Program-made: the position numbers and the translations under genes | The notes under the pieces: model-generated | Databases searched by the model: none | Seen by the model: the letters and a program-made list of their open reading frames with translations, nothing else | What the model was told of the DNA's origin: nothing | Part shown: positions 1-64,000 of the stretch, one piece after another | Numbering within the stretch: position 1 is the first letter of the stretch | How the letters are laid out: the number at the start of each line of letters is the position of its first letter | Sequence record: MK250017.1 | Reading direction: 5' to 3' (one strand) | Length of the DNA: 64,000 nt

Positions 1-161
1 TGAGACATCCAAGCAAGTTTATCAGCATCTTCAACACCTGTAATCTTCTTAATAGTAGGTGCCCATGATTCGTAGATAGCTTTGTCGCTATTCTTAGCAG
101 TTGCACGATTTACATATGATTCGTAAGCCTATGCAACAGACTTATTACTTTTGATTTTCAT
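1..161 (-). CDS. Probable major capsid protein, N-terminal part (runs off window edge)
   Basis: Code-15 translation MKIKSNKSVAQAYESYVNRATAKNSDKAIYESWAPTIKKITGVEDADKLAWMS (Q11 = TAG); the W-x-P-x-I...D..K..W pattern resembles T4 gp23-like capsid N-termini. Confidence 0.5.
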
Positions 162-567
162 ATTAAAATTTTGTTTATTAATTTTTTGTTAAATTTTATA
201 TTGAATTTCTTAAAATATTTATCTAAGTTATTTTTATAAAAAATTTGATTTAAAAACTTATGTTTAAATATTTATTCAATATAATAAAGGTAAATATTTG
301 AATTTACCAGTGTAATTGTTAACTCAGATTACTAAATCAAATTATTTACATAACGAAATCACTATATTAAACGTTTGATTTCCATATAATTACACTTTTT
401 TATTTATAAGTATATCTTATTAAAATCTAGTCTTTAAATATAACCATTTTAATTTATTATGGTTAATTCAGTAGAATTAATTACAATAATTAATTTATTA
501 AGTATTCTGTTGTATATATGTTATTTATCTAATTATTTATCTATATTAAAATAATTAAAAAAGAAAT

Positions 568-843
568 TTACTTAGAAATTGTATCGTTTTTTGCAAATGA
601 TCTATCTTGTTGAACTTTCATATAAGCATCATAAAAACTAATAGTATCGCTTGCAAATTTAGTATTTAGTTTTTCATGTATATCTTTTACTTCTACACGA
701 ATATCTTCTATTGATTCTCGCATAGCAGGTTTAGTTACACAAATATCCCATATAATAGAACCAATCACGAATAAAATTATCAATATAGAACCTATGCAAC
801 TAAATGAATTATAACATTTTTGTGTCTAATTAGTATCAATCAT
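568..843 (-). CDS. Small membrane protein (one N-terminal TM helix)
   Basis: Track ORF 568-783 extends across one TAG to ATG at 843; hydrophobic stretch IGSILIILFVIGSIIW. Confidence 0.55.
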
Positions 844-899
844 TTTTCATTAAAGAGATTTAATTTTAATTTATTATTTCCACTGTATTAACTCTTTAA

Positions 900-1430
900 T
901 TATTTATCTTTAAATTCTAATGAATCTGCAACTTCAATTTTTTTATATTTTGCACTATTATTACAACGATCCATAGCTCTCTTATATTTTTCACCAAAGA
1001 AATGATATGTATATTCATTGCGTTCTTTTATTGCTTTAATATCTAATAACATCGGATCTGTTGGATGATACTAAGAAACAAATCGATAAACTAAATCAAG
1101 TTCTAATTGCATAGTTTGATATGCATGTCGATTAATTTCTTCCTCTATATTTATCACCTCTAAAAGATAGTAAATATCATCTGCATAATCATCTTTATCT
1201 ACTGCATCTTCAACTACAACTTTTACATTTTTTACTTCTGTTCTTAATTCCTATATTTCATTTGTATATATCTTAGAATAACTAAAATATATTACACCCA
1301 GTAAAATGACGATACCCAGTAAATTTCTTAAAGCTTTTGGAATCTTAAACAACTAATCAATAAACTCTTTAATTGCTTCCTGGTCTCCAACTTTTTTGAA
1401 AAAATAGGAAAGAATCTAAAATATATACAT
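900..1430 (-). CDS. Hypothetical membrane protein, 176 aa (code 15)
   Basis: Open from ATG 1430 to TAA 900 with 4 in-frame TAG; TM-like LLGIVILLGVIYFSY followed by a helical region. Confidence 0.6.
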
Positions 1431-1487
1431 TTTTAATTTATTTAATTATGTTATTTTAATATTTATCAAAAATATATACATAAGAAA

Positions 1488-1521
1488 AAAGGTTAAGATC
1501 TTAAAAGAGATCTTAACCTTT
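1488..1521 (-). terminator. Intrinsic terminator hairpin downstream of DUF2828 gene
   Basis: Perfect inverted repeat aaaggttaagatct/agatcttaaccttt with A/T tails. Confidence 0.7.
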
Positions 1522-1560
1522 AAATAACATTAATATTTATATTATGGTACTAATATAAAA

Positions 1561-2922
1561 TTATTTTGAAATATTCTTTGAATACTCTTCAATAAGTGTA
1601 TTCAAGAACTTCTGTCCATCAAATCCAACATTAAGGAACTTCAATAACATTGGTGAATAACCAGACATAAAAATATTTCCATACTTATCTGTCTCTGGTG
1701 ATGTCGTATTTCGAGAATTGAAATTCCACCAAACAAGCTTTGTATGCATTCCATTCTGCTTGAAAATATTCATCATCTCATCCTTTGTTTGATTTGAACC
1801 GCTATCAAACTCCATATCTGATAATACGACAATCCAATCTGGTGCATTCGTTGAATCAAGTTCCTTCAGCTTTGCGCATACAGCGCCAAAGTCTGTATTA
1901 GAGCAATCACCAGTATACATTGATTCAAGTTCTCTCTTATACTGAGATTCCTCAAAAAGATGTTGCTTTGAAAATTTTGGTGTTGTTCCCCAATAACCTC
2001 CGCGTACATAAGTATTTTCTACACCAAGCTTCAACAATACAGGGTGTGAAGAAAAACTCAAAACCGTATCTGGAGCATATGTTGAACACTTTGCAAGATA
2101 ATGACCTACTGCTAAAGCCTTTCCATAACTATCATTACTATCTTGCATTGAACCAGAAGAATCTACAACAGGAATCCAACTTCCTGAAATCTTTTCAATC
2201 TTTGAAAAGAACAAATCAGGATCAATCTTATCACGATTCTTATAAATGTCATAAACATTTGTAGTAGAAACCTTCAATTCTTGCTTACCTGAACGAACAT
2301 CTTCCAAATACTTTTGAAACCTTACCTTTGTATCTTCACCTGTTGAAAATCTCTTAAAATACTTAATCATTGCAAGTGATGGAACCTGTGAGAAAATAAT
2401 CTCTTCCGTTCTATGTCGTGACAACTTATTTTCTGTTGTATCAGACTTAATAAAATGTCCATAAGTCTGCTTATTCATATGAAACTGCTTTGCAATCTTA
2501 CGAGCAAGCATAAGATTCTTAGATGAATATCTAGGCATCCACTTCTTACAAAGTTCATTTCCTGACTTAATTTCACTATACAAAAATTCGCACATTTTTG
2601 CAAATGAAATTTCTCCCATCGATTCCCATCCAATAAACAAATCATCGAAACGACCAGCTTTTACTACATCAGATGGTGTTACCTCGGTCAATAACATAAG
2701 ACGACGACCAAGTTCACGTCTACCCAATCCAAAACGAGGATCTCGCATCATCATGGCAAACAACTTTGCAGTCATAGAAGTACCAATATATGGAATTTCA
2801 TCAAGATGCTTACCATAATATTCTGACATAAAGAGAATATCCAACATAGGATTCATTGTAGTGTTATATGCATTATCACCATTCTCTGTAGTCTTCTTTG
2901 CAAAAATTTCTTCCAATGTCAT
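1561..2922 (-). CDS. DUF2828-family TROVE/Ro60-like protein with C-terminal vWA domain
   Basis: N-terminal TENGDNAY..LDILF, RDPRFGLGRR, GRFDDL, KWMPR, VPSLAM motifs; vWA motifs VVDSSGSM, LSDMEFD, VWWN; no in-frame TAG. Confidence 0.75.
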   Translation of the reverse strand: MTLEEIFAKKTTENGDNAYNTTMNPMLDILFMSEYYGKHLDEIPYIGTSMTAKLFAMMMRDPRFGLGRRELGRRLMLLTEVTPSDVVKAGRFDDLFIGWESMGEISFAKMCEFLYSEIKSGNELCKKWMPRYSSKNLMLARKIAKQFHMNKQTYGHFIKSDTTENKLSRHRTEEIIFSQVPSLAMIKYFKRFSTGEDTKVRFQKYLEDVRSGKQELKVSTTNVYDIYKNRDKIDPDLFFSKIEKISGSWIPVVDSSGSMQDSNDSYGKALAVGHYLAKCSTYAPDTVLSFSSHPVLLKLGVENTYVRGGYWGTTPKFSKQHLFEESQYKRELESMYTGDCSNTDFGAVCAKLKELDSTNAPDWIVVLSDMEFDSGSNQTKDEMMNIFKQNGMHTKLVWWNFNSRNTTSPETDKYGNIFMSGYSPMLLKFLNVGFDGQKFLNTLIEEYSKNISK

Positions 2923-3030
2923 AATCTTTTCTTTTTAAATTTTGTTATTACAAAAGTTGTTTAAATATTAATTACCAAAAAATTATATTAAATTAAAAAT
3001 TGCGGACTTAACTTTCATTTTTAATAACAA

Positions 3031-3109
3031 ACAAGAGTCTATTTACCATATCAAGGATTATCTTACAAATAATATATTTTCTAATTAATTTGCTGTTTTG
3101 ACTCTCATG
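3031..3109 (-). ncRNA. ACAGCAA stem / anticodon-loop element A (undescribed motif)
   Basis: Minus strand ATGAGAGTC-AAAACAGCAAATT...aatcc-TTGATAT-ggtaa-ata-GACTCTTGT; first 22 nt match 62024-62045 at 21/22. Confidence 0.55.
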
Positions 3110-3157
3110 TATTTTTTATATGAACAAATATGTATTTTGTCTATTTAACGAATATTT

Positions 3158-3712
3158 TTAATTTTTATTTGCACTTGGTAAATGTCCATGTGAAATACAC
3201 CATAACATTAAATCATATACAAGTGAAATAAGTTCATCACCTTCAAGTTCAGGATCTTTAAATTCATGTTTTTTTATTTTAATGTGTTTATATATACCTT
3301 TTGTATTAATAGGTTTATATAACACTTTATACATATAATCAATATCTTTATTCTCATCTTTTTGTTTAATTATATGTAATTTTAATGTATGATAATTTTT
3401 TGTTTCGTCTATATTAACTGCATTATATTCATTATCACAATATATAGTTGATGGGAGTAAATCTATCATTTGTTCAAGTGTCCAACTTCTATATGATAAT
3501 TTTGTATTAACTCTATAATAATTAGAAGTACCAAAATGTAAATCATTGTATGATGTTGTACGCTGTGTCAATACTAAATCAAATTCATAACTTATATTAT
3601 CAAGTGAATTAGTATGTGAAAAACACATATGAACATGTTTATATGATGGAGAATATCCGCCATATACATCATTTATTTTCTTTTGCTCACTTTCTGTTAA
3701 CCACGTTCTCAT
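3158..3712 (-). CDS. Hypothetical protein
   Basis: 184-aa ORF with AT-rich phage codon usage; no recognisable motif. Confidence 0.7.
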   Translation of the reverse strand: MRTWLTESEQKKINDVYGGYSPSYKHVHMCFSHTNSLDNISYEFDLVLTQRTTSYNDLHFGTSNYYRVNTKLSYRSWTLEQMIDLLPSTIYCDNEYNAVNIDETKNYHTLKLHIIKQKDENKDIDYMYKVLYKPINTKGIYKHIKIKKHEFKDPELEGDELISLVYDLMLWCISHGHLPSANKN

Positions 3713-3801
3713 ATTATTATAATTAAAAAGAGTAGATACATATTGTTTTTATGTACCTACTCTTTATCATATATATTAAATATTAAAAAGTCTAATTAGA
3801 A

Positions 3802-6800
3802 TTAAACTAAAATACGAATTGCATGTTTTGGTAATTGTGTTACTTTACCTGCAACTGTACAATCTACAAGGTCTGTATCATCTGTAGTATCTACATATGA
3901 CTTAGGATTTACTTTAATCTTACGTAATGGTTCATCATTTTCAGAAGCAATTACAGCAGGAATCCAATCTTCAACATCAATGTCTATATTGTCTTTATGC
4001 CATGTTTCTTCTTTATCACCTACATAAACTCTTACGTCATCTACACCTTCTAGAATATCTTTGAGATTTGCTTTAAATCTTTCACCATTCAATGTATTTT
4101 TCAAAACCATTGAATCTACTACAATATTACATTCAACTGTTTTTCCATTTAAATCCGCCATTTTTTCAGCTTTAGGATTTTCTGGTGTTTTATTTAAATT
4201 ATTCTTATCGAATTCAAATTGGTCTGGTGTATTGTCAATATCCTTAAATTGTGAAGGATCTGGTTTAATATCCTTTGAAGTTACATCAATTGTTTTACCA
4301 TTCTTTGTAATTTTCAAATTTTGTTTATCACCAGTTTCTTCATCTACTGCAAATACAGTCCAAGGTTCATTTTTATAAAGAACTTTATCATTTACTTCAT
4401 ATTCAATAACAGCTCCTTCTTCTAAGAAAGGATTTTTGTTATGTTCAGTAACAAGATTTACATTAGGAAGTTTTGGTTTTACTGCTTCATTTTCATCCTG
4501 TTGTGGATCTAATGCACCGACTAAACCATCCTTCTTTTGTTTATCTTCAATTTCCTGTTTAAAATCATTTTCTTCTTTTGTTCCATATTTAGCGTCATTC
4601 GCTACTTTAGAATTATCAATATCATTATCGGAATCGACTTTTGTAGAACGTTTAATCTTACAATTTTCAGTTATATACTTATTATTACTATCATAAGATC
4701 TTCCTGTTAATGCACTGAATATAGAAGATATGATAAACATACAATCATCACTATCTGTTATGTTATAAGATGTAAGTTGTTCACCTTTATCTGCATAATC
4801 GACTTTTAATGATTCTATTGTTTGTCCAGGAACTTCATCTTTGAAATCTTCAATTATTTGATAAAATTCTTTTGCATCACGGTAATAAATATCTGCACCA
4901 ATTTGGTAAATTGCATATGATTCAGAATCACCAGATTCATAATTATCAGAAATAATAAAATATTTTACTGTATCAGAATCATGTCCTTCTGTTGCTAAAT
5001 CAGTAACTATAACATTATTTCCGTCTTCATTTGCTTTTTCAGCAGATTTTATTGCCTTTACCTGCATTTTACTTAATGTATCATAATCTGTTTCTTCATT
5101 ATAATCTTCTATTGGATTATTACCAGTAGAATCGGATGTAGAAATCTCGTTTGTGGTACTTCCATCAATTATCTCTTCTGTGAGAGGAGTACCTTTCTAA
5201 TCCTTTGATTTAGAAGCCTTGATGGTAGCTTCATTTAAGAAAAAACTTTTACCCACCTTATTTTTAAATACAGGAGTAATCTTAATAGACTTATGTTCTT
5301 TAAGTGGTTTCTTTACCTTAACCTCTTTTGATTCTGGAATTTCTGTTCCGTCTGCAGAAGGTGCTGGTAATTCAATTTCTGTATTTCCTGATTTATATGT
5401 AGGAATAATTACAGTTTCTTTATCATCTGAATCATCGTCCTCGTCGGAATCATCATCATTCTCATCTTCATCATCAGTTATATCAGACATTTTAAAACCA
5501 AACATATCATCGTCAGAATCATTATCTGAATTATCATCATCGTTCTCATCTGATAACTTTGTTAATGGATAATCCCAATCGTCATCATCGTCATCATCAT
5601 CTGAATCTAATTTCTGAGAATATTCTTCACGATCTTCATCATTTCCATCTCTTAAATATGCTGCTTCCCAATCATCATCGTCGCCATCATCATCTGCAAG
5701 TTGTGCAGCAACAGTTGGACCTACTTCTTCATTTGCAGGTTCAGCAGTTTCACAAACATCACTATAATCAGGATGATTCTTAATTGCATCAATAACAGCG
5801 GCATAAAGTTCATTTGTCATAGGTTCGTTATCAAGAATAGGATTATTATCATCATCCAAGTAGAACTCAATTGTCTTGTTCTCCACATACTTCTTACCTG
5901 TGCCATCAATCATAGGAACAATTACAATAACAGAACCTGATTTTTCTTTCTTACCATCCTTAACATTCTCATCAAACATTACATCTGCAATTTTATATGA
6001 AAATTTAGGTTGATATGTTTCTTCTTTCTCATCTTCAACTGTTTTAGGTGTATTAGCTGGAATATCTTCAATTTCAGAATTTGTTCCAAGTGGATCTTCT
6101 GTATCACCACCAAATACATCTGTTGCTTCATCACCAGGTTCAGCAGTTTCATCATCATCTGAATTATCACCCATATCAACAGTTGTCATTGAATTATATG
6201 TATCTTCATCATTATCTTCTGATGCAGTTTCATCATCATCAGAATTTACAAATTCATCTTCATCATCTGTTTCTGTTTCATCAGAATCTTCTGGTTCAAA
6301 TATATCTTCATCATCATCAGTAGAATCTGAATCATCTGAATCATCATCAAAATTAACTTCCTTAAATGCTTCTTCATCATCTTCATCTGAATCTTCTTCA
6401 GAACCAAATACATCATCTGAATCATAGTCATCATCTGAATCATCAAAATCAGTTTCATCTTCATCTGAATCGCTGTCTGCATCAATTGCATTAGCTGCTG
6501 CATCATCAAATCCAGTACCTTCAGAATCTTCATCATCATCTGAATCATCTGAATCATCATTTGAATCACTACCAAGGAATTTTGCAAATTCATCATCAGT
6601 AACACCTTCATCTGACTCTTCATCATCAAAATTATCGGTTGCTTCAGAATCACCGTCTTCACCACTTAATGGTTGTGAAAGTTCATCTTTTGATGCATCA
6701 ACTTCTTCATCAGACATTGGTTCATTTGGATTTTCCTTTGTTACTGTACCATCATCTGTTGAATCATCATCTGTTGTTTCGTCATCATCTGTATCATCAG

Positions 6801-8859
6801 AATTATCTTCACCTGTTACATCATCTGCTTGTTTCTGCCATTCCTTATATTCTGCCTTAATATCATCAAGTTTCTCTTCTGCATCTGCAATAGCTTTTTC
6901 AAGTTTCTCCTTATTTTCATCAGATGCAGATTCAAGAGCTTTATTAAGTTTTTCAATCATATCCTCATACTTTTCGATAGAATCTTCATACTGATTCTTT
7001 GTCTCATTAAGTTTAAGAATAATCTTATCTTGAGATGGAAGTAAATCACTGAATAATGATGATACATTAATACCCATATGTTCATTTAACTTATTCTTAC
7101 AGAAAATAGGATTTACGTTTCTGTAGAATGTATGCTGACCAATCGCATCATTATGTGTTGCAATGAATATATTCTGATCAAGTTTAAACAAGTCTGCATT
7201 AATATTATTATTCTCATTAAGAGTTACATGCTTAGCCCAATCAATCTTTGCAATATTATTGAAATTCTCCAATAAACAAGAACACATAATATAGAAATTT
7301 GTATCATAATCATCATACTTCATACACATTTCACGAAGATTACGAAGTGTTTCTTTTGATTCTTTATGTCCATAAATATCAACATAACCTTCAAAAATTG
7401 TTGCATACTTATCATTACTATGAAGGATAATATGATCTTCATTTATTTCAACATGTGGATCATTTACAAGACGACAAAGTTCAACAAATCTCTCATCAAG
7501 CTGATCAACAAGTTTATCTTCTAATACAGCAATGTTATTTCCTTTCTTTACATAGAATTGACCGTTAACATTGAAAATTGCTTCATTTTCCTTAACATAC
7601 TGAACAGGCGTATAGATATTAGAAACTGATGCATTTTCTCTAATAATATTAATCTGATCTTTAATATTTAATGCTTTTTCTGTAAGTTCATTCGCTCTGC
7701 GAGAATTATCTGAATAGATAACATTAAACATTTCATTGATATAAGGATCAGAAGCATATGGCATCAACGCATTACGTAATTGAACTCTGTTAATAGCATT
7801 AGGTTCTTTTACATAACGAGCAACATCTTCTTGAATAAGGTCTACATAAATGAATGAAGAATGATCATCCTTCATTTCCTCTAAAATCTTAGTAAGTGTA
7901 ATTTCTTCACGTTTTGAATCTACCTTTTCAGTAATAGACTTCATTGCCTTACTAACAGGAAGCAAATAATTAAATTTAGATACATTCTGAAGGAATGTTT
8001 CATAAAGTCTCTCTTCATATGCACCCTGATTAATAGCATTAGAATAAAGATTAATAACTTCCATAAGACGCTGATTAGATGAAGCGTCTGAATGACGAAT
8101 ATTATTAATATGTTCGGAAAGATTAATTCCTTGATTATTTGCAATAGCATTTAAGCAGAAATCATCTTTTTCTGTTAAACGTGCTTTTTCATCTTCATCA
8201 AGTTTCTCATCAATATAACGTTGAACCTTTGAGAAAATCTGGTCCATTGTTTTCTTATCACGTTGTTCCTGAAGTTTCTTTTCAAAATTCTTTACTTCAG
8301 ACTCATTAACATAATCTGCATGGATAAAATTAGCAGACATAGAAGATTCTTCAGTAAGAAGAATATTTAATTTAGTTGCAACTGGATCACCATCTTCTAC
8401 GAGTGGAGACAATGCTTCAACAAGATTATCCTTTGTTTCTTGACATTTATTTGCAACATATTGATTATACAAATATTTGATATTATCTTTTGTTAAAGGA
8501 TTCTCAATCTGTTCAATAAGTTGATAACCGACAAGATTTGCTCCATCAGTTGCCAATGTATTATTCATCTGTTCAATGACAGTCTTAATAGATTTATTAC
8601 CTTTTGCGTATTTAGCAAGTCCTTGTCCAAACTGCTCAAAAAGCATAAAATCCTGAGCACCATTTACAAGTGCATTATTATAGTTAACCAAATAGCTCAT
8701 TAATTCGGGATTCTTATGTCCCTCTTCAATAAGTCCATTTACATATCTATGAATATTGAACTTAGTGGTACCATCGAAGTTTTCTGTATCTCGATTAAAA
8801 CTTTCTTGAATAATATTACGAACGCCTTCTAAAAGCTCGTTTTTATTTAATTTTCCCAT
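3802..8859 (-). CDS. Very large acidic protein, 1685 aa (probable head-associated/scaffold-like)
   Basis: Track ORFs 5197-8859 and 3802-5067 are in the same frame, separated by one TAG (5197-5199) and 43 sense codons; long Asp/Glu-rich tract and repeated L/V-N-E motifs. Confidence 0.75.
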
Positions 8860-8931
8860 TAAAGTTTAAATATGTATTTTTATTTTTATTATTTATTATC
8901 GAAAAAATTAAGCATATTTTCAAAAATATGC

Positions 8932-10302
8932 TTAAACTATTAGTATTGAATCACTTACACATTTATTTTCAGTATTATAGTGATCTCTTAAAATTAATTT
9001 TACTATTTTTGTATTAACCTTTCTTGGATAAACGAAACATTCAAATTCTATAGGATTATTTTCATCTATCATAAAATTTTTAAGATTTAATTTAGCTGGA
9101 ACTTCCTTTAACTATCCTTTATTATCTTCATATGATATTATACAGTCAACTTGTGGTTTTGCTGTTATAAAATATCCTTTATTTAATACATAAACAGTAG
9201 ATTCATCAACAATACGTGTTTCTGGATCCGGATACATATAAATTTCAGGATTTGTATAAACTGTACATTCATCTGTATTAGGTACTAAAATATCAATACG
9301 AGATGGATTCTCAATAAAATCTAGCGGTATTCTCCAATGATAGAAATTATGATTATCGACTGAATCTAGAAGAAACTGTTCACCTTTATCATCTTCATAT
9401 AAAATATCAACTTGAAGAAGATCTCTATCTTGATATGAATATTTCCATTCAACAAGAAGATCTTGTCCAGAAACAAGAATCATATCTTCAAAATCAGTTA
9501 CCCAGTGTAATGGACCTGTTATTTTTTCTGGATGTTGTCTATTTACCCATATAGCATAACCCATATTATTAATGGCATTATCTGCAGGTCTTTCATTATA
9601 TCTGTCAAATATAGGTTGATATGTTTCGCACTATATTGTAAATGGAACCTTTATCATCGTATCAGACGGTAACTGTCCGAATGTATAAGTGCCTCCTGCA
9701 GTTGGTTGATATGCAGATTCTGGAAATCCTACACGTACAGGTACAACAGTTCCTTTATAGTTTATATGAAATGTTAAATTTTTATAAAAGAATTCTCGAT
9801 ATGCCTGATTTATTTTCATTGCTTCATTCATTGTTGAACAACGAATTTCTACATTAAAACTATATGTTAACGGCATAGAATATAGATATGAAACATATGA
9901 TTTAAGCTTACCATTTTCTCTGCGCGTATATTTTCCCATTACAAATCTGTTTGTAATGTTTCCTGATTCTATCTATACACTTGACATTGATAAACGTCCC
10001 TAAGGATAAAAATCGAAATTACCGTCTATTTTTTGTAAACCTATATCAGTACATTCATCACTTGTAAAATTCGTATAATTATCTTGAATAAACTTTTCTG
10101 AATTTTGATTTGAACCACCGAAATCATAAAAAAATGGAACACAAACATTTTCTATTCCTTCTTCTGTATCATCCCATCTCTATTCGTAAAATAATCTTCT
10201 ATTAAATACTTTTAATAAACCTACGAGAATAGCTCTATCAAAAACATCTGTTGTGTTTCTTGTTTCAAAAAGCTATTTAGGTGTTAATTGTGTTTTTGAC
10301 AT
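8932..10302 (-). CDS. Putative neck / tail sheath stabilizer (T4 gp15-like), 456 aa
   Basis: Track fragments 9631-9939 and 9112-9564 join across TAGs from ATG 10302 to TAA 8932; VPFFY..EKFI and MPLTYSFNVEIRC segments resemble gp15-type proteins. Confidence 0.5.
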
Positions 10303-10381
10303 AATAAACTAAAATATAGTTTCAATATTTATTAAATAAAAAATGTGACTTATATTCCGGTATATAAGTCACATTTTAATA

Positions 10382-11545
10382 TTATCTTAATTCTTTATCT
10401 AATAGACATAAACCTGATTTATAAAATTTCCATATATTTATGGTATATATATGTTCATTTGTTTCCTTATCATCATATTCAAACATATATCTTACTTTCA
10501 TAAAATTACCATGTTCATCTTTTCCTTGTTCACCTTTATCTTTAGAACCATAGTATATAGATGACATATAACCATAAGTTGGGACATTATAACCTTTATT
10601 TTGTAGATAAAGAATTGTTTCTTTATTTATAATATTTTCAATTTTAATCAAATCTTTAAATGTATATTGTTCAAAATTATTATCTATTACAAATTGTTTA
10701 AATAAATCTTCACCATATTCAAATCCTTTATATTTAGATGGTTGTAATATAGATGGTTGTGAATTCATTCTATATTTCTTAAATCCTAATTTTTTAAGGA
10801 AATTCAAGAAATCATCAAATGATTTCAAAGTATCAAATACATTTGGATATTCAAATGTTATATATGATGTTTTCCATACTTTTGATATAGATATAGGTTT
10901 CTAATCATTTGTACTAGACATAACAAAAGTATTTACATATGAACTTAAATTATAAGAAGTTATAGGATAATCATCTGTTGAACTCATAATAATATCTTTC
11001 ATTTTTGATGGAATACCATCTTCAAAATCAATAAATACTTTTTCAACAGTATAATTATTTTTTATATATACATTCATTAAAAAATATGTATTAATATATA
11101 CAAAACGTTTTTTTGTACCATATGTAACATATTCGCAGTCATTATCATCATTTGCATATATTATAATTCTATGAATAATATTATCAGTTACATATATTGA
11201 ACATATTTTATGATTTCTAATATATATTTCTACACAATCATATGAATCATTTATATTATAATCTGCAAATTTACATCTAATTTCATAATAATCTAATCTC
11301 TTATATGAAACTAATTGTGTAATAGATGATATATATAATTCTCCTATTTTATACAAATTTTCTGCATTATCTAAATCTGAATAACTTGATGGATATTCTG
11401 TTTTATTCCATGGTTTATTTTTTAATGTATTTAATTCATCATCGATAACCTTCTATGTAAATACAGACTATGTTGCATTATTATCCACAATATCATCAAT
11501 ATCATCAAATAAACTCTCTATTAAACGCTTTATTAATTTATTCAT
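10382..11545 (-). CDS. Hypothetical protein with N-terminal ESLFDD motif, 387 aa
   Basis: Fragments 10901-11356 and 10382-10828 are in frame; ATG 11545 gives MNKLIKRLIESLFDDIDDIV; 3 in-frame TAG. Confidence 0.65.
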
Positions 11546-11559
11546 TTTTAATATTATTT

Positions 11560-14500
11560 TTATACTTTATTATTAACATTTATATATTTAGTAAAAGCAA
11601 AAGTATCACTATTATTACTAGATATATTATATTTATACATATATCTAATATAGAAACTACTTAAACCATAATATGTTTTACCATCAAAAGATGTTGGTGC
11701 TGGTAACTTAATACCATTAAGATCTAACGATGGAATCTAAAATTTATTTGTACTAGTAATTGTTGGAGTATATATGTTCTTTGATAATATTTCATTATAA
11801 TATTTATGAGTACGTGGTAATGTTGATGATGTTGTATGATCACTACTATTGTATAAATCTATATCATAAATTGAACAGTCTACATAAATTAAATCTTTTA
11901 ATACTGGTGTAGCTACACTAGAATCTCTATACTACATTTTCATATTTATAGTTACACCATTCTATATACTAGAATTTGTTGAAATTATATTGTTCAGTGA
12001 ATATGTTGTATCGTAACATATATCAGTATAAAAATCAGTTATATCTAATTCAACTCTAGTATGCTTGATAGACGCTCTAGTTGATGAATTAGCAACTGGA
12101 TTTATAGATAATATTGCTGTTTTTTGTTTTGTATTATATTTCAAAGTACCAACTTTTGCGTACGTTGTTTTATACTTTGTTGCACTACCATTTGAATCTA
12201 CATATGTATATTTTTCAGTGATTTTTATAGATGAATTTGTTGTATCTAACTAATTTATATCATTATTTAATAAATATAAAAAACTTTTTTGTGGATTAAA
12301 ATCACCTCTATAAAATTGTATATTACCCTCACTATATGTTTTAAATGAAATATCATTATAACGTACAAATTTAATATTTACTTTACCATCCCATCTACCA
12401 CTATACCATGTCATCCATATATCAAAATTTAATGTTATATTCAATTTACTTAAATTAAATTCACTAAGTAATTTCTTAAAATTAATTGCAATTGATTCAT
12501 ATCCACAACCATGTGTATTATCACCACTAAATGCTATATAACTATATACTTTAGTACTCTCATTATCATTTGTTTGAGCATAACCAAATGAATTTTTACA
12601 TAAATCTACATCTGTATCTGCTATTATTAATGAACCATTATCAGATCTAGTTAATAATGTCGCAGTATCCAAATCTTTGCCACCACTCCATTCATATACT
12701 AATCCAAATATATCAAATGCTGGGAAAAACTCACTATCACCATTTTGAACAATATCTTTATCTATTGTTTTTTGAATATCTCCATTTTTATATGTAACAG
12801 ACCAATTTCGCTTAAATAATTTGTCTATATTTATATCTTCTACTCTTGCAGGAACGCTAAATATATATTCAATCTAATAATCTGTTATCGTAGGTCCAGA
12901 AACCTTTGTTGGAGTATAACTCATAAATCCCTCAACTTCAGTAGATTCATTTAATACTAAATCTGTTGTAACATGATTTCCCTTTATATTAGGATCTGTT
13001 CCTACATAACCATAATATATTATTTTACACTAACCACCTGATTTAGGTATAGGGTCTGGCTCATTTTTTAATATTAATTTTATATCACCTGGTTTTTGTG
13101 TAAAACTTATAGACTTTGATTTATCTTGATATTTTACTGTAAATTTATATGTAATAGTATTTGCAGTTGTATTTGATGTAAATTTATATTTTCTACTTAA
13201 TATTTTATATTCGTTATCTTCAGTTACTTTTCCGTCTGTTGACATAAAATTAAGTCCATCCCCAACTGTTTCATTTACAAATGTTACATTTTCTTTTTCT
13301 ATTACATGTTCTTCATTTAATATTCCAAAATAGTTTATTGTTTTTATTTCGCCTACAGGATTAACAATATTTTGTTTTGACTAATCAGTTTCGCTATCAA
13401 ATATAGATACATCAAATGTTGCTCCTTCCTATGTTATTGATAAATTCGCCGGAAGTTTTTGTCCATTTAAATTATAACTACATTCAAATTCATATGTTAT
13501 AGGATCTTTAGTTTTATTATCTTTAACTGTATATACTTTTCCATATTCACCTTGTAGTAATCCCGAAGGTGGTGTTGATAATTCAGTTAATCTGTTATTT
13601 CCATTTTCATCTTTCGTTTCATCTTCATTTGTCTGCGTTATACTAAAATTATTAGACTATACATATGGATAAATTTTGTCATCATTATCTTTTTCTACAC
13701 TACATATAACAGTTATATGTGATGGTGATAATGGTGATAATGGTGATAATGTAAGAGAATCAAATTTCGCGTTTAACTTATAACTTGAACTACCCTATGT
13801 ACATGTTAATGTTTTTTTATGTTTATCATCTCCAAATTGAATAATAAATTTATATGTTTTATTACTTGTTGTGAGATTTGGACCTATAGAATAATCAAAT
13901 GAATATTTTTTTGAAGTACTATTATATGAAACAATAAAATTATTTATTCCCGGTTTAAGTTGTGTACTATTTAATTCAGTAATTAAGCTATATATAAAAT
14001 TGCCTATTGCATCTTTACCTAAATCTATTATTTCACCATTATTGTATTGTAGATAAAATGTAATTTTTACTGTGTCACCTTTATTACTTATTTCAGGTTT
14101 ATCTATCTCTGCATTTAATGTACATTTTTCATCTCTACCAAATGATGTTCTTATTACTGTTAAATCATTTGTCTTTGTGTTATCTTTATCAATACCATTA
14201 TAACGATAATAAAATTTATATGTTTTATTCTCTGGTTCATTATAAAGATCAGTTAAATTATACTCTGATTTATATGTATTTAAACTTGAATCTAATGTAC
14301 CTCTATCAATCTAAAAAGTATTATTATCTATAAATTTAAAATATTCAGACTATGTTGGTTGTAATTCATCATTTAATAAAACTCTAACATGTATGTTTTG
14401 ATTTGAATGTGGATACCCATTATATGTTATAATTGCACTACTATCTGTACCATTATTCGTTATTGTTCCTGCATTATTATTATCAAAAAATGCAAGCAAA

Positions 14501-17500
14501 TCAAGTGAAGCACCATCCTAATATATTTCAATTCTATTATTATCATTATCCGTATAATTAGTAAATGGATTCCATGTATAACGATAATCAGTTCCATTTA
14601 TATTATCACTAATAAATTCATATTTTATAGATTTAGTTATTTCTCGTTTTAATAAGTCATCATTTTTATTTACTTTAAATGTAATTTTTAAATATGATGA
14701 ATCATTAAACGTTTCTTCTCCTGCATTTTCAAACGCATTATTATCAATAGTTATATCACTAATATTTACAAAACCTCGAAAATGTGTTTTATCTAAATCT
14801 ATATATGTTTTGTAACTATTACCGTAAATATAATTAGCATCATCTGGTAACACTATCATAAATACAGTTCTATAATATAAAGTTACCGGATAACCTGTTG
14901 CTGGTATTCCGTTATCAGTAGTACCTATTTTTAATATACTTTTATTATTGTTATATGATGAATCGTTATCAGATCTATATTGAATATATGTACCATTTAA
15001 TGTATTTTCATTATCTGGTGTTGTTTTAATTTCAGGCTTATAAATATTTAATATTTTGTAAATATATAACTTAGTATTTATAGTACTATAACCCTACTTA
15101 TACATAAATGCATATGTTACCCTACCCGGACATATATATCTTAGTATTGTAATTTTACCTCTATATGTATAATCTTCTTTATTATATGTTGGATTTTCTT
15201 CCGCATATGGCTATACATCAACCTAATTAGCTACACTAATTGAAAACTCTTTTACCTAAAATTTTGATAAATCTATTTTTTTAAGTGAGCCATCATCTTT
15301 ATTAATTTCGCATACATAACATTTATAATAAAGTATATTATTAATAAATGGTGATATATATAATTTTTTTGGTTTATACTCTAATAAAGTTGAATAGCTA
15401 CTGTCTTTGTATAATTCTACATATATCTATAAATATAGTTGTTTAATATCATAATAATTTGTTGAATCATGATATTTTATTTTAATACGAAATATAATAT
15501 CTTTAATAGTAGTTATATCATCTCCATCCATTTTCTATGGATCAACTTTTATAATAGACTATGATTTATTAAGTAATTTTCTATTACCTTGTATCACATG
15601 TATATAACCTGGTGTATTATCATTAGTTGTATATGTAAAATATACATTATCAACTGATGTTTCTAAATGTTTATCTAAATAACCATCTTTAATAATACCT
15701 ACACTTATTACTTCAAATCTATCTTCACCTAATGCTGATACATAATTTGATCTTGGTCTGATTTCACATGCATATACTACTGATTTCTATGTTACAACAT
15801 GAGAAACTGTTTTTGAATTATATTTTACTGTAAATGTTAAACGTCTATCTACATTTTTATCATATATATTTTTACATCTTATATTACTTGCAACTACATA
15901 ATTAATATTTTCATATGTTATAATTTCATATTGTATATCTAATAAATTAACATCATCATTATCACATGTAATTGTATATAAATTTACATCTTCTATTGTA
16001 ATTCCTTTTTCGTTATCAAACGCTCTAAATGCTAAAATTATATTATTATATTCTGGTATACCTCCAATTTTTTCTGTACATTCATCTTGTTTAATTGCCA
16101 AATCAATAGAAAGTATGTCCTATGTTAATTTACATGAAGCTTGTAGAATATCAAGATTATTATCCATATTAAAATTTATAGTCTTTGTAATAGAAGCACG
16201 TTCATTTCTATCAAAATTAATATCTAATATATATTCATCACCATTTAATGTAACATTATTATATAATACACTGTCAACTAATGCATTTATTGTATATGTC
16301 GTAGAAATATTATTTTTTATATTTGTAACATTTGTAATCTTTACAGAATTCTTTTTATCAATCTCTATTATACCATAATAATGCAATCTTATTGTTTCAC
16401 CAAATGCAGAAACATTATATGTTCCATTAGTAGAAGGAGTTTCTGCTGTATTTCTATCTAAATATTCTACGTAATACTATAATTTTATACTTGATTTATC
16501 TTGAATTATTTGTTTTACTGTACTTTTTAATTTATTAGAACCATTATCATATACTACGTTAACATATAAATATCTTTGCTCACTTGTATAATTTTCATCT
16601 ACATTTATAGTGGTTTTAAATTCACCATCAACATATATAGTTTTAATTACACTATAATTAATCTAATTCTATGTATTACTATATGAAAACTCTAACTATA
16701 AATTATCTTTAACTTCTTTTGACTTAACATTAATACCATCTGTATATGTACATTTATATGTTAATATTCTATTATCACCATTAAAAATTACAGGATTCGG
16801 TTTATCTATATCTAACGTAATAGTATATGTATTAACATTCTATATTATTGATTTTTGTTGATTAACTTCATTATATTGAGTTTTAAATATTGCTTCAAAT
16901 TCTAACGTCTTCTAACTACTTATATTCTCATCTATTAAATATACTAATTCTACTGTATTGTCAGATGAATTAATTTTTAATGACTTTATTTTATTTTTAT
17001 CTAATAAATTACCATTTAAATTTAATGTTACATTAGACTAATTTCTTTTATTTAATACTGCCCAATATTTTATATGGATTTCCTGTTCATCACCAGATAT
17101 TACACCTCCATCTTTATTTAAATGTCCATTCTACACTTCTGTAGGAATAAACTCCAAATGAACTTCAATATTTTCTTTTGGGGCCTATGAAACTTTTGCA
17201 TATATATGATTTATAGGTGTTAAACTCTATACATTATTACGTACAGCAAATTCCATTACATCTTTACGTAATTTTTCTGTTGTATTATCACTAATAGATG
17301 TAATGATTAATTTATTGTAATATTTTAAAGCCTCATTTGTTTCGCTATCTTTTTCACCTTCTTTTATAAATTTATACCCTGTAATCCAATCAGGTTTATA
17401 TATACAATTAATATCTGATGTAATAGGTATATAATTCCATTCTAATACAGCATAATAACCTGTATTAGTCTCATTAAATTTATCTGCAGGTAATAACGGT

Positions 17501-17550
17501 AATATAATAGTATCTGATAAAATTTTATGAAATTTATTATTGCTCATCAT
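11560..17550 (-). CDS. Large virion structural/adhesin-like protein with Ig/BACON-like beta repeats, ~1995 aa
   Basis: Manual scan found no in-frame TAA/TGA between 17550 and 11560 but about 30 TAG; six track fragments share this frame; Thr/Asn/Tyr-rich beta-strand repeats; BACON-like PDWIT...DNTTEKLR segment at the N-terminus. Confidence 0.7.
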
Positions 17551-17574
17551 TTATATGCAAATTAGTTTTATAAA

Positions 17575-19290
17575 TTAAATAAATCCATGGAATATAAAAT
17601 CACCATAAATTGATCTAGTTGTTGGTCCCCATGTTGTCAATATAGCGACAACGAACCAAATATTTGTTAATTTTAATCGTTCATATGTAGGTAAGAAATC
17701 ACCTCCAATGACAATAGTCCATTCTAATAATCTTACTAATTTTTCTATTGCAGGTGCATTTTGATCACTCAATGCTAATCGTACATCAAATAAATCAGGA
17801 TCCATTAAATATTCAGGTGTTTGAATCGGTGGAAATGCTTTTCTGATTATTGCGTTTATTTTCTAAAAATCAACATTCTGTAATGCAGACTTTGCACCAA
17901 TATCAAGTTTAAATTGACACTTACTCATATCAAATGCAATATTCATAACACCCATTCCCCAAAATGGTTTACCTAACTATCCTGCTTTATATACAGTTGG
18001 ATCAGTTTTATAAAAAGGACAAATTGCCATATTTGACTTTGCAGTAAAGAAGAAACCATATTCCTATGGACCTATATAGAATGGTCCACTTATATTTGTA
18101 ATTGCATTATAGGCAACTGCTAATGCTTTTTCCAATGCTTCCTTTGCTAATTGTACTGCTCTGATAATCTGATTAATAACTGCAAATAACGGCGCTAATT
18201 TCTCATCTACCGTGCCGAATTTAATACGTCTTAGTAATTTTATAATTAACTCATTTTTCTTTATTAGAAGCAAATTAATTATCTTTTTTATCTCTATAAA
18301 TACAAGGTTTACTTTTGCTGTTACATAATCTCTATATTCTTTTGGCATAGTTGCAGTTCCTGCTAAAATATCTGGAACTTTCTATACTACATTTAATACA
18401 AGATTAAAATAATCTAAAATATTTTTAATTTTATCTATTATTTCTGGCGTTTCTGTTCTATATTCACCTTTTAGTGTTTCTGTAATTTTTATAAGTAAAT
18501 CTTTTCCTGCACATGTAAGTGAACAATATCCATTACCGGGCATGAAATCTATATGTTTTCCGCAAACAGGACATGTTCCTCCTTTTACAAGATAATGACC
18601 AAACTAATCAACTGCAGATGCTAATCCTATTGCAGCATCTAATGTATTTTTACTCGTTCTAGTTCCATCTTCATCTTCAGTTACAGTATTTGTAACATTC
18701 TTAACAATATCTTCATCTTCTGCATTTTGTACAGAAGCAGCAGCTAATGTTGTTACATCCTGTAATGCAACAGTATCTTTTATCTGCTGATTAACATCTG
18801 TTTCTTTTCCTTGATGATATTCATTATCCTATACAGAAACACCATACATATCTTCTTCTATAATATTAGATTCATCAAATAATGATGCACCTGTATATTC
18901 CTCTAGATCTTCTTCTGATTGTTCAGTATGTCCAGTTGTATTTACAAATTCTTCATTATTATCTTCTTGTTCTTCTAACTATTTCTGTGTAAAAGAATTA
19001 ATATATTCTTCTGTTTCAGCAGCAGATTTATTTTTTAATCTTTCACCAGTTGTTAAATTTTTAATACTATATACCCGTTCAACATCAATCAGATTATTAG
19101 TTACATTTTCATCTTTATCTATTTCATAATAAACATCCCATGTTACTCGTATTTTATTTCTTGGATCTCCTACATAATATGTTTTATATCTTAATGAACT
19201 AGTATAATATTTTTTATTCTCATCATACTAAAAATCATCGTCATCATAGTTATAATATATAACACCAGTTTTAGATGTAATTGTTTCCAT
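17575..19290 (-). CDS. Hypothetical protein with Cys-rich segment, 571 aa (code 15)
   Basis: Fragments 18064-18348 and 17575-17805 share the frame of ATG 19290; contains CPVCGKHIDFMPGNGYCSLTC. Confidence 0.6.
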
Positions 19291-19292
19291 TA

Positions 19293-20000
19293 TCAAATAA
19301 TTAAGTTTTCAATATTTCCTAAATATTCAACTTCATTTAGATTAAATTTTTGTTTTGTATTGTCATTAAATTTTACAATACATGTATTAACATTTTCCTA
19401 TATAGAATATAATGTACCGAATTTATTATTCTTAATAACATATACATCATTTTCATGTAATTGATTTGATTTAAATTTCAAATAATTATCATTTGTAAGT
19501 GGATATTTTGGTTTCTTATTTTGTTTATTTGCTACCATTTTACCTAATACCTTTGGTGCTCCGTCAAATGTTTTTATATTATTGAAATTTGCATAACAAT
19601 TACCATGAATAATATATGGGAATGCAGTCCAATCAGATAAATTATTTCCTGTCATATTACAAGAGCCATCTACCTCATTGAATTTAAATAACTGCATTCC
19701 CATACGATTCAATCCTTTATTGGAAAGATATAAATTATCATGGACATCTACTAATATACCATGACCTGTACATTTAATTTCGTAATTATCTACGTCTAAT
19801 TCATTTAACATTCTCTCGACTCTTGGTTTTAATTCATTTTCTTCATATTCTGAAGATATATTTGTTGATACATAATCATCATCTCCTAATATATCATCAA
19901 AATCATCATCAAAATCATCAAACATTGATTCGTTTAACGTAGATATATTTCTTTTATTGTATTTGTTTATTTTTTTATATTCTGGAACTGAAATAATCAT
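19293..20000 (-). CDS. Leucine-rich-repeat-like protein with LNESMFDD N-terminal motif
   Basis: Track ORF extended across TAG 19398 to TGA 19293; repeats such as NLYLSNKGL, CNMTGNNLS, CYANFNNIKTFDGAP. Confidence 0.6.
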
Positions 20001-20037
20001 AATTAGTTATTAAATAATAATTTATATTATTTATTTT

Positions 20038-20490
20038 TTAATTATTATCGTCCATAATCAAAGATGGTTTACCTCTATCATCTTTTTTAATTCCCTAACA
20101 TTCTATTATTTTATTCTTATAAAAACGTTCATAGAAAAATACTTCCTCACACAAATTATACAGGTCTGTATGTTTAGGTAATATACCATTATCTAAAAGT
20201 ACAATTTTGTTTATTTCCTTAATCTTCTTAAATTTATTCTAAAGGTTAAACAATAAAGTTTCATCCAAATTTTTATTTATGTAAATAATTCCTTGATATT
20301 TCTTTAATTTAGACGCCTATTGAATTTGATTCAATATTTCAGTATTAATGAAATATACATTCGACTATTTGCTGAGATCTAGTTTAAAACTACTTACGAA
20401 CGACTATACATCAAGAATAAAAAAACTTTTAATGTTAGTAAATAACATTCTTAGTTTATTTTCAGATTCAGTTGTTACGTATACATTCAT
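20038..20490 (-). CDS. Hypothetical protein, 150 aa (code 15)
   Basis: Open from ATG 20490 to TAA 20038 with several TAG; absent from the standard-code track. Confidence 0.55.
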
Positions 20491-20549
20491 TTATATTAAT
20501 TACTCGTTAGTTTTTAATTATAGTTACCAATTATTTATTATTGAAATTA

Positions 20550-21689
20550 TCAAACCTCATGTTTTGTATTATCTGATAATGTTGATTCATAATAATCAGT
20601 TAAACCTTTCGCTAACGCTTCTTTCAACGTATTATTATTCATACGTCTTGAAATACTTGTAACAAAATGTTCTGACATTCCTTCTGGATACACATCCTTT
20701 ATAGTTTTATAAACTTCCTTTGGAGGTAATTCAAGTTCAATATCAACACCAATATTATATACTTTCTTCTTACTCTTATCAATCATATTAGTAATAAGAA
20801 TATCCTCTTTATAATCTGGATCTTCATATGGTGATATTTTCTTATCTTCAGAAACTTGGTCAATTACTTCATTACGTAATCGTTTTGCAAATTGTTCAGT
20901 AGATAATGTAACAGTTTCTCCATTAGAAACTATATTAATAGAATCATATTCTGAATTAGACAAAATATCATCAAGATTAATAGTAATACTTGCATGACGT
21001 ACAGTTTCAATTACCGCAGTAGAAATAGGTGATTTAGTTGTATTAACTTGCTTACTATTATATTGAGTAATTTGAGGATTTGGAACTTTTGCAATTATAT
21101 CTGCTACAATTTCTGGAGACTCTACTTTAATTTCTGGTTTCTTTACAGTTTTACCTAAAATTAAATTATCAGTTGATTCAGAAATATTAGTATTCTGCTT
21201 TAATGATGGATCTAATAATTCAGGATGTAAAGAAAGTAAATAATTTTCTTTTGGTTCGATATTTGTAGTTTTAACTGTAACAGGTGGTGTCGCATCGGTT
21301 CTCTTACCTGCATTACTTATAGGTCTAGATGAAGATTTACCGTCTTCAGATAATGTCAGACTCATATGTTCTCCATTAACACCTATACCTGGTTGAGGAA
21401 CCTCAAACACTTCTCCATTTTCTCCTGTTACTGTTTTTGTTTCATTAAGATTAAACTCTACTGTTTTGAATGACCATTTATTTGTAGGACCTGAAAGTTC
21501 AGTCATCATATATCTGCCATTAAATGCATTCATATTATTCACTTCAGCAATATATGATTCATCACATTTCGTATTATCCTCAAATACATAAAGGGTTAAT
21601 TCATCATCAGATATATCATCGATATATTTCAATTTTGTAATTTTACCAAGAGTTTCTCCTGGTTGCATATGCTAATAAAACTTTGCCAT
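20550..21689 (-). CDS. Hypothetical protein, 379 aa
   Basis: Track ORF extended across one TAG to ATG 21689 (MAKFYQHMQPG...). Confidence 0.7.
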
Positions 21690-21698
21690 ATTTTATAA

Positions 21699-21887
21699 TT
21701 AGTTTTCTTTTTCTTTTACATATCGTACTTTTACTGATACGATATTAATATTATTGTTTTCTAAATTATTTTCTAATTTATTTATATTGGTATTTTCTTT
21801 GGGTATATTTTTAAACTTATTGGTAAATAAACCCATGAACCAATACCAACATCGTTTAATAAATTGAATCATGAAGTTATTACACAA
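21699..21887 (-). CDS. Small hypothetical protein
   Basis: 62-aa ORF collinear with neighbouring genes; amphipathic IKRCWYWFMGLF. Confidence 0.45.
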   Translation of the reverse strand: MCNNFMIQFIKRCWYWFMGLFTNKFKNIPKENTNINKLENNLENNNINIVSVKVRYVKEKEN

Positions 21888-21941
21888 TATTAGTTTTACT
21901 CTAATATTTTATATCAAATATAATAAGTTTAGTTTACTTTA

Positions 21942-22346
21942 TTATTCACATGTATCTGCACTTCCATTTGATTGATTTTCATCTTCAACTTCTGGTTTAT
22001 TAACAGGTTTTTTTCTACAAGGTGCTTCAGTAATTTCTATTCTATTTTTACCAAATGAACTTGTAATCGATTTAATACCCATTAAACCTGCTGATACACT
22101 AAAGTAAGTAATTGTTCTATCTATAAATTCTAAGATATTCCCGCATTCTCCTGGATTTATAAAATAATATAATACAAGAATAAGGAATAAAAATAAGCAT
22201 ACACATGATGCAATAAAACCTACAACCTTTGTTGAACTTGTTTTTCCATTATTATTTGAAAATATTTCAACCGGTGAAAACTTATGTGCATTAAAAATAG
22301 GTACGCCACAAATTATGTCGTCATCATTTGTTTTCTATGTATTCAT
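21942..22346 (-). CDS. Two-TM membrane protein, holin-like, 134 aa
   Basis: ATG 22346 with TAG at codon 4; TM segments VVGFIASCVCLFLFLILVLYYFI and ITYFSVSAGLMGI; charged C-terminal tail. Confidence 0.5.
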
Positions 22347-22423
22347 TTGTTTTTAATTATTTTTCATTTAATTATTTATTTTTATAAATATCATATACAA
22401 AATTTAATTAATTATTAATTTAA

Positions 22424-23458
22424 ATGAAACATTTTGGTTTTGACTCAGCATATAAAAAACTATATGAATCATTATTTGATGATACAGATGATATATTAAA
22501 TAATAGTGAAATTGATCATTCTGATTTATATATAGATGATGAATATATTTTTGAAAGATTTAAAGAATTATATAATGAATAGGATTTATCAAAATATAGT
22601 ATAATAGAATATCCGAAATTCAATAATTTTAATATATAGAATATAAATGGAATTGATTATAGATTTGTAGATAGTGTAGAATCATGCGGTCATTATACAT
22701 TAGGTTATCCCAAATCTATAAAACGTTCTGGATTATTTTCATATATAATTAATTCGCAGGAATTAATTGATTTTATTATGAAATATAATATAATTATATA
22801 GTGTCCAATTTCATTACATGGTAAATATTAGGAAACATATATAACTTATATTTTTGATAATATTAATATTCCTGAAAACTTTTTAAATAATTTTTCACTA
22901 TATAAAGATTCATATGTAGTTAGAGCATATACACCTGGATTAATTTTTAATAACTGTAATATAATAGAAAATGAATTAGAACATTTATTAAGTTCTACTG
23001 ATTTTAGTTATAAACGAATAAAATATGTTAATTTAAATAAGGTAACATTAAAATCATTAAATATAACAATAACTTAGGATTTTTGTTTTGAAATAATGAA
23101 TTGTAATTAGTTAACAGATTTAAATCTTATATATAAATGTAATATAGTCGATGATAATTCATTAGTTATAAAAAATTGTAAGTCATTGAAAAATGTTAAT
23201 ATATAGGATAATTCTAAATATGTTTCTTTATTAAAATTAAAAATTGATAAATGTCCTAATATTAATACAGATACATTAATATTACCAAATCATAATACAA
23301 AAATATATAATGTACAATTACTTAATGATAAAATAAAATAGCGTGCAATAAAATTCCGTGGTGATATTGTTGAATATTTTTATAAGAATGGTAATGGTAA
23401 AGATTTTAAATATAAGTATTATGATATAGGTCCAAATCCACATATGTATTGGTTATAA
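22424..23458 (+). CDS. Leucine-rich-repeat protein with YESLFDD N-terminal motif, 344 aa (code 15)
   Basis: MKHFGFDSAYKKLYESLFDDTDDIL...; LRR-like LTDLNL..CN / LVIKNCKSLKNVNI / LKIDKCPNI; ends TAA 23456-23458. Confidence 0.6.
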
Positions 23459-23474
23459 AAATAATATATAATAA

Positions 23475-23506
23475 AAGGGAAATAACTGTTATGAGTTATT
23501 TCCCTT
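23475..23506. terminator. Hairpin between convergent genes
   Basis: aagggaaataact/agttatttccctt 13-bp inverted repeat. Confidence 0.6.
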
Positions 23507-23903
23507 CATTCATTAAAATAAGTTAGTAATTCGTTTGACTATATTTTTCCGTGTTTTATGTAAGATTTTGTATATAGTCCAAACATGAGGACGAAATAAA
23601 TACAGGTAAAACCTATAAAGTTTTTTTATTTCTTTAAAGGAGTATATATGAATTCCATCTGAATTTGTGCTTAAAATCTGTATAAACGTAAACATAGTAA
23701 TATTCGAAAAACTTATTTTAATTATTATACAATATTTATATAAAATAGTCTTAAAAAATAAGAGGAACTATACATCGCGTACTGTTCCTCTTTAATCTAA
23801 ATAATTTAGAAAAATGAAAACTAATTGAAAAACGAGCAAACGTTTTTTCTTAGTTTTTCTATATCTTTTTATTTATCTATGTTTGAAAAATAATTTTTTT
23901 AAA

Positions 23904-26036
23904 TTAGTTTCCACCGAATAATTTATCAAGTTCTTCCTGCGACATTGCATCTACTGCATCATCACCGTTTGTTGATGGTTCATCATCTTTATTCTCGTCA
24001 TCTGACTTATCATCATCTGAATCACTTGAATCATCAGAATCATCAGAACTATCTGAATCATCAACAATCTGACCACCAATCATTTCTTCAAATTCTTCTT
24101 TAGAAATACCATATTCATTATTTAAAACATCTGCAAGATCATTTACATAATCAGTATTTGTTAAAATAACTTTAATAGGTTTATCTTCACTGTCAGAAGA
24201 ATCATCTGAATTATCATCTGAACTTGCATCTGAATCTTCACCATCTGTTGCATTATCATCTGTAGAATCATCTGTAGAATCATCTGCTGTATCACTTTCA
24301 GAATCATCATCTTCTAACAATTTCTTAAACTTATTATAATGTAAAGACTCATTAGGTGTTTCATCTGCAGTATCATCAGTATCTGTATTTTCATCTGAGT
24401 TTTCATCTGCTTCTGAATCTGTATCATCAGAATCTTCACTGTCATCTGTTTCATCATCATCTTCAAATTCAATAGCATCATCTGGAACACCAGCATCTAC
24501 AAGTGATTGTTTAAGTTCATCTGCAGCATCTTGATTTGCAACTGTAATTACAACGCGTGATAATTCTACTTCTTCATCATTATCGGGTGTTTCATCTGTA
24601 TCGTCACCTGATTCAGTATCTGCATTATCGTCTGAAGCATCTGCATTATCATCTTTACTATCTCCATCAGTAGGATCTACTGACAATGGTTCCAATGGAT
24701 TTTCTTCATCTTCATTAATTGCTTTAGACTTATTCAACTTTTTGAAAGTCAAACGATATGTAAGTTCTTCATCAAGAATTAACATTAAACGCTCTTTATT
24801 TTCAATAGCTGTACGAAGTTCTCTCTTTGTTGATTTTGTAGCAGATTCATTCAATGACTTATATGATTTCATAAGATTTGTATGCTGTTTCTTAACAGTA
24901 TTTAACAATTCAAGAAGTTCTTTAGCTGAATATTCTGTAATATTCTTACCATTGATTGTTTTCTTAGAATATAATGTTTTCTTACCAGATTTCATAGCTT
25001 CACAAATCATATTGAACTTCTCTGCACCAAGTGATTCCTTTAACTACATAATCTCTTTTTTCTTCATGATAAGTTTCATCTTCTTATCATTACGTGGTTC
25101 TGTCTTTGCTTTATTAATTGCATTACTAATAATAGATTCATTAAGATATGGTTTCTTAGCAGAACGAACAATATCTCTTGTTGTCAAACCAGCTTTACGC
25201 ATTTTTAATGCTTCAGAAAGGTTAACAAGTTTTTTACCTTTCTTTGGTGGACAACATCCCTTTTTCTTTTCAAGAAGTCTTCTTCTGTTTCTGAGTTTAC
25301 GATTATTTAATGATTCATAGCATTCAAATTCGCTGTCTTCCATACATTCATCAAATTCATCATCTGCATCGTCATCTGAATCATTTAATGCATCATCATC
25401 AGCAAATTCCTCATCAGCATCTTCATATGTTTCATCATAAATACCATCATCTTCCATATCTGCATATGCAGCATCTTTTGCATCTAATGCATCTGGATCA
25501 TCTGGATCAACTTCATCATAATCAGGAATCATATCATCATAGTCATCATCCTCTGTATCAATCCATTCACCTTCATCATCAAGACCATAATCTTCATCCA
25601 TATCAATATAATCATCACCATATTCATCCTTCATATCTTCGATGGCACAATCTCTTGCATCATCATCACATGATTCATCAATATAATCATCACCATATTC
25701 GTCTCTCATATCATCTTCAGCTGCAGCACGAGCATCATCATCTGATTCAACGTCATCAAGTTCATCATCTGCATCGTCATATACAAAGAAATTATCAACG
25801 TCATCAATATAATAATCATTTTCAAATATGTCGATAATATCATCTTGTGTAAGACCATCAATTACCATATAAACAGTACCATCAGACTCTTCCTTAGTAA
25901 TTGTTGCATCTGTTGTATCTTCTATCTATGAAGCGATTTTATCCATCTAACCATTAAGTTCAGGATTTTCGTTTACAAGTCGTACAACATCAATCTTTAC
26001 AGGAAATGTAAGACTTTCATTAAGTTTTCTTTTCAT
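23904..26036 (-). CDS. Large acidic protein, 710 aa (probable head-associated/core-like)
   Basis: Fragments 25044-25868 and 23904-25010 join across TAG 25044; extends across two more TAG to ATG 26036 (MKRKLNESL...); Asp-rich tracts and repeated LNES/INED motifs. Confidence 0.7.
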
Positions 26037-26097
26037 ATTATTATAAATAGAATTATTTTCTTTTTTATTATTTATCTTTTTGAAAAAACACTATAAA

Positions 26098-26721
26098 TTA
26101 ACTTAAATCGATTAATTTTTCATAATATTTTTTCAATATTTTTTCATCCAGTATATTATTACTTAACATATTTATATATGCTGTCTCAAACATATCATAA
26201 TTATGATTATATATATCATTTCTTATAATAGTAGATGAAACACATTCATTATTATATTCATCATTTCTATTAATATAATGTACAGGTTCAATATTAGCAT
26301 TTATATATATGGTTTTTACACCTTTAGTTGAATCATAATATTTTCCGTTTACTGAATATAATTGAACAAATTCATCTTTTCGTTTAATGTCATTACCTTT
26401 ATTTGATGTAACTAAACAGAATTTCTCATCATTAATTGAACTTCCAACATCATTATAACATTTACATATAGGTGCAGGATATTCTGATATACCAACATTA
26501 ATATTTACATTATATAGTTCACTTAACTTATCTTTAATATTATTTAAAAACCATAATGAACTATCTGCCGTAATATTATCTCTATTTTTAGATGATATAT
26601 AAATACGTACTTCATCAATATGAACATTATCGATATTGAATATGTGTGATTTCAATATCGATAAATGTCCATCATGAAATGGTTTAAAACCACCAGGGAA
26701 TAATAATATATTTTTACTCAT
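26098..26721 (-). CDS. HIGH-superfamily nucleotidyltransferase (cytidylyltransferase/NMNAT-like)
   Basis: FPGGFKPFHDGH (HxGH) and VSSTIIR motifs. Confidence 0.75.
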   Translation of the reverse strand: MSKNILLFPGGFKPFHDGHLSILKSHIFNIDNVHIDEVRIYISSKNRDNITADSSLWFLNNIKDKLSELYNVNINVGISEYPAPICKCYNDVGSSINDEKFCLVTSNKGNDIKRKDEFVQLYSVNGKYYDSTKGVKTIYINANIEPVHYINRNDEYNNECVSSTIIRNDIYNHNYDMFETAYINMLSNNILDEKILKKYYEKLIDLS

Positions 26722-26734
26722 TTATTTCTTATTT

Positions 26735-29290
26735 TTAAACTGACTTAATTCCAAATTTAGATGTATCAATACCTATTAAATTTTTAAGTGAAATACCTCC
26801 GAGTGTTTGCATTTCATGGAATGTTTTTAATATAAATTTAACATCTGGGTTAAATACAACAAATACAATGTCTTTTCTTATTTTTGAAGGTATCTGTTTT
26901 AATTGTTCCCAACCAGAATCTTCACCATCTGTAAATACCATAATAGTTGTATGTTTTTCACCATTATCATAATAATATGGTTTCTTAAGCTTAGTAACAC
27001 TTATAGTATTTCCTGGAATATCTGTACCTCCAGAACCACCTCGTTCTCCAAGAAGTTCAAGACGTTTTGAAATAGGTGTTTTAATATTCCACATTTCAAC
27101 ATCTTCAGGATGTATAGCACCTGTTGTAAAATAAGCTCTAGCAGAATTTAATACTTTACATTGTTTTTCTAATGTTACAATTTCTTTAAATATCTGATAG
27201 AATATACCATTACCATTACTATACATAGAACCTGAATTATCAATAAGATAAAATATATTTGCTGCATTATTCTCAGCAAATGGAACTTTTTTATATGGGT
27301 TGTATCTATCATCACGCCATGATTGTGACATTGTACGTTTTGAACGTTTCATCTGTGTTCCTGCTTCCATCGCAGCTGTAAAATGTTTCTTCATCTTCTG
27401 CTTCCAATTAGCAAGAGATTCCATATTTTTTAACTTATCTGCAATATCATTAAGTTTATTTGCAAGATCTGGTGAAACTTGATTTAATCTTTCTTTATTT
27501 TCTTCATTATATCTTCTAGATATTTCTACAGGATCACATGTTAATTCTTCTGCAGTATAAGGATCACCTGATTCTTTTGCAATTTCAGCCATTTGCTCTT
27601 GTGATAACATATCAGCACCACCAAATGTAGAAGATGTTGTTGTATCAAATTCCTTACCTTCAAGTTGTTCTTGAAGTTTATCTTCATCTGGTACAGAATT
27701 CATATCTTTATCGATTTGTGATTTCATCTTATCAATTGCTTTCTTAACATCTTTACGTGCTTGTTCACGTGCTGCTTTTTCTGTAGGAGACATTTGACCA
27801 GAATTTCTACCAGTTTTTGAATTTCCCATAGAACCTTGAGATGATTGGCTCATTTCACCGCTTTGACCAGATTGTCTATCTTGTGAATCACCAGAATCAT
27901 TTCCAGATTGTCCTTGATTATCACCATCATCATTTCCTAAATTTCCATATTCATCTGAATTTTCAGAATCATTATTACCAGATTGTGAATCATTTCCAGA
28001 TTGAGAATCATCATCACCTTGTTCATCAGAATCTGTTCCTGAACCTTTACCCATAGCTTTATCTAATTCTTTCTGTATCTCATCATTATATGCATCTTGA
28101 TACTCAGAAGATTTATCACTATTATCTGGCATATCATCCATACCATAATCACTCATAGTATCTGGATCTGCTGCACTTAAATCTGTATCATCATATGAAC
28201 CACTTCCTTGACCTTGTTGCCCATCAGATTGATTATTTTGATTACCTGATTGATTCTGTGATCCTTGATTTCCAGATTGTTGTTGAGATGAATCACTCTG
28301 CTGACCTTGTGAACCACCTTGACTTTGTGATTGGCTATTATCACCTTGCTGACCACTCTGACCTTGTTGCTGACTTTGTGAAGACTGACTATCACCAGAT
28401 TGTCCTTGTTGTCCAGATTGCTGTTGAGAATTATTTACCGGATTTTGATTAATTGGTTGTTGTGGTGTAGAAACTTTATTATAGAAATAAGCATCAAAAA
28501 TAATTTGCCATGGTTCCATTCTAAATCTATCATCAAAAATTCCATCACATTCTTCTGTTGCTCCAGCAAAATATTTTGGAATTTGTTTTTCAAGATCTCG
28601 ATTTATCTCAGCATCCATTGCAATATTTGCTAATTGATGATTCTTTCCACCTTGTGTTTCTGTTTTTCTTTCTGCTTGTTCTCTGTGTCTATATATCTGA
28701 TGATATGCTTCATGACAAATAACATAAAGAACTAATCTAGCCATTGTAATAACTCTATCAGATTGAGACATACGTTTACCTTGAGACATTAATTCCTTTA
28801 CTTGTCCTTTCCCTTTATATAAAAGTTGTTCAGCAAATACAGGATTAAATGCTATACGTACTCCATCTGATGCAGCTGTATCAATATTAAATGACCACAA
28901 AATAGGTTTATTAAATCGACCTAAAATTGGTCCTAATTCTCTGGTTGATGCAGCTTGAGTTTTTGCCATTTCACAGAAAGATGCAATTTCAGCAGGAATA
29001 ATTTCTTCTTCTGTTTGTTCTCCTGTTATCGCGTCAGTAATCTTCACTTTAACTGGCACACGCATTTTAGATACAGGAATAGAATATCCCATATCTTTCA
29101 TTGTAGCACCTTTATATAACTTTCGCAAATCTAAGCTTTTCTGTTTCATAAGTCTTCCCCATAAACCAGCTAATTCACGTTGGTTCTCTTCAGCAGACTT
29201 CATTTTAACACCCATTGTATTCTGTACGGTGTTTTTAGAATAAGCTTCGTATACTCGAGTTTTATTAGTTTTTAACTTTACCTTTACCAT
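26735..29290 (-). CDS. Metallopeptidase-vWA protein (DUF2201/vWA-like) with Gln/Ser/Gly linker
   Basis: IDTAASDG, CHEAYH (HExxH), NIAMDAEIN; C-terminal vWA LIDNSGSM, GGTDI, VFTDG. Confidence 0.8.
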   Translation of the reverse strand: MVKVKLKTNKTRVYEAYSKNTVQNTMGVKMKSAEENQRELAGLWGRLMKQKSLDLRKLYKGATMKDMGYSIPVSKMRVPVKVKITDAITGEQTEEEIIPAEIASFCEMAKTQAASTRELGPILGRFNKPILWSFNIDTAASDGVRIAFNPVFAEQLLYKGKGQVKELMSQGKRMSQSDRVITMARLVLYVICHEAYHQIYRHREQAERKTETQGGKNHQLANIAMDAEINRDLEKQIPKYFAGATEECDGIFDDRFRMEPWQIIFDAYFYNKVSTPQQPINQNPVNNSQQQSGQQGQSGDSQSSQSQQQGQSGQQGDNSQSQSQGGSQGQQSDSSQQQSGNQGSQNQSGNQNNQSDGQQGQGSGSYDDTDLSAADPDTMSDYGMDDMPDNSDKSSEYQDAYNDEIQKELDKAMGKGSGTDSDEQGDDDSQSGNDSQSGNNDSENSDEYGNLGNDDGDNQGQSGNDSGDSQDRQSGQSGEMSQSSQGSMGNSKTGRNSGQMSPTEKAAREQARKDVKKAIDKMKSQIDKDMNSVPDEDKLQEQLEGKEFDTTTSSTFGGADMLSQEQMAEIAKESGDPYTAEELTCDPVEISRRYNEENKERLNQVSPDLANKLNDIADKLKNMESLANWKQKMKKHFTAAMEAGTQMKRSKRTMSQSWRDDRYNPYKKVPFAENNAANIFYLIDNSGSMYSNGNGIFYQIFKEIVTLEKQCKVLNSARAYFTTGAIHPEDVEMWNIKTPISKRLELLGERGGSGGTDIPGNTISVTKLKKPYYYDNGEKHTTIMVFTDGEDSGWEQLKQIPSKIRKDIVFVVFNPDVKFILKTFHEMQTLGGISLKNLIGIDTSKFGIKSV

Positions 29291-29397
29291 TATGTTAGAA
29301 GTAAAAAAATCTTTTTAATATTTATTAAAATAAAAAGAGTGAACATAATTCAAATAATTATATTCACTCTTAATATATATTGTTTATTTAATGTTTA

Positions 29398-32184
29398 TTA
29401 TTTTTTCGCTCTACTCTTAACTGCATTACGTGTTTGATTGAAATCAAACTTCTCTGAACGTGCAAGAATATTTAATGCAGGTAAAATAGGAACTTTAGAT
29501 TCTTCAATCTGATGAACATGTGCAATCTATTGAAGACTTGGATCTTTCTTTGTACGAGCAGCTTCATATGCAGTAAGGGTCTTTCTAACTGCAACCGTAT
29601 TATAGAATTCTTTACGTAAATCTGAATCAATATTATTACACTTTTCAAATAATGAAGTTCTCATATTATGTGCGATAGAACCAATTTCAGTTTGAATTGA
29701 AATCTTAGCAATCCATGATGCAAAGTGTGCATATAATTGAGCAACACGTGAATTAAGTAATGAATTTACTTTATTACGTAATGTATCAATATCTTGTAAT
29801 TCTGCATCATCAAATAATAAGTTATGTGTCTTACCATTAATATTAAATGAATATTCTTTAATAAGTTTCTATGCAGCAGATGAAACCTGACTGTCTGATA
29901 ATGGTTTAGCATTTTCTAATGTTTCTATATCATTCTTTATATCTTCCTCAAGATCTCCAGGATATGCAGCTAATACCTATAATGGTAATTCTTTTGCAAT
30001 ACTAGAAATACACTTCCATTTAGAGAATTCTGATGTTGCATACATATCAACTGATAATGGTTTCTTATCATCATCATCCTAATATTCAGAAGGCATACTA
30101 CCAGTTTCCCAAATAGTTGTCATTACCTATGGAGTAAAGATCTTTGAATATTCATTATATGAACGCCATGCCTTCATAACAGGACCTGTAGCAGTTGCAC
30201 CATTTGTACCAGTATCATCACCAATTTTATCACGCATATTATCTGTAAAATATGTCATAAAAATATTATAACGTCCGCGTATACCAATTGAACTATTACC
30301 AGTTGGATCCAATTCATCAAGACCACCATGTTCATCAACCCACCAGTCCCAATAATCATCATCAAGTTCATTTAATGCATCAATTAAAACATTTGGAAGA
30401 ATTCCACCATAATATTCTTTATATGTATTTCCTTCATCATCTGTTTTTTCTTCTACAGAAGAATCAATTAATTTCTAATAATATTCTTTTCCAGAAATAC
30501 CATCAGGATTCTCTTCAAACAAATCAATTAAAGCATCTTTATAGAATGGTCCAATTGTATTTGCCCATGTACGAGGAGTAACCATACGTTTTGTACGTAA
30601 AATAATTTCCTGATTAAGAACATCACTAATCTTAGATAAAGAATCATTCTGATCTTCATGTGCTCTCTTATCTGCCTCTGGATTATCAAGCATATCATCA
30701 TATCCACCATTTACAATAGTAGAATACCATACATAATCATCTGAAGCTTCAATAAAATCTGTAATAAATGGTGGTACATTAGCTTCATGTGTCAAAGGAT
30801 CAACTTCACGTGCCCATTCAATCCATTCAGTCTTTGAAGGAACATATGTATAATGTGTAAAACGGTTTGTTTGTGCAGCAGTAGGGAAATATCTTCTATC
30901 TTCTGATTCTGCTTCATTCTCATCAATAGAACGGTTAGATGCAAGAACAAAACCCCATTTAGATGCAACAACATAATTATCACCAAATTTATGATCATTA
31001 ACAATACCCATGATAATATTTTGAACATTAGGTTCAACACGTGAATACTCATCCATAAATACAACACCACCTTCAAAAGGATGTCCATTAGCAGATGTAA
31101 TTTCTCCTGTATTATCAGTTGAAAGGAATCTACATGTATTACAAAAATAATCACGTTTCTTATTCTCTTCTGGATCTGATGTATTAAGATATACTGGTAA
31201 CCAAGTCTTAGGTGTATCTGTAAATCCTTCACGTGTATACATTTGTGATTTCTTTTTTGCTGAACCAGAATCAAGACCCCATCCAATTTCACGGGTAGCA
31301 TCACGAGGTAATGTCCAGTTTTCTATTGTATAACCAGCAAGCATAATAACTTCAAGATTCAAGTTAATTGCTTTATATTTAGCATTAGCCATATCTTTAA
31401 TAGTTTGCTTAATGATTGCAGTTTTACCAATACCAGGAGCACCCCATATAAGGAACGGAACAACATCAGAGTGTCCACCGAGAGGACCAGAAATTTGTTC
31501 ACGAATATTAGTCTTAAGTTTAGAAATTAATTGCTTAGAATTAATAGCAACACCAAAATGACTGAATCCATTACCATCTTTAACTGCATCATATGAATAT
31601 ACAGCTTCATTTAATGCTTTATATAATTTTGTTGGTTTATAATATGTTTCATTAACATATTTAATAGATTCAGAAATAGTTTCATCTGTTGTTCCTGCAC
31701 GTTTAATAACACGACTCCAGAAATTAACAATATCTCTACGGTCTTTTGCTATACCTTCTGCAAATGCCTAATCAATAGTCATACCACCAGTACCTGCAGT
31801 TTTCTTTAATGATGCAGATGGTGCAAAATAAACACCCTTTGGTAACATACCTTTTGATGCTTTAATTGCTAGGTTACCGACATTATTTAATGACCATGAA
31901 ACAACCTAATTAGCTGCATCATCAACAAGTGCAATAAAACCTCTTACTTTATCAGTAATATATGAAGCAACTTTCTTTCCGTATTCTTTAATCTTATCAA
32001 TAAATCCTTCATTAATCAAAATCTTATTCAATGGTATATTATTTTCGACATAATTATCATCGAAACGCATTGAACATGTATCATTTGATTCATTAATTGA
32101 TAAAAGAATACCATTAATCTTATACTATGTACCTTTAACACTATGTACAAGAGTTGCTGGTATATTCAATCTAGTTTTTACCAT
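29398..32184 (-). CDS. MoxR-like AAA+ ATPase, 928 aa (code 15)
   Basis: Walker A GAPGIGKT, Walker B VVFMDEYSR, sensor LASNR, QTNRF; fragments 30475-31392 and 30127-30312 join across TAGs; adjacent to vWA partner. Confidence 0.8.
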
Positions 32185-32309
32185 ATTTAAAAATCAAAAA
32201 AATTATTTTTTATATTTATCTTATGAAAATATATAGTATTATTCAGTTAAATTATTTATTAATAAAAATAAAAAGGTAAACTATGATTCAACATAATTTA
32301 CCTTTTTAA

Positions 32310-32741
32310 TTAAACTTTCTTAATATTTTTATGTTTTGAAAGTCCTATATTATCTAAATATTTATATAATTCTTTCACTGAATCTCTATGAATTATCTCT
32401 AATTCATCGTTAATAAGTGTTATTTCTATACGTGGTTTTTCATATAAAATATTATCTTCAATAATATAATTATTTGCTATATTATCTTCGATATATTCTT
32501 TCATATACAATTCATTTAATTTTGTCCTTGTTATTTTACCAGAAAATAACTGTTCAAATATATCATCTTTATAATATACACATTCAATTTCTACTTTAAA
32601 TCCATTAAATTTTAATCGTCGTCTCTTAACAGTACCTTTACGATGAATTAATGTACATACAAAACTTTCATTAAGAACATCTTTCTTATCAAATATTTTA
32701 ATAGAAATAACCTTATCTACGTTTATATATTTGTCTATCAT
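32310..32741 (-). CDS. Hypothetical protein
   Basis: 143-aa ORF abutting the upstream gene. Confidence 0.65.
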   Translation of the reverse strand: MIDKYINVDKVISIKIFDKKDVLNESFVCTLIHRKGTVKRRRLKFNGFKVEIECVYYKDDIFEQLFSGKITRTKLNELYMKEYIEDNIANNYIIEDNILYEKPRIEITLINDELEIIHRDSVKELYKYLDNIGLSKHKNIKKV

Positions 32742-33281
32742 TTACTTTTTAAATACATCAATATCATCATCCAAACCTGTACTCATTACTGTCTTTGAAC
32801 GACCTGAAGAAACTATTGTATACTCAATATCTGCGGTATTACTAATAAACCACTTTCCTGGATAACGTGCACACAAATCTCTATGCTCTCTTACAATATC
32901 TAACATTCGTTCCTGATTCTTCTGAAACTCTGTTCGCAATACCTCTACACTTTGCATAATATTCTTATAAAGACTTGCATCAAACTGAGGATTTGCTTCA
33001 GTAATCCACTTCATCAATGAACCATCATTTGCATCATAACGTTCACTCATGATATGTGTGTAAATCTTGTCAAAATCAGATGCATACTTATCACTGATTT
33101 GCGCCTGCTGGGCAATAACTTTCCACATCTTATCATGACAACCTTCAATCTTTCCACGCTGTGCTTCAGCTTCATTTCTCAATGAAATTTCCTGGTTATT
33201 ATATGTAAAATACATAGATACACCAGAGATTACAAAAATACCGATAATTACGGCAATAATAACAATTACAATCTTCTTCAT
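32742..33281 (-). CDS. Membrane-anchored helical protein (LemA-like)
   Basis: N-terminal TM MKKIVIVIIAVIIGIFVISGV followed by a helical domain YNNQEISLRN...; family assignment from memory only. Confidence 0.5.
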   Translation of the reverse strand: MKKIVIVIIAVIIGIFVISGVSMYFTYNNQEISLRNEAEAQRGKIEGCHDKMWKVIAQQAQISDKYASDFDKIYTHIMSERYDANDGSLMKWITEANPQFDASLYKNIMQSVEVLRTEFQKNQERMLDIVREHRDLCARYPGKWFISNTADIEYTIVSSGRSKTVMSTGLDDDIDVFKK

Positions 33282-33468
33282 AAATTATTTAATAAATTAT
33301 TATTTAGTATTATTTTTATTTAATTCATAAACAACAAAATGATGATATTCATCCATTGCTTTTTTTAATTGTGATGCATCAGTAGACAAATACTGAGCAG
33401 CAACATACATATTATCTGCTAATTTTTTTAATTTTTCAAATTTCTCATTTATATTCATAAAAATAAAA

Positions 33469-33693
33469 TTACATTACTTTTCTATAATATACATTTCCTT
33501 CTTCCTCAAACATTTCAATCTGAGAAACCTCATAATCTGTATATTCATTTCCGTTAGAAAAGTCTGTTAATTTTCCATCTGTAGATTTAATATGTCCAGA
33601 AATAGTATTATCTCCACATGGATGAATTTCATATACACCATTTGTATTCTTTACTTCTGTAATAGTTCTTACAATATCACCAATCATTACCAT
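33469..33693 (-). CDS. Hypothetical protein
   Basis: 74-aa ORF in TAG-free cluster. Confidence 0.6.
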   Translation of the reverse strand: MVMIGDIVRTITEVKNTNGVYEIHPCGDNTISGHIKSTDGKLTDFSNGNEYTDYEVSQIEMFEEEGNVYYRKVM

Positions 33694-33722
33694 ATTAATA
33701 TTTTTTATTTAATTAAACATTA

Positions 33723-34100
33723 TTAAAGTTTCTCTACCAATGTATCAAGATTATCTATAGTAATTCCTTGAACATCGAATTCTATTTTATTATCATTAAT
33801 ATTTTTTACAGTTAATACACTATAATCATAATAAATCTTATCACCTACTGTAAGTTCAGAAGCTTTAACCATTTTAGATTCACCATAATTATGAGTTTCT
33901 CTACGGAATTCATCCATACCTTCAATTGTAATTGGACAAATAGCTTCATAATGTTCTAATATCCATTCTTTACTACAATTGCCAGATACAAATTCAGGAG
34001 CACCATAGCCTTTTGGCAATCCTAAATAGTCCTTTACTTTAGACATATTATCTACATATTCTGATGCCTTATGCCACTTTATATTATTATTTGTATTCAT
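33723..34100 (-). CDS. Hypothetical protein (putative early gene)
   Basis: 125-aa ORF downstream of a TATCTTTG promoter motif at 34141-34148. Confidence 0.65.
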   Translation of the reverse strand: MNTNNNIKWHKASEYVDNMSKVKDYLGLPKGYGAPEFVSGNCSKEWILEHYEAICPITIEGMDEFRRETHNYGESKMVKASELTVGDKIYYDYSVLTVKNINDNKIEFDVQGITIDNLDTLVEKL

Positions 34101-34140
34101 AATCTTTATTTTTTAATTGTTTATTATTTCATTAACAATA

Positions 34141-34148
34141 CAAAGATA
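34141..34148 (-). promoter_or_regulatory. Bacteroidota sigma-A type -7 promoter element
   Basis: Minus strand (TGTG)TATCTTTG matches the TAnnTTTG consensus; about 40 nt upstream of ATG 34100. Confidence 0.7.
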
Positions 34149-34223
34149 CACATTTTATTTCAAATAAAAAAATCTTGGATAAAAAAATATCCAAGATTTA
34201 AAATGATAATTTAAAAATAATAA

Positions 34224-36431
34224 TTAATTATATGTATTTTCATACTCCAATAGTTTTTCCTTAGCATATTCTATTGTTATATGAAGTTGTTTTTCATCAG
34301 TTGCTGGCATTTTATACATATCATCAGATAATAATGCTTCTACAATACCTCTTAAACCTCTTGCACCTAATTTATTCTTTATTGATAATTTAACAATATA
34401 ATCATATACATCATCATCAATAATAAGTTCAATACCATCTAATTCAAATAATTTTTTGAATTGTTTTATAATTGCATTCTTAGGTTCAATCAATATTCTT
34501 TTCAAATCTTCTTCTGATAATGGATTAAGATATGTAATAATTGGAAGACGTCCAATTAATTCCGGTATTAAACCAAAATTCTTAAAATCTTCAGCATTTG
34601 CATATTTAAGAATATTATTATTTTCTTTATCTTCTATATATTGTTTATTCTCATCTTTAGATATAAAACCTAATGAAGATTTATTCATACGTCTTTCAAT
34701 AATTTTATCTAAACCTACAAAAGCGCCTCCACAAATAAACAAAATATTTTTTGTATCAACTTGAACCATTTTTGCATCAGGATGTTTTCTGCCTCCCTTT
34801 GGCGGAACATTTACAACAGTACCTTCAATAATCTTAAGTAACGCTTGTTGAACACCTTCACCTGAAACATCTCTTGTTATAGACGGATTACCTCCAGACT
34901 TTCTTGCAATCTTATCACAATTACCAGTAACAGTAACAAAATTATTTTGACGAATCATTATCATACCGCTAGGAACAGTAACACAATATACATCATCAGT
35001 AAAATCTTTATATACTTTTAATAATTTACTGTGTTGAGACATATATTTTTTATTTTTTATTACACAACAATATGAAATATTATATCCTTTTTTATATCTA
35101 TTATGAATAGAACAACTCATACCAGAAGTATGAGCAATAGTTTGTATAAATAACATTTCATCTAATTTAGAACTTGTAAAATATATATTATCATTATAAT
35201 AATTTAATAATCCATCCCAATATCTTAATTCATTTAAGAATAATTTCTTTTGTCTTATAGATGCGGTTATTAAACAATCTAGACATAATGTTTTCTTTCC
35301 ATCCTTAAAAAATGGCATATTAGATATATCACCAAAATAAAAATTATGGTAACTATTTTTTTCATTAAATGTATATGTATATTTTATATGTAAATTATTT
35401 AATATTTCATTTAATCTATTATATTTTCGTTCTTTTTTAACGGTTAAATAACCATATTTACCATTTTTTATACAACCATCTGCAGCAAATGCCACTATAA
35501 ATTTTAACATATCATCAGATATATCTATATCATTTCCGTCAAAAATACCTGTAACCGGGAAATCATATCCTTGATTTAATGATTTTTCTGCAATTACTTT
35601 TTTAATTATATATTTATCTCTGTATTTGCCATGACTAATAACAACTCTATTATGATTTGGTGTAGATGTATGTATTATTTGACCTGTTTTTGAATTTTGC
35701 AATGATAATAATCCATTTAAACACTTATGCTTTACTATCCTTTCAGAATTTACTAATGACATTGTGCTATCACTATTCCATTGCATTATCTTTGTAGAAT
35801 CTGTTAAATCTTTAAAAGAAATAAAACCATTTTCCGTCATTACTTCAGTATTTCCATCAAAACATTCATCTAAGAATACTATGCCATGTTCTGCTTTCTT
35901 AACATCATAATCACATGCTTGGAGAAGTCTTGTAATAGAAGTTTCTACATCATCACCTACGTAACCTGCTTCTGTAATTGAATTGCAATCTACTATGCTA
36001 ATAGGCACATCTAACATTTTTGCAATTGATTTCACTAATAACGTTTTTCCAACACCAGTTTCCCCACAAAGTATGCAATTTGACTTCTCAATTTCAACAT
36101 CATCAAATCCTTTTTGCTTTATTCGTTTATAATGGTTATAAACTGCAACCGCTAATCTTTGTTTTGCTTTATCTTGCCCAATAACATATTGATCTAGGAA
36201 TTCTTTAATCTCTGTAGGTTTCTTTACATCATCTTTATGAAATTCATCTTCTGGTATAAAATTTGTATTATGATTAATTATACTAAGATTCATATTATAT
36301 ATTTGATCACAACACTCATTACATATACTACCAAATTCACCATTAAATAATAATGCAACATCTTTTTTTGTTTTACCACAAAATGAACATTTGTTTTCTT
36401 TATTTGTATCTTTATCTTTCTTAACTGCCAT
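34224..36431 (-). CDS. clpX: ClpX ATPase interrupted by an intein
   Basis: N-terminal CSFCGK/CNECC zinc-binding domain, YVIGQ, KSN, Walker [15 protein letters not shown], Walker [36 protein letters not shown]. Confidence 0.95.
34920..35864 (-). mobile_element. Intein (315 aa) with LAGLIDADG homing endonuclease
   Basis: Begins CFDGNTEV after Walker B DE; TSTPNH block B; FAADG and YWDG endonuclease motifs; VYCVTVPSG block F; ends VTGN before +1 Cys (CDKIARK). Confidence 0.9.
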
Positions 36432-36548
36432 AATTAAAAACTAAAACTTAAATAACTATAATAACAACATATATTATATATTATGTAATAAATAAAGTTT
36501 AAAAATAATACAAATAAATAACTAAGAACAAATTTATTAAAAAAAAGA

Positions 36549-37931
36549 ATGTAGACCATAAAAATTAAATATACAATAAACGATAATGATAAATTATTGC
36601 TTAATGATTATATTAGACAGTATAATCATGTATATCGTGTTGCATTTAATAATTTATAGTCACATAAGAAAAATAAATTATCCGAATTAACAAATTTAAA
36701 CAATATAGATTTATTAGATAGTTGGTTTATATAGTCTGCTAATTATGAAGTGAAAACTTTATATAAATTAGTTGGTGATAAAAAAGTTATATTTGGTGGA
36801 AGAAAAAACTTTATAAAAAGATGTTAGAATAAGATTTCATATGATGAATATAATTCTTATAGATTTCAACCATTATGTAGTTATGGTGAAAAGAAATCAG
36901 GTACGAAATCTGTTCATGGAAATAGAAAATTTAAATTATCAGATGACCTAATATTTATAACATTAAAATTAAAAGAAAGAAAAATTAAAATTAATCTACC
37001 AAAATATTTACATTCAAATATCAAATATATACTTAAAAATGTATATGTACACCAAATATTAGATGATACACCTATTACATATAAAATAGATTATAATTAT
37101 GTATATATTCAGTTTGATGAATCTGTAATTTTAAATAAAAATAATAATTTAGATAAAATATAGAATCGCGTATTATCATTAGATTTAAATCCTAATTATA
37201 TAGGTTGGTCTATAGTTGATTGGAAGTCAGAGAATGAATTCAATGTTATCAAATCAGGTGTTTATTCTATAAAGAATTTAAATGATAAAGTTTTTAATTT
37301 AAAAAATAAAGGTTACTCATCAGATTCTAGTGAAAGAAAATATATTTCAGATAAGCGTAATTTTGAGACAATATAGATAGTAAAGAATATAGTTAATAAA
37401 TCTATATATTATAAATGTCAACTTATTTCTATAGAGGATTTAAATATTAAATCTTCAGATTTTAATAAAGGTAAGCGACTCAATAAGTTAATTAATAATT
37501 CATGGTGTAGAAATACATTTGTAAATAATTTAACTAAAAGATGTAATATTCATAATATGAAATTATTAAAGGTTAAACCAGAATATTCAAGTTTTATTGG
37601 TAATTTCTTATATCGTTCATTAAATTTACCGGATATGATATTGGCTTCAATAGAAATAGGAAGACGAGGATATGAATTTTATAATCAATATATAAGTAAA
37701 GTAAAAGAAATTAAAAAGAATATAATAAAACCAGATCTAAATATGTTTAATAGATTGTATCTTAAGTCGTTGGAAGAATTTAAGTTACAACCAATATACA
37801 AAGATTTGATTGAATTATATTACTTCTTCAAAAAGTCTAAAATGATGTATAGACTTTCTATAGATTAGTTTAATCTATAGTTTTCTAGCTTATTTTCGAA
37901 TACTTCATATATAGGGTATTTTTGTTTTTAA
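36549..37931 (+). CDS. TnpB/Cas12f-like RuvC nuclease, 460 aa (code 15)
   Basis: Open from ATG 36549 to TAA 37929 with about 8 TAG; RuvC-I SLDLNPNYIG, RuvC-II ISIEDL, RuvC-III-like PDMILAS; N-terminal MQTIKIKY...YNHVYRVAFN. Confidence 0.7.
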
Positions 37932-38046
37932 AATTATACATAATGATATAGTTTATTAAAAAACATTATAAAATAAGTACATTATAGTCAAAAATTTGTT
38001 AATTGTTTATTTTATAAATAATAAAAGTAATCAGGTAATTAAATAT

Positions 38047-38244
38047 ATGAAAAATAATAAAAAGTCTCCTATTAAAAATAAAAATATAAAAGGAAAAATA
38101 GGTTCTGAAGGCGGTTATTATATTGATAACTGTCCTGTTTTAATTCCTAAAGAAAATATTAAATTTTTTACTGCAATGCAAAAAGCATGTTCAGTCAATC
38201 CATATGGAAATTATGGAAATGCATATAATAAGAAATTATTGTAA
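38047..38244 (+). CDS. Small basic hypothetical protein
   Basis: ATG 38047 within the track ORF; ends TAA. Confidence 0.5.
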   Translation: MKNNKKSPIKNKNIKGKIGSEGGYYIDNCPVLIPKENIKFFTAMQKACSVNPYGNYGNAYNKKLL

Positions 38245-38245
38245 T

Positions 38246-38292
38246 AAAAAAGAAGATATAAGTTTTTCAAAATTAACTTATATCTTCTTTTT
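38246..38292. terminator. Bidirectional terminator between convergent genes
   Basis: aaaaagaagatataagtt/aacttatatcttcttttt inverted repeat. Confidence 0.7.
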
Positions 38293-38313
38293 ATTTTATA
38301 TATTAATTTGTAA

Positions 38314-38862
38314 TTAAAATTTTAAACCATTCATCATTTCAAAAACCTTAATCTTATTATTAATTCCATAAATAATATTATCAATAGTTGAAATAGTATC
38401 TTTCATATATTTACAAAAATTATCTAATAAATCTACTGATTCTTTTTCTGCTGACAACTGAGATTCTATTTGTAAATTAATAGCACTTTCATTTGTATAA
38501 CGAATACCAGAAGATCCTGATTTCAAAGCTAAATATATACTTGATGCTTTTGTTTTATAATCTCTTGTTTGTTTACTTAAAATTTTTGCTGTTCCATAAA
38601 ATAAATCTATTGCTTCTTGTCTTTTCAAATAAACTTCATTCATTAATCCATCTATAGATTTAAGATCTTTCATACGTTCATTAAGAGACTTTATAATATC
38701 AGTCCATTTATCCTGTAAATTTGTTAATGAATTTTCCAAAGAATTCTGCTGTTGTGTATTTGTTTGTACAGATGTATTATTAACACCAGAATTATTTTGA
38801 ATTGAATTATTATCTATATTATTTATTGTATTATTATCTTGCTGTGTATTTTCTTCATTCAT
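38314..38862 (-). CDS. Helical protein, possibly UvsY-like recombination mediator
   Basis: All-helical 182 aa; C-terminal ...DLLDNFCKYMKDTISTIDNIIYGINNKI loosely resembles the UvsY C-terminus. Confidence 0.35.
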   Translation of the reverse strand: MNEENTQQDNNTINNIDNNSIQNNSGVNNTSVQTNTQQQNSLENSLTNLQDKWTDIIKSLNERMKDLKSIDGLMNEVYLKRQEAIDLFYGTAKILSKQTRDYKTKASSIYLALKSGSSGIRYTNESAINLQIESQLSAEKESVDLLDNFCKYMKDTISTIDNIIYGINNKIKVFEMMNGLKF

Positions 38863-39150
38863 ATAATTAAAGAACTATTCTTTATACATTATATATATAA
38901 TAAAAAATAAAGTCTTAAATGAATAATTTAATTAAAATCATATTTTAAAAATAATTTCAATCTCTAAAATGATCTACCTTCTAAAAAAGAAAGAACNNNN
39001 NNNNNNNNNNNNNNNNNNNNNNNNNNNNNNNNNNNNNNNNNNNNNNNNNNNNNNNNNNNNNNNNNNNNNNNNNNNNNNTTTAAATAAAATTTTTATTTAA
39101 TTTTTTAAATATCTATCATTACCTTAATATCTTAATATTAATTATACTTG

Positions 39151-39515
39151 AGTTTTGTGAAAAAGTCTACATTTTTGTGAAAAAAGTTTAATAAAAATTA
39201 AAAATAATTTATAACTAATTGATAATCAATAATATTTATATGATAATTTATACAAATTCTAAATAATATTAATAAAAAATACTTACATTTCCGAAAAACT
39301 TACCTTACTAAATTCATTAAATAAATAGAATAAAAATTAAATTAAAATTACAAATTTAAAAATAAAATTTTTCATATATTATATATAGATCTATCACAAN
39401 NNNNNNNNNNNNNNNNNNNNNNNNNNNGGACTTTTGGGGAAAAGTCTACATTTTTGAGAAATATTTTTAATAAATTTTAAAAATAATTTATAAGTAATTG
39501 AAAATCAAATAATTT
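39151..39515. repeat. Imperfect ~85-bp direct repeat in AT-rich intergenic region next to N gaps
   Basis: aaaagtctacatttttg(t/a)gaaa...taaaaataatttataa(c/g)taattga(t/a)aatcaa at ~39161-39230 and ~39440-39510. Confidence 0.7.
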
Positions 39516-39521
39516 AGATAT

Positions 39522-40292
39522 ATGAGCATTAGCAAAAATAATACAAAACAAGTAAAAACAGGTGTAGTTGAATCAATAGATGATCCTACATGTTCTGGAC
39601 GTGTGAAAGTGAGAGTTGCTGGATTACATGATAACATAGCAACAGAGAATTTACCATGGTGTAATTATGCTGGTTCTGGTATGTTTTCAGGATCAGGTGG
39701 TGGTTAGATTTCAATACCACGTGTAGGAACAAAAGTAAGAGTAAGATTTGCATAGGATGATGTCAATGCTATGGAATGGTATGGTACAAATTCAATAGAT
39801 AGAAAATTATCAGAAGAAATTGCTTCAGATTATGAAGGTTCTTAGGTTCTTCTTTATGATTCTGAATATGATTTGTCTATCAAGTTTCAACCTGGTTCTG
39901 GATTGGCATTTTATTATAAAGGTTCATATATGCAAATGACACCTGATAATACTATAACTATTCATTATGGACCTGATGAAACAACAGGTGTTTAGATTTA
40001 GTTAACAGATGGAAAGGTTTATATATAGGCACCATAGCAGATTAATATAACATCTGGCAATGAAGTTAATATTGAAGGGAAGATTATAACTTTAAATGGA
40101 ACATCTGCTGTTCGTATAAAAGGAACAACACCGAATACATGTGCTGTTAATGCGACACAACTTATGACATTGTTATAGACAATGGCAACAAATATAGATA
40201 CAAAATTAGGATAGTCAAAATCTGGTATTTGCGCTGCTACTGTTTCCGGTTCTAAAGAGAAAATAATGAATCAACATATCCTTTATATTTAA
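39522..40292 (+). CDS. Baseplate hub/spike protein, gp5-like OB-fold, 256 aa (code 15)
   Basis: TGVVESIDDPTCSGRVKVRV..LPW..GGGQISIPRVGTKVRVRF; the conserved pattern continues straight through TAG 39705. Confidence 0.8.
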
Positions 40293-40468
40293 TAATGTAC
40301 GTGTACATTATATAGTATTAGAATGAGATATTTTCATTGTTACAGTATAAGTATACTGGATCAAGAAAAACATTAAAAAATTGAGAGATTTCTTATGTTT
40401 TTCTTATGTTTTTGAAGAAAAAATATAAGTTTTTTGAGATATTATTTTTTATTATGGAAAAATATGTG

Positions 40469-40476
40469 TATCTTTG
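40469..40476 (+). promoter_or_regulatory. Bacteroidota sigma-A type -7 promoter element
   Basis: TATCTTTG about 48 nt upstream of ATG 40524; upstream ttttattatggaaaa shared with the 58721 copy. Confidence 0.7.
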
Positions 40477-40523
40477 TATTGTGATTAAAAAATAAAAGAT
40501 ATAACAATTAAAAAATAAAAAAT

Positions 40524-41174
40524 ATGAGTACAATTAAAGATATTTTCGTTGGTAAGAAAACACGTAATTCAATCTATACAGCAGATGCTATTAAGAATCT
40601 GCTTGTGAAGATTGCATGTGGTAAGACAAAGTATAATCTTACTACAAAGACAGGTAAGAAGTGCTTCTACAATGAAGTTTATCATGCAATGAGCAAGTAT
40701 TTCATGTTGGATATTGTGAATAAGAATCTGAAAGAATTCGGTATTGGTTCTGAAGAATCACTTGCAACAGCATTTATCGATAATAAAGAATTTCTTATTA
40801 ATGAATGTAAGTTGAATCTTTCAGGTTTGGTTATTGAATCAAAATTTGAAAAGAAAGCAAAGGCATACATTAAGAAGTATGGAAATGGAATTGTACCGCC
40901 AACTGATGATAATGAATCTAAACTTTCAGATTTGGAACGTTGTGTTGTTGTACGAACAAAGTATGGTACACATGACCCGTTGATGTATACTATTAAAGGT
41001 GCATTAACAACAGATATTGCAGATAGTGTGAAAGCTATGTATGCATATGAATCAGGTTGTAATTATTATGAGGCTCGACCAATTCTTTATACTACATGGA
41101 TTAATCTTCCAGATGAATATAAAAATGCATCTCGTCCATGTGAAGAGGATGATTTGAAGAACGTAAATGAGTAA
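40524..41174 (+). CDS. Hypothetical protein (putative early gene)
   Basis: 216-aa TAG-free ORF after a host-type promoter, followed by a hairpin at ~41186-41226. Confidence 0.75.
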   Translation: MSTIKDIFVGKKTRNSIYTADAIKNLLVKIACGKTKYNLTTKTGKKCFYNEVYHAMSKYFMLDIVNKNLKEFGIGSEESLATAFIDNKEFLINECKLNLSGLVIESKFEKKAKAYIKKYGNGIVPPTDDNESKLSDLERCVVVRTKYGTHDPLMYTIKGALTTDIADSVKAMYAYESGCNYYEARPILYTTWINLPDEYKNASRPCEEDDLKNVNE

Positions 41175-41233
41175 TATAAAACAAAAAGAAATGTTTAGAA
41201 TATAAATATCTAAACATTTCTTTTTTTATTAAT

Positions 41234-41764
41234 ATGACAGATAGAAAGTATATTAAATATGTAATTGATGAAGTTGTATTCAGAGAATTTCCAGATGAAG
41301 TTACATTGGCATTAAATATATCAGGTTGTCCAAATAATTGTCCTGGTTGTCATTCATCATATTTAGCAAATGATATAGGTACTGAATTAACAGAAGATGT
41401 ATTGGATAAACTAATTAATGATAATAAAGGTATTACCTGTATAGGTTTTATGGGTGGGGATAATAATCCTAAAGAAGTTGTAAGATTATCAATGTATGTT
41501 AAAGAGAAATACCCAAATTTACATACTGGTTGGTATTCTGGTAGAGAAGTATTTCCATTACATCATGGTACTTTTGATTATATTAAATTAGGACCATGGA
41601 AAGAAGAATGTGGACCGCTAACATCAAAGACGACAAATCAGGTTATGTATATGAAAGTAGATGGTGGTATAGATAATCCAATATTTGTTGATATTACAAA
41701 GAAAGCATTTCAATCTTCAAAACCATGGGAAACTGATTATTTGGAGAATAATGACAATGTGTAA
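41234..41764 (+). CDS. nrdG: Anaerobic ribonucleotide reductase activating protein (radical SAM)
   Basis: EFPDEVTLALNISGCPNNCPGCHS (CxxxCxxC), GITCIGFMGG, WYSG, FDYIKLGP. Confidence 0.9.
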   Translation: MTDRKYIKYVIDEVVFREFPDEVTLALNISGCPNNCPGCHSSYLANDIGTELTEDVLDKLINDNKGITCIGFMGGDNNPKEVVRLSMYVKEKYPNLHTGWYSGREVFPLHHGTFDYIKLGPWKEECGPLTSKTTNQVMYMKVDGGIDNPIFVDITKKAFQSSKPWETDYLENNDNV

Positions 41765-42008
41765 AAATGAAAGGTAAATGTTACAAATTACATATAGTTT
41801 TGAGTAAATTAACAGATCTAGATCAGAAAATGATCCATTTTTATGCTGAAAAGCATATTTTTTGAAAACAATTAGATAAATAAAATGTAAGATAGTTAAA
41901 GAATTTGATTATAGATAGTTATTAAAATAAATTACAAATATATAAAGAAATTAAAAAACGGTTTTCACAAACAGTTTTCTAAAATTAAAAATAAATTGAA
42001 TTTACGTT

Positions 42009-42113
42009 ATGAGAACAATTATGAACGCAGTTAAGAATGCTTGGACAGCATACTGTAATGGTAATTACGAAATGAATAAGGCGGTTTATGAAGCAGGGCT
42101 TATTCTTATGTAA
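42009..42113 (+). CDS. Small peptide, 34 aa
   Basis: MRTIMNAVKNAWTAYCNGNYEMNKAVYEAGLILM; codon usage like the TAG-free genes. Confidence 0.55.
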   Translation: MRTIMNAVKNAWTAYCNGNYEMNKAVYEAGLILM

Positions 42114-42166
42114 TTTAAAAAAAGATAGTTAGAAAAATTTTAAAATTAAATTTACGTTAGTTGATT

Positions 42167-42313
42167 ATGAAAAGAATTTTTAGTTTATTGAAGCGTGCTG
42201 GTAAAGCATACTGCAAAGCATATACAGAAGCTAACACTATTGATTTAGGCAATGGTAAAGTTGCATACATTGGCGGTACTTGTGGCAATATGGGCGTTGT
42301 ATATGTAGCTTAA
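42167..42313 (+). CDS. Small peptide, 48 aa
   Basis: MKRIFSLLKRAGKAYCKAYTEANTIDLGNGKVAYIGGTCGNMGVVYVA; shares upstream aatttacgtta with the previous peptide. Confidence 0.55.
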   Translation: MKRIFSLLKRAGKAYCKAYTEANTIDLGNGKVAYIGGTCGNMGVVYVA

Positions 42314-42627
42314 GTTTTAAGCAAAGATGAAGTATTTTTATTGACACACATTCAAATGAGCAATCCGGCTCATTTGATTCGGTTATGGTTGGATTCCATA
42401 TAAATAGTAAAAATTATTTAGTGTTTTGTGATGTATTCATCTTTATTTTTAGAAAGTTATTTAATCCTTAATGGATATTCATATAATAGGAATAATGATG
42501 ATATGATTTAGGAATATTATAATCATATCAATAGTAATATAAAAGAGGAAATAGTTTAATGTTAAAAAACTATTTCCTCTTTTTTTAATATAATAAACAT
42601 AATAAAAAGTAATAGATTACTTAAATA

Positions 42628-43746
42628 ATGACAACAACAAAAAATATAATTTAGATTAAAGCAAGTAAATGTATTTTTCTTGCTGATATTCATTTAGGTG
42701 TAAGATCTGCATCAGAAGAATGGCAAGAAAATATTTCATCATATTTTTATAATTGGTTTATTCCATATATAAAATCATTAGTGGAAAAAGATCCTACTTA
42801 TTTTTTAGCAATTTTAGGTGATGTATATGATGATAGAAAATCTATTGATATTAATGTAAATGATTTAGCAATAGATATATTTGAAATTTTAGGATCTATA
42901 TTACCAGTTTATATTATAAACGGAAATCATGATCTATCTAAAAGAACAAACAAAGGAAATACATCATTAAGAAATTTAGATAATATTCCAAATGTTACAG
43001 TTATAAAAGAACCGACATTAATTAAGATTAAACCATCAACTAAGATATTATCAAATATTATAGCAATACCATATTTGGGTTCACATGAAGAAGAAAATAA
43101 AGTATTACTTGAATATTCAGGTAAAGCAAATTATGCATGGATGCATACAGATATTTCGCAAATGAAATTTGATAATGGTATGACTATTATCGGTGCAGTT
43201 GATTCAAAAATATTTAAAGGAAAAATATTATCAGGACATATTCATAAACGGCAGGAATTAGGTAATGTTATTTATGTAGGTTCTCCATATCAGTTAAGAA
43301 GATCAGATATAGGAAATACAAAAGGAGTTTATACAGTAAATTTTACTAATAACGAATTATTATTTGAAGAAAATAATTATAGTCCAATATTTCATAAAAT
43401 AAAGGTAGAAGATTTTCTGAAACTAAGTGTTAAAGAAAGAGATGAATTTCTTAATAATAATTATAATGATATTCTTATAGAAGAATCTGATTTGAGAAAA
43501 TATAAATCAGGAACAATATATGATATGGCAAATCTTTCTAATGCAAAGAGAGTGCAAATTATTGTTAATAAATCTCATCATGATTTGGATAATATAGATA
43601 ATGAAGAATATAAAGAATTATCTATAGAAGAACTTATCAATGAATCAATTTCACAATTAGATGTTGATGATGAAACAAAAGGCAGATTAAAGAATATCAG
43701 TAGAGACAGATTAAAACAAGCAGAAAATGAATTAAATGAAGTTTAA
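42628..43746 (+). CDS. Mre11/SbcD-like nuclease (T4 gp47-like), 372 aa
   Basis: LADIHLG, LGDVYD, INGNHD, MHTD, SGHIH metallophosphoesterase motifs; the first motif is joined only through TAG at codon 9. Confidence 0.9.
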
Positions 43747-43807
43747 TTATAAATAAATTATCACAAATTATTAAGTTTGTGTTAAAATTAATTAAACTAA
43801 TTTTTAA

Positions 43808-44023
43808 ATGGATACTATAACATTTATAACAATATATTTTTTAATAGGATTAATAACATATATATACTTTATTACTTTAGTTAATAAAGCTGAATTAACT
43901 TTAGAATGTAAAATAAAGATATTCTTAATTTCAATTTTGGCAAGTCCATTAGTTATTCTATTAGAATTGTTTGTTTTAATTTTAAATAAAACACGTAATT
44001 TAAATGAAGATAGAGAAGATTGA
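43808..44023 (+). CDS. Small membrane protein
   Basis: Two hydrophobic stretches; lies between the gp47- and gp46-like genes. Confidence 0.5.
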   Translation: MDTITFITIYFLIGLITYIYFITLVNKAELTLECKIKIFLISILASPLVILLELFVLILNKTRNLNEDRED

Positions 44024-45680
44024 ATTTCGTAATTTATTTTCATATGGTGAATAGGTATAGGAAATAAATTATGATGATACGGGAAAACTTATACTTTTAA
44101 AAGGTTAGAGTGGTGCAGGTAAATCTGCAATTCTTTCATTACCATGTTTATTATTATATGGAAAAATAGAAAAAGTTCCAAAAACTTCTATTGCAAATAG
44201 AATTAATAAAAATGGATGGATGAGAGGAACAATTAAACAGGGGTAGCATACATATGTAATAGAAAGAAAGTTTTCTCCAAATGGTGTAACAGTATTTAAA
44301 GATAATGAAAATATTGAAAATTATGGAACAAAAGATGCATAGTCATTTATTGATTCAGAAATTATAGATATTCCATAGGCAACATATTCAAACATGATTT
44401 CAATTTCAATGAAGTCATTTAAATCATTTCTTAAAATGTCACCAGCAGATAGAAAACAGATTATAGACAGAGTTTTTGATTTAGAAATTATCAATGTTGT
44501 TTTTGAAAATCTTAAAAAAGATATGAGAGAATTAGGTTCTTCTATAAATGCAGATAATTCTACCATATTTTCTTTAAACCAAACTATATAGAATGCAAAT
44601 AATGAATTAATTCAAATTCAGCAGAAAATATAGTCAAAAGAAAGTAAAGATAAGATTGAAGAAAATAATAATAAAATTTAGGAAGATAATCAGAAACTTA
44701 AAACATTAAATGATGGTTATAATCAATATGTATAGAAACAGCAAGAAATAACAAATCAATTTAATTCTATTAAAAATTAGCAGATTGAAAATTCTGTTAA
44801 TATACGATAGATTCAAGAAAAGATTAATCTTTTTAAATAGGAAAAATGCCCTACATGCGGATGTTCTTTTTCATCTGAACAATTTAATGAATTAAGAGAA
44901 AATCTTAATAAGTTAATGCAAGATAAAATGAATATTGATACATAGTTACAAGGCTAGATGAAAACACTTACAGATAATAGTAAAATTGTATCAGATTATC
45001 TTAATAAAATCGCGTCTGCTGTCACGAAAATCAATTAGAGTATAAATGCATTAAATTCAGAAAATCTTGTGATACAGGAGAAATTAAAGTCTAATTCTGA
45101 ATATAAAGCTGTACAAAATATTATTGAAAAAACTACTGATTAGTTAAATGTAATTAAAAAGAATATTGAAGATAAAAATCAATAGATGTTAGATTTACAG
45201 AATTTATCTTTAGTATATTCAATAGACGGTGTAAAACAAAAAGTTATTAATAATTATTTGCCTTTATTAAATAAAGAAATTGAGGATAATTTAATATAGT
45301 TGAATATTCCATATGGATTGGAATTTGACAGTAAATTTGATCCGCATCTTAAAGATTTAGGTAATGAATTAGATCCAGTTACATTAAGTGATGGAGAAAT
45401 GACAAGAGTTGATATAGTTGTTTTATGTAGTTTATTTAAATTACTTAAAAGACGATACCCATCAATTAATACATTTACATTAGATGAAGTTATTTCTACA
45501 TTGGACAATTCAAATTCAGGAGCAGTATTGGAATTTTTAAAGAATTTTGCAAAAGATAATAAATTGAATTGTTTTGTAGTATCACATACAGATTTATACT
45601 TGGAAAATTTTGATGAAATAATAGAAGTTGAAAAACATAACGGATTTTCAAGATTTACTGTTATGTTAACATCACAATAA
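44004..45680 (+). CDS. Rad50/SbcC-like ATPase (T4 gp46-like), 558 aa (code 15)
   Basis: IEFRNLFSYG, Walker A GQSGAGKS (Q = TAG 44106), zinc hook CPTCG, signature LSDGE, Walker B TLDE, H-loop VVSH. Confidence 0.9.
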
Positions 45681-45757
45681 TTTAAAGGATACTAATTCAT
45701 TTAGTATCCTTTTTGCTTATTAATAAAACTTTATATATTTTACATTATATAAACTAT

Positions 45758-46888
45758 ATGGATAACAGTAATAATATATTTGACACATCATCATTAACGA
45801 TTAAAAAAATGTCGGATGATGATTTTTACATGGAAACTACATCAAAGTTACAGGAAATTCTTCAACATGAATTTAGAGGAATTCCTTATAAGCAACAAAT
45901 AAAGAAAACTATTGATGGACTTAATTTCGCATGTCCGTTTTGTGGTGATTCTGCAACAGATATACGAAAAAAACGAGCACATTTTATACTTAAAGGAAAT
46001 TGGGCAGGAAATTTTAAATGTTTTAATTGCGGAAAATTTATGAAAATTCATAATTTCTTTAAGTCATTCGATGTGCCTATGTCATTATCTGCCATTACTT
46101 ATGTAAATGAACATGTAACTAATATACCATCATATAATGCAAATTCAACTGAAATTACATCAGAAGTATTAGATAAAACATCTGTTATTCAATATTCTGT
46201 TAAAAAAGATTATATAAAAAAATATTTAAATCTTTTAGAAATTAATGATGTTAATGCAAAACCAGGGTATCTTTATTTAGTAAATAGATGTCAATTTAAT
46301 TTTGATAATTTTTTGTATGATCCAAAAGGACAATATATTGTTATTTTAAATTTAGTTGATAATGATAAGGTATTCGGTATTCAGATTAGAGATATAACAG
46401 GTAAGAAAAAAGCTAAATATCTTACAATGTCATTATCAAAAATTCATCATAAAATATTAAAAGATAATATAGAAATACCAGTAAATGTAGAAGCATTATC
46501 AACTGTATTTAATATATTTAATATTGATATTTACAGACCTGTATTAGTAACAGAAGGACCGTTTGATGCATTCCTTCTGCCTAATTGTATCGCAACATCA
46601 GGTGCATCTAAATCTATTGGTATTGATTTACCATTTTGGTTTGTATATGATTCAGATAAGACAGGAAATGAACATGCGATGAAAATGTTACAGGAAGGAT
46701 ATAATGTTTTTATGTGGGAAAAACTAAAGAAAGATTTAGGATTACCAGATAAAAATCCATATTCATCAAATAAATTAAAATGGGATATTAATGATGTAAT
46801 TAAATGGTGTAGAGATAATAATTATAAACAAACTATATATTGGTCTAAATATTTTTCTAATGATATGTTAGATGGATTAGACATTTAA
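45758..46888 (+). CDS. DNA primase (T4 gp61-like)
   Basis: Zinc-binding FACPFCGDS...FKCFNCG; TOPRIM VTEGPFDA, VYDSD, WDIND. Confidence 0.85.
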   Translation: MDNSNNIFDTSSLTIKKMSDDDFYMETTSKLQEILQHEFRGIPYKQQIKKTIDGLNFACPFCGDSATDIRKKRAHFILKGNWAGNFKCFNCGKFMKIHNFFKSFDVPMSLSAITYVNEHVTNIPSYNANSTEITSEVLDKTSVIQYSVKKDYIKKYLNLLEINDVNAKPGYLYLVNRCQFNFDNFLYDPKGQYIVILNLVDNDKVFGIQIRDITGKKKAKYLTMSLSKIHHKILKDNIEIPVNVEALSTVFNIFNIDIYRPVLVTEGPFDAFLLPNCIATSGASKSIGIDLPFWFVYDSDKTGNEHAMKMLQEGYNVFMWEKLKKDLGLPDKNPYSSNKLKWDINDVIKWCRDNNYKQTIYWSKYFSNDMLDGLDI

Positions 46889-46933
46889 TAGAATGTGTTA
46901 TATAAAGTATATAATAATATTAATTTAAAAGTT

Positions 46934-47872
46934 ATGGCAAAAATGAAGCAAAATCTTTCTGATATTTTTTCAGGAGTTAATAAAGAATTATTGAATTCTA
47001 CAAAGGATAAGTTTAACAAATTGTCAAGTGTAGAAAAGAAGAAAGTACTTGATAATACAAATAAACTTATGGAGACATTCTGTGATATTTGTGGTGTTGA
47101 AAATAAGTATCATTTGACAGAGGAAATGTTTGATGATGCAAAAGAAAAGTGTAAGGAAACCACAAAAAATATCAAAGATTCTATTAAGGAATCAAAGGAT
47201 AATCTTGCAGAAATTGCGCGTGATACATTGAATAAATTGGGTATTTCTGATGAGTTTATTAAGTCATGTAAGGTTGATAATGATAAGATTTATATTGATG
47301 TTCAAATGCCGGTAGATTCAGATATTAATGATATTGATTTGAATATTGATAATGATGGTGTATCATATGATCAGCAGGCAGAGGAACCACATAATGTACC
47401 AAAGTTTACTAGAAAGAATAAAGTAAAGAATAAGAAAGTTCGTCTTAGTAATAAGATTAAATTTAGAGATAATCATCCTGTTGTTGAGACAAAACAGATT
47501 GCAGATGATACTACACATATTCTTAATAGACTTAAGGCAGAAGCAAAAGAGAATGAAGTAAATGAACCAAAGATTAATTTGGATGATATTAAGCAGATTC
47601 TTATTGATAAGATTGAAGCTATTCTTGAAGATGAAAATACACATGCTTATACAGTTTATCCACGTGAAGGTGATGTACCAGCATCTGTACAGGTAACACT
47701 TGATGATGTATGTGGTTGCGTACGAGAACATCTTAATATTTTTACAGATGTTGCAGATGCAATTAAGGATAAGTATGGTTTTCCAGAAGTATATGTACAT
47801 ATGATGGAAAACGATGATACTTATAATGATAATACAGTTTCTGTAGGAATTATATGTATGTTGGAAGATTAA
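46934..47872 (+). CDS. Hypothetical protein
   Basis: TAG-free ORF of ~312 aa; ATG 46934 preferred over GTG 46895. Confidence 0.7.
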   Translation: MAKMKQNLSDIFSGVNKELLNSTKDKFNKLSSVEKKKVLDNTNKLMETFCDICGVENKYHLTEEMFDDAKEKCKETTKNIKDSIKESKDNLAEIARDTLNKLGISDEFIKSCKVDNDKIYIDVQMPVDSDINDIDLNIDNDGVSYDQQAEEPHNVPKFTRKNKVKNKKVRLSNKIKFRDNHPVVETKQIADDTTHILNRLKAEAKENEVNEPKINLDDIKQILIDKIEAILEDENTHAYTVYPREGDVPASVQVTLDDVCGCVREHLNIFTDVADAIKDKYGFPEVYVHMMENDDTYNDNTVSVGIICMLED

Positions 47873-48057
47873 TTATTTTTCATAATTATATTTTTAATTT
47901 TGTATTTTAATGCTAATCTATTATTGCTAATAGATTAGCATTTTTTATTTATGTTTTTGATTATAAATATAAAAAATAATTTTTATCTAAATCAAAATTA
48001 TATGTAATTATTGATAAGATAAATAATAAAAAGAAAATTTATTTAATAAAACATAAT

Positions 48058-51000
48058 ATGGGAAAAATTTCTATTGACTTATCTACTATAAAATCAGCAG
48101 GTATTTATACTATAGAAATCGATAACTCACAACGTGAGGTAACAAATCCTACTTCACTTCGTTTGTTACCTGGTTTTAATAATAAAGGTCCTTTCAACCG
48201 TCCAGTATTTATGCAGTATGAATCTGAACGTCAGAAGATCTTTGGAGATATTGATAGTAAGCTTGAGTAGAAAGGTTGTTTCTTTAATAGAATGGCATAG
48301 ACAATGCTTAAGAACGGTCCTATATTGGCTCTTAATTTGTTAAAAGTTGATGATTCAATTGATGGTCCAGACCAGGTAAACTATGCTACAATGTCATTAG
48401 ATTCATGTAAGCCAAATCCTAAAGTTACAAGCGCAGGAAAAACTTATGGTGAATATGATTATCAGGCAGCAACAATTAATAATAAGTTATATGGTTCAAA
48501 ACAGGGTGATGTAATTCCTTATGTAGGTAAAACACCATATGCAAGTTTGTTTGACCGCGCACGTTTCTGGATTCCTTCTAAGAATAATCTTCAGGCTGTT
48601 GCAGCTAATGGTTTATTGAGTAATGATCAGGGTTCATATGAACATACTAATTTACTTAATTTTGCTAATACAGGTACTGATGAAATTTCAATTCTTGTTT
48701 ATAAACCAGAAAATGTTACAGGTTATAATGTAACTGCAAAAGAATGGTGGGGTGGTGATGAAAACATTCCTTATGGATGGATTCGTCCATCTGATTATAT
48801 TTCAGATTACTTTATCCGCGTTGTTGCAATTAAAGGTAATTGGACAAATTATCCAGTTCTTGCAAGTGATCCTATTTGGAGTAAGTATTTCGATAAGAAT
48901 GGTGTAATTAAGAATAAAGTTTCATCATTATGTTCAGCAGAAGGCGTAACATTTATCGGTTCTTGGACAGGTTCAATTATTCCTGACTTTGTTGATAAAC
49001 AAGGTAATTATATGTATATTGAATCAAAGGTAAATGCAAATACAGAACGTACTGGTCTTTTGATGTCTGTAAATGAAGATGCTCTTCAGGTTATTTCATA
49101 TGACAAGAATGGTGTTGATATTGAAACAGGTAATGAAAACGGTACAGGTACATGGGTATTTGATTTTGATGGAAATAAACAAGCAGAATCAGAACTCGGT
49201 GAAAGTTCAATTAATGAATCTGGTTATCTTGTTGATATGGTTGGACATAATTTACAAAATGGTATTTATGCAGATAACTATTATTTAAATCTTGCCCATC
49301 CATTGTCAAATGAACAAAAACTTCCAGATGAGTCTGTTTTATGTTATACATATTATTTCCAGAAAACACAGGCTAGTTGTACAAAAGATTTAAATGCATG
49401 GTGTATGTCATTTAATGGTAGAGATACATTAACAGCAGAAGATGATGTAGTTCCTGCAGCAAAAATCAGAGTGCTTTATTGTAAAAATCAATCAATTGAT
49501 ACAAAGAAATTTGTAAAGGCATATTCAGTATATAATGCAGAAACAAATCAACCTGTTAAAGCAAATAATTCTAAATATGGTGCAAACTTCTATATCATGG
49601 AAGAATATAATGTTGATGAAAAGAAATCATCATTATCTACAGAGCTTTAGAAATGTTTAACAAAACCTCTTACTGATTTAACTAATGAAACTGGAAAGAA
49701 AACATTAGAAGCGATAACTACAAAGCTTAAGGGATTACCTGTATATGCTCAACCTAATTTAAAGGTTTCATATAATATAAAAGATGTTGTGTATAAACTT
49801 GATAAGAATAATAAGTTTACTGCACAGCAAGCAACAGTCGCAGATGTAATTTCAAATGATGCAAAATATCTTTATATTAAAGAAGTACCTGTAACATCTG
49901 ATACAAATGATAACTATGTATATGAGGATAAGACCATGTATTATGGCACATACGCAATTCCTGTAGTACCAGCTCCTAGAACCGAAATCGTTGCTGATGC
50001 TGATAATACAAGCGATAAGGTAGAAGTTAAGTTATTCTCTGTAATAGCAGGAACTAAAGCAAATTCATATGCAATTATTCATGATTTAGGAACAATTACT
50101 ACTACAACTGCAACTAATAAGTTAATTCCTGTTGAAATTACAAATTATAAGGATTCAAAAGCAGATACAGGTACTAGTGCAAAAGCTCAAGGATTTACAT
50201 TCAGCTATGGCGGAAATGATTACTTTGTTAGAGGAATCAGTGCAATACCACAAGCAGGAGGTATTTATACAGCTATGTATAAACTTGTTAATTCTGATAC
50301 TCCAACTTATTTCGGTGTAAACTTTATGTCTTATAACTATATTACAGAGCATGTAAGTGAAGTTATTACAAATGCATATAATGCATATTACTTTAATGGA
50401 TATAAGAATACTTCAAGCGTTGCAGCAGCGGTTAATTTACAAACTACAGATTTATATGATGAAGGTACATGTCCAGTAACAGATACAAATTTAAATTCAT
50501 TCATTATTACTAATGAAACAGAAGCAAATAATATATCTGTAGGTGATTATGTAAATAATATTTCATTCTATAATAATGTTGGTGAAGCAGAAAAATATAA
50601 TTTGATTCCAGGTATTACACGAGTTATTACAAAGGTATTCGTTAATGTTGATGCTCGTAATGAATTCTATTATAAGGGTTCTAAATATCATATTAATATT
50701 GGAGCACTTGGTGATGGTAATTTAATTGAAACAACTGCAGGTAAGAGAGGATTCTATTTGTTCACAACATTAGATCCTGTTTATATCAGTGATACTAATT
50801 ATGTTGTTCGTCAGAAACCAATTACAGATGATAGTATTTCACATAATTTGAAGTTTATCCCTCTTAAAGGTTTGCATATTTCAGCAAAACACCGTCCAGG
50901 ATTTGATGAATATGGAAAACTTGATATTGAAGGTGGTATTGAAAAGATTTACTCAATGCTTCAGGATGATGGAATTCATAGAGGTCTTTGTAATCCTAAT

Positions 51001-51915
51001 ATGGTTGATTACCGCTATATCGTTGACTCAATGTCATATGGTTTAACAAATGAAATGGGTGGTAAAAAATATCTTTCTATTCTTGCAATGGATCGTATGA
51101 AAACAACCGCATTACTTAATCTTCCATCTAAGAGACAGTTTGAACTTTCAGTTGATCCTTGTTTCTGTGATACATATGATCAAGGTGTTTATACAAAACC
51201 TTCATTTGATACTAAATATATACCACAAGGTGGTAATACAGACATGTACTCAACTACAATGTTTAGCTTACCTACTGAAGATGATGGTTCTAAGTTTGCT
51301 GCTGCATTCTGGCCTCACTTAGTATATAATGTAAATGGACGTAAGATAAATGTACCACCTGCAGCTGATGTTTGTGATGTTCTTATTCGCAAATTCAATG
51401 GTGGTGATCCTTATGTAATTGCAGCTAATAGAAACGGTATTATCAAAAACTCTGATGTTGTTGGTATTGAATTCAATGCAGATACAACAGATAGAGATTA
51501 TCTTGAACCATTCGGTGTTAATACTATTATTCAGGAAGGTAATAATATCCTTATTTACGGTAATCAAACATGTTATCAGAATACTAAGAGTGACTTTAAT
51601 AAGTTACATGTTCGTGAGAACCTTAATACTCTTGAAATTGCATGTGAAGATGTACTTAAGAGATATAACTTCTTATATAATACACCAGCTGTTCGTGCTT
51701 CAGTTGTTACTGCACTTACACCAATTCTCGAAACAATGAAATTGTCTAACGCAATTGAAAGTTATGAGATTATTTGTGATGAGTCAAACAACACACCGGA
51801 CATCATAGCTGAAGATTATGGAATAGTCGACATCAGCGTGATAGTATCTCACGGAATGGAGAAGATAGTGCAACGTATTACGTTGAATCGTAGAGATACA
51901 TTACAAGATAGATAA
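48058..51915 (+). CDS. Contractile tail sheath protein (gp18-like), 1285 aa (code 15)
   Basis: Three track fragments join in frame across 3 TAG; N-terminal SAGIYTIEIDNS..GPFNRP; C-terminal GVNTI..YGNQT..LHVRE..YEIICDESNNTP..VDI. Confidence 0.85.
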
Positions 51916-51935
51916 TTTATAATAATATAATAATT

Positions 51936-51972
51936 AAATAGGTTAGAATTTTGAATTCTAACCTATTTTTAT
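51936..51972 (+). terminator. Terminator after tail sheath gene
   Basis: aaataggttagaatt/aattctaacctattt inverted repeat with T tail. Confidence 0.75.
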
Positions 51973-52038
51973 TTTTTAATATTTTGTATAACTTTTTCCA
52001 TAATTTGTTATATAATATATAAATATTAATTTTTATTA

Positions 52039-53850
52039 ATGAATGATAATTTAATAATACAAAAATTTATAACTGATAAAAATAAAATTAATTCCCATTA
52101 TAAACAAATTATAAATAAGGATCAGGAAATAAAAGAATATTTAGATAATCGTTATAAAGATGGAAATAATGATTATTGTGAAACAATATATAGAATATAG
52201 TATAATATAGATAAACATCCAGTATGTCCAAATTGTGGAAAATATGTTAAATTTACTTCAGGATATGGCTTTAGAGATTTTTGTTCTACAAGTTGTAGTA
52301 AAAATTACATAAAAGAAAGTTATGATAATATTATTACAGATGATTTAATTAAAAATGATTATTTAATAGATAATAAAATAAACACAAATAAATTACAAAT
52401 AAAATATATTAAAGAACATGGATATGAATCGTATTTATTAAATAGATATAATGATTCAGAGAATTTTGGTGAAGTTATTTACAGAATATGTAATAATATT
52501 GATAATATACCTAAATGTAAAGAATGTGGTAAATCTGTTAGATTCTTAAATTTAATAAGTGGTTATGATGATGTATGTTCAGATCGTTGTAAAAGTATTT
52601 CATTATTACCAGAAATAACAGATGATTATATTAAATCATTAGATAAGAAAGGTGGATTATTTAAATATACATGGTATGGACATGATAAAGTTGAGCAATA
52701 TTTAAAGAATAAATTTAAAGATGAGTATAGATCATATGATGAAGCAATTTATATGATATTAATGAATATGCATAAAATTCCAAGATGTCCTGTATGTGGC
52801 AATTATGTTAAATTTGAAAAGAATAGATATGAACATAAATTTATGAAATACTGTTCTATTGAATGTCAATCAATAGGAAGGCGAACAAAAACTATTAATA
52901 AAATTAAAAAATTAACAGGATTTAATATTGAATTAAAAAATGATAATCAATATAAATTTATTAATGTTTGTGATATTCATAAAGAATTTATTTTAACGCA
53001 TGATTAGTTTCATAACAGATGTTCATCAACACGATATATGTATAGTGTATTATGTCCTATATGTAATCCTGAACGAAATCCTCAAACTTCCATAGAAACT
53101 ATTATGAAGGATATATTAGATAAGTTAAATATTGAATATATACAACATGATAGGAATTTAATTGGTCCTAAAGAATTAGATTTTTATTTAAATAATTATA
53201 AAATAGCAATAGAATGTAATGGAACATATTGGCATAGTTTATAGAAGAAAGATAAAGATTATCACATTAATAAATTTAATATATGTAGAGATAAAGAAAT
53301 ACAATTAATATCATTTTGGGAATATGATATTAAACATAATGAAAGTTTTATTACTAATATTTTAAAAATATATTCAAATAATATTGAACATAATTATACA
53401 GATAATTTTAATTATGAAATTAAATGTATAGACAATAAGGAATATAAAAATTTTATTAATTTATATAGTTTACATAGGAATGATAAAAGAGTAAATTTAA
53501 AATTGGGATTATATATAGAAAATAAGTTAATTTATACATTTGGTTTAAATGAAAATAAAACAAATATTCATATATTAAAAATTGTTTCAAGATTTAATTA
53601 TTACATTAAAGATGTAGTAAAATACATTATTGACTATTTAGATACAGATAAAGACATTATTATTGATGTTAATAATGATATAGGTGATATTTATAATATA
53701 AAGAAATACTGTTGTTATTATAAAAATATAGATTCATATGAAGATTTTGTTATACGAAAAGATGATACAGCTTTAGCAAAAAAGAATGATAAATTTGTAG
53801 TAAGATGTTATAATTCAGGAATAACTGAATTTAAAGTAAAACTTTTGTGA
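52039..53850 (+). CDS. Free-standing homing-type endonuclease with zinc-ribbon repeats and PD-(D/E)xK domain, ~603 aa (code 15)
   Basis: Three repeats P-x-C-x2-CG-x2-V-x-F...C-S-x2-C; ELDFYL..IAIECNGTYWHS; track fragments 52753, 53038 and 53503 all share the frame of ATG 52039. Confidence 0.65.
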
Positions 53851-53893
53851 TTTAATTATCTATAATAATTAATAATAGATATAAGATAGAAAT

Positions 53894-54238
53894 ATGGATA
53901 GAGAAAAGGAGTGTAAGGAAATTATAGGCAGGTATAGTCCAGATATTAACAAGAGTATAAATCATGTTTTGGAAAATATATATAATGCAGGTTGGCATGA
54001 TGGCAGACATGCAGAACGTGATAAGTGGAGTAAATGTGAATATCTTATAATTGCACCTGATAAAATGGATAAAATTGCTAAGATATTGGATAATCCACCT
54101 TGTAAGAATTGCGAGTTTAGTACAACAGAAAGATTAACGGGATGTTTAGCTGTTCCACAGAAGTGTGAAAAATATCAAGAATATTCTTTATTATGTGAAT
54201 TAATAAAATATTTTAAAACATGTTCTTATAAATCATAA
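53894..54238 (+). CDS. Hypothetical protein
   Basis: 114-aa ORF with CKNC...C...C cluster. Confidence 0.65.
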   Translation: MDREKECKEIIGRYSPDINKSINHVLENIYNAGWHDGRHAERDKWSKCEYLIIAPDKMDKIAKILDNPPCKNCEFSTTERLTGCLAVPQKCEKYQEYSLLCELIKYFKTCSYKS

Positions 54239-54304
54239 GACTTTATTTAGGAATTTGATTATAATATGTAGATAAACTAAAAATATATACATAATAACTA
54301 TCAA

Positions 54305-54457
54305 ATGAAAACAAAAATGAAGCAGATTAATAAGATGGATAATTTCGTGAAGTTGCCATGGACTATCTATAAAGGATTTAGTGTAAATCCAAGTAAAAAT
54401 GAAAATAATGCAGTTAACGAGAAGTTAAATGAAAATATACCAGGTATATGGTATTAA
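54305..54457 (+). CDS. Small hypothetical protein, 50 aa
   Basis: MKTKMKQINK...IPGIWY, followed by a hairpin at ~54464-54503. Confidence 0.45.
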   Translation: MKTKMKQINKMDNFVKLPWTIYKGFSVNPSKNENNAVNEKLNENIPGIWY

Positions 54458-54555
54458 TATATAAAAAGTCTGAATTATAAGTGTAATATAATTCAGACTT
54501 TTTATTTTATTTATTTCGTAAAATAAATATTGTAATAAATTATTTTAATTTAATT

Positions 54556-56175
54556 ATGAGTTAGAACTTATATGAAACATTAATAAATGGAATATCATAT
54601 GCTGTATAGAAATCTTTAAATGAGATGGCAAGATTAGCAGTATAGAGAACAATTGATAAGAAATTATGGTTAAGTGTTGCATCAACATGTTCAAGAAATA
54701 AATCAACTGAAGCAGAGAATATTAGACCTATTGGTTCAGATAAAGAAAATTTATTGAATAGATATGTTGCTGCTCTTATAATTATGCGAAAACCGTGTCC
54801 AGAAACAGAGGATGATATTGATACATTAAAGACATTTAAATTAGTTGCTAAACGTTATTTACAATTAGGCGGAACATTATAGGAAATATAGGATTTATAC
54901 AATAAAAACACAGGTAAAACAAGAATTATACCACAAGGAACAGAAAAGAAACCTATATAGAAAAAAGAAGAATATACTGATAAATCAGTATCAACCGATA
55001 ATATTGTTAAAAATGAACCAGCATAGAAAGATTCATATGGTGGAATGGGATTATTTGACGATGATGACATATTTGGTGATGATACAGATGATATATCAAA
55101 TTCAGAATTAACATAGAAGATTGTTGGTTTAGATATAAATGCAGATTTAACAACTGTTCTTATTCAACAATTAGGAAATAAACCAAGAGGTTGGAAATTT
55201 TATAAACATACAAATGATGAGTATGAGAAATATATGACGATAGATTGTTCGCCTGATTATGAATGGAGATATAAGAAATATGTAAAAGACGTAATGAAAG
55301 TAATCAAACAAAAGAATTGGACATGTTATTAGGTTACTACACCAACTAATTGGCAAATATCATCATTTAAAATAGAAAATCTTACAGATACTTTGGTTCG
55401 AGGTTAGATGCAAAAATATTTTGATTTTTATAATAATAAGAAAGAACAAAACAAATAGAAATCACCAGAAGAGATTACCAAAATGATTGATGAACGAATG
55501 CAGGTTTATAGACAGTTTGTTAAAGATAGAAAAAAACAGGTTAATACTATAAATAATGATTATGTAAAGAAATTGTTTGAAGAAGATGAATCTGTATATA
55601 GAGTTTATTTATCACCTGATACCGGCGTAATGTTACTTGTTAAACGAGAAATGGAAGGAATGTCAGAAGATAGTTATAATTATATTTTAACATTTACTGG
55701 TAATGTAAATTATAATAATGATTTAAGAGATAAGGATTATAATAAGAAATTAAAAGAAAAGGCAAAAGTACAAGCAAAGAGAAAATAGACATTTTTAAAG
55801 ATGTTACATAAGTATTGTGGTTTAGGTCCAAGTTTTAGTTATACTGTATTATTTGATGATGACAATTATCCATATATGGTTGAAACATGTAGATTAGGTA
55901 ATGCAGAAGGTGTATATAGAATATTATAGAAACGTTTTTATAATCATGGAGAATACTATTCATTATATGTACGGACACCTGAACATACAGAACCTGATTC
56001 TATTCATGAATTAGTTTAGAATAAAGAACATTATCATGTTGAATTAGTAAGATTTATATATGGTGAAAATAAAGGTAAATATCCGCAGGTTTTACCGGAC
56101 GATAATTATTACATAATGTTTAAACCTACTGAATAGGGTAAAGCACGAATAGATTATATGATTAATAATAAGTAA
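54556..56175 (+). CDS. Hypothetical protein, 539 aa (code 15)
   Basis: ATG 54556 to TAA 56173 with many TAG; includes track fragment 55483-55788; N-terminus MSQNLYETLINGISYAVQKSLNEM. Confidence 0.6.
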
Positions 56176-56310
56176 TTTAAATACATTAAATTGGTTAGTA
56201 ACATCGAAATATTACTAACCAATTTTTAATTATATTTTATCTGATAGTGAAATAAATCAAATATATACAAAAATATTTGAAGACATATAGTAGATTTAAA
56301 AATATTTGTG

Positions 56311-56318
56311 TATCTTTG
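56311..56318 (+). promoter_or_regulatory. Bacteroidota sigma-A type -7 promoter element
   Basis: GTG-TATCTTTG about 38 nt upstream of ATG 56356. Confidence 0.7.
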
Positions 56319-56355
56319 AACAGACAAATTAAAAGTATTTACATATAAAAACTAT

Positions 56356-56805
56356 ATGGAAAAAAATTATTGGGGATTAACACATCCGTTTACAACTGAA
56401 AGATGTGTGCAACGTCTCATAACAGAATATAATAAACATAAGAATTTGATCATCGCATTTGATTTTGACAATACTGTATTTGATTATCATAAAGAAGGAA
56501 ATCAATATGAATATGATGATGTTATTGACTTACTTAAATACTGTTATGATTTAGGTATGACACTTGTATTGTATACATGTGAAGAAAATATAGATAAGAT
56601 AAAATGGAAAATAAATTGGTGTAAAGAATATATGGGATTTACACCACATTATGTAAATAAATCACCTGTATTGAAACAATCTTATAAGAATGGTAAAATA
56701 TATTATAACATTCTTTTAGATGACCGTGCGGGATTATTTGAAGCATATTCTATATTAATTGATGTTGTTTCTTATATAGAAAAAGATAAAGGTTTAATTA
56801 AATAA
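56356..56805 (+). CDS. HAD-superfamily hydrolase
   Basis: IIAFDFDNT motif I, LYTC motif II, KIYYNILLDDRAG motifs III/IV. Confidence 0.8.
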   Translation: MEKNYWGLTHPFTTERCVQRLITEYNKHKNLIIAFDFDNTVFDYHKEGNQYEYDDVIDLLKYCYDLGMTLVLYTCEENIDKIKWKINWCKEYMGFTPHYVNKSPVLKQSYKNGKIYYNILLDDRAGLFEAYSILIDVVSYIEKDKGLIK

Positions 56806-56816
56806 TTTAGAAAAGT

Positions 56817-57689
56817 ATGAAAAATATTAATCTTCTTGATAGTTATAATTCAGAAGTGAAGTATGAACTTACTACATTTCCGGATGGTGAACCACATATT
56901 AAGTTCCTTGATGATATTGATCGAAAGGATTCTTATAATGTAGTATGTAGAATTACAAATCCTACAGAATTGTTTGTAGTTATGCAGGTTGGACATATTT
57001 TGAAGCGACAAGGCGTATTGTTTAATCTCACTATTTTGTATCTCATGTCTATGCGAATGGATAGAGTTATTAATTTCAATGAGGCATTTACATTGGAAAT
57101 TGTTGCAAATATGATTAACAGTTTCGATGCTGAGCATGTGTACATTTTTGAAGCACATTCTGACCGTACATTTAAATTGATTAAGAATTCAGAACCTTAT
57201 TATGCACTTAATATGAATAGTGATTATAATAAGATGCGTGAAGATTTGTATGAATCTGAGAATTCTGTTATTTGTTATCCAGATCATGGAGCATATGAGC
57301 GTTACAGTAAGGATTTCTATCCTACATCTGCATATCTTTGTATGAATAAGGTTCGAGACCTTGAGAATAAGGGTGTTATTAAGTCTATGGAAATTTCTGA
57401 AATTCATCTTCCATTTATGACTGAAGATGAAGTAAAGCAGATTACCATTATTGATGATTTGTGTGATGGTGGTGGCACTTTCTGTTGGGCTGCTAACATT
57501 CTTCGTGAACGATTTGGAAAGGATGTAAAGCTTAATATTTTTATTAAGCATCTTGTAAATCCTGTAGGTCTTGAGAAACTTATCAATTCATTTGATAATG
57601 TTTATATTACAGATTCTTATAAGGATTGGGAATCTAAGGTAATTATTTTAAATGCTCAAGAGAAAGTACATATTATTCATTTAACATAA
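56817..57689 (+). CDS. Ribose-phosphate pyrophosphokinase-like enzyme (possible Adps)
   Basis: FPDGEPHIK, YLMSMRMDR, EAHS, YPDHGA, IIDDLCDGGGTF PRTase motif. Confidence 0.85.
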   Translation: MKNINLLDSYNSEVKYELTTFPDGEPHIKFLDDIDRKDSYNVVCRITNPTELFVVMQVGHILKRQGVLFNLTILYLMSMRMDRVINFNEAFTLEIVANMINSFDAEHVYIFEAHSDRTFKLIKNSEPYYALNMNSDYNKMREDLYESENSVICYPDHGAYERYSKDFYPTSAYLCMNKVRDLENKGVIKSMEISEIHLPFMTEDEVKQITIIDDLCDGGGTFCWAANILRERFGKDVKLNIFIKHLVNPVGLEKLINSFDNVYITDSYKDWESKVIILNAQEKVHIIHLT

Positions 57690-57788
57690 TTTAAATTTTA
57701 TAGTCTGAATAATTTTATTATAAAGTTGTTCAGACTTTTTTATTTTTTATTATATAACAATATATATATAACGAAAAAATTATTATAC

Positions 57789-58385
57789 ATGGAAAAGAAT
57801 TTTAATAACGAAATTGATGAGATGGATGATGTTTTGAATCCAGATGAAATAATTGATGATACTAGTTCAGATATTAATGAGGACGATATTGTCACAGATG
57901 AAGATGATAATGAATATGTATCAAAGGAGTATGCAGATAAACTTATTTCAGAATTGAAAACAGCAAAAGAAGATGCTGATACATGGAAGAATAAGTATAT
58001 GTATGCATTATCTGATTTTGAAACATATAAGAGAAATTCACAGAAGGATAAACAAAATACATTGAAATATGGTAATGAAAAAGTAATTAAGGATATTCTA
58101 CCTATTATCGATGATTTTGATAGAGCATTTATGCATATGGATGCAGAAACAAAAGATGGTGTTATGCTTATCTATAAGAATTTTATTTCTGTATTAGAGA
58201 AACATGACGTTACTATTATTCCAGCAGAACCAGGTGATAAATTTAATGAGAATATTCATGAAGCAATTTCTGTGGTTCCTGCTATGGAAGATGAGCAGAA
58301 AGGTACAATTGCAGATTGTGTAACAAAGGGATATATGTTACTTGATAAAGTTATCAGATATTCTAAAGTAATTGTATTTAATTAA
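57789..58385 (+). CDS. grpE: GrpE nucleotide exchange factor
   Basis: ALSDFETYKRN, ILPIIDDFDRA, PGDKFNENIHEAI, KGYMLLDKVIRYSKVIV. Confidence 0.9.
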   Translation: MEKNFNNEIDEMDDVLNPDEIIDDTSSDINEDDIVTDEDDNEYVSKEYADKLISELKTAKEDADTWKNKYMYALSDFETYKRNSQKDKQNTLKYGNEKVIKDILPIIDDFDRAFMHMDAETKDGVMLIYKNFISVLEKHDVTIIPAEPGDKFNENIHEAISVVPAMEDEQKGTIADCVTKGYMLLDKVIRYSKVIVFN

Positions 58386-58630
58386 AATAGAATATCATCA
58401 TTATAGTTATATGAAGTATTAAATATATCATCAATATTTAATTGTTGAAATTGCTTCTACTATATACTCATATCAAAATCAAATCTATTTTCAGATTTAT
58501 TATATTTTGCTATTGTTTTATCAAAATCAAATTGATTATCAGTATCAAATATTGATCTGAGTATATAGTTTTTACCATTATGACGTAATGTTTTAACAAA
58601 TTCTCTATTAGTTGGATATTTTCTATTCAT
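58382..58630 (-). CDS. Small hypothetical protein, 82 aa (code 15)
   Basis: ATG 58630 to TAA 58382 with tandem TAG TAG; stop overlaps the grpE stop. Confidence 0.45.
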
Positions 58631-58720
58631 ATTAATTATATATTAATTATAATATATTTATTTTAATGTTAATGAATATTAAAATATATATGATTATTTT
58701 TATTATGGAAAATATATATG

Positions 58721-58728
58721 TATCTTTG
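58721..58728 (+). promoter_or_regulatory. Bacteroidota sigma-A type -7 promoter element
   Basis: TATCTTTG about 30 nt upstream of ATG 58759. Confidence 0.7.
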
Positions 58729-58758
58729 TACTATAATTAAGATATAAAACATATAATT

Positions 58759-59289
58759 ATGGAAGAAAACGTAGTAAATACAGTTAATTGGTTTGATATT
58801 AAGGATGATGTAAAAATCATTAAGGAAGATAAAGTTTCAAAGCGTATTAAGTCACATAATGTGATAATGCATCATAAGAATGATGTTAATACGTTGGATG
58901 GCTCTATTAATGTAAATCATGCAATTTGCAAGAAGGTTACTGCAAAGAATATTGAACCATTTGAAAGTATACTTGTATATAATCCAAATGATAAAGTAAA
59001 GTATCATTGTGATGGTGGTATGTTCAATGGTAAAACTATTTGTGTGAAATGCCGTTCTGATGCATATAATTTTGGAGGTAATTTTACATTTACAGAAGAT
59101 GATTTATCTGCAGATATGATTGCTGTATATTACTATGATCCAGATTCTAATATTGGACATTGGTTCATTTGTGATAGAAGTCGTTTGAGAAAGAATAAGA
59201 TGAGGAAGTCACAAAGTATTTATATTTGTCATCAGGATTATATTAAGGATCATGCTTGGTGTGAATATACAGTAACGTTTGATAGATAA
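58759..59289 (+). CDS. Hypothetical protein (putative early gene)
   Basis: 176-aa TAG-free ORF. Confidence 0.7.
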   Translation: MEENVVNTVNWFDIKDDVKIIKEDKVSKRIKSHNVIMHHKNDVNTLDGSINVNHAICKKVTAKNIEPFESILVYNPNDKVKYHCDGGMFNGKTICVKCRSDAYNFGGNFTFTEDDLSADMIAVYYYDPDSNIGHWFICDRSRLRKNKMRKSQSIYICHQDYIKDHAWCEYTVTFDR

Positions 59290-59385
59290 TTTAAATTTTT
59301 TGAAAAAAAGTTCTCAAAATTACAGACTTTTGAAAAAAATTTAGATATATATAATATATAGTAAAATAAAATAAGTAAAGAGATT

Positions 59386-59514
59386 ATGAAAACTTTAAAT
59401 ATGACATATGGTATGCATCCTGTTTGTGGTATGGTTCACATGTTCCCATGTGGAGGCGGTCGACCTATGTCTATACTTGAGTGTTTAAAGTTTTCTTGTA
59501 TGTTGCAATCATAA
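59386..59514 (+). CDS. Met/Cys-rich peptide, 42 aa
   Basis: MKTLNMTYGMHPVCGMVHMFPCGGGRPMSILECLKFSCMLQS, followed by a strong hairpin. Confidence 0.4.
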   Translation: MKTLNMTYGMHPVCGMVHMFPCGGGRPMSILECLKFSCMLQS

Positions 59515-59542
59515 CCGGTTAACTCAACATATATACAAATTT

Positions 59543-59590
59543 AACCTCAAGTAGAAAATTGATCAAAATTCTACTTGAGGTTTTTCTTTT
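59543..59590 (+). terminator. Terminator immediately before first tRNA
   Basis: aacctcaagtagaa/ttctacttgaggtt 14-bp stem plus T tract. Confidence 0.75.
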
Positions 59591-59593
59591 TAT

Positions 59594-59666
59594 GGTCCGT
59601 CTGGTGTAATTGGTAACATGGCAGATTGTGGTTCTGCAGTACAGGGTTCGAGTCCCTAACGTGACC
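59594..59666 (+). tRNA. tRNA-His(GTG), irregular acceptor stem
   Basis: gcaga-TTGTGGT-tctgc anticodon arm, D stem gtgt/acat, T loop TTCGAGT, G-1:C73; the acceptor pairs only with a bulge. Confidence 0.7.
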
Positions 59667-59736
59667 CAATTTATATTTTTAAGTAAACTATTGATATAGT
59701 TCTTAATATAATTATAAGAATATTTTATATTAATAT

Positions 59737-60744
59737 ATGGAAATTAAATAGTTTACAGATGATACATTAAAACATGTATTTGACACATGTACATCAACAA
59801 TGAATATATTGGAATTATTAGGTTATGAACCTTATAAAATAAGAGGATAGAAATGTAAAGAAATATTGAATATATATGCTAATTAGATTGGTGTCAATAT
59901 AGAAGATTATAAATCAAATAATATAAAATTTAGGAAATATAATGAATTACATCCTGTATGTAAAATATGTGGTAAAGACTTAACATATAAACAGTATAAA
60001 GATAAACAATCTTTTTGTTCATCATCATGTGCAGCTATTTATAATAATTAGCATAGAACTATTTCTAAAAAACAAAAAAGTATATTTTCTAAAAAATAGA
60101 GTATACGTTCTAAAAATGTTTATAAAGAAAAACCTAATTATGTATTAAATACGGAATTAATTAATCAAGGAAAAATATTAAATGATAAAAATATTCCATA
60201 TAAAGAACATTATATGGATATAACAAAATTAGGTGTACATATATGTCAAATATGTGGAAACGAATTTATACCATCTATTACATTAAAAGGTGATATATCA
60301 AAAGCTACAACATGTTCAGAAGAATGCCATAAAATTTTAGCAAGCAAACGTTCAAAACAAACTGTATAGCGTCTTATTAAAGAAGGCAGACATAGTGGCT
60401 GGGCATCTAGAAAAATTACAAGTTATCCAGAAAAATTTTGGATTAATGTATTAAATAATAATCATATAAATTTTATACGTGAATTTAAAGTAAAACAAAT
60501 TTCAGGTTATTGTTATTTTTTGGATTTTTTGATAGAACACAATGAACATAAAATTGATTTAGAAATAGATGGACAACAACATAAGTATAGAAAAGAACAT
60601 GATAAAGAACGAGATGAATATTTATCATCATTAAATTATTTAATATATAGAATTGATTGGAATAATATAAATACAGAAAATGGAAAATTATTAATGAAAG
60701 AAAAAATTGATAATTTTTTAAATTGGTTTAATAATTTGGAGTAA
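59737..60744 (+). CDS. Homing-type endonuclease (Vsr/DUF559-like) in tRNA cluster, 335 aa (code 15)
   Basis: Zinc motifs CKICG..FCSSSC and CQICG..TCSEEC; SYPEKFW..REF..YFLDF..LEIDGQQH..DKERD..IYRIDW. Confidence 0.75.
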
Positions 60745-60758
60745 AATTATTAAATTTA

Positions 60759-60831
60759 CGGGTAGTAGTTCAATTGGTAGAATGCTAGTTTTGGGAACTA
60801 GTGGTTGTAGGATCGTGCCCTATCTACCCGA
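60759..60831 (+). tRNA. tRNA-Pro(TGG)
   Basis: Acceptor cgggtag/ctacccg; ctagt-TTTGGGA-actag; atypical T loop ATCGTGC. Confidence 0.85.
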
Positions 60832-60949
60832 CGGAATCGATAAATCTGATATTATCCTTACGTAATTAATCAGATTTAAAACTTTAGATAGTAAGGTATC
60901 TATATAATGGAAGTTCACGCCTAAGGGAAGATTTATACATTATAATTTT

Positions 60950-61024
60950 ACTCTGTTAGCTCAATTGGATTAGAGTAATTCGCTACGAACGAATAGGTTA
61001 GGAGTTCGATTCTCTTACAGAGTA
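60950..61024 (+). tRNA. tRNA-Arg(ACG)
   Basis: actctgt/acagagt; attcg-CTACGAA-cgaat; T loop TTCGATT. Confidence 0.9.
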
Positions 61025-61031
61025 CAAATAT

Positions 61032-61104
61032 ATCTCTATAGTTTAAGTGAATAAAATAGGATTTTCCTAAATTCCAGTTACTGGTTTGATTCCAGTTAGA
61101 GATA
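61032..61104 (+). tRNA. tRNA-Arg(CCT)
   Basis: atctcta/tagagat; ggatt-TTCCTAA-attcc (one U-U pair); actgg-TTTGATT-ccagt. Confidence 0.7.
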
Positions 61105-61654
61105 CATTAATTATTTTGATAAAAAATAAGAGAAATATATAGACTTTTATTTGATTTCAACATATACATTATGTTAATTGGATGAACAGTTAATAATTAA
61201 TAATTAATAATAAAAATACTATTAAAATGTGGGGTTTTGAGTGCCCATCATTTAAAGAGTTTCGAGAAGAAGACATTGTATGTAAAAGCATTAAGTTTCA
61301 TTTAGCTGATGAAATGTAGTCAAGCGTGATGGTATCGATGTACATGGGTCCATCCGTATAACTTCGAGGAATCATAAGCATTAATCTTGGAGAGTACAGT
61401 TTTTAGTCTGAAATGACGAATTTTCCTACTGGTTGCTCAATATGACATTAAGAGTCGGAGATAATTATTTGTAAGTTCCACAATTACAAGAGGAAAATGG
61501 AATTAAGTTGTCGGAATAACGTGATTATTCTATGTGCGAGTAAGAAAATGAAAGTAGCATTATATGTATGGTGTACGTATACATATAGAAACAAAGCAAA
61601 TAATAACCCTTAGAGAATTTGCCGAGAAAAGGACATTAATAGTATTTATAATTT

Positions 61655-61725
61655 GCGGGTATAGCACAATGGTAGTGTTCCAGTCTTCCAAACTGGCAAT
61701 GTCGGTTCGATTCCGATTACCCGCT
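61655..61725 (+). tRNA. tRNA-Gly(TCC)
   Basis: gcgggta/tacccgc with U73; ccagt-CTTCCAA-actgg; T loop TTCGATT. Confidence 0.95.
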
Positions 61726-62023
61726 CAAAGATAAAATTAGGTATACATAATTTTGTATCGAAGCTTTATATTACCATTAGTCGTAATATTCAAATCGTTC
61801 GTTGACATGGTTATTCCGTGATGTTAGTAGTAAGTTATAATCAATTTATAGCAAACGGAATATTAATAAAAACGTACTCGGCGTTTAAGTTGAATGTACC
61901 ACGCTGCCCGTATTGTTGACATTTAATTAAGTATTTAATTAAGTTGAAACATATGTTTAAAAAACTTATGGTACCACGAGTGTTTTCTACGTCGTTTCAC
62001 TCATTTTTTTGATATAATAATAT

Positions 62024-62083
62024 ATGAGAGTCATAACAGCAAATTTAGTTCTATTGTTTATTGGGATAACATAAGACTCTTGA
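62024..62083 (+). ncRNA. ACAGCAA stem / anticodon-loop element B (Pro-like UGG loop)
   Basis: ATGAGAGTC-ATAACAGCAAATT...tgttt-ATTGGGA-taaca-taa-GACTCTTG. Confidence 0.55.
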
Positions 62084-62097
62084 ATCAATTATATTAG

Positions 62098-62159
62098 GGG
62101 AGATATTACAGCAAATTATTATTTAGGATCATACTTTTAATATGAAATTCTTGTCTCCT
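62098..62159 (+). ncRNA. ACAGCAA stem / anticodon-loop element C (Lys-like UUU loop)
   Basis: GGGAGATA-TTACAGCAAATT...tcata-CTTTTAA-tatga...TGTCTCCT; perfect 5-bp + 7-nt anticodon arm. Confidence 0.55.
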
Positions 62160-62167
62160 GTTTATTT

Positions 62168-62247
62168 GGGTAAATGCCTGAGTGGTCGAAGGGAATGGTC
62201 TGCAAAACCATTATTATACGTCGTGTGTTCGAATCACACTTTACCCT
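62168..62247 (+). tRNA. tRNA-Cys(GCA) with enlarged variable region
   Basis: gggtaaa/tttaccc with U73; atggt-CTGCAAA-accat; ~11-nt variable region; T loop TTCGAAT. Confidence 0.85.
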
Positions 62248-62576
62248 CTAATATAAAATATTTCCGTGGTATACAGCACGTAAAAAGAGGTTGACTTGTA
62301 TATTCTATAGACCTACTGTATAATAATATATATGATGTACATGTGAAACACCATGTTCTATTAAGAGTTTAATAAAACTGTGGTTGTTATTAAATTGCAC
62401 TGATATTAGATGCATAATATATGATGAATATAATGACGGTACTGTGAAATGACTATTATTTTTAGTTGCTTGGAAACGGCGTACGAAGTTTTTATAATAG
62501 TGGAAGTAATGATAAAACAGTTAAATGTAAATCTTTCTGAGACAATGGGGACAACTTGTAGTAAGAGAGTATTTTT

Positions 62577-62680
62577 GTTGATATAGTTTAATGGGAAAAC
62601 ACCCAAATCCCAGGGATAAGAGATAATACTTTGAAATAGGTATTAGAAGATTTTAGATGGTTCGATTCCATTTATCAACT
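62577..62680 (+). ncRNA. tRNA-like RNA 1 with expanded anticodon domain
   Basis: Acceptor gttgata/tatcaac, D arm gttt-aatggga-aaac, T arm gatgg-TTCGATT-ccatt; 54 nt between D and T arms. Confidence 0.6.
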
Positions 62681-62689
62681 CAAATTAAT

Positions 62690-62810
62690 GAAGTGTGTAG
62701 TTTAATTGGTAAAATATCCTTTGAATAGGACTGTGCGCAGATAGAACATAATGTTAGTCATATTAATCGCATTATTGATAATGATGTTGGTTCGATTCCA
62801 ACGACACTTC
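62690..62810 (+). ncRNA. tRNA-like RNA 2 with expanded anticodon domain
   Basis: Acceptor gaagtgt/acacttc, D arm gttt-aattggta-aaat, T arm gttgg-TTCGATT-ccaac; 69 nt between D and T arms. Confidence 0.6.
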
Positions 62811-63096
62811 CTAATAAATAAAAAGATCTCGGTAATTAGATAAAACATTATATGAGTGAAGCAACTCACCATAACTGCAGATAAATGAGTGAGGGACATA
62901 AGAGTGTATGAAGAAAGATGGACTATGGACACCACCATATAATTGCGTTTTCAATAATAGTAAAGTAAACTTTAGTATAAGTTCCATTAACGCTAAAATA
63001 GAAACATTGTTATTGAAGTCTACTATGCGTGCGATGGTTGAATGAAACCATTGTAGTTCTAAGGCATTGTAAAACGTTTTATTTATTAATTTTTAT

Positions 63097-63170
63097 GGCG
63101 AGATAGCTTAGTTGGTCAGAGCGCAGGATTCATATCCCTGAGGTCGTGTGTTCAAATCACACTTTCGCTA
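63097..63170 (+). tRNA. tRNA-Met(CAT), elongator type (Ile2 not excluded)
   Basis: ggcgaga/tttcgct; cagga-TTCATAT-ccctg; G1-U72 pair, so not an initiator. Confidence 0.85.
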
Positions 63171-63250
63171 CTATTATTTTTTGATTGTTTATTTTTATAA
63201 GAGGTATATCATTTTTTGGTATATCTCTTTTTTATTTAGGAAATAATGTG

Positions 63251-63258
63251 TATCTTTG
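63251..63258 (+). promoter_or_regulatory. Bacteroidota sigma-A type -7 promoter element
   Basis: TGTG-TATCTTTG about 28 nt upstream of ATG 63286. Confidence 0.7.
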
Positions 63259-63285
63259 AATTGTTATTAATAAAATAGTAATAAA

Positions 63286-63765
63286 ATGAAGAAATATAAA
63301 GTATATCAACTTCGTAGAGAAAACGAAAATATAATTGATGATTATCATGAATCATATGATGCAAAAATGAAAGTTATTGCATCATATGAGATTTCATCTG
63401 ATAGAAATGATCCTGTTATTATATCAGAAGATATATGGCAAATGTGTAATGTTCATTGTTGGGATCATACATGGTCTGATGGACAAGTTGTTAAACGAGA
63501 TGATATTACATTAACACCTACATCTGATTTTGATGGATTTGTTAATAGTGATATTGTAGTTGAAACTGTAAATGGATTATATCTAGCAGAATCATGTGGA
63601 TTTATGAAGGTGGATTCATTGAATTATGCTATGCATAGAATTACTGTAAGATTTCCATTTATCTCTTATTATGATATAAGAAATAAAGAGGATTTTAATG
63701 AAGATTTACTTCGTGATATTCGTAATGAAATTCAGAAAGAATATCAGAAGAGAATTGAAGAGTAA
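63286..63765 (+). CDS. Hypothetical protein (putative early gene)
   Basis: 159-aa TAG-free ORF. Confidence 0.7.
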   Translation: MKKYKVYQLRRENENIIDDYHESYDAKMKVIASYEISSDRNDPVIISEDIWQMCNVHCWDHTWSDGQVVKRDDITLTPTSDFDGFVNSDIVVETVNGLYLAESCGFMKVDSLNYAMHRITVRFPFISYYDIRNKEDFNEDLLRDIRNEIQKEYQKRIEE

Positions 63766-64000
63766 TAATAAACAAATATAAACAATTAAAAAGTAATATA
63801 ATTATGGAAAAGTTTAGATCATTTATTAAAAAGCATTTGGTTATTAGTATTATCATTAGTGTAATTATTTACCCATTATTAATTATTTGGCCTATTGTCT
63901 ATTTTGATAAAATAGTAAAACATAAAAAACTATTATATTTGGGAATATTATTATTTTTTATTTTTATTATATCTGGTATTAAAAGTGTAAAAAATAATAC

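What the first reader, a model, noticed from the sequence alone, without database searches (positions are those of the whole stretch)
1561..3109. TROVE/Ro60-like gene directly preceded by a small RNA motif that recurs in the distant tRNA cluster
Seen: about 110 nt upstream of the DUF2828-type gene, the minus strand reads ATGAGAGTCAAAACAGCAAATT...GACTCTTG. About 59 kb away, 62024-62083 reads ATGAGAGTCATAACAGCAAATT...GACTCTTG (21/22 identity, same closing stem). Both place a 7-nt anticodon-type loop exactly 8 nt before the 3' stem strand: UU-GAU-AU (Ile-like, weak stem) here and AU-UGG-GA there. Known: Ro60/TROVE proteins bind Y RNAs by a terminal stem, and bacterial/phage YrlA RNAs mimic tRNA. 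Inference: this may be a phage ribonucleoprotein system of a Ro-like protein plus a family of minimal anticodon-bearing RNAs. The upstream copy could serve as a partner RNA or as an autoregulatory site. The TROVE-like assignment rests on motifs recognised from memory.
Basis: partly seen in the sequence, partly recalled or inferred. Interest (0 to 1): 0.9.

Follow-up and report, generated by a model that had tools for sequence, protein, structure and literature searches.

The report
Phage Ro60-like protein with partner RNAs
A giant gut phage (Lak-A1) encodes a ring-shaped Ro60-like RNA-binding protein and three small structured RNAs of an undescribed, widespread phage RNA family that travels with this protein, often carries tRNA look-alike parts, and closely resembles the 'Class I' RNAs so far thought unique to social amoebae.

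Summary
The window is Prevotella phage Lak-A1. Gene 1561-2922(-) is DUF2828+DUF7788 by Pfam and Ro60-like by fold: the top 13 Foldseek hits are all Ro60/TROVE (VIA Z 14.6), and the MIDAS site is intact.

E1 (3108-3031, -), E2 (62025-62082, +) and E3 (62098-62161, +) share a terminal stem, an unpaired ACAGCAA beside its 5' strand, and a variable interior. A covariance model built only from other phages ranks them as the top three hits, and the only three at E<=0.1 in the 541-kb genome.

Across 70 homologous loci there are 165 such elements on the gene strand (3-4 in controls), mostly flanking the gene. Stems covary and the closing C-G pair is invariant. In jumbo phages the elements lie in tRNA clusters.

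Interiors carry anticodon-loop-like hairpins. Longer relatives carry permuted tRNA-like domains resembling YrlA.

Rfam's Dictyostelium Class I RNA model hits E3 (33.7 bits) and one relative above threshold.

Best reading: a Y-RNA-like RNP. Binding, expression and function are untested.

The parts
1561..2922 (-). Gene for a 453-aa Ro60-like protein: an N-terminal helical TROVE-like part (about residues 1-245) and a C-terminal vWA domain with an intact MIDAS site
   Evidence: ORF. Pfam DUF2828 + DUF7788. Invariant D254/S256/S258/T337/D369. AF2 pLDDT 87.7. Foldseek top 13 hits are Ro60/TROVE (E 3e-8). VIA Z 14.6 over 382 residues to 9kop. 100% identical to Lak-A1 MK250015.1 50241-51599.
3031..3108 (-). 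E1, a small structured RNA element. The 5' strand AUGAGAGUC (3108-3100) pairs with GACUCUUGU (3039-3031). Linker AAA.
   Evidence: Model R2, built from other phages only: 36.6 bits, E 4e-5, best hit in the window and in the whole Lak-A1 genome. Conserved upstream of the orthologous gene in Lak relatives with 80% protein identity, while the interior diverges.
3090..3096 (-). ACAGCAA motif of E1 (unpaired, next to the 5' strand of the stem)
   Evidence: Invariant across the family. Proposed protein-binding site by analogy with GNCGAA/CGAA of Y RNAs (PMC4201824, PMC12135203); this is inference.
3057..3073 (-). Hairpin AUUAU-UUGUAAG-AUAAU inside E1 (anticodon-arm-like, GUA). Weaker alternative CC-UUGAUAU-GG at 3056-3046.
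   Evidence: Read from the sequence. Not conserved in the 80%-identity relatives. One related contig lacks 12 nt here. Low confidence.
62025..62082 (+). E2, second element. Same stem type as E1 (UGAGAGUC/GACUCUUG). ACAGCAA at 62036-62042. Weak hairpin with loop AUUGGGA at 62060-62066.
   Evidence: R2 31.8 bits, E 4e-4. Lies between tRNA-Gly and tRNA-Cys on the tRNA strand.
62098..62161 (+). E3, third element. Stem GGGAGAU/GUCUCCU. UU-ACAGCAA at 62106-62114. 3' end CUGU at 62158-62161.
   Evidence: R2 24.9 bits, E 0.011. Rfam RF01414 Dicty_Class_I_RNA 33.7 bits, full model 1-56, E 5e-5 locally and 3.1e-5 for the whole genome; gathering score 41.5.
62129..62145 (+). Hairpin UCAUA-CUUUUAA-UAUGA inside E3: 5-bp stem and a 7-nt loop identical to a tRNA-Lys(UUU) anticodon loop, extended by AGGA/UUCU (62125-62128 / 62148-62151)
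   Evidence: Present in the MFE fold. CUUUUAA is among the loops enriched in the family and identical to real phage tRNA loops.
61655..62248 (+). Context: tRNA-Gly (61655-61726) and tRNA-Cys (62168-62248) bracket E2 and E3. E3 ends 7 nt before tRNA-Cys.
   Evidence: ARAGORN; Rfam. Elements sit in tRNA clusters in the same way in other jumbo phages.
2947..2980 (-). Possible own promoter of the protein gene between E1 and the ATG (TTTG-N17-AACTTTTG, Bacteroidota type). Inferred by eye.
   Evidence: The block is conserved in the 80%-identity relatives. One metatranscriptome contig covers 1886-2947 and stops there. This is weak, because contigs do not show transcript ends.

Best explanation
The gene encodes a divergent Ro60 homologue: a TROVE-like helical ring closed by a vWA/MIDAS domain. 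E1, E2 and E3 are genes for its small partner RNAs, the counterpart of Y RNAs.

Each RNA has a constant module: a 6-9 bp stem joining its two ends, closed by a C-G pair and followed by 1-3 nt and the unpaired ACAGCAA. I propose this is what the protein recognises, as Ro60 recognises GGUCCGA/GNCGAA on the 5' strand of Y RNAs.

The rest of the RNA is a variable 'cargo'. In this phage the cargo is short hairpins, one of them an exact tRNA-Lys anticodon-arm look-alike. In relatives it is a permuted or complete tRNA-like domain. The cargo would present tRNA-like surfaces to tRNA-binding enzymes, either tethering them to the ring or acting as a decoy or gate. This would serve the phage's tRNA pool, for example in surveillance or repair of tRNAs, or against tRNA-cleaving host defences.

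Shown by computation: the protein fold; the RNA architecture; covariation; co-location with the gene and shared strand.

Inferred: transcription as discrete RNAs; direct binding; the biological role.
For: Protein:
- Foldseek top 13 and VIA top 10 PDB hits are all Ro60/TROVE, including Thermus phage phiLo Ro60, which binds two phage Y-like RNAs (PMC12135203).
- The MIDAS residues are invariant.
- tblastn links the protein to mycobacteriophage 'Ro-like RNA binding protein' (E 3e-12).

RNA family:
- In 70 non-redundant homologous loci, ACAGCAA occurs 217 times on the gene strand, 20 times on the reverse complement and 15 times in reversed sequence.
- With a stem of at least 7 bp the counts are 165 against 3 and 4.
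- 143 of the 165 lie within 300 nt upstream or 1 kb downstream of the gene, and 64 of 70 loci have at least one adjacent element.
- Covariance-model search: 78 of 79 hits are on the gene strand.
- Stem: 99.8% of cells paired, 6 of 7 pairs change on both sides, covariation score 0.82 against 0.26 in shuffles (0 of 500 as high) and at most 0.15 when slid. The closing C-G is invariant in 77 of 77.

This window:
- A model trained without Lak sequences finds E1, E2 and E3 as the top three hits. They are the only three at E<=0.1 in the whole 541,664-bp genome.

Cultured phages:
- All 10 phages with the protein have elements next to the gene or in tRNA clusters.
- T5, phiKZ and SPO1 have neither protein nor RNA. 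T4 has only one weak hit, inside a CDS.

Cargo:
- 38 hairpin loops are identical to real anticodon loops, against 1.5 in shuffles.
- About 50 T-loop hairpins occur, and the order T arm - closed acceptor hairpin - D arm is as in YrlA.
- Rfam YrlA matches only that core (28-38 bits).

Precedent:
- Y/YrlA RNAs lie within 4 kb of Ro60 on the same strand (PMC4201824).
Against: - No binding or expression data exist. Laid metatranscriptome contigs show presence only, and one covers the gene but not E1.
- The known Ro60-binding motifs (GGUCCGA, GNCGAA, CGAA) are absent. Pfam TROVE is not matched, and a profile search of PDB sequences finds no Ro60.
- E2 and E3 lie 59 kb from the gene.
- The interiors of E1 and E2 form only weak hairpins and are not conserved even among Lak relatives.
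- Neighbouring protein genes are heterogeneous, so no conserved effector points to a function.
- Lak-A1 has no RtcB.
- Dictyostelium Class I RNA, the most similar known RNA, is reported to bind an RRM protein (Rnp1A), not a Ro-like one.
Confidence: 0.7

Rival explanations
1. E1 is not a separate RNA but a cis-acting operator or leader. The protein, or another factor, binds the stem/ACAGCAA module upstream of its own gene to autoregulate it. E2 and E3 are the true free RNAs, or competing sites.
For: E1 lies 109 nt upstream on the same strand. Its interior is poorly conserved while the stem and motif are kept. In Vibrio phage PC-Liy1 an ACAGCAA sits 27 nt before the start codon, downstream of a good sigma-70 promoter and without an obvious stem.
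Against: In most loci the elements lie downstream of the gene, in arrays of 2-6 (121 downstream against 22 upstream). A conserved promoter-like block lies between E1 and the ATG, and one RNA contig ends there. This reading is compatible with the main explanation rather than exclusive of it.
Confidence: 0.15
2. The elements are processing or stability cassettes of phage tRNA-cluster transcripts (leader-trailer stems with a nuclease or chaperone signal). They work independently of the DUF2828 protein, and the gene linkage merely reflects that both sit near tRNA genes.
For: E2 and E3 and the elements of other jumbo and T4-like phages lie inside tRNA clusters on the tRNA strand. About 10 elements enclose complete tRNAs: Phe, Pro, His, Asp, Cys, and a suppressor.
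Against: In small phages the arrays abut the DUF2828 gene even where no tRNA was found in the stretches examined (e.g. L093, L097, L080). The tRNA-rich T4 and T5, and also phiKZ and SPO1, lack both the protein and credible elements. Most elements enclose no tRNA (166 of 176).
Confidence: 0.1
3. The similarity is a decayed duplication or chance: tRNA-derived relics or a small repeat without function.
For: Single-sequence folding energies are not better than shuffles. The interiors are AT-rich and variable.
Against: 0 of 100 shuffles give the 22-mer twice. The motif and a covarying stem are conserved from Bacteroidota to Actinomycetota phages. Stems differ between copies, so this is not a spreading repeat.
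Confidence: 0.03

Closest known systems
Dictyostelium Class I RNAs (Rfam RF01414; Kjellin et al. 2021, PMC7919456)
   Same: [quoted passage not shown] An unpaired conserved motif sits directly after the 5' strand: CCUUACAGCAA in Dictyostelium, C-(N)U-ACAGCAA here. The remainder is variable and the length about 60 nt. Several different copies are clustered. The end is CUGU (E3; Aeromonas phage Ahp1 reads AAGGAUGC-UU-ACAGCAA...GCAUCCUGU). The Rfam model, built from amoeba sequences only, finds E3 (33.7 bits) and the same elements next to DUF2828 genes in other phages. One of them (L035:4253-4325) scores 41.8 bits, above the gathering score of 41.5.
   Different: The hosts are phages of bacteria rather than amoebae, and Class I RNAs were reported as unique to Dictyostelia. 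There is no DUSE/Pol III promoter. E1 and E2 are not hit by the Rfam model. Long relatives carry tRNA-like inserts. The only shown direct binder of a Class I RNA is the RRM protein Rnp1A. A pull-down also gave GuaB, NdkC and the uncharacterised DDB_G0281243 (10.1101/2020.04.05.026054), whose family I could not check.
Bacterial/phage Y RNAs of the YrlA type with Ro60 (Rsr) (Chen et al. 2014, PMC4201824; Rfam RF02553)
   Same: Small RNAs are encoded within a few kb of a Ro60-type gene on the same strand, often several per genome. A short conserved motif lies near the 5' end beside a 5'-3' stem. The tRNA-like domain has the order V - T arm - closed acceptor stem - D arm, which is seen in the roughly 115-130 nt relatives.
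   Different: The motif is ACAGCAA, not GNCGAA(N)G. RF02553 matches only the tRNA-like core and stays far below threshold (28-38 against 69 bits). The three Lak elements have no T or D arm at all. The protein is DUF2828-type, which Pfam does not recognise as TROVE.
Thermus phage phiLo Ro60 with Yrl1/Yrl2 (PMC12135203; PDB 9KOP, 9L5Y)
   Same: It is the best structural match of the Lak protein (Z 14.6, 382 residues) and of similar size (463 aa). It is phage-encoded, and two Y-like RNAs lie upstream of the gene with a 5'-3' stem beside a conserved unpaired motif. Binding was shown there by EMSA and cryo-EM.
   Different: No sequence similarity is detectable by profile search. The motif is CGAA in a bulge. 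No tRNA or anticodon mimicry is described. A link to host PNPase is proposed there and is untested here.
tRNA genes / tRNA-like structures
   Same: Some interiors reproduce anticodon arms (7-nt loops with U33 and R37, 5-bp stems) or T arms. The genomic position is among tRNAs.
   Different: E1-E3 are not called by ARAGORN or by the Rfam tRNA model. They have no cloverleaf and no acceptor end.

Membership tests
Ro60/TROVE protein | Sequence match to the TROVE domain (Pfam PF05731) or to solved Ro60 proteins | tested here: not met
   Pfam lists only DUF2828 and DUF7788 at E<=0.1. A profile of 41 homologues finds no Ro60 among PDB sequences. tblastn does reach mycobacteriophage 'Ro-like RNA binding protein' (24.5% identity, E 3e-12).
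Ro60/TROVE protein | Fold: helical-repeat ring closed by a vWA domain | tested here: met
   Foldseek ranks 1-13 are all Ro60/TROVE, E 3e-8 to 5e-5, probability 1.00. VIA Z 14.6-9.6 for ten Ro60 entries, aligned over residues 6-452. Closure of the ring was not inspected.
Ro60/TROVE protein | MIDAS metal site in the vWA domain | tested here: met
   D254-x-S256-x-S258, T337 and D369 are invariant in 41 homologues.
Ro60/TROVE protein | Binds Y RNA or misfolded RNA | not testable with these tools
   Needs EMSA, RIP or a structure.
Y RNA / YrlA (RF02553) | Encoded near the Ro60-type gene on the same strand | tested here: met
   E1 lies 109 nt upstream on the same strand. In the family, 143 of 165 elements are adjacent and 78 of 79 covariance-model hits are on the gene strand. 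E2 and E3 are 59 kb away.
Y RNA / YrlA (RF02553) | Conserved Ro-binding motif GGUCCGA / GNCGAA(N)G near the 5' end | tested here: not met
   The motif is ACAGCAA (core CAGCAA) in all members.
Y RNA / YrlA (RF02553) | tRNA-like domain (T arm, closed acceptor stem, D arm) and the Rfam gathering score | tested here: not met
   E1-E3 have no T or D arm, and there is no RF02553 hit in the window. Long relatives match model positions 23-87 at 28-38 bits against a gathering score of 69.
Dictyostelium Class I RNA (RF01414) | Short terminal stem with compensatory changes, plus an unpaired conserved motif directly 3' of the 5' strand | tested here: met
   ACAGCAA is shared, and with the linker U and the closing C, 8-9 of the 11 motif positions agree (alignment).
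Dictyostelium Class I RNA (RF01414) | Score at or above the Rfam gathering score (41.5 bits) | tested here: not met
   E3 scores 33.7 bits. E2 was not hit in the stretch searched at E<=10. The E1 region was scanned only at gathering thresholds, with no hit. A related phage element, L035:4253-4325, reaches 41.8 bits.
Dictyostelium Class I RNA (RF01414) | Length 42-65 nt; AAG start and CUGU end | tested here: inconclusive
   E2 is 58 nt, E3 64 nt including CUGU, and E1 78 nt ending UUGU. The real RNA ends are unknown.
Dictyostelium Class I RNA (RF01414) | Dictyostelid origin with the DUSE promoter | tested here: not met
   The window is Prevotella phage Lak-A1.
tRNA | Cloverleaf recognised by ARAGORN or Rfam RF00005 | tested here: not met
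   Neither tool calls a tRNA at E1, E2 or E3.

The most novel reading that the evidence does not exclude
The stem-ACAGCAA RNAs and DUF2828 proteins form one ancient ribonucleoprotein found in phages, giant viruses and eukaryotes. On this reading the enigmatic Dictyostelium Class I RNAs are Y-RNA-like partners of a DUF2828 Ro60 paralogue, possibly the uncharacterised pull-down protein DDB_G0281243. In phages the same scaffold has been loaded with tRNA or anticodon-arm mimics that decoy or recruit tRNA-directed enzymes, such as host anticodon nucleases or repair ligases.
Probability: 0.3. Interest if true: 0.9.

Novelty: new variant of a known kind. Interest (0 to 1): 0.8.

Why it matters
- It gives a testable partner and a likely activity to DUF2828/DUF7788, a widespread domain of unknown function. 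The family matches 629 of 50,697 phage records, and is reported in plants and in mimivirus-like sequences.
- It defines a large phage RNA family that I did not find described as such. Existing annotations cover it with small 'hypothetical protein' ORFs.
- It extends the Ro60-Y RNA principle to a second protein lineage with a different recognition motif and modular tRNA-mimic cargo.
- It links that family to Dictyostelium Class I RNAs. Their function has been open since 2004, and they were held to be restricted to social amoebae.
- Members occur in tractable phages (Felix O1, HY02, Listeria LP-125/P100 type, Staphylococcus and Campylobacter phages, mycobacteriophages). Binding, expression and knock-out tests are therefore straightforward.

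Tried and rejected
- The window's own genome is not held. I used the Lak-A1 record and relatives instead.
- The PDB sequence-profile search gave no Ro60. Only the fold comparison did.
- MAFFT could not align the 3' strands of elements of unequal length. I seeded a covariance model from four equal-length elements and iterated.
- Near-identical Lak genomes (G001, G005) give no covariation for E2 and E3, and the more distant Lak fragments lack that cluster.
- Metatranscriptome contigs show presence only. They give no starts, ends or strand, so they are no proof of expression.
- Neighbouring genes: 150 flanking ORFs show no recurrent partner (RNA ligase twice, Thg1 once, EF-Tu once, otherwise ordinary phage genes). 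Immediate neighbours in the window have no Pfam match.
- Lak-A1 has no RtcB and no T4 Rnl1. Its PF09414 ligase-domain genes (four above the cutoff) lie far away.
- Extra weak hits are treated as chance. 4917-4982(-) has ACAGUAA and lies inside ORF 3802-8859. 17236-17272(+) is antisense inside ORF 11560-17550. The T4 hit lies inside gene 31.2.
- I could not establish whether Dictyostelium DDB_G0281243 is a DUF2828 protein. Avesson 2011 is not held. No paper gives its domains.
- No protein-RNA complex prediction was available.
Full report
**Origin of the window.** The protein encoded at 1561-2922(-) is 100% identical to Prevotella phage Lak-A1 (MK250015.1, 541,664 bp, human faeces) at 50241-51599. 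TAG is read through in this genome. ORF 11560-17550(-) is open for 1996 codons only if 32 in-frame TAGs are read. The gene of interest has no in-frame TAG.

**Observation.** The 22-mer ATGAGAGTCAWAACAGCAAATT occurs exactly twice, at 3087-3108(-) and 62024-62045(+). None is expected from 100 shuffles. Both copies are closed by GACTCTTG.
- E1 spans 3108-3031(-): a 9-bp stem with two G-U pairs, linker AAA, and ACAGCAA at 3096-3090.
- E2 spans 62025-62082(+).
- E3 spans 62098-62161(+). It has another stem (GGGAGAU/GUCUCCU), UU-ACAGCAA at 62106-62114, and ends in CUGU.
- Single-sequence folding is no better than shuffles (z -0.3 to -0.9). The case rests on comparison with other phages.

**The protein.**
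- Pfam gives DUF2828 (E 1.3e-10) and DUF7788 (E 1e-9), and no TROVE match.
- At least 1898 homologues (90%-identity clusters) were found in the protein collection searched.
- In 41 of them the MIDAS residues D254, S256, S258, T337 and D369 are invariant.
- An AF2 model (pLDDT 87.7, pTM 0.85) matches Ro60/TROVE structures and nothing else at the top. Foldseek ranks 1-13 run from E 3e-8 to 5e-5. VIA-align gives Z 14.6 to 9KOP (Thermus phage phiLo Ro60; 382 residues, model 6-452), and ten Ro60 entries score Z 9.6 or more, ahead of isolated vWA domains at Z 8.7 or less.
- A profile search of PDB sequences finds no Ro60. The relationship is structural and distant.
- tblastn reaches mycobacteriophage 'Ro-like RNA binding protein' (E 3e-12). 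It finds homologues in 629 of 50,697 phage records, including Escherichia, Mycobacterium, Salmonella, Vibrio, Listeria, Staphylococcus, Campylobacter and Prevotella phages.

**The RNA family.**
- Upstream regions of homologous genes in metagenomic phages show the same plan with different stems. An example is TACACGC-AT-ACAGCAAATT...GCGTGTA.
- In 70 non-redundant loci (421 kb), ACAGCAA occurs 217 times on the gene strand, 20 times on the opposite strand and 15 times in reversed sequence.
- With a stem of at least 7 bp ending 0-3 nt before the motif, the counts are 165 against 3 and 4.
- 143 of the 165 lie within 300 nt upstream or 1 kb downstream of the gene. 64 of 70 loci have one to five adjacent copies.
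- A covariance model was seeded from four elements and rebuilt from 40 hits in other phages (R2). It gives 79 hits at E<=0.01 in 356 kb, and 78 are on the gene strand.
- On that alignment 99.8% of stem cells pair and six of seven pairs change on both sides. The covariation score is 0.82, against 0.26 in shuffles (0 of 500 as high) and at most 0.15 for slid partners. The pair next to the motif is C-G in 77 of 77. The alignment is model-fitted, which favours pairing. The strand and position controls do not depend on it.

**Back in the window.** With filters off, R2 ranks E1 (36.6 bits, E 4e-5), E2 (31.8 bits, E 4e-4) and E3 (24.9 bits, E 0.011) first. The next hit (20.5 bits) lies inside an ORF. 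In the complete Lak-A1 genome these are the only three hits at E<=0.1.

**Where the elements sit.** In other jumbo phages whose DUF2828 gene has no adjacent element, the elements lie 50-90 kb away inside tRNA clusters, on the tRNA strand. This is how E2 and E3 lie between tRNA-Gly and tRNA-Cys.

**Cultured phages.** All ten examined phages that carry the protein also carry elements.
- Staphylococcus S-CoN_Ph4: three in tandem just after the gene, E about 1e-5.
- Listeria LP-125: three upstream, with an RtcB-like ligase 1.3 kb downstream.
- Campylobacter CP81, Escherichia HY02 and Salmonella Felix O1: elements beside the gene.
- Mycobacteriophage MS810: three downstream.
- Salmonella SE_PL: five in a tRNA cluster, with an RNA ligase gene beside the protein gene.
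- Vibrio PC-Liy1 and Aeromonas Ahp1: elements in tRNA clusters.
- Synechococcus B3: the variant core is CAGCAA/CAGCCA.

T5, phiKZ and SPO1 have neither protein nor RNA. T4 has one weak hit inside gene 31.2.

**Cargo.**
- Short members (50-90 nt) contain hairpins whose 7-nt loops are those of anticodon arms: UUUGGGA, CUUUUAA, CUGUUAA, CUGAAAA and YUGCUAA.
- In 166 elements without a called tRNA, 38 such loops are identical to anticodon loops of the phages' own tRNAs. Shuffles give 1.5 (maximum 5). The share is 10% of hairpins, against 1% in the rest of the loci.
- Members of about 110-135 nt carry T-loop hairpins (about 50 instances) in the order small hairpin - T arm - closed acceptor-like hairpin - U8A9 - D arm. 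This is a permuted tRNA, as in YrlA. Rfam YrlA matches only this core (positions 23-87, 28-38 bits, gathering score 69).
- About ten elements enclose a normal-order tRNA.
- In the window, E3 has UCAUA-CUUUUAA-UAUGA, an exact tRNA-Lys-type arm. E1 has AUUAU-UUGUAAG-AUAAU. E2 has only a weak hairpin.
- E1's interior is not conserved in Lak relatives of 80% protein identity, and one related contig lacks 12 nt of it.

**Known RNA families.**
- No family reaches its threshold on the elements in the window.
- At permissive thresholds, Rfam RF01414 (Dictyostelium Class I RNA) aligns end to end with E3 at 33.7 bits (E 5e-5). Its consensus is GaUcuC-CUUACAGCAAU...CCUU-GagAuC-UG.
- The same model, built from amoeba sequences only, recovers the elements next to DUF2828 genes in other phages. 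It scores one of them, L035:4253-4325, at 41.8 bits, above its gathering score of 41.5.
- Class I RNAs are defined by a 6-bp terminal stem with compensatory changes, an unpaired 11-nt motif beside the 5' strand, a variable remainder, an AAG start and a CUGU end. They were reported as unique to Dictyostelia (PMC7919456).
- The only shown direct binder is Rnp1A. A pull-down also gave GuaB, NdkC and the uncharacterised DDB_G0281243 (10.1101/2020.04.05.026054).
- DUF2828 also occurs in plants and in mimivirus-like sequences (10.1101/033464).
- I could not determine the family of DDB_G0281243.

**Mechanism.** For canonical Ro60, the conserved nucleotides on the 5' strand of the Y RNA stem are the protein's binding site. 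Y and YrlA genes lie within 4 kb of the gene on the same strand (PMC4201824). Phage phiLo Ro60 binds two upstream Y-like RNAs that have a stem next to an unpaired CGAA (PMC12135203). By analogy, the invariant C-G pair plus ACAGCAA is the likely binding module, and the variable cargo is the functional end. No protein-coding neighbour recurs, so protein plus RNAs look like a self-contained module tied to tRNA genes. RNA ligase or RtcB genes are occasional neighbours. I commit to a Y-RNA-like RNP acting on the tRNA pool (confidence 0.7 for the RNP itself). Whether it tethers, gates or decoys is open.

**Expression.** Contigs from three metatranscriptomes contain the region. One covers 1886-2947 and not E1. 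This would fit an mRNA start at a conserved promoter-like block between E1 and the ATG, but contigs cannot prove it.

**Verdict.** The system is a new variant of the Ro60-Y RNA kind. Its RNA family appears undescribed in phages and closely matches Dictyostelium Class I RNAs.

Noticed in passing
window 11560-17550 (-), 3802-8859 (-), 8932-10302 (-): Long ORFs are open only if TAG is read as a sense codon: 32, 1 and 6 in-frame TAGs respectively. This is consistent with stop-codon recoding in this phage. The DUF2828 gene itself has none.
   Followed up: partly
window 62577-62680 (+) and about 62691-62812 (+): Two tRNA-like genes carry long insertions. The first is a 104-nt Rfam tRNA hit (38.9 bits) that ARAGORN misses. 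The second has a good acceptor stem and T arm, with about 50 extra nt between the anticodon region and the T arm. They may hold introns or giant variable arms.
   Followed up: no
window 61110-61650, 61730-62020, 62250-62575, 62815-63095: Spacers of 300-540 nt inside the tRNA cluster are not explained by long ORFs or by an Rfam match. They may hold further unrecognised RNAs.
   Followed up: no
L104 (Staphylococcus phage S-CoN_Ph4) 3980-4327; L103 (Campylobacter phage CP81) 2064-2201: Small annotated 'hypothetical protein' CDSs (CoNPh4_CDS0145 and 0144; CP81 ORF140) overlap the RNA elements and are probably mis-annotations.
   Followed up: partly
L102 (Listeria phage LP-125) 503-1054: There is a near-threshold ROOL RNA match (87.4 bits, gathering score 99.1) about 1 kb upstream of the RNA elements and the DUF2828 gene, among tRNAs. 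An RtcB-like ligase lies 1.3 kb downstream of the gene.
   Followed up: no
L119 (Synechococcus phage B3) 3930-4230: A 110-nt 'tRNA-Pseudo-GCA' is flanked by two copies of a stem-CAGCCA element. Other copies in this phage use CAGCAA. This shows that the motif core can vary and that my model misses such variants.
   Followed up: partly
L120 (Vibrio phage PC-Liy1) 2120-2205: An ACAGCAA without an obvious stem lies in the 5' leader of the DUF2828-type gene, 27 nt before the ATG and downstream of a near-consensus TTTACA-N16-TATAAT promoter. It may be an autoregulatory site.
   Followed up: no
L098 2899-3009: One element of a metagenomic phage encloses a suppressor-type tRNA (anticodon UUA) inside the stem-ACAGCAA frame.
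   Followed up: no
window 59740-60745 (+): An ORF-like stretch with in-frame TAGs lies between tRNA-His and tRNA-Pro. It was not analysed; it may be a homing-endonuclease-like insert.
   Followed up: no

Follow-up and report, generated by a model that had tools for sequence, protein, structure and literature searches.

A probable mobile intein with a LAGLIDADG nuclease domain interrupts clpX of the Prevotella megaphage Lak-A1 at the Walker B glutamate

Two catalogued relatives of the intein described here are the Bethlehem gp51 intein, located in an RDF/metallophosphoesterase, and the TOPRIM inteins of mycobacteriophages. The gp51 intein belongs to the same family as the Lak intein (hhalign 99.1%, E 5.6e-19, 297 columns), and the TOPRIM inteins of Turj99 and Switzer (cluster A1) match it with 28% identity (E 3e-30). 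These inteins share with the Lak element a length of 312-317 aa, Cys1, a T-x-x-H motif, a V-[YW]-C block F, a T-G-N end and LAGLIDADG motifs. The gp51 intein itself has Cys1, VWC and TGN|S, thus with Ser at +1 where Lak has Cys. The insertion sites differ, being a metallophosphoesterase motif or Toprim EGE|xD, whereas the Lak intein occupies ClpX Walker B, and identities to the Lak copy reach only 22-28%. The gp51 intein, treated as class 1 by Kelley et al. (2016, PMC5050341), splices to completion, its nuclease is toxic on cloning, and replacing its penultimate Gly by His slows splicing (PMC5050341).

By profile, the closest solved Hint domain is that of the AceL NrdHF class 3 split intein (PDB 6zgq; E 9e-6), none of the other solved inteins scoring better than E 0.01. 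It is also the closest mini-intein by structure (Z 18.9, rmsd 2.1 Å, 144 residues; others <=16.1). AceL NrdHF and the Lak intein both have Cys at F:4 and Thr at G:5, and both lack the His at F:13 and G:6 as well as the B:12 Trp. AceL NrdHF starts with Ala1, is naturally split and has a separate GIY-YIG nuclease gene, whereas the Lak intein is a single contiguous unit with an invariant Cys1 and an internal LAGLIDADG nuclease. The class 3 route has been proven for AceL NrdHF (PMC7891396). PI-SceI, TliVMA, PhoVMA and PI-PfuI resemble the Lak intein in being Hint domains with an inserted LAGLIDADG nuclease (Z 20-23, 284-301 of 315 residues), at 9-18% identity. All four are canonical class 1 inteins that end in His-Asn and come from V-ATPase or polymerase genes of archaea and yeast; extra DNA-recognition regions make them larger (361-537 aa). 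Inteins in ATP-dependent protease systems also occur in Chlamydomonas eugametos (Ceu) ClpP and Pyrococcus abyssi (Pab) Lon (cited in PMC4031507); these lie in the ClpP peptidase and in LonB, at other sites.

The window, a 64,000-nt stretch of the Prevotella megaphage Lak-A1 (MK250017.1), contains a clpX precursor ORF of 735 aa at 34224..36431 on the minus strand, which ends with TAA and has no in-frame TAG (unless a record is named, all features below are on this strand and numbered as in the window). The exteins were queried separately or within the whole precursor. The flanks of the insert match the NCBIfam ClpX equivalog NF003745 (E 4e-155, 517 bits, cut-off 359) in two stretches broken at the insert, and the same ORF scores 494 bits against TIGR00382 (cut-off 371). 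The N-extein (35865..36431, 189 aa) contains a C4 zinc finger (36312-36389), Walker A GETGVGKT (36042-36065), the pore-1 loop GYVG (35955-35966) and the Walker B end FLDE (35865-35876). The C-extein (34224..34919, 231 aa plus stop) begins with CDKIARK and contains GEGVQ (34848-34862), the RKH loop (34782-34790), an LGF loop (34665-34673) similar to the ClpP-docking IGF type, and sensor-2 GARGLR (34350-34367). The ClpX motif set (zinc finger, Walker A and B, GYVG, RKH, IGF-like loop and sensor-2) is complete, and a ClpP partner is encoded in the same genome (PF00574, 239 bits; MK250017.1 117683-118225). When aligned to solved ClpX, the N-extein stops exactly at residue 185 of the 424-aa chain 8e91_A, which places the insert directly after the Walker B Asp-Glu, so that the catalytic Glu (E185, E. 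coli numbering) is the last residue before it.

The insert (34920..35864; 945 nt, 315 aa, precursor residues 190-504) lies in frame between FLDE and CDKIARK, starting with Cys-Phe and ending with Gly314-Asn315, after which Cys follows. Its Hint N-lobe (intein aa 1-104; 35553..35864) contains block A Cys1 (35862-35864) and block B Thr68 (35661-35663) and His71 (35652-35654). The LAGLIDADG homing-endonuclease domain (aa ~105-285; 35010..35552) contains motif 1 at intein residues 118-131 (35472-35513; FAADG, with Asp129 at 35478-35480) and motif 2 at residues 207-219 (35208-35246; YWDG, with Asp217 at 35214-35216). The Hint C-lobe (aa 286-315; 34920..35009) contains block F VYCVTV with Cys294 (34983-34985) and block G FVTVTGN with Thr313, Gly314 and Asn315 (34920-34940). 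The first C-extein residue is the +1 Cys (TGT, 34917..34919); the codon at this place is ATT (Ile) or CTG (Leu) in empty alleles.

A Hint + LAGLIDADG fold was predicted for the insert with very high confidence (AF2, pLDDT 97.2, pTM 0.93). Foldseek matched the model to TliVMA (E 1e-16), PI-SceI, PhoVMA and PI-PfuI, and the nuclease domain to I-DmoI and I-Tsp061I (E ~1e-5, TMt ~0.6). With VIA-align, the full-length model superposed on PI-SceI and TliVMA, the latter giving the best Z of 23.0 with 301/315 residues aligned. Curated sequence models scored below threshold (intein_Nterm TIGR01445, 20.8 bits, cut-off 24.5; Pfam LAGLIDADG_3, 18.4 bits, gathering score 22.5). A phmmer search of PDB sequences with the insert alone gave zero matches, and an intein-only profile of eight sequences gave only spurious PDB matches (angiopoietin, uL13) and did not yield a residue-by-residue alignment with any solved intein that could be used. 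An earlier note on this DNA had proposed a LAGLIDADG homing-endonuclease intein in Walker B of a phage ClpX, described as a 315-aa insert with a Cys-Phe start, a Gly-Asn end, two LAGLIDADG motifs and no penultimate His, and had named structure prediction of the Hint fold as a check. The boundaries, the empty alleles and the predicted fold, in which Hint is present and matches solved inteins, agree with that description throughout, with Gly314 at the penultimate position.

The insert alone matches 3244 cluster representatives at E<=0.001. Its family is a large one of phage inteins, with members described earlier in primase and further genes of replication. Cys1, His71 and Cys294 are invariant in the 182 aligned members, and Thr68 (180/182), Asn315 (181/182) and Gly314 (177/182) are nearly so, while the nuclease acids are kept in ~96% (Asp129 in 176/182, Asp217 in 174/182). 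The residue at G:5, Thr313 in Lak-A1, is T in 98, S in 55 and C in 16 members. Block B:12, Arg73 in Lak-A1, is R, L, M or I across the family, and the +1 residue is mostly Cys. Comparison of Lak-A1 with L021 gave a dN/dS of 0.135 overall; the Hint part alone has 0.105 and the nuclease domain 0.172, so the intein, nuclease domain included, is under purifying selection. Among Lak-A1, Lak-A2 and Lak-C1 the insert sequence is 98-100% conserved.

With a probability of nearly nine in ten, we consider the Lak-A1 clpX insert to be a functional, horizontally mobile Hint + LAGLIDADG intein placed after the Walker B catalytic Glu. The insert itself, its predicted fold and family, the conserved catalytic residues, the purifying selection, the empty alleles and the discordance between intein and extein similarity are seen in the data, and we infer that the element splices, starting with Cys1, and that it cuts DNA; cleavage is supported indirectly by presence and absence of the intein among alleles, by the discordance and by the dN/dS of the nuclease domain. 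Translation would give a 735-aa precursor with an interrupted ATPase site, and the Hint domain would bring the two junctions together. A thioester between Cys1 and the N-extein would form, possibly aided or relayed by Cys294, the N-extein would be passed to Cys+1, and Asn315 would cyclise, which would leave a ClpX with DECDKI, computed to be 420 aa after ligation, and a free 315-aa intein. During co-infection, the LAGLIDADG nuclease of the free intein would cut an intein-less clpX (GAT GAG ATT GAT AAG), and repair from the intein-bearing copy would bring in the intein along with the GAA and TGT codons that flank it. The co-installed TGT codon is proposed to account for the +1 Cys in place of Ile.

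Cys1, block B Thr68-x-x-His71, Asn315 and Cys+1 are all present at the junctions. Block G:6 has Gly314 instead of His, which is the family norm, and block F lacks His at F:13 and has Cys instead of Asp at F:4, so the chemistry cannot be read by standard class 1 rules. A penultimate His is common in inteins and not obligatory, and the Ceu ClpP intein has a penultimate Gly too. Class 3 inteins are defined as having no Cys, Ser or Thr at intein position 1 (PMC2807308; applied operationally in PMC7891396), whereas Cys1 is present in all 182 members here. The other class 3 residues are partly present. The assignment of Cys294 to the F:4 Cys is based on block alignment, on strand position in the model and on a 67-row profile match to AceL NrdHF, not on residue-level superposition. 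Thr313 supplies the G:5 Thr. The B:12 Trp is replaced by Arg73, and the proven class 3 AceL NrdHF intein also has a non-Trp residue (Met) at this position. The invariant N-terminal Cys1 is a class 1 trait, and possibly this residue is the first nucleophile.

Of interest for intein chemistry, this is a large and easily assayed family in which Cys1 occurs alongside block F and G residues of the class 3 type. Its signature consists of an invariant Cys1 and block-F Cys, Thr or Ser at G:5, Gly at G:6 and mostly Cys at +1, with AceL NrdHF as the nearest solved relative. The family might link class 1 and class 3 mechanistically, using a three-thiol relay from Cys1 to Cys F:4 to Cys+1 or employing the F:4 Cys as first nucleophile despite Cys1, which we regard as a speculative and rather unlikely arrangement. 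If it were true, ClpX would mature in a redox-sensitive manner in infected cells, and so would the primases and MCMs with related inteins.

The earlier note further suggested that splicing could gate ClpX activity. In such a scheme the intein would be a conditional switch, kept because its splicing, controlled for instance by the redox state of Cys1, Cys294 and Cys+1, times the appearance of active phage ClpX in infection. The insert lies at the catalytic Glu, hence the precursor should be ATPase-dead, and the three thiols are invariant or nearly so. Precedents exist in the class 3 intein Msm DnaBi1, where a disulfide of the block-F Cys reversibly blocks splicing (PMC6195587), and in the related Bethlehem gp51 intein, where disulfide-bonded precursor conformers have been described (PMC5050341). 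However, a dedicated switch is unlikely given that the intein is sporadically distributed and absent from close Lak relatives, moves among unrelated clpX, MCM and primase genes, and keeps a nuclease domain that is under purifying selection. This pattern is typical of selfish mobile elements and can be explained without any regulatory role. As the host is an anaerobe of the gut, oxidative gating would be without an obvious trigger. In general terms gating is plausible, because an insert located at the catalytic Glu has to be removed before the ATPase can function.

Intein-free clpX alleles were found in Lak-B1-B9 and in the Lak-A-like P0192/L004, which read DEIDKI, and other empty alleles read DELDKI. 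The extein DNA of L004 is 96.3% identical to that of Lak-A1. An allele whose flanks are 96% identical and which yet lacks exactly these 945 nt shows that the insert is not due to chance. Among the 112 intein-free close ClpX relatives with a readable Walker B motif, the residue after DE is I (n = 59), L (n = 48), V (n = 4) or M (n = 1), and in none of them is it Cys. Every occupied ClpX site reads DE|CDK, and the same intein family is found at EGE|CD in Toprim domains. The TGT codon of Cys+1 and a change of the -1 codon from GAG to GAA were seen only together with the intein. As the empty alleles are DEIDKI or DELDKI and never DECDKI, the +1 Cys comes in with the intein.

The opposite order of events had been suggested previously, namely that a pre-existing DECDKI variant of phage ClpX offered the +1 Cys and thereby made the site invadable. 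Splicing requires a +1 nucleophile, and the uniform DE|CDK at occupied ClpX sites would fit this order, but it is very improbable, as the intein-free DECDKI alleles that were to be looked for in relatives did not appear among the 112 ClpX sequences and the closest empty alleles, in Lak-B and L004, have Ile. The Toprim site also speaks against it. T7-type Toprim motifs have a hydrophobic residue at the position matching +1, and the EGE|CD found there fits acquisition of the +1 Cys via co-conversion of flanking DNA. Under the preferred reading of a mobile intein, the locus would represent a clean natural case in which the +1 nucleophile was imported by co-conversion and did not pre-exist.

The penultimate Gly in place of His and the sub-threshold scores on curated intein models might instead indicate a decaying or splicing-dead remnant, with this clpX copy being effectively a pseudogene or precursor-only. 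We find such decay highly doubtful, since Gly-Asn is usual in the family and a Gly-Asn relative splices to completion (PMC5050341), no catalytic position and neither of the nuclease acids has been lost, dN/dS is 0.1-0.17, the ORF remains open over 2.2 kb in an AT-rich genome, and the Lak-A1, Lak-A2 and Lak-C1 copies are almost identical. The continuous in-frame ORF folding as Hint + LAGLIDADG rules out a group I intron or another element acting at the RNA level, and the same structure in six independent Lak records and many metagenomes rules out an assembly chimera.

This intein was found at the ClpX site in ~40 sequence clusters (90% identity) from metagenomes. Occupation of the site is widespread among huge phages of the gut and the environment. 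Relative to Lak-A1, P0002 has an intein of 87% identity and exteins of only ~53%, whereas P0010 has exteins of ~73% and an intein of 56% identity. This discordance indicates that the intein moves horizontally. Inteins at the ClpX Walker B site group in a single clade (support 99), inside which three MCM Walker B inteins are nested (contig P0028 carries an MCM intein). One intein lineage thus hops between the non-orthologous AAA+ genes ClpX and MCM, which have the local DE-x-DK in common, and perhaps made a more distant hop to Toprim EGE-x-D.

A paper on a natural ClpX intein was not found in the literature searched. Within that literature the host gene and the site are new, and the kind of element is already known. 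The earlier view that this host is unusual holds for the unreported site but is overstated otherwise, as ~40 clusters carry the intein and precedents exist for Clp and AAA+ proteases in Ceu ClpP and Pab Lon (cited in PMC4031507). The known intein homes gain the protein-quality-control ATPase ClpX, with insertion at its catalytic Walker B glutamate. In the Lak megaphages, two different inteins have invaded clpX, which marks this gene as a hot spot. The stretch was also found in sequencing runs from 14 studies, six of these runs being on record as RNA.

All 64 kb of the window are 100% identical to the start of Prevotella phage Lak-A1 (MK250017.1), a gut megaphage of ~540 kb with ~25% G+C. A 735-aa ORF on the minus strand (34224..36431) encodes a protein which, by its sequence, is ClpX. 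It matches the NCBIfam equivalogs NF003745 (517 bits, cut-off 359) and TIGR00382 (494 bits, cut-off 371), each in two stretches broken at an insert, and contains the Pfam ClpX zinc finger, AAA_2, and D2-small domains. Walker A, the GYVG pore loop, the RKH loop, an IGF-type LGF loop, and sensor-2 are retained, and a strong homologue of the partner ClpP is encoded ~82 kb from clpX in the same genome. The insert of 315 aa (34920-35864, minus strand; ORF residues 190-504) follows ...HGIVFLDE, starts with Cys-Phe, ends with Gly-Asn, and is succeeded by Cys, in exact agreement with what the earlier note had read. Alignment of the N-extein, the ClpX part before the insert, to a solved ClpX ends at residue 185 of the 424-aa chain, and the insert is therefore located directly after the Walker B Asp-Glu, whose Glu corresponds to E185, the catalytic residue in E. 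coli ClpX.

Outside the window, at 154990-155406 of MK250017.1, there is another match to ClpP, weaker than the first (86 bits); it has one in-frame TAA and may represent a clpP paralogue that is interrupted or degenerate. Within the window, cumulative GC skew is lowest at ~34000-40000, where skew sign and coding strand both switch, and clpX thus lies where the genome changes strand or has an origin-like feature. The G+C minimum (~21%) is at 36-40 kb. Two masked runs of N in the window, at 38997-39078 and 39400-39427, were excluded from the analysis.

Curated profiles only hint at the identity of the insert, with intein_Nterm (20.8 bits vs 24.5) and LAGLIDADG_3 (18.4 vs 22.5) both below cut-off. 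The earlier note was right in calling it an intein, because three independent lines of evidence converge: natural empty sites, fold, and family. ClpX of Lak-B1 to B9 is 418 aa long and reads FLDEIDKIARK without an insert. A Lak-A-like contig (P0192/L004) is likewise intein-free and reads DEIDKI; its extein DNA is 96.3% identical to that of Lak-A1, and the sole difference at the junction is GAG ATT instead of GAA/intein/TGT. An AlphaFold2 model of the intein (67-row alignment; pLDDT 97.2, pTM 0.93) matched TliVMA (E 1e-16), PI-SceI, PhoVMA, and PI-PfuI in Foldseek, and its central domain matched I-DmoI. VIA-align aligned 301 of the 315 residues (Z 23.0). The best structural matches are homing-endonuclease inteins. 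An exhaustive HMMER search with the insert recovered 3244 cluster representatives at E<=0.001 (1209 at E<=1e-10); almost all of the best 150 matches are full-length segments internal to larger proteins, and Pfam Intein_splicing is present in some relatives. The Lak-A1 ClpX insert is a real intein and is predicted to be, very probably, active and mobile.

Excision and alignment of 182 family members revealed a shared signature. Cys1, His71 (block B), and Cys294 (V-Y-C, block F position 4) occur in all 182, and Thr68 (180/182), Asn315 (181/182), and Gly314 (177/182) are nearly invariant. The frequency of Gly314 makes the absent penultimate His a family trait and rules out decay as its cause. Thr or Ser precedes Gly314 in 153 members. 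At +1, the first residue of the C-extein, 154 members have Cys, 23 Ser, and 4 Thr. Of the two LAGLIDADG acids, Asp129 is conserved in 176 members and Asp217 in 174.

Members of this phage intein family are already on record from cultured phages. ClpX and its Walker B motif are a host and a site not reported for it in the papers searched. TOPRIM inteins of cluster A1 mycobacteriophages match the Lak intein over its full length (28% identity, E 3e-30), and that of Turj99 gp53 shares Cys1, VYC, and the end TGN/C with the Lak copy. The intein of Bethlehem gp51 (RDF) aligns over 297 columns (hhalign probability 99.1%) and has Cys1, VWC, and TGN/S. Kelley et al. (2016, PMC5050341) observed complete splicing of the gp51 intein in E. 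coli, slower splicing when the penultimate Gly was changed to His, and a nuclease so toxic that cloning succeeded only with an inactivated mutant. Of the experimental data available, these are the best stand-in for the Lak intein.

The intein combines features of two mechanistic classes. Cys1 is a class 1-like feature, while Cys at F:4 and Thr at G:5 are class 3 hallmarks; His at G:6 and Trp at B:12 are absent. Class 3 definitions demand that there is no position-1 nucleophile (PMC2807308; PMC7891396), so the Lak intein is not class 3 by definition. The class 3 intein AceL NrdHF is the closest solved relative by sequence profile (E 9e-6) and the closest mini-intein by structure (Z 18.9, rmsd 2.1 A), and, though class 3, it also lacks the Trp and both assisting His residues. 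Of 37 inteins with the class 3 Trp-Cys-Thr signature (B:12, F:4, G:5), Tori et al. (PMC2807308) noted 3 in which position 1 is Ser or Cys, and Cys ranks second among F:4 residues (Mills et al.). The invariance of Cys1 and Cys294 over 182 sequences suggests that both matter. Cys294 may assist, relay, or initiate. Given that Kelley et al. place gp51 in class 1, splicing most likely starts in the class 1 manner; a relay, or a route resembling class 3, is a minority possibility.

The family has two main homes among the 182 sampled members: the Toprim active site of primase-helicases (EGE/CD, ~90) and Walker B of ClpX-type AAA+ proteins (DE/CDK, ~40). Further hosts are ribonucleotide reductase, RecD-like P-loops, DNA polymerase, NAMPT, RtcB, and PhoH. 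Among 50,697 phage records, ClpX is occupied in six Lak-A and Lak-C records only, and metagenomes add ~40 clusters (90% identity) with a family intein at the same ClpX site on contigs of up to 533 kb. A FastTree of inteins places those at Walker B of ClpX in a single group (local support 99), which comprises 36 ClpX inteins, one from another AAA protein, and three nested from MCM helicases (support 98). These metagenomic MCM helicases (P0028, P0051, P0053) carry the intein at their own Walker B (IIDE/CDKL), which points to an apparent jump between non-orthologous AAA+ genes sharing DE-x-DK. Intein and extein histories are discordant: the metagenomic relative P0002 has an intein 87% identical to that of Lak-A1 and exteins only ~53% identical, while P0010, a syntenic locus in a more distant Lak-like phage, has exteins ~73% and an intein only 56% identical. 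The dN/dS between the Lak-A1 and P0002 inteins (0.135 overall, 0.105 in the Hint part, 0.172 in the nuclease domain) indicates purifying selection on both activities and, together with presence/absence polymorphism in near-identical Lak alleles, matches what a homing element still in action would show.

The ClpX-type family occurs once in the Lak-A1 genome. Other intein-like matches (Pfam Intein_splicing, TIGR01445), some broken by stops, are located outside the window at ~347.6 kb, 377.9-379.9 kb, and 410.1 kb.

ClpX can hydrolyse ATP only once the insert next to its catalytic Glu has been removed, so splicing would be a precondition for ClpX activity. A gating role for splicing, proposed in the earlier note, would be the less likely reading, as a sporadic and mobile distribution speaks for a selfish element. 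Precedents exist for redox control by intein thiols (PMC6195587), but such control through the three thiols (Cys1, Cys294, and the +1 Cys) is speculative for the phage of an anaerobe.

The proposal that a pre-existing phage DECDKI variant created the site was wrong, as none of 112 intein-free close ClpX relatives with a readable motif has Cys after DE (Ile 59, Leu 48, Val 4, Met 1) and the nearest empty alleles have ATT or CTG as the +1 codon. All five occupied ClpX alleles examined as DNA have TGY at +1, preceded by GAA in four (including Lak-A1) and GAG in the fifth. Since simple precise deletion of a TGT allele cannot yield an empty ATT allele, the most plausible interpretation is that the empty alleles have not been invaded and that the Cys either came in alongside the intein by co-conversion or was selected when the site was invaded. 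This reasoning also applies to the Toprim sites, and the shared local DNA, GAR/TGY GAY, may be part of the nuclease recognition sequence.

Leu (CTG) takes the place of Ile at the would-be Cys position in roughly half of the Lak alleles that lack the intein, e.g., GAG CTG in Lak contig L005 versus GAG ATT in L004 and Lak-B. This could be a neutral or a homing-site change.

In many other Lak phages, such as those of L005 (1348-4248) and L006, contigs of ~533-538 kb, clpX is fractured at the P-loop (GVGK/T) by what looks like a split intein, an arrangement similar to the fractured genes that Dassa et al. described in 2009 (PMC2677866). The first ORF ends with a 32-aa intein N-fragment (CISPDTLV...) after the N-extein, and the second begins with a ~123-aa C-fragment ending in SHN/T. 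Between them is a free-standing 390-aa ORF that has no Pfam match and contains six TAG codons in frame, consistent with the recoding of TAG as Gln in Lak phages. All 88 P-loop-fractured alleles have DEIDKI, DELDKI, or DEMDKI at Walker B, and none has the Walker B intein. In the intein-free contig L004, an IS605 OrfB/TnpB (Cas12f-like) gene is located upstream of clpX (1-312).

Follow-up and report, generated by a model that had tools for sequence, protein, structure and literature searches.

The window analysed here is a 64,000-nucleotide stretch of MK250017.1, the genome of the Prevotella megaphage Lak-A1, with which it shares its coordinates. Between clpX (34224..36431, minus strand), which diverges from it as originally described, and a small gene starting at 38046 lies a recoded reading frame for a protein resembling TnpB. 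The original prediction, made from the sequence of the window, saw here a stand-alone gene for a TnpB/Cas12f-like nuclease extending to 38046. That end is too far downstream, as the reading frame stops at 37931 and the element that contains it ends at 37986. The features of the locus are listed in Table 1.

Table 1. Coordinates of the element, its gene and its predicted RNA features in the window
Feature	Position	Strand	Basis or description
5′ flanking target motif ATTATA, candidate TAM or recombination core	36473..36478	+	Empty site of G001
Whole mobile element, 1,508 bp, TnpB-only	36479..37986	+	Shared ends of three insertions; absent in G001 and Lak-B4
Left end and 5′ leader, 70 nt	36479..36548	+	Alignments of copies from seven subfamilies
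tnpB reading frame	36549..37931	+	460 aa with TAG as Gln; stop TAA
WED/REC of TnpB	~aa 1-205
RuvC of TnpB	~aa 206-383
RuvC catalytic residue D212	37182-37184	+
RuvC catalytic residue E296	37434-37436	+
RuvC catalytic residue D362	37632-37634	+
Candidate omegaRNA scaffold	37806..37986	+	3′ end of the reading frame and 55-nt tail (37932-37986), ending ...AAGUACAUUAUA
Predicted hairpin H1, AAGUCUA ... UAGACUU	37833..37856 (arms 37833-37839, 37850-37856)	+	RNAalifold, covariation
Predicted hairpin H2, CUAUAGAU ... AUCUAUAG	37858..37880 (arms 37858-37865, 37873-37880)	+	Covariation
Predicted guide or target-matching flank GTCAAAAATTTGTTAATTGT	37987..38006	+	First non-conserved bases past the right end

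A reading frame dependent on TAG as glutamine

The frame contains eight TAG codons (2, 37, 62, 93, 205, 276, 440 and 444), and its largest fragment under translation table 11 is 103 aa, in keeping with the initial observation that the gene is invisible in the standard code. TAA and TGA together account for about 5.7% of codons in this frame (the window has 26.6% G+C), so that 460 open codons lie far beyond chance (~e^-26). Across the window, reading frames of at least 150 aa cover 58 kb with TAG as sense and 38 kb without. In the alignment columns that hold TAG, glutamine is the most enriched residue among 36 standard-code homologs, at 3.2 times background, and paralogs have CAA opposite the TAG at codon 2. 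Recoded members of the family are depleted in CAG (3.2 versus 10.6 per 1,000 codons) and use TAG at 23.5 per 1,000. The describers of the Lak phages inferred code 15, with TAG read as Gln, together with a suppressor tRNA bearing a CUA anticodon and RF2 (10.1101/356790). Translation requires TAG as Gln from codon 2 onward, and the proposed tie between expression and the code thus stands.

Such saturation is not general in the window, where 18 of 40 reading frames, the neighbouring clpX among them, are free of TAG; at 1.74 TAG per 100 codons, tnpB therefore falls in the TAG-rich class. Relatives have 7-15 TAGs when they come from recoded phages and none when they use the standard code, which bears out the suggestion of long residence in a recoded genome. 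The eight TAGs occupy positions at which sibling genes have Gln codons, indicating long in-frame evolution of the gene.

Further features of the window surround this locus. Seven tRNA genes (His, Pro, two Arg, Gly, Cys and Met) cluster at 59594-63171; as none of the seven has a CUA anticodon, the Lak suppressor tRNA lies outside the window. The AAA+ domain of clpX is interrupted by an insert of ~300 aa (~34917-35865), with Pfam AAA_2 matching in two stretches, and the sister phage G001 lacks exactly these ~950 bp. The insert looks like an intein-type mobile insertion; it gave no Hint or LAGLIDADG match at E<=1e-3. A dispersed intergenic repeat of ~90 nt has mutually inverted copies at 34080-34187 and 40430-40543 and more than 30 related copies on both strands of G001. 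A second, AT-rich repeat of ~80-150 nt occurs at 39082-39229 and 39360-39508, separated by 279 nt, with several more copies in G001.

Ends, copies and transposase of the element

Comparison of empty with filled loci (G001, Lak-B4, L024 and L025), the check originally proposed, fixed both ends exactly, at 36479 and 37986. In G001, the nearest genome compared (416 kb, 61% shared words), both flanks are 93-99% identical to those in the window and the gene is absent. The empty site reads ...ATTATA followed directly by GTCAAAAAT..., and in the window 1,508 bp lie between these halves, the insert's own last bases being ...ACATTATA. As the empty site contains ATTATA too, this motif is host DNA. It likewise precedes the element in L024 and L025, two copies 90-91% identical at separate places of a 553-kb Lak-like contig, and the element's own final 6 nt repeat it. 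Similarity among these three insertions begins and ends at identical bases, beyond which the DNA is unrelated. Lak-C1 keeps the window insertion at 99% identity, and Lak-B4 matches the flanks alone.

Lak-A1 carries the full-length element gene three times (at 36.5, 242 and 537 kb), each copy having 8-11 TAGs. The 242-kb copy is also missing from G001; the junction there is GTGTA-TAA-TATTAAG, and the last bases of the left flank recur at the right end of the element. The target flanks observed, ATTATA for the 36.5-kb copy and GTATAA for the 242-kb copy, derive from two independent empty sites and two related insertions in a genome of 27% G+C in which TATA-like words are common. Within a single genome the copies are at least 9% divergent and so give no sign of very recent transposition.

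Beyond the Lak phages, copies at different loci in seven subfamilies of other large phages share just ~70-125 nt before the ATG and ~40-65 nt past the stop codon. These units are likewise TnpB-only and ~1.5 kb long; their leader bears a conserved (T)AGATAAATAAT box, and their A-rich tail finishes on a TACA(A/T)T-like motif. The leader box of the window copy, CAAATAAATAAC, is conserved at ~36511-36522 and is possibly a promoter or a TnpA site.

The original prediction described the gene as lacking a transposase. This is correct for the window copy, whose element and neighbourhood contain no tnpA, and incorrect for the genome as a whole. Lak-A1 has no Y1 transposase and exactly one resolvase-domain gene, a 201-aa reading frame with 7 TAGs that precedes the 537-kb TnpB copy by 51 nt. 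It matches NF033518, 'IS607 family transposase', over the full model length at 168.7 bits (cut-off 110). Together the two genes form a complete IS607-type element at ~536.8-538.9 kb of MK250017.1 (L103, L016; 10 TAGs in its tnpB), which lies outside the window, ~41 kb from the window copy. In Lak-A2 (L112), the same element has lost tnpA and the 5′ part of tnpB and has an extra ~630 nt near the right end. In G001 (L114/L115) the place is taken by ~688 nt of different DNA.

The closest named relative is ISCaje4 of Campylobacter phage CP220, a 1,714-bp element with a resolvase-like TnpA fragment beside tnpB (Timms et al. 2010, PMC2853527), listed under the IS200/IS605 family in ISfinder. Its TnpB belongs to the same family, being 43% identical across 95% of the length, is phage-borne too, and has the same two-hairpin motif at the 3′ end of tnpB (L065). 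It differs in using the standard code with no TAGs, in retaining a tnpA remnant in cis and in the phylum of its host. ISCaje4 supplies a name and not a mechanism. The IS607 TnpA beside a Lak paralog and the resolvase-like TnpA of ISCaje4 together place the family as IS607-type, with the window copy as a non-autonomous, trans-mobilizable derivative. By its sequence, then, 36479-37986 is a non-autonomous IS607-family element whose sole gene encodes a predicted TnpB (OMEGA) nuclease.

Several properties align the Lak elements with IS607 OMEGA systems, including the serine-recombinase TnpA beside a paralog, scarless presence and absence, a short core in both target and right end, and a predicted structured 3′ region overlapping the reading frame. 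The shared core may be the trace of a serine-recombinase crossover. Characterised IS607 TnpBs are reported to use RAGATH-18-type RNAs and G-rich TAMs (AGGAG/GAGGG) (PMC13565253). In contrast, the Lak element has AT-rich flanks, no RAGATH-18 match and no zinc ribbon.

A TnpB family without a zinc ribbon

Standard domain models barely recognise this protein. Pfam yielded no TnpB model match for it or for 45 homologs, a PHROGs scan gave nothing useful, and phmmer with the single protein found no match among PDB sequences. Three weak, mutually agreeing NCBIfam/PADLOC matches were obtained, to a TnpB N-terminal domain (aa 3-58), a TnpB-related domain (aa 275-348) and a Cas12b RuvC region; TIGR01765 (20.9 bits) and TIGR01766 (18.5 bits) both fell below their NCBIfam cut-offs. 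A profile of the family matches Cas12f and TnpB-type PDB chains at E 7e-4, with E296 aligned to the EDL motif of the Cas12f chains. This alignment spans RuvC-II up to YSS/YTSQ and ends where the zinc ribbon of the Cas12f and TnpB chains starts.

Structure comparison of the predicted model matched Cas12f (score 17.8, model range 1-398), Cas12k (16.9, 1-381), ISDra2 TnpB (16.1, 1-379) and bacterial RuvC (12.5, with 2.8 A over 143 residues, 206-383), and found no match for the C-terminal ~60-80 aa. On this model, the protein has the WED-REC-RuvC architecture of TnpB and Cas12f. The three acidic RuvC motifs noted at the outset correspond to D212, E296 and D362, which are invariant in the 45-member alignment together with R372 and R373. 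The assignment as a TnpB/Cas12f-like nuclease accordingly holds for the fold and the catalytic triad; the notion of a stand-alone, phage-adapted gene gives way to a multi-copy, polymorphic IS607 element with defined ends.

ISDra2 TnpB and Cas12f (8exa, 8h1j, 7wju, 9nzs) are only ~12-13% identical to the Lak protein and carry a CCCC zinc ribbon, the TNB domain, separating RuvC-II from RuvC-III, which the Lak protein lacks. Cas12f is further distinguished by its CRISPR array and, usually, adaptation genes, whereas the Lak locus is bordered by clpX and small reading frames. No repeat-spacer array occurs in 30-45 kb, in agreement with the original account, so that the adjacent array expected of Cas12f is absent and a CRISPR association is rejected.

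The missing CxxC pairs around RuvC-III, also remarked upon initially, are a property of the family. None of 176 parsed homologs, like the window protein, has a CxxC between RuvC-II and RuvC-III or two CxxC motifs anywhere in the protein, and a YSS-to-Asp linker of 13-20 residues replaces the ribbon. The absence of the ribbon could hinder loading of DNA into RuvC. Since zinc-finger loss is on record in some TnpB branches (PMC10691335), the lack of a C4 zinc ribbon does not bar TnpB membership. One such branch, the RIIIr-4 clade, is enriched in viruses and has exchanged the RuvC-III Asp for His (Altae-Tran et al. 2023, PMC10691335). The Lak family shares the missing zinc finger and the viral enrichment with RIIIr-4 but keeps an invariant Asp (D362), which rules out membership of that clade. 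Both a registered member, ISCaje4, and zinc-finger loss in TnpBs are therefore already known; the Lak variant differs by its retained Asp, the lack of a RAGATH-18 match and its AT-rich flank.

In an exhaustive phmmer search the family comprises at least 954 clusters when grouped at 50% identity, of which 264 have E<1e-30, with proteins mostly of 430-470 aa; at 90% identity, more than 2,600 clusters reach E<=1e-10. The family resides mostly on phage contigs of 100-670 kb. Members including P0160, P0167 and P0010 bear a precomputed Pfam accession, PF27229, and a newer Pfam release may already model the family.

Purifying selection acts on TnpB, as indicated by a dN/dS of 0.11 (dS 0.40) between the window copy and its 90% relative and of 0.07-0.23 in five further tnpB pairs. 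The protein is also a mosaic. Residues 1-210 (36549-37180) are only 30-50% identical to other Lak copies and residues 211-460 (37181-37931) are 80-100% identical, a pattern which suggests from the alignments that the half containing RuvC and the RNA has been swapped between element lineages. The close DNA match of the final ~230 nt between Lak copies was considered as an RNA signature and discarded, given that the whole C-terminal half of the mosaic is 80-100% identical.

The predicted 3′ hairpins, a candidate guide and proposed homing

The 3′ end of tnpB can form two hairpins in nearly every family member, with differing stem sequences, around conserved K..YR codons; in the window H1 overlaps the codons K-S-K...Y-R-L, and a conserved GUUUUCUAG directly follows H2. 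RNAalifold recovered H1 from a sequence-only MAFFT alignment of 53 distinct sequences and both hairpins from a second sequence-only alignment. The comparative evidence for pairing is strong. Standard pairs fill 86.6% of cells against 65.1 +/- 1.1% in shuffles (0 of 500 reach this value), 160 cells are changed on both sides against 49 +/- 6 in shuffles, and the covariation score is 0.544 against at most 0.174 in slid registers. H1 is 97.8% paired over the 53 sequences and covaries at 6 of its 7 pairs, one of which joins a Ser third position to an Arg first position (UA 33, GC 18), both changes being synonymous. All eight pairs of H2 show double-sided changes. TAG codons 440 and 444 sit inside H2, where CUA...UAG in recoded members replaces CUC...GAG or CUU...AAG of standard-code relatives, making a recoded codon part of the covarying stem.

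Because H1 and H2 lie within coding sequence, their conservation is partly a protein constraint. There are 61 G.U and 27 A.C pairs where column composition would predict 83 and 58, which lends modest support to a sense-strand RNA. A covariance model matches 37806-37919 and, elsewhere, nothing but the 3′ ends of tnpB genes, invariably in sense orientation and also in members outside the training set; as the model scores coding similarity as well, this demonstrates specificity without independently proving an RNA. No orphan copy was found in the window (1-36463 and 36500-64000 searched). Extra sense-strand two-hairpin matches occur upstream of the main tnpB at L046:2031-2144 and L098:1485-1601; these could be leftovers of adjacent elements or else orphan RNA modules. 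Single-sequence folding of 37760-37986 was no better than shuffles (z -1.1), with neither strand significant, and Rfam gave no relevant family and no RAGATH-18 match at E<=10. Hairpins in the tail, from H2 to the right end, are present in each subfamily with apparent compensatory changes; they do not align across subfamilies, and RNAalifold run from H1 to the right end found no tail consensus.

The tail is conserved up to 37986, where similarity ends. Position 37987 is the first non-conserved base in all three insertions and, in the empty site, directly follows ATTATA. With the right end mapped, the predicted guide would thus begin at 37987, within the 37800-38046 interval first proposed for it, and the flank from that base may act as the guide. 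Known TnpBs use guides of 16-20 nt, and this length is assumed for the candidate.

These observations are probably best explained by an IS607-family TnpB element that produces an omegaRNA from its 3′ end, homes at its empty site and moves with TnpA supplied in trans. A transcript through the 3′ end of tnpB would be processed to an omegaRNA whose scaffold runs from ~37806/37833 to 37986 and whose guide starts at 37987. The complex of TnpB with this RNA would recognise an AT-rich motif of the TATA(A) type and, directly after it, the right flank, which together constitute the empty or excised site, and would cut there. Recombination with an element-bearing genome copy would then restore or spread the element, either by restorative homing or by homing between replicating or co-infecting phage genomes, and moves to new sites would use the TnpA of a complete copy in trans. 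Retention by cutting and recombination is the model established for IS605 and IS607 TnpBs (review PMC13565253); for the Lak TnpB, we infer RNA guidance.

An RNA-independent RuvC-type endonuclease, that is, a protein-only homing or recombination nuclease whose hairpins serve as recombinase DNA signals, as a terminator or attenuator or in translational control, is an unlikely alternative. The missing zinc ribbon, the superposition of residues 206-383 on bacterial RuvC at 2.8 A, the terminator-like U-run (GUUUUC) after H2 and the lack of an Rfam match would all suit such an enzyme. However, the first 200 residues of the Lak protein correspond to the WED/REC lobes in which TnpB and Cas12f hold their guide RNA (model range 1-398), and the tolerance of G.U above A.C favours a sense-strand RNA. 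The hairpins, moreover, lie ~100-150 nt inside the right end, as do TnpB omegaRNA scaffolds, and unrelated sequence follows that end just as in guide-bearing IS elements.

Exaptation of TnpB in the service of the phage, as a guide-RNA-directed repressor of the TldR/Cas12m type or as a weapon against competing phages or the host, appears quite improbable. In TldR, Cas12m and Cas12k catalytic residues are gone and the genes sit fixed at functional loci, whereas the Lak TnpB keeps its triad and is mobile; the invariant triad and polymorphic locus rule out identity as a nuclease-dead TldR. The repressor role allowed for in the original prediction is unlikely given the invariant D-E-D triad and the dN/dS of 0.11. 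An exapted gene would fit a window copy without transposase, a family concentrated in large phages, and an intergenic site between clpX and a small gene, where a guide reading 37987 onward would match a promoter-proximal region. Against this reading, G001 and Lak-B4 both lack the gene at the corresponding site, and G001 has it nowhere in its 416 kb, so that it is dispensable. Transposon ends, paralogs at unrelated loci and a guide-equivalent flank that differs at each copy also speak against it.

Finally, that this is a stranded, non-functional copy whose reading frame is intact merely through evolutionarily recent insertion is very unlikely: the lack of a cis transposase, closest copies at least 9% diverged and an N-terminal half mosaic against other Lak copies would permit it, whereas the dN/dS of 0.11 against a copy with dS 0.40, a full-length frame with every invariant residue, the retention of the insertion in Lak-C1 at 99% identity and eight TAGs where siblings have Gln codons all argue otherwise.

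For the homing IS607-family element favoured here, the genetic code adds a further layer. Because tnpA (7 TAGs) and tnpB (8-12 TAGs) are both recoded, the element would be expressible only under active TAG suppression by the phage. A more ambitious and distinctly tentative proposal, which we regard as possible but doubtful, is a code-locked gene drive: an IS607-type OMEGA element with tnpA and tnpB translatable only in the TAG=Gln state of a Lak infection, spreading among replicating or co-infecting Lak genomes by RNA-guided cutting of empty sites. Its TnpB would lack the zinc finger and use an AT-rich TAM, and its omegaRNA would be of a new class, the stems having evolved together with the recoded TAG codons inside them. 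Our literature search found no paper that connects TnpB or IS607 with Lak phages, and the Lak preprint (10.1101/356790) does not mention transposases.

The family revealed here is a large zinc-ribbon-free TnpB branch, overlooked by standard Pfam models, with a clean RuvC under strong purifying selection. It provides a natural experiment on the role of the zinc ribbon (TNB) domain and is a possible source of editors with AT-rich TAMs. With the ends mapped, empty sites identified and a guide predicted, the hypothesis of RNA-guided homing can be tested directly. For the phages themselves, the findings indicate that transposons of stop-codon-recoded genomes are themselves recoded, transposase and nuclease alike, which ties the activity of the element to the phage code switch and marks such elements as long-term residents of the Lak phage lineage.

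What the first reader, a model, noticed from the sequence alone, without database searches (positions are those of the whole stretch)
62024..62159. Two tandem mini-tRNA elements: closing stem + ACAGCAAA + anticodon arm, without D or T arms
Seen: both elements have an 8-9 bp terminal stem followed immediately by (A/T)ACAGCAAATT, an AT-rich linker, an anticodon-like hairpin and the 3' stem strand. Element C carries a perfect tcata-CU-UUU-AA-tatga arm like tRNA-Lys(UUU). Element B carries a Pro-like U33-UGG-G37 loop. The stems differ in sequence yet still pair, which looks like compensatory change. Known: tRNA-Lys(UUU) is the target of host anticodon nucleases such as PrrC and PARIS AriB. Inference: these could be anticodon decoys or substrates for RNA repair/quality control, transcribed together with the tRNAs.
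Basis: partly seen in the sequence, partly recalled or inferred. Interest (0 to 1): 0.85.

Follow-up and report, generated by a model that had tools for sequence, protein, structure and literature searches.

The report
Phage Y-like RNAs for Ro60-like protein
The two "mini-tRNAs" are real, conserved small RNAs of a previously undescribed family that always accompanies a Ro60-like ring protein in Lak megaphages and other gut phages, so they are most likely phage Y-type RNAs whose variable part imitates pieces of tRNA.

Summary
The window is Prevotella phage Lak-A1. Elements B (62026-62082) and C (62098-62160) share a 7-8 bp terminal helix, a 2-3 nt spacer, an ACAGCAAA box, a variable interior and a 3' (U)G tail.

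They are not isolated. Two more copies (A, A2) lie at 3106-2951 on the minus strand, in the leader of a 453-aa gene (Pfam DUF2828+DUF7788). The predicted fold of that protein matches Ro60/TROVE structures. All 35 loci fetched with homologues of this gene carry 1-4 such elements: 65 on the gene's strand, none opposite. The terminal helix covaries strongly (94% paired against 38-47% in slid controls).

Longer members carry YrlA-type tRNA-like domains or nearly whole tRNA-like cores. Short members carry only an anticodon-like hairpin. C's CUUUUAA (tRNA-Lys-like) loop recurs in five lineages with different stems. B's Pro-like loop is not conserved.

Best reading: a new Y-RNA-like family that partners a DUF2828-type Ro60-like protein and works in RNA quality control or repair. 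Binding and function are inferred, not shown. The anticodon-decoy idea is untested but still open for C-type members. The module also resembles Dictyostelium Class I RNAs (Rfam 33.7 bits, below the threshold of 41.5).

The parts
62026..62082 (+). Element B, a short family member: 5' strand GAGAGUC 62026-62032, spacer AUA, box ACAGCAA 62036-62042, variable interior, 3' strand GACUCUU 62075-62081, G62082
   Evidence: Sequence. CM R3 scores it 46.8 bits, though B was in the seed. R1, built from C alone, gives only 18 bits. The Lak-B1 orthologue keeps stem and box with a rewritten interior.
62098..62160 (+). Element C, a short family member: 5' strand GGGAGAUA 62098-62105, spacer UU, box ACAGCAA 62108-62114, outer helix AGGA(U)/(A)UUCU, hairpin UCAUA-CUUUUAA-UAUGA 62129-62145, 3' strand UGUCUCCU 62152-62159, G62160
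   Evidence: Sequence. CM R3 62.3 bits. Rfam RF01414 33.7 bits, below its threshold. Compensatory changes in Lak-B1. The same CUUUUAA hairpin with different stems occurs in L010, L102, L104 and L105.
3032..3106 (-). Element A, a third copy: 5' strand GAGAGUC 3106-3100, box ACAGCAA 3096-3090, interior with a UUGUAAG loop, 3' strand GACUCUU 3039-3033, G3032. It lies in the leader of the Ro60-like gene.
   Evidence: CM R3 53.5 bits. Lak-B1 orthologue at L054 1520-1453.
2951..3016 (-). Element A2, a diverged fourth copy in tandem with A: 5' strand GAAAGUU 3016-3010, variant box UCCGCAA 3006-3000, 3' strand AACUUUU 2958-2952, G2951. It ends 27 nt before the start codon of the Ro60-like gene.
   Evidence: CM R2 23.5 bits and R3 24.4 bits. 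The Lak-B1 orthologue scores 36-42 bits with box ACCGCAA. The region is conserved between Lak-A1 and Lak-B1.
1561..2922 (-). Gene for the presumed protein partner: 453 aa, DUF2828 + DUF7788, a Ro60-like fold (TROVE ring plus vWA domain with a DxSxS MIDAS motif). The frame is open under table 11.
   Evidence: Pfam and PHROG 850 'RNA-binding protein'. AF2 model pLDDT 87. The 13 best Foldseek PDB hits are all Ro60/TROVE, E 4e-8 to 2.7e-5. Invariant D254-S256-S258.
62168..62248 (+). tRNA-Cys(GCA), starting 8 nt after element C. It is part of the same-strand tRNA cluster 59594-63171 that contains B and C.
   Evidence: ARAGORN and Rfam.
63199..63229 (+). The only intrinsic-terminator-like hairpin downstream of the cluster; the likely end of the transcription unit that contains B and C.
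   Evidence: RNA-library contig depth falls after about 63020-63150.

Best explanation
Elements B and C, with A and A2 elsewhere in the window, are small non-coding RNAs of one family. They are defined by three features: a 7-8 bp helix formed by the 5' and 3' ends, a mostly single-stranded (U)UACAGCAA(A) box 1-3 nt after the 5' strand, and a (U)G tail.

This constant module is most likely the binding site for the phage's own Ro60-like ring protein (DUF2828+DUF7788, window 1561-2922). That would parallel the way Y RNAs bind Ro60 through their terminal helix.

The part between box and 3' strand is a variable 'business end'. In long members it is a YrlA-type tRNA-like domain or a nearly complete tRNA-like core. 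In short members it shrinks to one hairpin. In C that hairpin copies the anticodon stem-loop of tRNA-Lys(UUU).

B and C are made as part of the tRNA operon and are presumably cut out by the tRNA-processing nucleases. The resulting RNP would act during infection in RNA quality control or repair, for example by tethering the ring protein to a host exonuclease or to an RNA ligase, or by presenting a tRNA-like bait.

Shown:
- the family exists;
- the terminal helix is a real base-paired structure;
- the elements are co-located, strand-specifically, with the Ro60-like gene;
- the interiors imitate tRNA;
- the region is present in RNA libraries.

Inferred:
- processing of the RNAs;
- binding to the protein;
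- the biological function.
For: - Family and structure: CMs built stepwise from C find A, B and A2 and dozens of members in other phages. Helix covariation is 94% paired against 38-47% in slid controls, with 63 double-change cells against 18.7 in shuffles. The closing pair is G.U in 21 of 32 sequences, which fits an RNA read on this strand.
- Partner gene: Pfam DUF2828+DUF7788 and PHROG 'RNA-binding protein'. The AF2 model's 13 best PDB matches are all Ro60/TROVE, including Thermus phage phiLo Ro60.
- Co-location: 35 of 35 loci with a homologue of the gene carry at least one element; 65 lie on the gene's strand and 0 on the other, in 211 kb. All 28 CM hits in the MAG loci are on the gene's strand. 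The 64-kb window has only the four copies.
- Y-RNA character: long members match Rfam YrlA over the full model (41 bits, E 1e-5 in 56 kb, 7e-8 locally; and 29.7 bits), below its threshold of 69. 21 of 67 interiors have a GGUUCRANNCC T-loop.
- Precedent: phage phiLo Ro60 binds two adjacent Y-like RNAs and host PNPase (PMC12135203). YrlA RNAs lie within 4 kb of Ro60 on the same strand (PMC4201824).
- Context: RNA ligase, Band-7 and EF-Tu genes and tRNA arrays flank the module in other phages.
- Expression: RNA-library contigs cover 61600-62830 at 5 to more than 100 times the depth of the flanking coding DNA in 3 of 4 runs.
Against: - No binding data exist, and no tool here can model an RNA-protein complex.
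- B and C lie 59 kb from the Ro60-like gene. Only A and A2 are adjacent to it.
- The canonical Ro/Rsr recognition motif GNCGAAN0-1G is absent.
- The protein is related to Ro60 by predicted fold only: TM 0.45-0.53, no Pfam TROVE hit, and no PDB sequence hit.
- The YrlA and Class I Rfam hits are below their gathering scores.
- Contig depth cannot resolve the small RNAs themselves. In run X13 the contig over B and C is no deeper than the coding DNA.
- The box is predicted unpaired in only 36 of 67 minimum-free-energy folds.
Confidence: 0.65

Rival explanations
1. Free-standing anticodon decoys. The hairpins imitate the anticodon arms of tRNAs that host anticodon nucleases cut, such as tRNA-Lys(UUU), the target of PrrC and PARIS AriB. 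They would soak up or inhibit these nucleases without needing the Ro60-like protein.
For: - The CUUUUAA heptaloop is kept on five different stems: UCAUA/UAUGA, CGAU/AUCG, UCAAA/UUUGA, CUGUA/UACAG and GUAUC/GAUAU.
- CUNNNAA-type loops are strongly enriched in the interiors.
- The elements sit among phage tRNA genes.
- That tRNA-Lys is a nuclease target is established knowledge, not tested here.
Against: - The conserved part of the family is the helix plus ACAGCAA, not the loop.
- Lak-B1 replaces C's loop with GCUA, and B's loop is not conserved.
- Many members have no anticodon-like loop or carry a YrlA-type domain, which in Salmonella YrlA lacks an anticodon loop.
- A decoy alone does not explain the obligatory co-location with the Ro60-like gene.
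- This rival could still describe the role of the variable domain within the RNP.
Confidence: 0.15
2. Decayed tRNA genes or processing punctuation. The elements would be remnants of tRNA or Y-RNA genes, or spacer hairpins that merely guide cutting of the tRNA precursor, with no function as free RNAs.
For: - They lie inside a tRNA operon, 8 nt before tRNA-Cys.
- The interiors evolve fast.
- Folding energies are not better than shuffles.
Against: - The box and helix are kept by compensatory change from Lak-A to Lak-B, and across 35 loci with gene homologues down to about 25% protein identity.
- Copies also occur away from any tRNA, in the leader of the Ro60-like gene.
- A remnant would not keep a non-tRNA 7-nt box.
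Confidence: 0.1
3. A DNA-level element (inverted-repeat protein site or miniature mobile element), or short peptide genes. Several copies begin AUG-NNN-NNN-NNN-ACA-GCA-AAU; B would encode MRVITANLVLLFIGIT.
For: - Short inverted repeats flank each unit.
- An AUG precedes the helix in the Lak, L010 and L064 subgroup.
Against: - The orientation is strictly one-stranded: 65 against 0.
- G.U closing pairs would be A/C mismatches on the other strand.
- The spacer varies from 1 to 3 nt, so no reading frame is kept.
- Most members have no AUG, and Lak-A1 C itself has AGG where Lak-A2 has AUG.
- The interiors of different copies are unrelated, unlike mobile-element copies.
Confidence: 0.03

Closest known systems
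Bacterial and phage Y RNAs: YrlA/YrlB (Rfam RF02553; Chen et al. 2014, PMC4201824) and Yrl1/Yrl2 of Thermus phage phiLo (PMC12135203)
   Same: - Small RNAs encoded next to, and on the same strand as, a Ro60-type ring protein, often several in tandem.
- The 5' and 3' ends pair in a helix with a short conserved motif on the 5' side.
- The other end is a variable module that imitates tRNA.
- Long members of this family match the YrlA model end to end.
- An RNA-ligase and Band-7 neighbourhood has also been described around Rsr/YrlA loci.
   Different: - The protein is a DUF2828/DUF7788 family member, recognisable as Ro60-like only by predicted fold.
- The conserved RNA motif is (U)UACAGCAA after a 7-bp helix, not GNCGAAN0-1G/CGAA.
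- Minimal members such as B and C have no T or D arm at all.
- Some members carry an anticodon loop, which Salmonella YrlA lacks.
- All Rfam scores are below the gathering threshold.
Dictyostelium Class I RNAs (Rfam RF01414; Kjellin et al. 2021, PMC7919456)
   Same: - About 60 nt long, with a short helix joining the ends.
- A motif right after the 5' strand (CCUUACAGCAA) whose invariant U3, C6, C9, A10 and A11 are all present in B and C.
- A variable remainder and a 3' ...C-UG(U) tail.
- C scores 33.7 bits and a relative (L064) 35.1 bits. These are the only RF01414 hits in about 62 kb searched.
   Different: - The scores are below the gathering score of 41.5, and B gives no hit.
- The sequence comes from a phage of gut bacteria, not a dictyostelid, so there is no DUSE promoter.
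- Class I RNAs are reported to be unique to Dictyostelia and to bind the RRM protein CIBP.
- Many phage members start with A and have A-rich stems.
- Whether the likeness is convergence or a shared protein partner is unknown.
tRNA and band-7-associated tRNA-like RNA (b7a-tRNA, predicted by Burroughs & Aravind 2016, as cited in bioRxiv 10.1101/312249)
   Same: - A 7-bp closing helix.
- Some relatives carry D, anticodon and T arms in tRNA order, and they sit next to Band-7 genes.
- C's loop is identical to the CUUUUAA loop of tRNA-Lys(UUU).
   Different: - B and C have no D or T arm and no CCA or discriminator context.
- They get no ARAGORN or Rfam tRNA hit.
- The ACAGCAA box has no tRNA counterpart.
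- I could not read the original b7a-tRNA description.

Membership tests
Y RNA / YrlA (RF02553) | Encoded within a few kb of a Ro60/TROVE gene, on the same strand | tested here: met
   Met for the family: 35 of 35 loci, 65 elements on the gene strand against 0 opposite. Met for A and A2 in the window. B and C themselves lie 59 kb away in the tRNA cluster.
Y RNA / YrlA (RF02553) | Helix formed by the 5' and 3' ends | tested here: met
   94% of cells paired, 7 of 8 pairs with compensatory changes, slid controls 38-47%.
Y RNA / YrlA (RF02553) | GNCGAAN0-1G (CGAA) Ro/Rsr-binding motif near the 5' end | tested here: not met
   B and C carry AUAACAGCAAA and UUACAGCAAA instead.
Y RNA / YrlA (RF02553) | tRNA-like domain with T and D arms | tested here: not met
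   Absent from A, A2, B and C. Present in long relatives such as L066 3911-4040, L068 4028-4150 and L010 4636-4485.
Y RNA / YrlA (RF02553) | Rfam gathering score (69 bits) | tested here: not met
   No YrlA hit on the window elements. The best relative scores 41 bits.
Y RNA / YrlA (RF02553) | Physical binding to the Ro60-type protein | not testable with these tools
   Needs EMSA, co-purification or a structure.
Ro60/TROVE proteins (the partner) | HEAT-repeat ring plus vWA/MIDAS domain | tested here: met
   The AF2 model (pLDDT 87) aligns over its full length to Ro60 structures, E 4e-8 to 2.7e-5, TM 0.45-0.53. DxSxS is invariant. There is no sequence-level TROVE hit.
Dictyostelium Class I RNA (RF01414) | Short terminal stem plus an 11-nt motif next to the 5' strand, with invariant U3, C6, C9, A10, A11 | tested here: met
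   C reads AUUACAGCAA and B reads CAUAACAGCAA. All five invariant positions are present.
Dictyostelium Class I RNA (RF01414) | Rfam gathering score (41.5 bits) | tested here: not met
   C scores 33.7 bits; B gives no hit at E<=10.
Dictyostelium Class I RNA (RF01414) | Dictyostelid gene with a DUSE promoter about 60 nt upstream | tested here: not met
   The sequence is Prevotella phage Lak-A1.
tRNA (RF00005) | Cloverleaf with D, anticodon and T arms | tested here: not met
   No ARAGORN or Rfam tRNA match on 62024-62162.

The most novel reading that the evidence does not exclude
The helix plus (U)UACAGCAA module may be the general recognition element of DUF2828-type Ro60-like proteins. Dictyostelid Class I RNAs carry the same module, have had no known function since their discovery, and are thought to be unique to social amoebae. 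They could be the eukaryotic members of the same RNP family. Their pull-down partner of unknown function, DDB_G0281243, or another amoebal DUF2828/TROVE-like protein, would then be the counterpart of the phage protein. In the phage, the minimal C-type members would be Ro-bound baits that display a tRNA-Lys anticodon loop to host anticodon nucleases.
Probability: 0.15. Interest if true: 0.9.

Novelty: new variant of a known kind. Interest (0 to 1): 0.7.

Why it matters
- It would give DUF2828/DUF7788 proteins a function and an RNA partner. They are a large family: 1,896 homologues at E<=1e-5 among gut-phage and metagenome proteins. The domain name also appears in papers on plants.
- It would extend the Ro60-Y RNA principle to a second, sequence-unrelated protein and RNA pair.
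- It shows that Y-like RNAs can shrink to a helix, a box and one anticodon-like hairpin. That makes a simple system for asking what the tRNA-like end of Y RNAs is for.
- It links megaphage tRNA clusters to an RNA quality-control or repair module that may matter in the contest with host tRNA-cutting defences.
- The unexpected likeness to Dictyostelium Class I RNAs offers a concrete, testable lead for those RNAs.

Tried and rejected
- Single-sequence folding: the energies of B, C and both together are not better than shuffles, on either strand, so they are uninformative.
- Sigma-70 promoter scan: no more sites than in shuffles. I noticed by eye a TGnTATAAT just upstream of B (62010-62018) but do not rely on it, because Bacteroidota and phage promoters differ.
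- MAFFT alignments of the elements misplace the 3' strands. I used covariance-model alignments grown from C alone instead. These lean towards the modelled helix, so I also report slid controls and an independent regex-plus-pairing count.
- The first viral-contig pattern scan returned 48 loci. Most were chance matches in coding DNA; only the Lak-like contigs and L010 were real.
- A CM hit at window 50044-50136 (22 bits) lies in what looks like coding sequence and disappears with the broader model, so I rejected it.
- RtcB (PF01139) is absent from the Lak-like genomes and present only far from the locus in G002. There is therefore no RtcB link in Lak.
- PDB sequence search and NCBIfam gave nothing for the protein.
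- The small-ORF, mobile-element, type III antitoxin-repeat and terminator readings were considered and rejected; the reasons are given under the rivals and in the full report.
- The window's own assembly is not held. Whole-genome counts come from the close relative G004 and from Lak-B1, and the first-look filter scored only 150 candidates, so weak copies may have been missed.
- Burroughs & Aravind 2016 could not be read.
- I listed ORFs under table 15 once. The Ro60-like ORF has no recoded codon, so nothing here depends on that code.

Full report
WHAT THE WINDOW IS. The stretch 61600-63300 is 100% identical to Prevotella phage Lak-A1, about 98% to Lak-A2 and Lak-C1, and about 78% to the Lak-B clade. 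The finding lies in a same-strand tRNA cluster (His, Pro, Arg, Arg, Gly, Cys, Met; 59594-63171). The cluster ends at the only terminator-like hairpin found, 63199-63229.

CHECK OF THE OBSERVATION.
- B has the helix GAGAGUC/GACUCUU (62026-32 and 62075-81), the spacer AUA, ACAGCAA at 62036-42 and G62082.
- C has the helix GGGAGAUA/UGUCUCCU (62098-105 and 62152-59), the spacer UU, ACAGCAA at 62108-14, the hairpin UCAUA-CUUUUAA-UAUGA (62129-45) and G62160.
- The helices are 7 and 8 bp, not 8-9.
- B's 'Pro-like' AUUGGGA loop rests on 4 bp plus a mismatch and is not the minimum-free-energy fold.
- Neither element folds better than shuffled sequence.
- The likeness between the two is not chance. A 20-nt pattern common to both occurs three times in the window against 0.12 expected. 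The third hit revealed another copy.

IT IS A FAMILY.
- The third copy (A, 3106-3032, minus strand) has a diverged tandem partner (A2, 3016-2951, box UCCGCAA). Both lie in the 235-nt gap upstream of an ORF at 2922-1561.
- Lak-B1 has orthologues of A, A2, B and C, plus a fifth copy.
- Between Lak-A1 and Lak-B1 the helices and boxes are kept while the interiors are rewritten. C's helix changes by A-U to G-C and by U.G to C-G. C's CUUUUAA loop becomes GCUA. B's loop becomes an 8-nt GUUUGAAG.
- A 99-kb viral contig (L010) carries three tandem elements between two terminator hairpins and a 152-nt one on the other side of a gene.

THE NEIGHBOUR GENE.
- The ORF 1561-2922 is DUF2828 + DUF7788 in Pfam and 'RNA-binding protein' in PHROG 850. 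It has 1,896 homologues at E<=1e-5.
- Its AlphaFold model (pLDDT 87, pTM 0.82) finds Ro60/TROVE structures as its 13 best PDB matches. These include Thermus phage phiLo Ro60 (E 4e-8), Xenopus Ro (5.5e-8), human Ro60 and Deinococcus Rsr (2.7e-5). vWA/MIDAS domains follow.
- A DxSxS MIDAS motif is invariant in the alignment.
- Sequence methods do not see the relationship.

CO-LOCATION.
- I fetched 16 viral loci and 19 MAG loci that encode homologues of this protein, down to about 25% identity.
- Every one of the 35 has at least one element with the grammar [7-bp strand][1-3 nt]ACAGCAA[12-190 nt][complementary strand][(U)G].
- There are 65 such elements on the gene's strand and none on the other, in 211 kb. 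The 64-kb window has only A, B and C at that stringency.
- With the covariance model, all 28 hits in the MAG loci are on the gene's strand.
- The arrays usually sit directly after the gene and are often followed by tRNA genes. In Lak the array appears split: A and A2 at the gene, B and C in the tRNA cluster.

STRUCTURE.
- In a 32-sequence CM alignment, the terminal helix is 94% paired against 38-47% when the partner is slid.
- Seven of its eight pairs show changes on both sides. There are 63 such cells against 18.7 +/- 3.6 in shuffles, and the covariation score is 0.715 against 0.25 (similar).
- The outermost pair is G.U in 21 of 32 sequences, which argues for RNA on this strand. The eighth pair is optional.
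- The helix forms in 65 of 67 minimum-free-energy folds. The box is mostly unpaired in 36 of 67.

THE VARIABLE PART IMITATES tRNA.
- Long members match Rfam YrlA across the whole model: L066 at 41 bits and L068 at 29.7 bits, against a threshold of 69. The matches show a T arm, a closed acceptor-like hairpin and a D arm. L010's long member has the same three arms by eye and was not scanned as YrlA.
- Others carry D, anticodon and T arms in tRNA order.
- Among 67 distinct elements, 21 have a GGUUCRANNCC T-loop.
- Hairpins with 7-nt loops number 32 against 5.1 +/- 2.3 in shuffles. Those with U at loop position 2 and a purine at position 6 number 23 against 0.8 +/- 0.9.
- Besides T-loops these include CUNNNAA loops: CUUUUAA, CUUGUAA, CUGCUAA, CUGUUAA, CUCUCAA, CUGCAAA and CUGAAAA.
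- The CUUUUAA loop of element C recurs on five different stems, in Lak-A, L010, L102, L104 and L105. Often it sits inside the same AGGA...UUCU outer helix.
B, A and A2 have no conserved anticodon-like loop.

EXPRESSION.
- Logan contigs of four animal-gut metatranscriptomes cover the region. Contigs spanning B and C are X5 61624-62830, X7 61698-62309, X12 61698-62330 and X13 61956-62200.
- In X5, X7 and X12 these contigs have depths of 116, 143 and 4036. The flanking coding DNA has 16-33, 0-12 and 0-15.
- In X13 the contig over B and C is not enriched.
- Depth is given per contig, so this shows the tRNA-cluster segment is abundant in RNA libraries. It does not show that B and C exist as discrete RNAs.

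INTERPRETATION.
- The arrangement mirrors Ro60 with its Y RNAs. Y RNAs are encoded beside Ro60 on the same strand. Ro binds the 5' strand of the terminal helix. The other end is a tRNA-like effector module. A phage Ro60 with two adjacent Y-like RNAs that recruits host PNPase has been described.
- I therefore read helix plus ACAGCAA as the protein-binding module of a new Y-like family, and the interior as its effector or bait end.
- Neighbours in other phages fit the proposed RNA-repair role of Ro modules: an RNA ligase (L066) and Band-7/SPFH proteins (L109, L111). EF-Tu (L010) and the tRNA arrays point more broadly to translation-related RNA.
- Jumbo phages are known to carry ROT/TROVE proteins in some cases.
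- Binding, processing and function remain inferences.

COMPARISON WITH KNOWN FAMILIES.
- The elements fail the YrlA membership test on the CGAA motif, on the T and D arms (for B and C) and on the Rfam threshold. The protein is not a sequence-level TROVE member. It works like a Y RNA but is a different family.
- The only Rfam family that hits B or C directly is Dictyostelium Class I RNA: C at 33.7 bits and the relative L064 at 35.1 bits, against a threshold of 41.5.
- The grammar is the same: a short terminal helix, then ..UUACAGCAA with all five invariant positions, a variable rest, and a C-UG tail.
- Class I RNAs are reported to be unique to dictyostelids. They pulled down CIBP, GuaB, NdkC and DDB_G0281243, a protein of unknown function.
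- I could not fetch that protein or test whether amoebae have a DUF2828-like partner. The likeness may be convergence.

VERDICT. The 'mini-tRNA/decoy' reading is partly right: there is tRNA mimicry and an RNA quality-control context. The elements are best described as minimal members of a new Y-RNA-like family tied to a DUF2828-type Ro60-like protein. No Rfam family reached its threshold on them, and the paper searches I ran turned up no description of this family.

Noticed in passing
window 61197-61649 (+): This gene-free stretch between tRNA-Arg and tRNA-Gly has the highest RNA-library depth of the region (up to 2337 in X13, 1083 in X7). One X13 contig joins 61649 back to 61197 ('goes back 453'), as a circular or permuted RNA would. 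There is no Rfam match, and the fold z-score is only -1.17.
   Followed up: partly
window 62577-62680 and 62691-62810 (+): Two tRNA-like genes pass the Rfam tRNA threshold (38.9 and 32.3 bits) with normal acceptor, D and T arms. In place of the 17-nt anticodon arm they carry 43 and 63 nt. ARAGORN does not call them. They could be intron-containing tRNAs or another kind of tRNA-like RNA.
   Followed up: partly
window 62255-62571 (+): The intergenic stretch after tRNA-Cys is 88.6% identical to part of the crAss-like phage cr130_1 (NC_055901.1 67503-67717, unannotated there). A non-coding piece is therefore shared between unrelated gut phages. Runs X7 and X12 carry a 60-nt deletion variant at 62330-62391.
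   Followed up: no
window 61946-62023 (+): About 75 nt upstream of element B are unusually conserved between Lak-A1 and Lak-B1. They contain GGTACCACG, a motif that recurs nearby (61887, and reverse-complemented at 62266), and end in TGATATAAT 8 nt before B's first helix base. This may be a phage promoter or regulatory block.
   Followed up: no
L010 1493-2677 (-), contig IMGVR_UViG_3300014047_000002: A full-length EF-Tu homologue (GTP_EFTU plus domains 2 and 3, E 5e-65) is encoded right after the three tandem Y-like elements of this viral contig. The same contig also has an RtcB gene about 26 kb away.
   Followed up: partly
MK250020.1 128847-128935 (+) (locus L077); G004 39171-39288 (+) (locus L092): Lak genomes have a fifth family copy far from both the Ro60-like gene and the tRNA cluster (47 bits in Lak-B1, about 30 bits in the Lak-A-like genome). 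Its surroundings were not examined.
   Followed up: no
window 3158-3712 (-): This 184-aa ORF lies just upstream of elements A and A2. Its 3' part is conserved in Lak-B1 in the stretch aligned. It has no match in Pfam, PHROGs or NCBIfam.
   Followed up: partly
loci L095-L113 (MAG contigs): The bacterial-genome collection holds DUF2828 homologues almost only on 15-50 kb contigs of MAGs binned as Bacillota (Clostridia, Bacilli, Erysipelotrichaceae). None is from Prevotella. These contigs look like phage contigs carried along in the bins, so the family spans phages of very different hosts.
   Followed up: no
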